Below are positions 1 to 18,986 of a stretch of DNA of 18,986 bases, one piece after another (positions within the stretch are counted from its first letter, which is position 1; the number at the start of each line of letters is the position of its first letter). The notes beneath the pieces are model-generated. The model saw only the letters and a list, made by a program, of their open reading frames with translations, made no database searches and was not told the origin of the DNA. This DNA comes from Candidatus Fervidifonticultor quintus (GTDB lineage: Bacteria > Sysuimicrobiota > Sysuimicrobiia > Sysuimicrobiales > Humicultoraceae), in contig JAVKIJ010000062.1 in assembly GCA_031459535.1 (NCBI GenBank), positions 1 to 18,986 on the forward strand. Direction: 5' to 3'. A program made the translations under genes and the position numbers.

Positions 1-792
1 GCCGATCCGGCGACCGTCCACCTCCACCACGGGCGCGACCTCCGCGCCGGTCCCGGTCAGGAAGCACTCGTCGGCGGTGTAGACGTCGTGCAGGGTGAAG
101 ATGCGCTCCGCCGCGCCGAGGCCCAGCTCCGACGCCAGCGCCAGCACCGTGTCCCGTGTGATGCCCCGCAGCAATCCCAGGTGCGCCGGCGGCGTCCACA
201 CCTCGCCGCGGACCACCACGAACACGTTGTCGGCGCTGCACTCGCACACGTACCCCTCGGCGGTCAGCATCAGGGCCTCTTCGGCGCCGGCCTGGTTGGC
301 CTCGATCCGGGCCAGGATGTTGTTAAGGTAGTTCAGGGACTTGACGCGACCGTCCAGGGCGTCAACAGCGGGCCGGCGAACCGTGGCGGTGACCATCCGC
401 AGCCCGCGCTCGTACGCCTCCCTGGGGTACAGCCGGATCTCGTCCACGATGATGACCACGGTGGGCGTCGGGCACTTGCGGGGATCGATCCCTAGATCGC
501 CGGGGCCGCGGCTGACCACTGGCCGGATGTATGCGTCGCGTAGCCCGCTGGCGCGCACCGTCTCGATGATCGCTTGCCGCATCGCATCCCGCGCCAGCGG
601 GACCTCCAACATGAGATGCTTCGCAGACCGGTACAGCCGGTCCAGATGCTCCTCGAGCTTGAAGATGCGACCGTCGTAGACCCGGATCCCCTCGAACACC
701 CCGTCACCGTACAGGTAGCCGTGGTCGAAGACAGAGACCATGGCCTCGGCCTTTGAGGTAATGCGGCCGTTGATGTACACTGCCCCGCTCAT
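1..792 (-). CDS. ilvE: Branched-chain amino acid aminotransferase (class IV PLP-dependent); 3' end lies outside the window
   Basis: Not in the ORF track because the stop is off-window. Manual translation from ATG at 792 (RBS GAGGAGG at about 798-806) gives MSGAVYINGRITSKAEAMVSVFDHGYLYGDGVFEGIRVYDGRIFKLEEHLDRLYRSA...KSLNYLNNILARIEA, which are the IlvE motifs including the PLP lysine. Confidence 0.95.
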   Translation of the reverse strand, partial: MSGAVYINGRITSKAEAMVSVFDHGYLYGDGVFEGIRVYDGRIFKLEEHLDRLYRSAKHLMLEVPLARDAMRQAIIETVRASGLRDAYIRPVVSRGPGDLGIDPRKCPTPTVVIIVDEIRLYPREAYERGLRMVTATVRRPAVDALDGRVKSLNYLNNILARIEANQAGAEEALMLTAEGYVCECSADNVFVVVRGEVWTPPAHLGLLRGITRDTVLALASELGLGAAERIFTLHDVYTADECFLTGTGAEVAPVVEVDGRRIG

Positions 793-818
793 GACAGCTC
801 CTCCTCGTGGGACGGTCG

Positions 819-2450
819 TCACGTGGCCCGGGCCGTGGTCCTGACCCGATCCAGCGCCGCCCTGATGAACGCCCGGTACAGCGGATGGGGCCGGTTGGGC
901 CGGGACCGGTACTCGGCGTGGAACTGGGTTCCGACAAACCAGGGGTGGTCGGGCAGTTCGATGATCTCCACCAGATCCTGATCGGGATAGACGCCGGTGA
1001 CGCGCATGCCATGGGCCTCCAGCACCGTCCGGTAGGCGTTGTTCAGTTCGTACCGGTGCCGGTGGCGCTCGCCAACCTCGGGAACGCCGTAGGCCTCCAT
1101 GGCGCGGGATCCCGGCGCCAGACGGCAGGGATAGCGTCCCAGGCGCATGGTCCCGCCCTTGTCCTCGATGCCCCGCTGTTCGGCCAGCAGCGCGATGACC
1201 GGGTGCGGCGTGTCGGGAGCGACCTCGGTCGTATTGGCGCCGGCCAGTCCGCACACATGCCGGGCGAACTCGACGACCGCCCACTGCATGCCGTAGCAGA
1301 TCCCCAGGAACGGGACATGTTGCTCCCGCGCGTATCGGATCGCGCGGACCTTGCCCTCTACCCCGCGGGCGCCGAACCCTGGACAAACCAGCAGGCCGTG
1401 GTAGGGTGCCAGGCGCTCGGCCAACTCGGCGTCGGTCCAGCGCTCGATGATCTCCGAATCCAGCTTGGTGATCTCGACGGCGCAGTTGTTGGCGATCCCG
1501 CCGTGCCGCAATGCCTCCACGATACTGACGTAGGAGTCCTCCACGCCCATGTACTTGCCGATCAGGCCGACGCGCACCGCGCCCTGGGGGTGGCGCAGCC
1601 GGGCGACGATCTGTCGCCACTCTTCCAGATCGGGCTCGGGGAGATGTTCCAGGCCCAGCCGTTTCAGGATGATCTGCCCCAGACCTTCCTGCTCCAGCAC
1701 CAGCGGCACCTCGTAGATGGTCTGCGCGTCCATCGCCTGGATCACCGCCTCCGGCTCGACGTCGCAGAACAGGGCGATCTTCTCCTTGACGGCGCGGCCC
1801 AACGGCCGTGCCGTGCGGCAGACGATAACGTCGGGCTGGATGCCGATGCTGCGCAGTTCCTTGACCGAGTGCTGCGTGGGCTTGGTCTTCAGTTCGCCAG
1901 CGGCCGGTAGATAGGGAATGAGCGACACGTGGACGTACATCACGTGCTGCTCACCCACTGACCGCTTGAACTGCCGGATGGCTTCGAGGAAGGGCAGGCC
2001 CTCGATGTCGCCGACCGTGCCCCCGACTTCGGTGATCACCACGTGCGCGCCGGTGGCGCGGGCCAAATTGCGGATCTCGTCCTTGATCTCATTGGTGACG
2101 TGCGGGATGACCTGCACCGTGCCGCCCAGGTACTCACCACGGCGTTCCCGGGCAATGACCGCGTTGTAGATCTTGCCGGTGGTAGTATTGTTGGCGCGGC
2201 CCAGGTTCTCGTCGATGAACCGCTCGTAGTGGCCCAGGTCCATGTCGGTCTCGGCTCCGTCGTCGGTGACGAACACCTCGCCGTGCTGATGTGGGTTCAT
2301 CGTCCCGGCATCCACATTGACGTACGGGTCGAACTTGAGCATCGTGACCCGCAGGCCGCGGCTCTTCAGCAGGCGGCCGATGGATGCCGACGTGATCCCC
2401 TTGCCCAGTGCTGAGGCCACACCGCCGGTGACGAAGATATACTTGGTCAC
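819..2450 (-). CDS. pyrG: CTP synthase
   Basis: N-terminus [26 protein letters not shown], and glutaminase motifs LGICYGMQ and QFHAE. GTG start overlaps the recN stop (GTGA). Confidence 0.98.
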
Positions 2451-4195
2451 GGCTTCCCTCCCCGCACGCCCCGGGCGCCGGTGGCAGGGCCGCGCCCGGC
2501 GCGGGTCAACAGTTCGACCGCGTGCTCGCGCGCAATCGCCGTCGGCCGCCGCCCGGCCAGCATTCTGGCGATCTCCTCGATGCGCTCATCGGCATTCAGC
2601 GGGCGGATCCGCACCCGTGTCCGCCCATCGACCACGTCCTTCGTCACCCAGAAGTGACGGTCGGCCAGGCTGGCGATCTGGGGCATGTGCGTGACGCACA
2701 GCACCTGGCGGGCCCTGGCCACGGCGGCCAGCAATTGGCCCACCGCGCCCGCCGACCGGCTGCCGACTCCCGCGTCCACCTCGTCGCACACCATCACAGG
2801 CACCCCGCCCGCCTCGGCCAGCACGTGGCGCAGCGCCAGCATGATCCGTGACAGCTCGCCACCCGACGCGATGCGCACCAGGGGCTTGGGGTCCTCGCCA
2901 GGATTGGCGGAGATGAGGAACTCCACGCGGTCGATGCCGCTGGACCACACCGCGAGCCGCTGCCCGTCCACTCCCAGGCCCTCGGGGTCGTCCTCGGTGG
3001 CGAACTGGACCAGGAAGCGCGTGCGCCCCATCTCCAGCGAGGCCAGCGCGCGCTCGACGCCCGCCTGCAGGCGAGCGGCCCCCTCCCTGCGCAACGTCGA
3101 GAGCCGCCGGGCGCGGGCCGCCAGGTCCGCCTCCACCCCCGCCAGCGCGGCGGCCACGTGGGCCGCGCGGGCCTCGGACGCATCGAGCCGGCCGAGCGCC
3201 GCTGCTGCCTCGTCGCGGAACGCAAGGACCGCCTCGAGGGTCTCGCCGTACTTTCGCTTGAGGGTCTGAATCAGGTGGAGTCGGTTCTCCACCTCTGCGA
3301 GCTCGTCGGGCCGCGCCTCGATCCGCTGTAGGTAGTCCGCCAGCGAGTGGGCGACCTCGGCCAGCTCCCCCGTCAGGGTCTCGATGCGGCCGACGGCCTC
3401 GGCGAGCGCTGGGTCAACGGCCGCCGCGTCGCGCAATGCCGCGCGCGCCTGACCCAGGCGGTCCACCGCAGCCTGACCGTCGGCCTCGTAGAGCGCGGCG
3501 TAGGCACCGCCTGCTGCGGCGGCCAGCCGTTCGGCGTTGAGCAACCGCGCCCGCCGCACGGCCAGGGCCTCGTCCTCGCCCGACTGGAGCCTGGCCGCGT
3601 CGATCTCCGCGATCTGGTGGCGCAGGATATCCACCTGCCGTGCCCGCTCCCGCTCGCCGTCGACCAGCGCCCGCTGCTCCGCCCGCAGGGCGGCCCGGCG
3701 ACCCACCAGTTCGGCCACCTCACCCCGCAGGGCCTGCAGGGGTTCACCCCCGAACGCATCGAGCAGATCCAGGTGCGCGCGCGGGTCGAGCAGGCGCTGG
3801 CCCTCGTGCTGGCCCGCGACCTCCAGGAGCATCTCGCCCAGTTCCCGCAACATGCCCACCGTGGCCGGGCGCCCGTTGACCCACGCCCGTGAGCGCCCTT
3901 CGACGGCGATCTCTCGCGCCACGACCAGGTCGTCGTCCTCCAGTCCCCGATCACGCAGCCACCGGCCGGCCGCCGACCGAGGCGGAGGGGCGAAGCGGGC
4001 CTCCACGCGGGCTACCCCCGCGCCGGTGCGCACCACATCGCTGGTGGCACGCGCGCCGAGAGCCACACCGAGGGCGTCCACGACCATGGACTTTCCGGCT
4101 CCCGTCTCGCCAGTCAACACGTTGAGCCCTGGGCCGAACTCCACCGATGCCGTCTCGACGACCGCGAAGTCCTGGATCCGCAGCTCGAGCAGCAT
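2447..4195 (-). CDS. recN: DNA repair protein RecN
   Basis: Likely start [13 protein letters not shown] (ATG 4195, TGATG overlap with the nadK stop). Walker [10 protein letters not shown], signature ASGGELSR, Walker B/D-loop DEVDAGVG and VTHMPQIA are present. The ORF-track extension to 4654 overlaps nadK and is spurious. Confidence 0.97.
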
Positions 4196-5061
4196 CAGCG
4201 TTCCCCCCAGCCCAGTTTGGTACGCAGGATGCTGTAGAAGCTGTGCGGGCGTAGGCGCACCAGCCGCGTCCGCTCGGCGGCGCGCCGCGCCACCACCCGC
4301 TCGCCGGACCGCAGCGGGTGGCTCTCCTGACCGTCCACGCTGAGACAGACGTCCTCGTCGCGATCGTCCACTTCCACCGTGACGGTCGCCGTGCCCGCGA
4401 CGACTACCGGACGGGCCGTGAAGGTGTGGGGGCAGATGGGCGTGACGACGATGACATCCACGTGGGGGTGCACGATGGGCCCGCCGGCCGACAGCGAGTA
4501 CGCCGTGGACCCGGTGGGCGTAGCCACGATCACCCCGTCCGCCGGGTAAGTGGCCAGGTGCTCGCCGTTGACCCAGGTGGTCAGGTGGACCACGCGCGCC
4601 ACGCCTGCCTTCGCCACGACCACGTCGTTCAAGGCCAGAGACCGCACGCGACACCCATCCTCACCTTGGATCTCCGCCTCCAGCATCGTCCGGTCGTCCG
4701 CTGCGACCTCGCCCCTGACCACGCCCGCAAGCGCCTGAGGCAAATCGGCCAGCGGAATTTCGGCAAGAAACCCCAGCCCGCCCACGTGCACGCCGAGGAT
4801 GGGCACACGGCCTGCCGCCATGCGCGCGGCCGACAGGATCGTCCCGTCGCCGCCCAGCACCACCAGCAAGTCAACGCCGTGCACCAGTGCCGCATCCGGT
4901 GCCTCCAGATCAGGCCTCCCGGCCAGTTCCGCGCCGGCACCGTTGAGACGCACGTCCAGGCCCTGATCCAGCATCACCTGCAGGCTATCCTGCAGGCGAC
5001 CGACCGAGCGCGGCTCGACCCCGAAGCGGGCCCGATTGACGAGCACCGCGACCCGCTTCAC
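4195..5061 (-). CDS. nadK: NAD kinase
   Basis: Motifs GGDGT, GLGFL, LND and DGVIVATPTGSTAYSLSAGGP. GTG 5061 overlaps the tlyA stop; alternative start at 5076. Confidence 0.95.
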   Translation of the reverse strand: MKRVAVLVNRARFGVEPRSVGRLQDSLQVMLDQGLDVRLNGAGAELAGRPDLEAPDAALVHGVDLLVVLGGDGTILSAARMAAGRVPILGVHVGGLGFLAEIPLADLPQALAGVVRGEVAADDRTMLEAEIQGEDGCRVRSLALNDVVVAKAGVARVVHLTTWVNGEHLATYPADGVIVATPTGSTAYSLSAGGPIVHPHVDVIVVTPICPHTFTARPVVVAGTATVTVEVDDRDEDVCLSVDGQESHPLRSGERVVARRAAERTRLVRLRPHSFYSILRTKLGWGER

Positions 5062-5867
5062 GGCGCGCCACCCCACCCGGCGTGCGCCACGCGCCGGATG
5101 GCCGCATCTAGATCATCGGCAGTGGGCCCGCCGTCCTTTCGGAACAGCACGAAGAATTCCCGGTTGCCGTCCGGGCCCAGCAGGGGGGACACGGTGACAC
5201 CGTGGGGCCACAGGCCCAGCGCCGGGCCCGAGGCGATCACGCGCCGTAACACCTGTTGGTGCACCTCGGGATCACGGACCACGCCCCGAGGCGCTGCCTT
5301 GGGCCCGGCCTCGAACTGCGGTTTGACCAGCGCCACCACCGCTCCGCCGGGACGCACCAGCGCCGCGACCGCGGGCAGGATCTTGTGCAGCGAAATGAAC
5401 GAGCAGTCCACCGTGACCAGGTCCACCTGCTCCGGCAGGTCGGCCGGCGTCAGCCGCGCCGCGTGCCGGCCTTCCATGACGACCACGCGGGGGTCCTGGC
5501 GCAACCGCCAGTGCAGCAGGCCTCGGCCGACGTCCACCGCGTAGACGCGACGGGCGCCCCGTTGGCGCAGGCAGTCGGTGAAACCGCCGGTGGCCGCTCC
5601 CACGTCGAGGGCGACCGCGCCAGCCACAGCCACGCCGAATGCGTCCAGAGCGGCCGCCAGCTTGACGCCGCCGCGACTCACGTACGACGGGCCGCGCGCC
5701 CGTCGCTCCAGGCCGGCCGACTCCGCCACCAGCGCACCCGGCTTGTCCACGCGCCGGCCGTCCACATACAGCTCGCCGGCGCGGATGGCCGCTTCGGCTT
5801 GATGCCGGGTGGGCGCCAGCCCCCTGGCCACCGCCAGCAGGTCGAGCCGCCTGCGCTGAGACCTCAT
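5058..5867 (-). CDS. tlyA: TlyA family rRNA 2'-O-methyltransferase (S4 plus FtsJ-like domain)
   Basis: Motifs RLD (S4), YVSRGGVKL, LDVGAATGGFTDCL, DCSFISL, LVKPQFE and GNREF. Alternative start at 5900. Confidence 0.95.
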   Translation of the reverse strand: MRSQRRRLDLLAVARGLAPTRHQAEAAIRAGELYVDGRRVDKPGALVAESAGLERRARGPSYVSRGGVKLAAALDAFGVAVAGAVALDVGAATGGFTDCLRQRGARRVYAVDVGRGLLHWRLRQDPRVVVMEGRHAARLTPADLPEQVDLVTVDCSFISLHKILPAVAALVRPGGAVVALVKPQFEAGPKAAPRGVVRDPEVHQQVLRRVIASGPALGLWPHGVTVSPLLGPDGNREFFVLFRKDGGPTADDLDAAIRRVAHAGWGGAP

Positions 5868-5901
5868 CGGCCGGGAACTCCCCGGGCGCGCTCTTCCCAT
5901 T

Positions 5902-6840
5902 CTAGGATTCCCGGGCCAGCAGCGCCCGTGCCAGTTCCCGCAACACCGCGGCGCGCTCCCCCCATCCTTCGAGCGCGGCCACCGCGCGTTCGGTATACTC
6001 CCGCGCGGCGGCGCGAGACCCCTCGAGTCCGAACGCCGCGGGGAACGTCAACTTCGACGCCACGGCGTCGCGCCCCGCATCCTTCCCCAGCGTCTGGACC
6101 GACCCGACCTCGTCGAGCACGTCATCAATGATCTGAAAGGCCAGGCCGACGTCCTCCCCGTAGGCCGTCAGCGCGTCGAGCTGTGCCGCCGTGGCGCCGG
6201 CCAGGATCGCCCCCGACCGCACGCAGGCGCGAATCAGCGCGGCCGTCTTCCACCGGTGAATCAGCCGGACGCCCTCACGGCGATCAGGAGGCCACGCGCC
6301 GAAGCGGGCCAGGGAGGGCCGTCCCTCGGCCAGCAGGTCTAGCACCTGCCCCCCGACCATCCCCTGAGTCCCGATGGCGGACGTCACCTCCTCCATGACC
6401 CGGACGGTCCGCTCCGCCCCTGCGCTGGCCGCGTTGCGGGCAATGAGGTTGAACGCCAGCGCGTGCAGCGCGTCACCGGCCAGCACGGCGACGGCGTCCC
6501 CAAAGGCGACGTGACAGGTCGGCCGGCTGCGCCGGGTCGCTGAATCGTCCATGCACGGCAGATCGTCATGGATGAGCGAGTACGTGTGGATGAGCTCGAC
6601 GGCGCAGGCCGTGGGCATGACCACATGCGGCGCCGCACCCAGCGCCTCGGCAGACGCCAGCACCAGCAACGGCCGCACCCGCTTCCCGCCACCGAAGAGG
6701 CTGTACCGCATGGCGTCGTGCAGCAGGCCGGGGGTCGCGTCAGGCCCAGGCAGGGCGGCCTCGAGCGCGGCTTCAACCATGGGCCCTCGGGATGCCACGT
6801 AGGCGGCCAGCGTCCCCTCCGTCGCTACACGCTCAGCCAT
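5902..6840 (-). CDS. ispA: Farnesyl/geranylgeranyl diphosphate synthase
   Basis: GGKRVRP, first Asp-rich motif [14 protein letters not shown], and second motif FQIIDDVLD. Confidence 0.93.
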
Positions 6841-7174
6841 AGATCGCGTCCCGGTCGGTCCGGATCAGGAATCCCGCTTCCCCGACCGGAGCCTCATCCA
6901 GCTGGTGCACCTCCCGGACGACCGAGCCCGGTGGGCCGGTGCGCACGGCGTCGACCAGCGCCCGGACGTCGTCGGCCGGCCCCTCCACAGCAATCTCAAC
7001 CCGGCCGTCGGGCAGGTTGCGGACGAACCCGGCCAGGCGCCGCATGGCCGCATGGCGCTGCACGAAGAACCGGAACCCCACGCCCTGCACGCGGCCCGAC
7101 ACCCACAGGTGGACCCTGACCGGCGTTGAGGCGGCCCCCTCACGACTGCGGCGCGGGCTGCGATCCTGACGCAC
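6833..7174 (-). CDS. acyP: Acylphosphatase
   Basis: Signatures [10 protein letters not shown] and [15 protein letters not shown] start with GAGGA upstream, overlapping the 3' end of nusB; exact start uncertain. Confidence 0.92.
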
Positions 7175-7571
7175 GCTGTTCCTCTCGATAGATCGTCCCC
7201 AGCACGCCGTTCACGAAGCGCCCGGAGTCCTCGGTGCCGTACCGCTTGGCCAGCTCCACGGCTTCGTTGATGACCACGCCCGGCGGGGTCGCCAGGTGGC
7301 GCAGCTCATACAGCGCCATGCGCAGGATCACCCGGTCGACGCTGGCCAGGCGATCCAGAGCCCAACCGGTGAGGTGCGGGCGGATCAGGGCATCGAGTTC
7401 GGCCCGCCGCGCGGCGACCCCACGGCAGACCTCGTCGACGAACGCCCAGTCAATGGACGCGTCGCCGCGCGAGATGACCTGCAGCGCCTCGCCAATGGGG
7501 ACATGACCGACGTCGTGCTGGAAGAGCACCTTGAGGGCGACGTCGCGGGTCCGGCGGCGGTCGATCCTCAC
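7140..7571 (-). CDS. nusB: Transcription antitermination factor NusB
   Basis: [15 protein letters not shown][14 protein letters not shown], [13 protein letters not shown] and FVNGVLG. GTG 7571 chosen because the longer ORF runs through a structured non-coding region. Confidence 0.94.
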
Positions 7572-7585
7572 GGTCCCAGCGCCCG

Positions 7586-7688
7586 AAAAAGTCGACGACC
7601 ACCGAGAGGGGGCTGTCGCCCGCACCCGCGACCGCTCGTGCGGCCCGCGCTGTGCGACGCGGCAGAGCTCCATCGGTGGTCCTGCACG
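7586..7688 (-). ncRNA. Candidate structured sRNA or nusB leader RNA (long rod-like hairpin plus U-tract)
   Basis: 9-bp closing stem GACCACCGA/TCGGTGGTC (7673-7681 with 7597-7605), nested CGCAC/GTGCG and GGCCGC-ACGA-GCGGTC stems, followed by gtcgacTTTTT (7586-7596). It starts just after an extended -10 element. Confidence 0.45.
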
Positions 7689-7693
7689 TCAGT

Positions 7694-7722
7694 ATTCTAC
7701 CAACCCCACCCGCCGCCGGGAA
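7694..7722 (-). promoter_or_regulatory. Sigma70/SigA-type promoter with extended -10 (TGgTAGAAT) upstream of the hairpin RNA and nusB
   Basis: TG-n-TAGAAT at 7702-7694, with a weak -35 TTCCCG at 17-nt spacing. Confidence 0.6.
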
Positions 7723-7735
7723 CCCGTCCGGCGGC
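7712..7735 (-). terminator. GC-rich hairpin after efp (no U-tract)
   Basis: 8-bp inverted repeat GCCGCCGG...CCGGCGGC about 15 nt after the efp stop. Confidence 0.4.
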
Positions 7736-7750
7736 CCGTCACCTTCCTGA

Positions 7751-8311
7751 CTACTTCACCCGCTCCAGGTACTCCCCGGTGCGGGTATCCACCCGCACCA
7801 CATTGCCCACCTCGACGAAGAACGGCACCTGCACCACGGCGCCGGTCTCCAGCGTCGCGGGCTTGGAACTGCCCGCCGCGGTGTCCCCCTTCACGCCCGG
7901 CGGGGTGTCCACCACCACCAGGTCCACCGAGTTTGGCAGCTCCACACCGATGGGGACGCCCTCGTAGTACACGACGGTGACGACGGTGTTGTCCTTGAGA
8001 TAGAGACGGCCGTCGCCGAGCAGGTCGGCATCAATGGTCACCTGATCGAACGTCTCCTGATCCATGAAGACGTAGTGCTCGCCTTCGTGGTAGAGGTACT
8101 GCATGTCGCGGTGCTCCAGGTACGCCCGCGGGACCTTCTCCCCGGCATTGAACGTCCGCTCGGTGATGGCACCGGTCTTCAGATTGCGGATCCGCGCCCG
8201 CACGTAGGCGCTGCCCCGCCCCCGCTTCACATGCTGGGACTGCACGATGGCATAGAGGTCGCCGTCGAGCTCGACGACGACGCCAGCCCGGAAGTCGTTG
8301 CTGGAGATCAC
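7751..8311 (-). CDS. efp: Elongation factor P (Arg32 type)
   Basis: MISSNDFRAG, loop HVKRGRGSAYVR, PGVKGDT, KPATLETG and VDTRTGEYLER. Confidence 0.97.
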   Translation of the reverse strand: MISSNDFRAGVVVELDGDLYAIVQSQHVKRGRGSAYVRARIRNLKTGAITERTFNAGEKVPRAYLEHRDMQYLYHEGEHYVFMDQETFDQVTIDADLLGDGRLYLKDNTVVTVVYYEGVPIGVELPNSVDLVVVDTPPGVKGDTAAGSSKPATLETGAVVQVPFFVEVGNVVRVDTRTGEYLERVK

Positions 8312-9402
8312 GCGCTCACCTCGATCAGATCCTTGGGAAGTGTCGTCAGGTTCTCACAGCCATTGTCGGTGATGACCACCATGTCTTCAATGCGCACACC
8401 GCCCCAGCCCGGCAGGTAGACGCCGGGCTCGACGGTCACCACCGCGCCCGCGGGAAGGAGGGCCTCCTCGCGCGGTGAGAGTGTCGGACCCTCGTGGGCG
8501 GCCAGCCCGATCCCGTGGCCCAACGCGTGGCCGAACGCGTCGCCGAAGCCCGCCTGCTCGATGACCTCCCGCGCCAGCCGGTCGGCCTGGCGACCGGCAA
8601 GACCCGCCCGCAGCCCGGCCAGCGCGGCGCGCTGCGCCTCGAGCACGATCCCGTAGACGCGGCGGTGCCGGTCAGTGGCCGGTGCCGTGAGCAAGGTGCG
8701 GGTGCAGTCGGACGCGTAGCCGTCCACGACCGCTCCGAAATCGACCACGACCCATTCGCCTGGCCCGATGACCCGGGCGGTGGTCTCGGCGTGCGGCATA
8801 GCCGCGCGGGGACCCGAGGCCACGATGGTATCGAAGGAGAGCCGCTGTGCGCCTCGGCGCCGGAGCCGGTCGTCCAGGGCCGCGGCTACGTCCCACTCGG
8901 TGGCGCCGGGCCGGATCATCGGCAAGACATCCGCGAATGCCGCCTCAGCCACCCGCGCCGACCGGCGGATCGCCTCGACCTCCTCTGGCGACTTCACCCA
9001 CCGCATGCGGTCCAGGCCTTCGAGCGCCACGACCTCTGAGGGCGCGACCGCAGCGGCCAGCCTCCGGTAGAGCGCGAGCGGCAGGTGCTCCCCCTCCACC
9101 CCAACACGGCGCGCCCCGAGCTGCCGGAGCACCTCGGCGGCGGCCTCGATCAGGGGCCCCCTTGCCCGCACCGGGGAGAACCCAGGCGCCTGGACCGCGG
9201 CCTGCTCGACGTAGCGGAAGTCCACGACGAGGACGGCCTCCCCCCCGGTGACGAGGGCCACCCCGGCCGATCCAGTGAACCCGGAGAGGTACGGGACGTT
9301 GGGTGACCGCGTCAGGAGCACGGCGTCCACGCCGTCCTCCAGCATCCGGGCCCGGAGGCGCGCCAGACGCGCGGTACGCATCGGTGACGTCGCGGTTGGC
9401 AT
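8308..9402 (-). CDS. Xaa-Pro aminopeptidase, M24 family (YqhT/PepP-like)
   Basis: Creatinase-N region YLSGFTGS and metal-binding motifs DFG, SDCTRT, HALGHGIG, VEPG and RIED. Occupies the conserved position upstream of efp. Start is 9402 or 9381. Confidence 0.93.
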   Translation of the reverse strand: MPTATSPMRTARLARLRARMLEDGVDAVLLTRSPNVPYLSGFTGSAGVALVTGGEAVLVVDFRYVEQAAVQAPGFSPVRARGPLIEAAAEVLRQLGARRVGVEGEHLPLALYRRLAAAVAPSEVVALEGLDRMRWVKSPEEVEAIRRSARVAEAAFADVLPMIRPGATEWDVAAALDDRLRRRGAQRLSFDTIVASGPRAAMPHAETTARVIGPGEWVVVDFGAVVDGYASDCTRTLLTAPATDRHRRVYGIVLEAQRAALAGLRAGLAGRQADRLAREVIEQAGFGDAFGHALGHGIGLAAHEGPTLSPREEALLPAGAVVTVEPGVYLPGWGGVRIEDMVVITDNGCENLTTLPKDLIEVSA

Positions 9403-9411
9403 ACAGGCCGT

Positions 9412-9440
9412 AGCATACCCGAGCGCAGGCCGCGCCGCAA
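9412..9440 (-). promoter_or_regulatory. Sigma70/SigA-type promoter for the peptidase-efp operon
   Basis: TTGCGG-N17-TATGCT, ending 9 nt before ATG 9402. Confidence 0.6.
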
Positions 9441-9444
9441 CACG

Positions 9445-9476
9445 CAGGCGACGGGCGCTCATGCGCCCGTCGCCTG
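9445..9476 (-). terminator. Perfect 14-bp hairpin closing the pilP-pilQ-TPR unit
   Basis: CAGGCGACGGGCGC-ATGA-GCGCCCGTCGCCTG followed only by a weak tail (cgtgttg). Confidence 0.6.
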
Positions 9477-9520
9477 ATGGGATCGCCCGCCGCAGCCGGG
9501 TCAGGTCAGACCAGAAGCCC

Positions 9521-9973
9521 TCAGTTCCCGATGGGCGGGGTCTGGAACCGCGAGTGCCAGGCCGGCCGGATACGCTGCAGCATCTGGGCCGATACCTCGT
9601 CAGCCCTGGGCAGATCGCCCATCAGGAGGTAGACCTCCATGAGGGCCGCATACGCGCTCACCATGCCGGGGTCGAGCTTGATAGCCTCCTGCAGGGGTTT
9701 CTCGGCGCGGCCGAGGTACTCTGCGGCGTAGGGGGCAAGCCCCGCGCGCCACTGCCGATGCGCGTACAGGTAGGCGTAGCCGAGCCAGTACTGGGCCCGG
9801 GCATTGCGGGCGTCGGCCGAAATCGCCTGCTGGTAGGGCTGGATGGCCCGGGTGAACTCCGCCTCCTGAACGTACAGCCGCGACGTATCGAAGGCCGGCA
9901 GCGCGGGTGCCTGCCCGAACGCGGCACCCGCGGCCAGCAGGACCAGACCCAGGAGGAGCGTCAGCGTCTTCAT
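9521..9973 (-). CDS. Exported tetratricopeptide-repeat protein (possible secretin accessory)
   Basis: Sec signal MKTLTLLLGLVLLAAGAAFG-QA and TPR-like helices (AIQPYQQAISADARNARAQYWLGYAY; AIKLDPGMVSAYAALMEVY). Starts 7 nt after the pilQ stop. Confidence 0.8.
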   Translation of the reverse strand: MKTLTLLLGLVLLAAGAAFGQAPALPAFDTSRLYVQEAEFTRAIQPYQQAISADARNARAQYWLGYAYLYAHRQWRAGLAPYAAEYLGRAEKPLQEAIKLDPGMVSAYAALMEVYLLMGDLPRADEVSAQMLQRIRPAWHSRFQTPPIGN

Positions 9974-9980
9974 AGGGGCC

Positions 9981-11699
9981 CTACGGCCTCGGCGACGGCG
10001 TCGGGGCCGGGGAAGGCACCCCCGGAGTGGGCAGCACCTGCGGCGTCACCACGAAGATGACCTCGCTCTCGGTGCGGCTCACCGACGTATAGCGGAAGAG
10101 GAGCCCGACCAGCGGGATGTCACCAAGGATCGGGACCTTGATGGTCGTCTTGCGCTCTTCCGAGCTGATCAGGCCGCCCAGCACCACCGAATCACCGTTT
10201 CGGACTGTGACCGTCGTCGAAGCCTTGCGGGTGGCGATCCGCGGCACCAGGTTCGGCAGCAGCTCGCGCACCGACGAGACCTCAGGCTCGATCTTCGCGG
10301 TGATGGACCCATCGGCGTTGACACGCGGGATGATCTTGAGGATGACCCCGACCGGCTTGAAGGTGTAGGTCACCCGGCCGGCCGCGTCGGTCTGCGGAAT
10401 GGGGATCTCCTCACCGAGGTTGATGTTGGCCTCGTTCCCATTGACGACCGCCACCCGCGGCGCGGTGATAACCCGGGCCCGGCCTTGGTTGACGAGAGCG
10501 GTCAACGCTCCGTTGATGGAGAACGTCGCCGTCCCGATCGTGATCTGGTTCGGGAAGGTACCCTGAATGGTAAAGATACTGGTGGGCGCGTCGCCGGTGA
10601 GGCCCCAGCGCAGGCCCAACTGTCGCAGGTCGTCCACGTTGATGTCCACGACGCGGCTCTCGACCATGACATTGACCAGTTGCACGTCGAGGCTCGCGAG
10701 GATCTTGCGGACCTCTTCGTGCTGTGCCGGTGTGCCCACCACCACCATGTTGTTCGTCCGCGAATCTGACGTCACCCGAATCCCCGGTACCGCCGCCCGC
10801 ACCGCGTCGGCGATCTCCTTGGCATTCCCGAACCCGATGGGATAGCTGATCGTCTCGGGGCCTTCAGGTGGCGGCGCCAGCCGGTCGGCCGGCAGCACGA
10901 TCAGGTTCCGGCCCACACGGCGGAATCCCAGGTTGTTGGCCTCGAGGATGAAGCGCAGCGCCTCATCACACGTGAGGTCGAGCAGGCGGACGGTGATCTG
11001 TCCCTTCACGGACGTGTCGGTCACGATGTTGACGTTGCACACCCTGGCCAGCGCGCTCAGTACATCGGCCAGCTCGGTCGCCCTGAACTCAAGCGAGATG
11101 CGGCTCGGCTGGCCGGGAGGGGCCTGGGCTACGAGCTCCGTCGGCGCAGGCGCCGTGGATGCCTGGGCCTGCAGGGACGGCGCCGGGGCGGCAGGCGCAG
11201 GCGCAACCGCCGGGGCAGGCAGGGCCGTCGGAGCAGGCAGGGCCGTCGGAGCAACCGGGATCGCGGCCGCGTTGCCAGCCGAGAACTTCGTGACCAGGAC
11301 GGCCGGCGCGGTCGTCGCAATCGTGTACGGGACCGCCCGATCCATGTCAACAGCGATCCGGACCACGGCGGGGCTGGCCTGGAACTGCCCGGTCCGCACA
11401 CGGACCAGACCGCCCCGCCGCAGCTCGATCTGCGGCGGCACCGACGCGTCGAGGGTCGCGCCGGGCAGGTCAATCACCAGCCTGGGGGGCGACGACAACT
11501 GCAGCGTGCGGTAATTGAGCGGGCCGGTGCCCACGATCGCAAGCTGCAGGGTCTCCCCGAAGGTCTTCACGCCGACCTGCGTGATGCGCACTGGGTCGGT
11601 CTGCGTTGCGGCCGGTGCCGCCGGGATCAGCGCGAGCGCGACGACGACAGCCAGCCCGACTGTGACTCTGATGGTTGTCCTACGGTTTCGCGGCCACAT
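9981..11699 (-). CDS. pilQ: Type IV pilus secretin PilQ-like (AMIN + N0/STN + N3 + secretin)
   Basis: Signal peptide, AMIN-like LSSPPRLVIDLP...VRIAVD, N0 ISLEFRATELADVL...NIV, DSRTNNMVV, and secretin C-domain VRNGDSVVLGGL / KVPILGDIPLVGLLFR / IFVVTP. Confidence 0.9.
   Translation of the reverse strand: MWPRNRRTTIRVTVGLAVVVALALIPAAPAATQTDPVRITQVGVKTFGETLQLAIVGTGPLNYRTLQLSSPPRLVIDLPGATLDASVPPQIELRRGGLVRVRTGQFQASPAVVRIAVDMDRAVPYTIATTAPAVLVTKFSAGNAAAIPVAPTALPAPTALPAPAVAPAPAAPAPSLQAQASTAPAPTELVAQAPPGQPSRISLEFRATELADVLSALARVCNVNIVTDTSVKGQITVRLLDLTCDEALRFILEANNLGFRRVGRNLIVLPADRLAPPPEGPETISYPIGFGNAKEIADAVRAAVPGIRVTSDSRTNNMVVVGTPAQHEEVRKILASLDVQLVNVMVESRVVDINVDDLRQLGLRWGLTGDAPTSIFTIQGTFPNQITIGTATFSINGALTALVNQGRARVITAPRVAVVNGNEANINLGEEIPIPQTDAAGRVTYTFKPVGVILKIIPRVNADGSITAKIEPEVSSVRELLPNLVPRIATRKASTTVTVRNGDSVVLGGLISSEERKTTIKVPILGDIPLVGLLFRYTSVSRTESEVIFVVTPQVLPTPGVPSPAPTPSPRP
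11215..11253. repeat. 18-bp tandem repeat x2 (APTALP) in the PilQ linker
   Basis: gcaggcagggccgtcgga repeated exactly at 11215 and 11233. Confidence 0.85.
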
Positions 11700-12333
11700 G
11701 CGCTCCGTTCACTCCTCCCAGCTTCAGCTCGAAGCGTTCACCCTCTTGCTCCAAGACCACGAGGAAACGCGCCACGTCCACCACAGCGACCTTGATCTTG
11801 TCGAGAATCACGTCACCAACCCCGACAATGTACGTCTTCCCCTCGAGGCGCACGATCGCCACACCGCCGCCGTCCCCCAGCACACCCACGAGTTGGGCCA
11901 TGCTCGCTTCCTTGGGCGGAGGCGTCGGCGTCGGTGCGGGCGACGGCTGGCCTGGGGCCTGACCCGGGAACAGCGGCGGCGGGAGCGGCGCCGGAGGCGG
12001 CAGCGGCACGCCCGCCGGCCCGCCGGCCGCAGCCACCACCAGCGGCGCAAACGGATCGGGCCGCCCGGTACCCACAGCGCCAACGGCCGCTGGCAAGGGC
12101 GCAGGGCTTGGCGAGGGCGTAGCCACCTGCGGTGCCGGCATCGCGGGAGGAGTAGGCGCAGCCGGCGCGACCAGTGCCGGTGAGGCCGCAGGTGCCGGAG
12201 CCAGCGGCGGCTGCTCCGTCACGGGTACGCGGGATGGCCCCCTGGGATACAGAACGATGACGCCGATCAGCCCGACGACGATTGCGATGGGAATGACCGG
12301 GTGGGCTTTGAGGTATTCGATCGCCTTGCGCAT
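11680..12333 (-). CDS. PilP-like pilus alignment protein (TM-anchored, Pro-rich)
   Basis: N-terminal TM helix, GRPDPFAPL motif typical of PilP-like proteins, and a C-terminal beta domain QLVGVLG...AIVR...YIVGVGD. Lies directly upstream of the secretin. Confidence 0.7.
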   Translation of the reverse strand: MRKAIEYLKAHPVIPIAIVVGLIGVIVLYPRGPSRVPVTEQPPLAPAPAASPALVAPAAPTPPAMPAPQVATPSPSPAPLPAAVGAVGTGRPDPFAPLVVAAAGGPAGVPLPPPAPLPPPLFPGQAPGQPSPAPTPTPPPKEASMAQLVGVLGDGGGVAIVRLEGKTYIVGVGDVILDKIKVAVVDVARFLVVLEQEGERFELKLGGVNGAHVAAKP

Positions 12334-12421
12334 GAGGCCCCCTGATGCTGAATTCACAAGAATCCGTTTCGGAGCCCCGGCAGGCCCCAAGAGCACCTGT
12401 CGCTGTTGACAGTGCCTACCC

Positions 12422-12448
12422 TTTCGTCAGAGTGCCCGAAACTCCTGC
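12422..12448 (-). promoter_or_regulatory. SigH-like promoter upstream of pilP-pilQ
   Basis: GCAGG-agtttcgggcactctga(17)-CGAAA; the same motif occurs at 13277 and 17675. Confidence 0.65.
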
Positions 12449-12495
12449 ACAATAGACATCTGGGGCCGCCGTCATCCAGGCCAAGTCAGCCGCCC

Positions 12496-13236
12496 TCACC
12501 CCCAATACCAGCGCACGATGGCTTCGCCCCAGAACAACGCCACCAGCGCCCCCACCGCCAGGGCCGGGCCGAAGGGAATGGCGTCCTTCCGGCCCCGCAC
12601 CCGAAGGGCCAGCAGCGCGATACCAGCCAGGCCGCCCACCGTAAACGCCGAAAACAGCGCTACGGCCACCCCCGGCCAGCCCAGGAACGCCCCGATCATG
12701 GCGGCCAGCTTGATATCTCCGCCGCCCATGCCGCCCCGGCTGAGGATGACGATGACGGCGATCAGGCCGGCGGCCCCCAGCGCGCTCAGGAACGCGGGCA
12801 CCAGCCTGGTCTGGAGGCCAGCAAAGACCAGACCGGCGGCGATCCCGGGATAGCTGATCCGGTCGAGGATCAACTGATGGTCGAGGTCGATGAACGTGAT
12901 CACCAGCAGCAGAAACGCGAATGTCACGCCACCTGCCCTGGCGACCGGGTCCGGGAAGGCCACCCACACTGCCAGGGCGAGCGCGGTCATCAGGGCCTCC
13001 ACCAACGGATAGCGCGGCGAGATCCGGCCCCCACAGTGCCGGCAGCGACCGGCCAGGAGGATGTAGCTCACCAGGGGGATGTTGTCCCACGGCCGGATCG
13101 GCACGCCGCAACGGGGACACCGAGAGCCGGGGACGACGATGGACCCACCCCGGGGCACGCGGTGGATGACCACGTTCGCGAAGCTCCCGAGCACCGCGCC
13201 CAGCGCGCCGGCAACGACGAGCTCACCCGCGCCCAC
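12496..13236 (-). CDS. pilD: Prepilin peptidase/N-methyltransferase (A24 family)
   Basis: GSFANVVIHRVP, two CxxC motifs (CPRC, CRHC), DNIPLVSY, catalytic IDLD and GGGDIKL, and IPFGPAL. Start is GTG 13236 or 13245. Confidence 0.95.
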   Translation of the reverse strand: MGAGELVVAGALGAVLGSFANVVIHRVPRGGSIVVPGSRCPRCGVPIRPWDNIPLVSYILLAGRCRHCGGRISPRYPLVEALMTALALAVWVAFPDPVARAGGVTFAFLLLVITFIDLDHQLILDRISYPGIAAGLVFAGLQTRLVPAFLSALGAAGLIAVIVILSRGGMGGGDIKLAAMIGAFLGWPGVAVALFSAFTVGGLAGIALLALRVRGRKDAIPFGPALAVGALVALFWGEAIVRWYWG

Positions 13237-13263
13237 GCCTAGCACGGCTCCAGCAGGGCATAG

Positions 13264-13269
13264 AGTATA
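13264..13269 (-). promoter_or_regulatory. Possible -10 element (TATACT) for pilD
   Basis: TATACT lies 20-30 nt upstream of the pilD start candidates; no convincing -35. Confidence 0.35.
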
Positions 13270-13276
13270 CAGAACG

Positions 13277-13303
13277 GCAGGAGAATGGCGCTTCGCCCCG
13301 AAC
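13277..13303 (+). promoter_or_regulatory. SigH-like promoter upstream of the exported hypothetical protein
   Basis: GCAGG-agaatggcgcttcgccc(17)-CGAAC. Confidence 0.6.
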
Positions 13304-13370
13304 GTGGTTTCGAGGCAGGAAGCGTTCGTCGAGGACGCGGCCGGACGTCCCGCGCGAGGAGGTGGACGCG

Positions 13371-14222
13371 ATGACCAGACCTGCATGGCTGGTGATTCTT
13401 GCGCTGTTCGTCGGGCTCGGGACCCCGGTCGCCGCGCAGTCGTTCTCCGCACCCGCCCCGGTGCTCATTGTGCCAGGGCAGAGCATCGCGGCGCTGGCGC
13501 TCGGGCGTTCTGTCTCGTCCACGCTCGCGCGGCTCGGGGCGCCGGGAGAGGTGCGCACGCTCCGCGACGGCGCGCTGTACACGTTCCCGCGCTACGGCCT
13601 CAACGTCTACGCCGCCGACGGCGTCGTACGGGCCATCTCCACAACTAACAGCCTGCTGCGTACCGCGGAGGGCATCGCGCTCGGGGCGACCGTCGCCGAG
13701 GTGCGCCGGGTGTTCGGCTCGCAGTTCAGCGACGCGGTCATCGAGGGTCTGATGGGGATCGCCTACGATCAGCATGGAATCGCCTTCGGGCTCGACGGGG
13801 TGATCGTGTCGGTGATCATGGTGTATCCGCCCCGCATCCAGGCCGCGGCTCCGCCCGGCACCCAGACCGTAACGATCCCTGGCGCCGCCCCATCCGCGGC
13901 GCCCACCGGAACGCCGCCTGCGGCAGCTGCCCCGTTCTCGCCCGCCGACCAGTCACCGGCACCGGCGCCAGCCACGCCGGCTGCTGCCGCGCCCTCCACT
14001 GGTGTACCGACCCCGCCTTCCGTGGCGACCGGCCCCGCGTACCTGGACATCGGCCTCGTGGCGCTCCCGCGCGTCGACAGCCTCAAGCCCTTCTCGCCGG
14101 AAACCCAATACATGTCGGTCATCGGGTTTCTCCGATATGTCGTCTACCAGCAGACCGGTACATGGCTGACCACGGCGGAGGCCACGCGGATGCTCCAGGA
14201 GCAGCAGCGGGTTCGCCTCTGA
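13371..14222 (+). CDS. Exported hypothetical protein: duplicated BLIP/SmpA-like module, Pro/Ala linker, small C-terminal domain
   Basis: RBS AGGAGGT 7 nt before ATG 13371, signal peptide ending PVAA-QS, internal repeats IAALALGRSVSSTLARLG and EGIALGATVAEVRRVFG. The fold assignment is inference. Confidence 0.8.
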   Translation: MTRPAWLVILALFVGLGTPVAAQSFSAPAPVLIVPGQSIAALALGRSVSSTLARLGAPGEVRTLRDGALYTFPRYGLNVYAADGVVRAISTTNSLLRTAEGIALGATVAEVRRVFGSQFSDAVIEGLMGIAYDQHGIAFGLDGVIVSVIMVYPPRIQAAAPPGTQTVTIPGAAPSAAPTGTPPAAAAPFSPADQSPAPAPATPAAAAPSTGVPTPPSVATGPAYLDIGLVALPRVDSLKPFSPETQYMSVIGFLRYVVYQQTGTWLTTAEATRMLQEQQRVRL

Positions 14223-14236
14223 GGGGAACCCGCTGC
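14204..14236. terminator. Hairpin between convergent genes (probably bidirectional)
   Basis: 11-bp perfect inverted repeat GCAGCGGGTTC...GAACCCGCTGC spanning the + gene stop and adjoining the GGDEF gene stop. Confidence 0.6.
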
Positions 14237-14237
14237 G

Positions 14238-15230
14238 CTAGCTCGTTCCCTGCACGTCGGCCGCGATGACGACGTTCCCGCCCACGAGTCGCGCGCGGTC
14301 GCGGGCGGTGCGGACCGCCTCCAGCAGCTCGCGCGCTGTCGCCCCGTGTTCCGGGTGGGCCCCGATGCCCACCGACAGGCTGAGCTGACCTCGACCCTCG
14401 TCGCCGAGGGTCGGCAGGTTCTGCAGCGGCCGCAGGTCGGCCACCTCCAGCCGCAGGCGCTCGGCCACCACGTAGGCCGACTCCAGGGGGGTTTCCGGCA
14501 TCGCCAGCGCGAACTCGGTCTCGTCGGTCCGCGCCTTCACGTCCACATCTCGGGTGAGGTTGCGCAGCACCCCGGCCACGCTGGCCAGTGCCTCCTGGGC
14601 GGCGGCCTCGCCGTACCGGTCGCGGAATGCGCCGAAGCGGTCCACGTCACACACGATCAGTGACAGGTGTCGCCGGTACCGGGCCGCGCGCTTGACCTCC
14701 ACGGCGAGGTGCTCGTCGAAGTACCGCGCCGTGAACAGGTCGGTCGTGCGGTCCTGAACCGCTTGCTCGACCAGGGCCTGCTGGAGCTGCTCCAGCTCTC
14801 GCGCGTGGGCGGCGGCCCGCTGTTCTGACAGGTACTGGAACTGGGTGACGAACTCGACGATGGTGAAGTCGGTGGCCTGGGCCAGCCCCCCAAACAAATC
14901 CGCCCGATCGCCGGCATCGGGGACAATCTGCGCGCACAGGTCCGCCGCCAGGTCACGGAACACCAGGAAGCCCTGGATGACCTCGGCGGCGCCGAACCCC
15001 ATGCTCAAGCGCAACGCGGCCTCCTGGTGGATGAACTCGCGCAGGCGCGAGGGGTCGTCTGTGTCGAGGTAGGCGATCAGCTCAGCAAGATACGTGCGTC
15101 CCAGCCGGCGGAGCTCCTCCAGCGGCCGGTAGACGAACCCCGACGGCCGCATGCGGGAGAGGGCACCGGCCCAGTCGGCCGCGATGCGGTCCCGTTCCCG
15201 GTCGAGCAGACTGGCCAGGCGGCTCGTCAC
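14238..15230 (-). CDS. RsbR-N-like (RsbRD_N) sensor domain plus degenerate GGDEF domain
   Basis: Helical N-terminus (LLDRERDRIAADW...HQEAALRLSMGFGAAEV). GGDEF-fold motifs DRTTDLFTARYF, SLIVCDVDRF, AERLR and LSLSVGIG. The active-site motif reads DETEF and the I-site reads RDVD. Confidence 0.85.
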   Translation of the reverse strand: MTSRLASLLDRERDRIAADWAGALSRMRPSGFVYRPLEELRRLGRTYLAELIAYLDTDDPSRLREFIHQEAALRLSMGFGAAEVIQGFLVFRDLAADLCAQIVPDAGDRADLFGGLAQATDFTIVEFVTQFQYLSEQRAAAHARELEQLQQALVEQAVQDRTTDLFTARYFDEHLAVEVKRAARYRRHLSLIVCDVDRFGAFRDRYGEAAAQEALASVAGVLRNLTRDVDVKARTDETEFALAMPETPLESAYVVAERLRLEVADLRPLQNLPTLGDEGRGQLSLSVGIGAHPEHGATARELLEAVRTARDRARLVGGNVVIAADVQGTS

Positions 15231-15254
15231 CAGCGCCCAGCACCACCGGATCGA

Positions 15255-15908
15255 CTAGGGCGTCGCGCGTAACTGCTCGGGCAGCACGTACGTCTCGGCG
15301 CTGATCGTCGCCCGTAGCCGAGGCAGCTCTTCGGGTGCCATCGAGATCTGCCTGAGCACGATGAACCGGGGAAAGTCCTCCAGGCGGCTCAACAGGCTCA
15401 TCAGCCCCGCATAGGTCCCGGCGTATGCCAGATCCAGCCGGAAGAGCATGTACTGGGGCTGCGCTGGGGGCACTGGCTGGGCGGGCTGCGCTGGGGGCAC
15501 TGGCTGGGCTGGCTGCGCCGGACGCGGTTGGCCGGCCGGCGGCTGCGCCGCTGGGCCGCCCCCTGGCTGGTTCTGCCCGGGCCTGAGCAGATTGAGCTTC
15601 ACGCCGATCTCCTGGGCTGTCGCCTGGAGCTGGCGGATCAGGTTGGGGATCTCGCGCGCCGGGGGCAGCTTGGCCTCGATCAGCCGGATACGGTCGGCCA
15701 GGGCCTGGAACTCCCGCTCGCGTTCCTCCCGGGTGTCCGCCAGGCGCTGCAGTCGCTCCACCTCGGCCTGTTTGCTGGCGAGCTGCGAGGTCAGCCTGCT
15801 GCGCTCGGCCGTCCTGGGGGTCCACACGAGGAGATAGAACACCACGCCGATGATGGCCACCAGCACCAGCGACAGCAGAATGCGCTCGCGCGGCGTCAGA
15901 CCCCTCAC
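15255..15908 (-). CDS. pilO: Type IV pilus assembly protein PilO
   Basis: LTPRER plus TM helix, coiled coil, KLPPAREIPNLIRQL and GTYAGLMSLLSRLEDFPRFI. Follows pilMN. Confidence 0.88.
   Translation of the reverse strand: MRGLTPRERILLSLVLVAIIGVVFYLLVWTPRTAERSRLTSQLASKQAEVERLQRLADTREEREREFQALADRIRLIEAKLPPAREIPNLIRQLQATAQEIGVKLNLLRPGQNQPGGGPAAQPPAGQPRPAQPAQPVPPAQPAQPVPPAQPQYMLFRLDLAYAGTYAGLMSLLSRLEDFPRFIVLRQISMAPEELPRLRATISAETYVLPEQLRATP
15457..15518. repeat. 27-bp tandem repeat (about 2.3 copies, PAQPAQPVP) in a PilO loop
   Basis: ggctgcgctgggggcactggctgggc(g/t) at 15457 and 15484, with a partial copy at 15511. Confidence 0.85.
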
Positions 15909-16465
15909 GGCCGATCACCCCCTGTCGCCTGCGGCTTCTGGATGCGGGCAGTCACTGAGAATTTCACCACTTCGCGCAGACCAATGCGCTCGGTCTGCGC
16001 CACCGTGAGATCTACCTCGCGGAACAGCTGGCCGGCCTTCAGGTTGTCCATGAACTGCGCCACCACCGGATATGTGAGCGCATAGCCGTCAATGGCCAAC
16101 GCGCTGGCCTCGGGCACGCTCAGCGACGTCACCCAGGCGTCCTTGGGAATCAGCAGCCGGACCTCGTTTAGCACCGACGCGGCCGGGAGCTGCTGGCGGA
16201 CCAGGGCGAGGATGAGCTGCTCCCGCTCCCTGAGGGCCGCGATGCGCCGCTCGAGCTCCTGCACGCGCTCGACCTGCGGCCGCAGCTCGGCGATCTTGCT
16301 ATCGGCCTCGGCGATCTGGCGCTGGAGCCCCTCGATCTGCGCCCGGAGCATGAGGCCGAGAATGATGACCACCACCAGCGCAACGATCGGCAGGCCGTAC
16401 TCAATGATCTGGCGGCCGGGGACGCGCCTGCGAGGTACGCGCGGCAGTAGGTTGATGCGGATCAA
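15905..16465 (-). CDS. pilN: Type IV pilus assembly protein PilN
   Basis: INLLP PilM-binding motif, TM helix, coiled coil, and IPKDAWVTSL...IDGYA...VAQFMDNL. TTG start with GGAGGT RBS. Confidence 0.92.
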   Translation of the reverse strand: MIRINLLPRVPRRRVPGRQIIEYGLPIVALVVVIILGLMLRAQIEGLQRQIAEADSKIAELRPQVERVQELERRIAALREREQLILALVRQQLPAASVLNEVRLLIPKDAWVTSLSVPEASALAIDGYALTYPVVAQFMDNLKAGQLFREVDLTVAQTERIGLREVVKFSVTARIQKPQATGGDRP

Positions 16466-17565
16466 CTTACGTCACCTCCCCGCATGGCCAGGCCAACCGC
16501 CACGGCCATCGTGGGCCCCACGGCCTCGATCTGCTCGGGCGGATGCATCTGAGGGTTCACTTTGACGTTGATGAAGGGGAGTGCGACCGAGGTCGTCACA
16601 CCCAGCTCGGCGGCGATGGTCTTGTCGAGATTGCGCAGCTTGGCCAGTCCCCCGGCCAGCAGGATCTGGCCCACGACCGCGGTGCGGGAGCGGGTCTGGT
16701 AGTAGTCGAGCGACCGCCGGATCTCCGTCACTAGGTCGCCGATGTGCGGGGCGATGATGTCGTGCAGCCGCTCGGTTGTGTGGTCGGAAATGGTGGCGCC
16801 CTCCTCGAGCACCTCACCCTTCTCCTCGAGCAGGCTCTTGGCCGTGGCGGCGTCCACGTCCATCGCCTCATGGATGGCCGATAGCAGCACCTGGCCGCCG
16901 ATCGGGATGTTCCTGGTAAACCGCAGCCGCTGTCCCTCGGTGATCAGGATGTCGGAAGCCTCTGCACCCAGGTCCACCACCGCCACGGTCTGACCGTCGG
17001 CCGATATGGGCACCGCGGACCGCAGGAGGGCGAACGACTCGACGTCGAGGATACGCAACTGCACCCGCGCGGCTTCGGCCACGGCCATGATCTGATTGAT
17101 GACATCCTGCCGGGCCGCGACGACCAGGACGTCCAGCATGCGCCGGCCGTCCTCGGTGCTCTCGCCGAGGATCTGGTAGTCCATGTGGACTTCCTTAATG
17201 TTGTAGGGCAGGTATCGCTCTGCCTCATAGCGGACCGCCGCCGTCAGCTCCTGCTTCGTCATGGGCGGCACCTTGATCTCTCGCACCGTCACGGCCTGCC
17301 CGCCGACGCCCATGATGGCCCGGTCCACGCGGATCCCGACCCTGTCCAGCAGGGCCCGGACGTGGCTGCCGAGCTCCTCCGGCGCGGTAGGGACGCCGTC
17401 CCGCATCGCCATGGGCGGGCTGGGTGCTGTGCCCATATGGGTCAGGCGAAAGCCGCTCCGGTAGTTTCCTGCGAGCTCCACGACCTTGATCGCGTCGCTG
17501 CCCACGTCAATCCCGACGTGCGCCTGGGGCGCGGATGGAAAGAGTCCCATCGGGGTGTGGCTCAC
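16462..17565 (-). CDS. pilM: Type IV pilus assembly protein PilM (actin-like fold)
   Basis: VGIDVGSDAIKVVEL, EAERYLPY, VVDLGA, EIRRSLDYY, LAGG and AVAVGLAMR. Start is GTG 17565 or ATG 17550 (MGLF). Confidence 0.94.
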   Translation of the reverse strand: MSHTPMGLFPSAPQAHVGIDVGSDAIKVVELAGNYRSGFRLTHMGTAPSPPMAMRDGVPTAPEELGSHVRALLDRVGIRVDRAIMGVGGQAVTVREIKVPPMTKQELTAAVRYEAERYLPYNIKEVHMDYQILGESTEDGRRMLDVLVVAARQDVINQIMAVAEAARVQLRILDVESFALLRSAVPISADGQTVAVVDLGAEASDILITEGQRLRFTRNIPIGGQVLLSAIHEAMDVDAATAKSLLEEKGEVLEEGATISDHTTERLHDIIAPHIGDLVTEIRRSLDYYQTRSRTAVVGQILLAGGLAKLRNLDKTIAAELGVTTSVALPFINVKVNPQMHPPEQIEAVGPTMAVAVGLAMRGGDVS

Positions 17566-17648
17566 CTGCCCTCCACGAGAAGTCTGCGAGTGTCCCCCAA
17601 CAACTATTCCCGGTCGGTCGCCGTATCAGACACCTGTTCGGAGGGAGT

Positions 17649-17675
17649 ATTCGAAGACGGAAGGAGAAACCCTGC
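17649..17675 (-). promoter_or_regulatory. SigH-like promoter upstream of pilMNO-GGDEF
   Basis: GCAGG-gtttctccttccgtctt(17)-CGAAT; closest of the three to the Bacillus SigH consensus AGGA...GAAT. Confidence 0.7.
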
Positions 17676-17686
17676 AATTGGGGCTC

Positions 17687-18247
17687 TCAGGGCCCAACCC
17701 GCACCCGCCCGGTGAGCTCCACCACTACGCGCTGTTCCTGGCCCGCGAGAGTTCGGAGGACCACCGTCCCGGCGTTGGTGTTGCCGAGAGGGCTGAACTG
17801 CAGCGTGTGGTCCGCGAACGTGGTGCTGGCGAGATCGACCCCGGCCGGCATCCGGGCGGTCGCGGACTCGGCGGCGTGTTCCCTCAGCACAGGCTCAGCC
17901 GGCCACGCCGCCGGATCGGCGCAGATGGGCGAGTCGCCGGGGTCGCCTATCGCGCCCGCATAGCGGAAGATGCGGTAGGTGTCCTCCGCAGGGCTGAAGA
18001 CCACCCGGTAGCACGTGCGCTGGCTGCGGGCTTGCTGTTCTGCCGCCCTCAGGTCGCTGGCCAGGCGCCTAGCCGCGGTGGACAGCCTGTAGTGCGCAAG
18101 CACGCTGGTGCCGCCCACAGCGAGGGCCAGTACGACGGCGGCAATGACAACACTGACCAGCACCTCGGCCAGCACCGCGCCGGCCTGGTTGGAGCCAGTC
18201 CGCAATCCCGCAGCCACGCCGCCCGTACGACGCCGGCTGCGCGTCAC
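17687..18247 (-). CDS. FimT/FimU/GspH-like minor pilin
   Basis: Class III signal NQAG^AVLAE (Glu+5), LSTAARRLASDLRAAEQQARS, and C-terminal LQFSPLG...GTVVL...VVVELTGRVR. GTG 18247 overlaps the upstream stop. Confidence 0.85.
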   Translation of the reverse strand: MTRSRRRTGGVAAGLRTGSNQAGAVLAEVLVSVVIAAVVLALAVGGTSVLAHYRLSTAARRLASDLRAAEQQARSQRTCYRVVFSPAEDTYRIFRYAGAIGDPGDSPICADPAAWPAEPVLREHAAESATARMPAGVDLASTTFADHTLQFSPLGNTNAGTVVLRTLAGQEQRVVVELTGRVRVGP

Positions 18248-18864
18248 GAGCCCAGGACCTCCGTCCACTGGGGCCGGTCCAGCAGGGGGTCACGCGGGCT
18301 GAAGATGTCCGATCGGTCGGGGGTGCGAGGGGCAGCATAGCCCTCGGCATGCTGCGCAGGCTGGATGACGACCGGCCAGCCCCGGTAGGCTCCCGACGAG
18401 CGCGCGTAGCTGCCTGTCCAACCTGAAGGGCTGCCCCCCAGCCGCCAGTCCCACGCAGTGCACGGGGCGGTCTGGGGGCTGTGGAGGCAGACTGTCTTCC
18501 TGGCGTTGCCCACGCGGGCCGCAGCCAGCACGGCCGAGTCGAACCACATGGTGTACGACTCGGGCACCTCGGTCTCCGAGGCGCACGCTGCCGGCGCCCC
18601 GGATGGACGCACCGCGATCAACGCGTAGAACTCGCCGATGGTGGCCCCATCCACGCCGGTCACGCGCACCGGGGCTCCTTGGTGGCCGAACCGCAGATAC
18701 GCCGTGGTGGCAACCCTCATCCAGTCGGTGGCCGCCAGGTCGAGCGGCGGGCCGAGGGGCCAGGCGTAGGCTGTGATGACGTCCACGGTACTGAGCGCTA
18801 GGTCGGGCGGCGTCGCGCCATCTGCGCGGCAGATCCGCCGGATCTGCTCGCCGGCGGCCCCTAG
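18244..18864 (-). pseudogene. 3' fragment of a probable PilX-like minor pilin interrupted by an IS
   Basis: The frame stays open upstream of GTG 18786 (LGAAGEQIRRICRADG...) up to the CTAG junction with no start or RBS. It contains ARVGNARKTVCL and a C-terminal QWTEV reminiscent of PilX-like proteins, and is translationally coupled to the FimT-like gene. Confidence 0.6.
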
Positions 18865-18897
18865 CAGGATGCTGAAAAACGCTCCATATCTTGTGGC

Positions 18898-18926
18898 TTC
18901 ACAAAGTGCACGCCTCTGCGTATAGT
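18898..18926 (+). promoter_or_regulatory. Sigma70-type promoter for the transposase
   Basis: TTCACA-N17-TATAGT. Confidence 0.7.
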
Positions 18927-18974
18927 CTGGTCAAAGCGCAGCCGCCAACGATCTCTTCGAAGGAGCAGACGGCG

Positions 18975-18986
18975 ATGCGTGGAGAT
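18975..18986 (+). CDS. Transposase N-terminus (partial, MRGD...)
   Basis: RBS AAGGAG at about 18960-18965, then ATG CGT GGA GAT. An MRG start is typical of DUF772-type IS5 transposases. Only 4 codons are visible. Confidence 0.6.

Follow-up and report, generated by a model that had tools for sequence, protein, structure and literature searches.

Putative sigma-H-type promoters of a split pilus assembly locus belong to a genome-wide promoter class in a Sysuimicrobiota bacterium

Introduction

Are the pilus assembly genes of a secretin-bearing bacterium controlled by a dedicated competence-type sigma factor, or do they merely share a promoter type with many other genes? The question is raised by a locus of Candidatus Fervidifonticultor quintus, a member of the uncultured hot-spring and soil phylum Sysuimicrobiota (CSP1-3), where the bipartite motif GCAGG-N17-CGAA precedes pilM, a pilP-like gene followed by pilQ, and a divergent gene for an exported protein. 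The original prediction attributed these copies to a SigH-like factor co-ordinating a pilus machine, possibly for DNA uptake. SigH is the early sporulation and transition-state sigma factor of Bacillus and the competence sigma factor of staphylococci and Listeria. A search of the literature on CSP1-3 together with sigma factors found no paper, and the main text of the phylum-defining paper nowhere mentions pili, sigma, sporulation or an outer membrane.

Results

The window analysed here, a stretch of 18,986 nucleotides, encodes all the PilM, PilN, PilO and secretin PilQ domains of the type IVa subcomplex (Table 1). The GGDEF gene starts 25 nt after pilO and, judging from this short gap alone, is probably co-transcribed with it. 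Before pilQ lies a gene whose translation comprises one transmembrane helix, a Pro-rich linker and a C-terminal beta-rich domain; it had no Pfam match at E<=1, and an identity as PilP would fit by position and architecture. From its position, the TPR protein encoded after pilQ may have a PilF/PilW-like role. The exported protein consists of a signal peptide, an N-terminal domain of ~130 aa, a Pro/Ala-rich linker and a conserved C-terminal part. It likewise had no Pfam match at E<=1, and a search of the Atlas returned only weak leads to DUF7738 and DUF4309 (scores <=0.90, TM <=0.46 by query). Its homologue adjoins pilD in 18 of 19 family loci, the 19th having no DNA there, and pilD is syntenic with pilM across the order. 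In the metatranscriptomic run X1, a fraction of 0.40 of the sampled words was present, and positions 9000-18986 were covered in all 30 bins at low depth, by contigs in which transcript ends are not readable and which are no proof of transcription. A 6137-nt 'skip' joint in X1, one side of which measures 20 nt, is probably foreign and was set aside.

Table 1. Genes and putative promoters of the pilus locus (positions in the window).
Feature	Position	Strand	Basis
TPR protein, directly after pilQ	9521..9973	-	TPR_11, TPR_19
pilQ (secretin)	9981..11699	-	PF00263 Secretin, E 2e-45; Secretin_N, AMIN, STN
PilP-like protein (likely start ATG 12333)	11680..12396	-	position and architecture only
Putative sigma-H-type promoter before pilP-like and pilQ	12423..12448	-	exact match, PWM 3.4
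pilD (prepilin peptidase)	12496..13245	-	PF06750, PF01478
Putative sigma-H-type promoter before exported-protein gene, divergent from pilD	13277..13302	+	exact match, PWM 3.5
Exported protein (likely start ATG 13371)	13362..14222	+	translation; no Pfam family
GGDEF diguanylate-cyclase-like gene	14238..15230	-	PF00990 GGDEF, E 1.8e-26
pilO	15255..15908	-	PF04350 PilO, E 9.3e-11
pilN	15905..16465	-	PF05137 PilN, E 2.8e-14
pilM	16462..17565	-	PF11104 PilM_2, E 3.2e-62
Putative sigma-H-type promoter before pilM	17650..17675	-	exact match, GCAGGG...CGAAT, AGG-N18-GAA, PWM 2.5
GspH-like minor pilin gene, upstream of pilM promoter	17687..18268	-	PF12019 GspH, E 4.8e-09; weak N_methyl match

GCAGG-N17-CGAA occurs exactly three times in the window, where shuffled sequences gave a mean of 0.24 and none of 200 shuffles reached three. 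All three copies read GCAGG(A/G), and CGAA is followed by A before pilP-like, C before the exported-protein gene and T before pilM, as originally described. Their intergenic position and correct orientation were confirmed as well: the copy before pilP-like is flanked by the pilD stop (12496) and the pilP-like start (12396 or, more probably, ATG 12333), that before the exported-protein gene by the pilD start (13245) and the gene's own start (13362 or, more probably, ATG 13371), and that before pilM by the stop codon of the GspH-like gene (17687) and the start of pilM (17565). They are also the only intergenic AGG-N18/19-GAA sites on the contig. The further claim that housekeeping promoters of the window are SigA-type was weakly borne out. 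A sigma-70-like consensus scan gave one site (18898-18926, + strand), no more than in shuffles, and none in positions 1-9999; genome-wide, TTG-N20/21-TAnnnT forms a clearly enriched class, with 110 and 66 matches against ~20 at other spacings.

The motif frequency in intergenic DNA was compared with background over the whole genome (69% G+C; 89%-complete assembly). For spacings x of 12 to 23, intergenic GCAGG-Nx-CGAA gave 4, 3, 3, 2, 1, 23, 27, 9, 1, 4, 4 and 4 matches, peaking only at x=17/18 (23 and 27 matches versus 1-4 at most other spacings). Intergenic AGG-Nd-GAA, for d of 14 to 23, gave 92, 95, 96, 91, 183, 216, 96, 79, 92 and 107, and was enriched only at d=18 and 19 (183 and 216 versus 79-107 elsewhere). 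The core of the class is AGG-N18/19-GAA. When coding DNA was included, the 45 matches of GCAGG-N17-CGAA showed no enrichment and codon-phase periodicity dominated; the signal is confined to intergenic DNA. Genes were called with a crude codon-log-odds caller made for this analysis, and the spacing contrast is independent of these calls. A total of 134 sites had a PWM score >2, well above the 8.4 expected from control spacings, and we estimate the intergenic sites of the class at about 130-200 in the genome.

In the -10 box, changing any of G, A or A in GAA abolished the spacing peak; C is enriched before GAA and T mildly enriched after it. In the -35 box, the search pattern itself fixes AGG; the positions preceding it are enriched for G and C, the one that follows for A/G, and +2/+3 modestly for T. 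Two elements are weak in this genome, namely the W-rich tail of the -35 box and the T that follows GAA. The geometry is that of promoters: co-directional gaps contain 54 sites that point the same way as the downstream gene and 3 that point the opposite way, convergent gaps contain only 2 sites, and GAA stands at a median of 50 nt from the start codon. Flanks and spacers differ among sites and therefore indicate no dispersed repeat family.

The original prediction anticipated conservation upstream of orthologous pil genes, and this was found. A site lies upstream of pilM in 26 of the 27 relatives' loci with upstream DNA (25/26 without the unpublished genome G013), with diverged spacers; counted by eye, GCAGG is present in 25/26 of these sites and CGAA in 21/26. 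Downstream of pilD, before the pilP-like gene, a site was found in 17 of 18 family loci with DNA there (16/17 without G013), many relatives having T in place of C before GAA. On the corresponding strand, the exported-protein gene has its site in all 19 same-family loci (18/18 without G013), and the gene of the unannotated exported protein does share this promoter element with the pilus units, as had been proposed. Public records of the phylum, which overlap with the same genomes, gave a pilM site in 42 of 55 loci. Conservation extends beyond the pilus locus, the rpsA site being kept in 23/28 loci and the clpC site in 25/26 across the order. These counts omit L113 (partial match) and L114 (second paralogue) for pilM, L134 (second copy in G007) and L143 (partial) for pilD, pilP and the exported-protein gene, L250 and L257 for rpsA, and L277, L285, L286 and L287 for clpC (the rpsA and clpC loci being contig-end-cut or partial). 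Judged on sequence, the motif is a genuine, conserved and oriented promoter element common to the three units.

The predicted spo0H-like gene is present. A sigH orthologue (contig C59, positions 3800-4438) exceeded the cut-offs of three equivalog models, NF006148 (367.6, cut-off 208), NF006145 (352, cut-off 212) and TIGR02859 (351, cut-off 294.8), and lies in the context cysS-rlmB-x-sigH. It scored above cut-off in 28 of 31 relatives, at ~350 bits. Identity was 86-100% among the homologues listed, all close relatives from the same phylum, and one distant sigma-H chain in the PDB, 3mzy, scored 98 bits. The DNA-recognition regions of this SigH probably resemble closely those of B. subtilis SigH. 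In relatives G007 and G010 sigH was not found, and in G017 it is split by a frameshift; all three keep the pilM motif. G010 is 78% complete. In G007 the absence is probably an assembly gap, because a contig end truncates the neighbouring gene at the very point after which sigH would be expected. The genome of interest has eleven sigma-70 family genes: besides sigH, they encode RpoD, three SigB/F/G-type factors, one FliA/WhiG-type factor, ECFs and one unclassified factor (on contig C84). A search of 31 genomes gave no Spo0A, and the phylum encodes outer-membrane-type proteins, a secretin and a TonB-dependent receptor.

Genes downstream of the sites are functionally diverse. They include rpsA, clpC, HU, nuoA, pdhA, yajC and cspA, together with many ABC binding proteins, transporters and regulators. 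No scoring site was found before pilB-pilC-pilT (contig C93), before other PilB/PilT-like genes (C107, C12, C100) or before dprA (C122). ComEC was not found in this assembly; in relatives, none of six comEC loci had a site within 300 nt upstream. ComEC and DprA nevertheless exist in the lineage. The expected association of the motif with further pilus and competence genes thus failed to appear.

Discussion

The three sites are unexceptional representatives of a genome-wide bipartite class that is not pilus-specific and is probably read by the SigH (Spo0H) orthologue. We infer the reader, the places of transcript starts and the operon extents from sequence. RNA polymerase carrying SigH would recognise a -35 box (G)(C)AGG(A/G) and a -10 box (C)GAA(t) with the core AGG-N18/19-GAA, and would initiate transcription a few bases downstream of GAA. 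The locus would give rise to three transcription units, namely pilM-pilN-pilO(-GGDEF), pilP-like-pilQ(-TPR) and the divergent exported-protein gene. At least ~130 promoters of this type stand before housekeeping, envelope, transport, metabolic and regulatory genes; SigH therefore appears to be a broad second promoter-recognition system beside RpoD in a non-sporulating, outer-membrane-bearing lineage.

The promoter class compares closely with Bacillota sigma-H promoters (B. subtilis, Listeria, S. aureus): boxes and spacing are the same, and sigH is orthologous with a conserved cysS-rlmB context. The consensus quoted in PMC4754846, (A/G)(A/C)AGG(A/G)WWW-N11-12-(A/G)(A/G)(A/C)GAA(A/T), amounts to AGG-N18/19-GAA and has, like the sites found here, G/C in front of AGG, A/G behind it and C/A in front of GAA. 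The -35 box, the -10 box, the spacer of 11-12 nt (9-mer to 7-mer) and a cognate sigH gene are all present. However, the host lies outside the classical Bacillota, Spo0A was not found in the 31 genomes searched, the A/T-rich parts of the boxes are weak, and the class is much broader, housekeeping genes included. In Listeria, according to Table 2 of PMC4754846, sigma-H drives comG/comE genes, and the same is reported for S. aureus (PMC3486894). The likeness to these targets (comG, comE, coiA) is a pilus-type machine behind sigma-H-type promoters. Those targets, however, are Com pseudopilus and DNA-channel genes, whereas here they are pilMNO, pilP-pilQ with its secretin and the exported protein, and the motif is missing before pilB/C/T, before dprA and before comEC of the relatives. 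The locus also resembles the diderm PilMNOPQ type IVa subcomplex of Pseudomonas, Thermus and cyanobacteria, with PilM, PilN and PilO encoded together and an AMIN/N0-domain secretin, PilD and a GspH-like pilin. Unlike that subcomplex, the cluster is split into separate promoter-bearing units, the GGDEF gene, the divergent exported-protein gene and pilD are inserted, and the PilP-like protein matches no Pfam family. We know of no sigma-H-type promoter regulation of PilMNOPQ systems.

That the locus is run by a dedicated SigH-like pilus and competence regulon for DNA uptake is very improbable, although all three units carry the motif and keep it in relatives, sigma-H drives comG/comE in Listeria (PMC4754846), as is also reported for S. 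aureus (PMC3486894), and the lineage has ComEC and DprA. The genome-wide distribution largely refutes it: a sigma-H competence regulon would be small and dedicated, whereas the 134 sites precede diverse genes, the rpsA and clpC sites are conserved, and the pilB/pilC/pilT, other PilB/PilT-like and dprA genes and the six comEC loci of relatives lack scoring sites. Since unrelated genes, far more than a hundred of them, stand behind this type of promoter, it marks a broad second promoter class and not a dedicated pilus or DNA-uptake switch. Of the original prediction, a SigH-like sigma factor for pilMNO/pilPQ remains probable, by consensus and by the presence of sigH, and the pilus- and competence-specific regulon falls. 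Less credible still is a motif that is no promoter at all, such as the binding site of a transcription factor, a dispersed repeat or a chance product of base composition. Short G/C-rich words are indeed common in a genome of this composition, but sharp enrichment at two adjacent spacings only, the 54:3 orientation bias, the consistent distance to start codons, the diverse flanks and the conservation of boxes while spacers diverge argue against it.

A more serious, though still unlikely, alternative is that one of the three SigB/F/G-type factors or the unclassified C84 factor reads the class instead of SigH. Eleven sigma-70 family genes, one of them unclassified, provide candidates, the class is unusually large and includes housekeeping genes, and the motif persists in the two relatives where sigH went undetected and in the one where it is frameshifted. 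To our knowledge, though, the consensus promoters of SigB/F/G, FliA and ECF factors bear no resemblance to AGG...GAA; SigH is near-invariant across the phylum, and its gap in G007 coincides with a contig end. The SigH regulon of B. subtilis is far smaller than the class described here, and because of this difference another sigma factor could be responsible for part of the class. Boxes and spacing coincide, on the other hand, with the sigma-H consensus in PMC4754846.

Returning to SigH as the reader, we tentatively propose, as a reading somewhat short of even chances, that the near-invariant SigH of Sysuimicrobiota is no factor for sporulation or competence but a second sigma factor of general use. 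The promoters that it reads would number far more than a hundred, among them those of rpsA, clpC, HU, nuoA, envelope genes, other sigma factors and the genes for assembly of the secretin-type pilus. If true, the broad vegetative and transition role of SigH would be older than the use of this factor for endospore formation and competence by the Bacillota. The locus offers a clean computational case of sigma-H promoter grammar with a near-invariant sigH in this phylum, and opens the ancestral role of SigH and the regulatory wiring of diderm Terrabacteria to direct tests. It also supplies a promoter model with which transcription units of Sysuimicrobiota genomes can be annotated, and predicts that pilMNO, pilPQ and the conserved exported protein are expressed together with a large share of the SigH-dependent genes.

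Outside the phylum, 13 distant pilM loci were checked (Clostridia and other Bacillota MAGs, Omnitrophota, Xenobia). Pattern matches in six of them resemble GGAGG ribosome-binding sites and are uninformative. One Xenobia pilM locus has a promoter-like site at -80.

The pilus locus carries three copies of one bipartite motif

Exactly three matches to GCAGG-N17-CGAA were found in the 18,986-nt window, against a mean of 0.24 expected by chance, and none of 200 dinucleotide-preserving shuffles of the window gave three. As the original prediction had claimed, the same motif precedes three units of the pilus locus: all three matches are intergenic and oriented towards their targets, pilM, pilP-pilQ and the exported-protein gene. 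The contig contains no further intergenic AGG-N18/19-GAA. Purine runs resembling ribosome-binding sites in sequence were used to choose the likely true starts, which are GTG 17565 for pilM, ATG 12333 for the PilP-like gene and ATG 13371 for the exported protein. The GGDEF (diguanylate-cyclase-type) gene lies so close to pilO that it is probably part of the pilMNO transcript, suggesting that the pilus machine is linked to c-di-GMP. The window has a single sigma-70-consensus-like site, upstream of a gene on the plus strand whose start lies near 18976 and which extends beyond the window end. The gene order in positions 1-9462 is Bacillota-like (pepP-efp, nusB, ispA, a TlyA/RrmJ-type methyltransferase gene, nadK, recN and pyrG).

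Genes and promoter-like sites of the pilus locus and its surroundings
Feature	Position	Strand	Remark
Sigma-70-like site	18898-18926	+	TTCACA-17-TATAGT
GspH-like pilin gene	17687-18268	-	first in minus-strand order
GCAGG-N17-CGAA	17650-17675	-	before pilM
pilM	16462-17565	-	then pilN, pilO
GGDEF gene	14238-15230	-	25 nt after pilO
Exported-protein gene	13362-14222	+	no family
GCAGG-N17-CGAA	13277-13302	+	before exported-protein gene
pilD	12496-13245	-	
GCAGG-N17-CGAA	12423-12448	-	before pilP-pilQ
PilP-like gene	11680-12396	-	
pilQ	9981-11699	-	secretin; TPR gene next

The motif belongs to a genome-wide promoter class

The whole assembly (3.1 Mb in 138 contigs, 68.7% G+C, 89% complete) was scanned, with genes called by a custom codon-log-odds caller (3,061 genes, 7.3% intergenic). 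Intergenic matches to GCAGG-Nx-CGAA for x from 12 to 23 numbered 4, 3, 3, 2, 1, 23, 27, 9, 1, 4, 4 and 4, a clear peak above background at x = 17 and 18; no enrichment was seen when all genomic DNA, coding included, was counted. Relaxing single positions one by one identified AGG and GAA as the indispensable core; AGG is preferentially preceded by G and C and followed by A/G, and GAA is preferentially preceded by C. The intergenic counts of AGG-Nd-GAA for d from 14 to 23 were 92, 95, 96, 91, 183, 216, 96, 79, 92 and 107, giving a surplus of about 210 sites at d = 18/19. With a weight matrix, 134 sites scored above 2 where control spacings predicted 8.4. A co-oriented gene followed within 350 nt for 112 of the 133 non-redundant sites, at a median distance of 50 nt. 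Co-directional gaps held 54 co-oriented and 3 anti-oriented sites, and the remainder lay in divergent gaps (60), in convergent gaps (2) or at contig edges (14). Such a pattern is characteristic of promoters that a single sigma factor recognises. A dispersed repeat family was ruled out because both flanks and spacers are diverse. The sigma-A type TTG-N20/21-TAnnnT was also enriched (110 and 66 matches versus about 20), so the genome has two large promoter classes.

Targets of the class extend far beyond the pilus

The first downstream gene was annotated for 109 of the 112 sites that scored above 2 and were followed within 350 nt by a co-oriented gene, the three left out being the window's own units, annotated separately. 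NCBIfam covered 56 of these genes and Pfam (E ≤ 1e-12) 53. Housekeeping targets include ribosomal protein S1, ClpC, two HU/IHF-type proteins, nuoA, the PDH E1 alpha subunit, YajC, a cold-shock protein, a GlmU-like enzyme, ThyX, RNase PH, FabI and a class-I tRNA synthetase. Envelope functions are represented by an FtsL/FtsB-like protein, cell-wall amidase and NlpC/P60 enzymes, SLH proteins and a TonB-dependent receptor; transport and metabolism by about 10 ABC substrate-binding proteins and many metabolic enzymes; regulation by GntR/LacI/IclR regulators and two sigma factors (SigB/F/G-type on contig C83, ECF on contig C55). Sites are kept across the order before rpsA (23/28 loci, where some matches have GGAGG at their start and may be less secure) and clpC (25/26 loci).

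No scoring site was found before pilB-pilC-pilT (C93), the PilB-like genes (C107, C12), the PilT-like genes (C100) or dprA (C122). The assembly, which is 89% complete, yielded no ComEC, probably owing to an assembly gap; the protein is present in 25 of the 31 genomes searched, including all five of the same genus, and 0/6 comEC loci examined in relatives had a site within 300 nt upstream. Spo0A was detected in 0/31 genomes by a search that the B. subtilis control passes. Given the diversity of targets, the siteless pilB/C/T, dprA and examined comEC loci of relatives, and the failure to detect Spo0A in the 31 genomes, we rejected both a sporulation regulon and the pilus/competence regulon of the original prediction. 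The motif marks a broad promoter class, of which the three pilus-locus units are members.

Genes for a TonB-dependent receptor and an SLH/porin-like protein follow class sites in the C39/C60 contig region (L039:5582-7384 and L039:1-1653). Together with the secretin, these predicted proteins point to an outer membrane in the host. These outer-membrane functions have the same promoter type as the secretin operon.

The sites are conserved in relatives

Of 31 genomes from the same order, 29 yielded a pilM orthologue, one locus offering only 18 nt of upstream DNA. AGG-N18/19-GAA occurs within 260 nt upstream of pilM at 26/27 loci with upstream DNA (25/26 without G013, an unpublished genome that contributes to the relative counts for pilM, pilP, the exported-protein gene, sigH, rpsA, clpC, comEC and spo0A); none was found in that interval in the relative G029. 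Counted by eye, these sites show GCAGG in 25/26 and CGAA in 21/26, with freely variable spacers. Within the host's own family, the site between pilD and the PilP-like gene is present at 17/18 loci with DNA there (16/17 without G013) and the divergent site before the exported-protein gene at 19/19 (18/18). In other families, synteny around pilD, the PilP-like gene and the exported-protein gene differs and no conserved site was seen there. Among public records of the phylum, which overlap the 31-genome set and are not independent of it, a site was found at 42 of the 55 pilM loci whose upstream DNA spans 50 nt or more, and the 13 without one are mostly from soil clades.

The closest loci come from Candidatus Fervidifonticultor species and the more distant ones from Geohabitans, Calidihabitans, Thermofontivivens, Tepidifontimicrobium and Sysuimicrobium. 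Autotrophic enrichment cultures that include Ca. Fervidifonticultor have been described (PMC11604079). The phylum is Ca. Sysuimicrobiota (CSP1-3), and public records of the lineage are mostly labelled Armatimonadota. In the pilP-pilQ promoter (12423-12448; loci L116-L144) the spacer itself is conserved across the genera of the family, whereas those of the other two promoters are not. This conservation may reflect a second signal at the pilP-pilQ promoter, such as an operator that overlaps it.

A SigH orthologue is the likely reader

As used in PMC4754846, the sigma-H consensus is (A/G)(A/C)AGG(A/G)(A/T)(A/T)(A/T)-N11-12-(A/G)(A/G)(A/C)GAA(A/T); its 18-19 nt from AGG to GAA equal both enriched spacings, and the flanking preferences agree. 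A search for a spo0H-like gene revealed a SigH orthologue at C59:3800-4438 that passed three NCBIfam equivalog models (NF006148, 367.6 against a cut-off of 208; NF006145, 352 against 212; TIGR02859, 351 against 294.8). Among 14 control genomes, TIGR02859 was passed by B. subtilis only. The gene follows cysS and rlmB, an arrangement known from Bacillus. The other sigma genes encode RpoD, three SigB/F/G-type factors, one FliA/WhiG-type factor, several ECFs and one unclassified factor. In 28 of 31 relatives sigH exceeded the cut-off, uniformly at about 350 bits, and the best 120 homologues are 86-100% identical; in contrast, PilM identity falls to 37-40% across the same order.

That SigH is not the reader of the class could be argued from three genomes that keep the motif: sigH was not found at the profile cut-off in G007 and G010 of the 31 relatives, and in G017 it is split by a frameshift (L288, G017:C1, 1325-1962). 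However, the rest of the G017 gene is 97% identical, a contig end in G007 cuts the gene preceding sigH exactly where sigH is expected (L296, G007:C62, 4-543), and G010 is only 78% complete. The G017 frameshift and the G007 gap seem to stem from faulty assembly and not from loss of the gene. From promoter and protein sequences, we infer that SigH reads these promoters. RNA polymerase carrying the SigH orthologue would recognise a -35 element (G)(C)AGG(A/G) and a -10 element (C)GAA(t) and start transcription a few bases downstream of the latter. Three transcripts are predicted. One covers pilM-pilN-pilO and probably extends over the 25-nt gap into the GGDEF gene, a second joins the PilP-like gene to pilQ and probably to the TPR gene, and the third carries the exported-protein gene.

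This class shares its grammar with Bacillota sigma-H promoters. Sigma-H reportedly controls a pilus-like machine through the com genes of S. aureus, which sets a precedent. The Listeria com genes offer another (PMC4754846). Compared with known sigma-H systems, the present one differs in its host phylum, in the lack of detectable Spo0A in the genomes searched, in having a secretin-type PilMNOPQ as target and, above all, in how broad the class is and in the housekeeping genes among its targets. A literature search found no paper joining CSP1-3 and a sigma factor, and in the main text of the phylum paper the terms pili, pilus, sigma, sporulation and outer membrane are absent. Two more sigma genes lie directly behind high-scoring sites, one of SigB/F/G type (G000:C83:5917-6693, L054) and one ECF (G000:C55:11499-12149, L036) in the source assembly, which hints at a sigma cascade.
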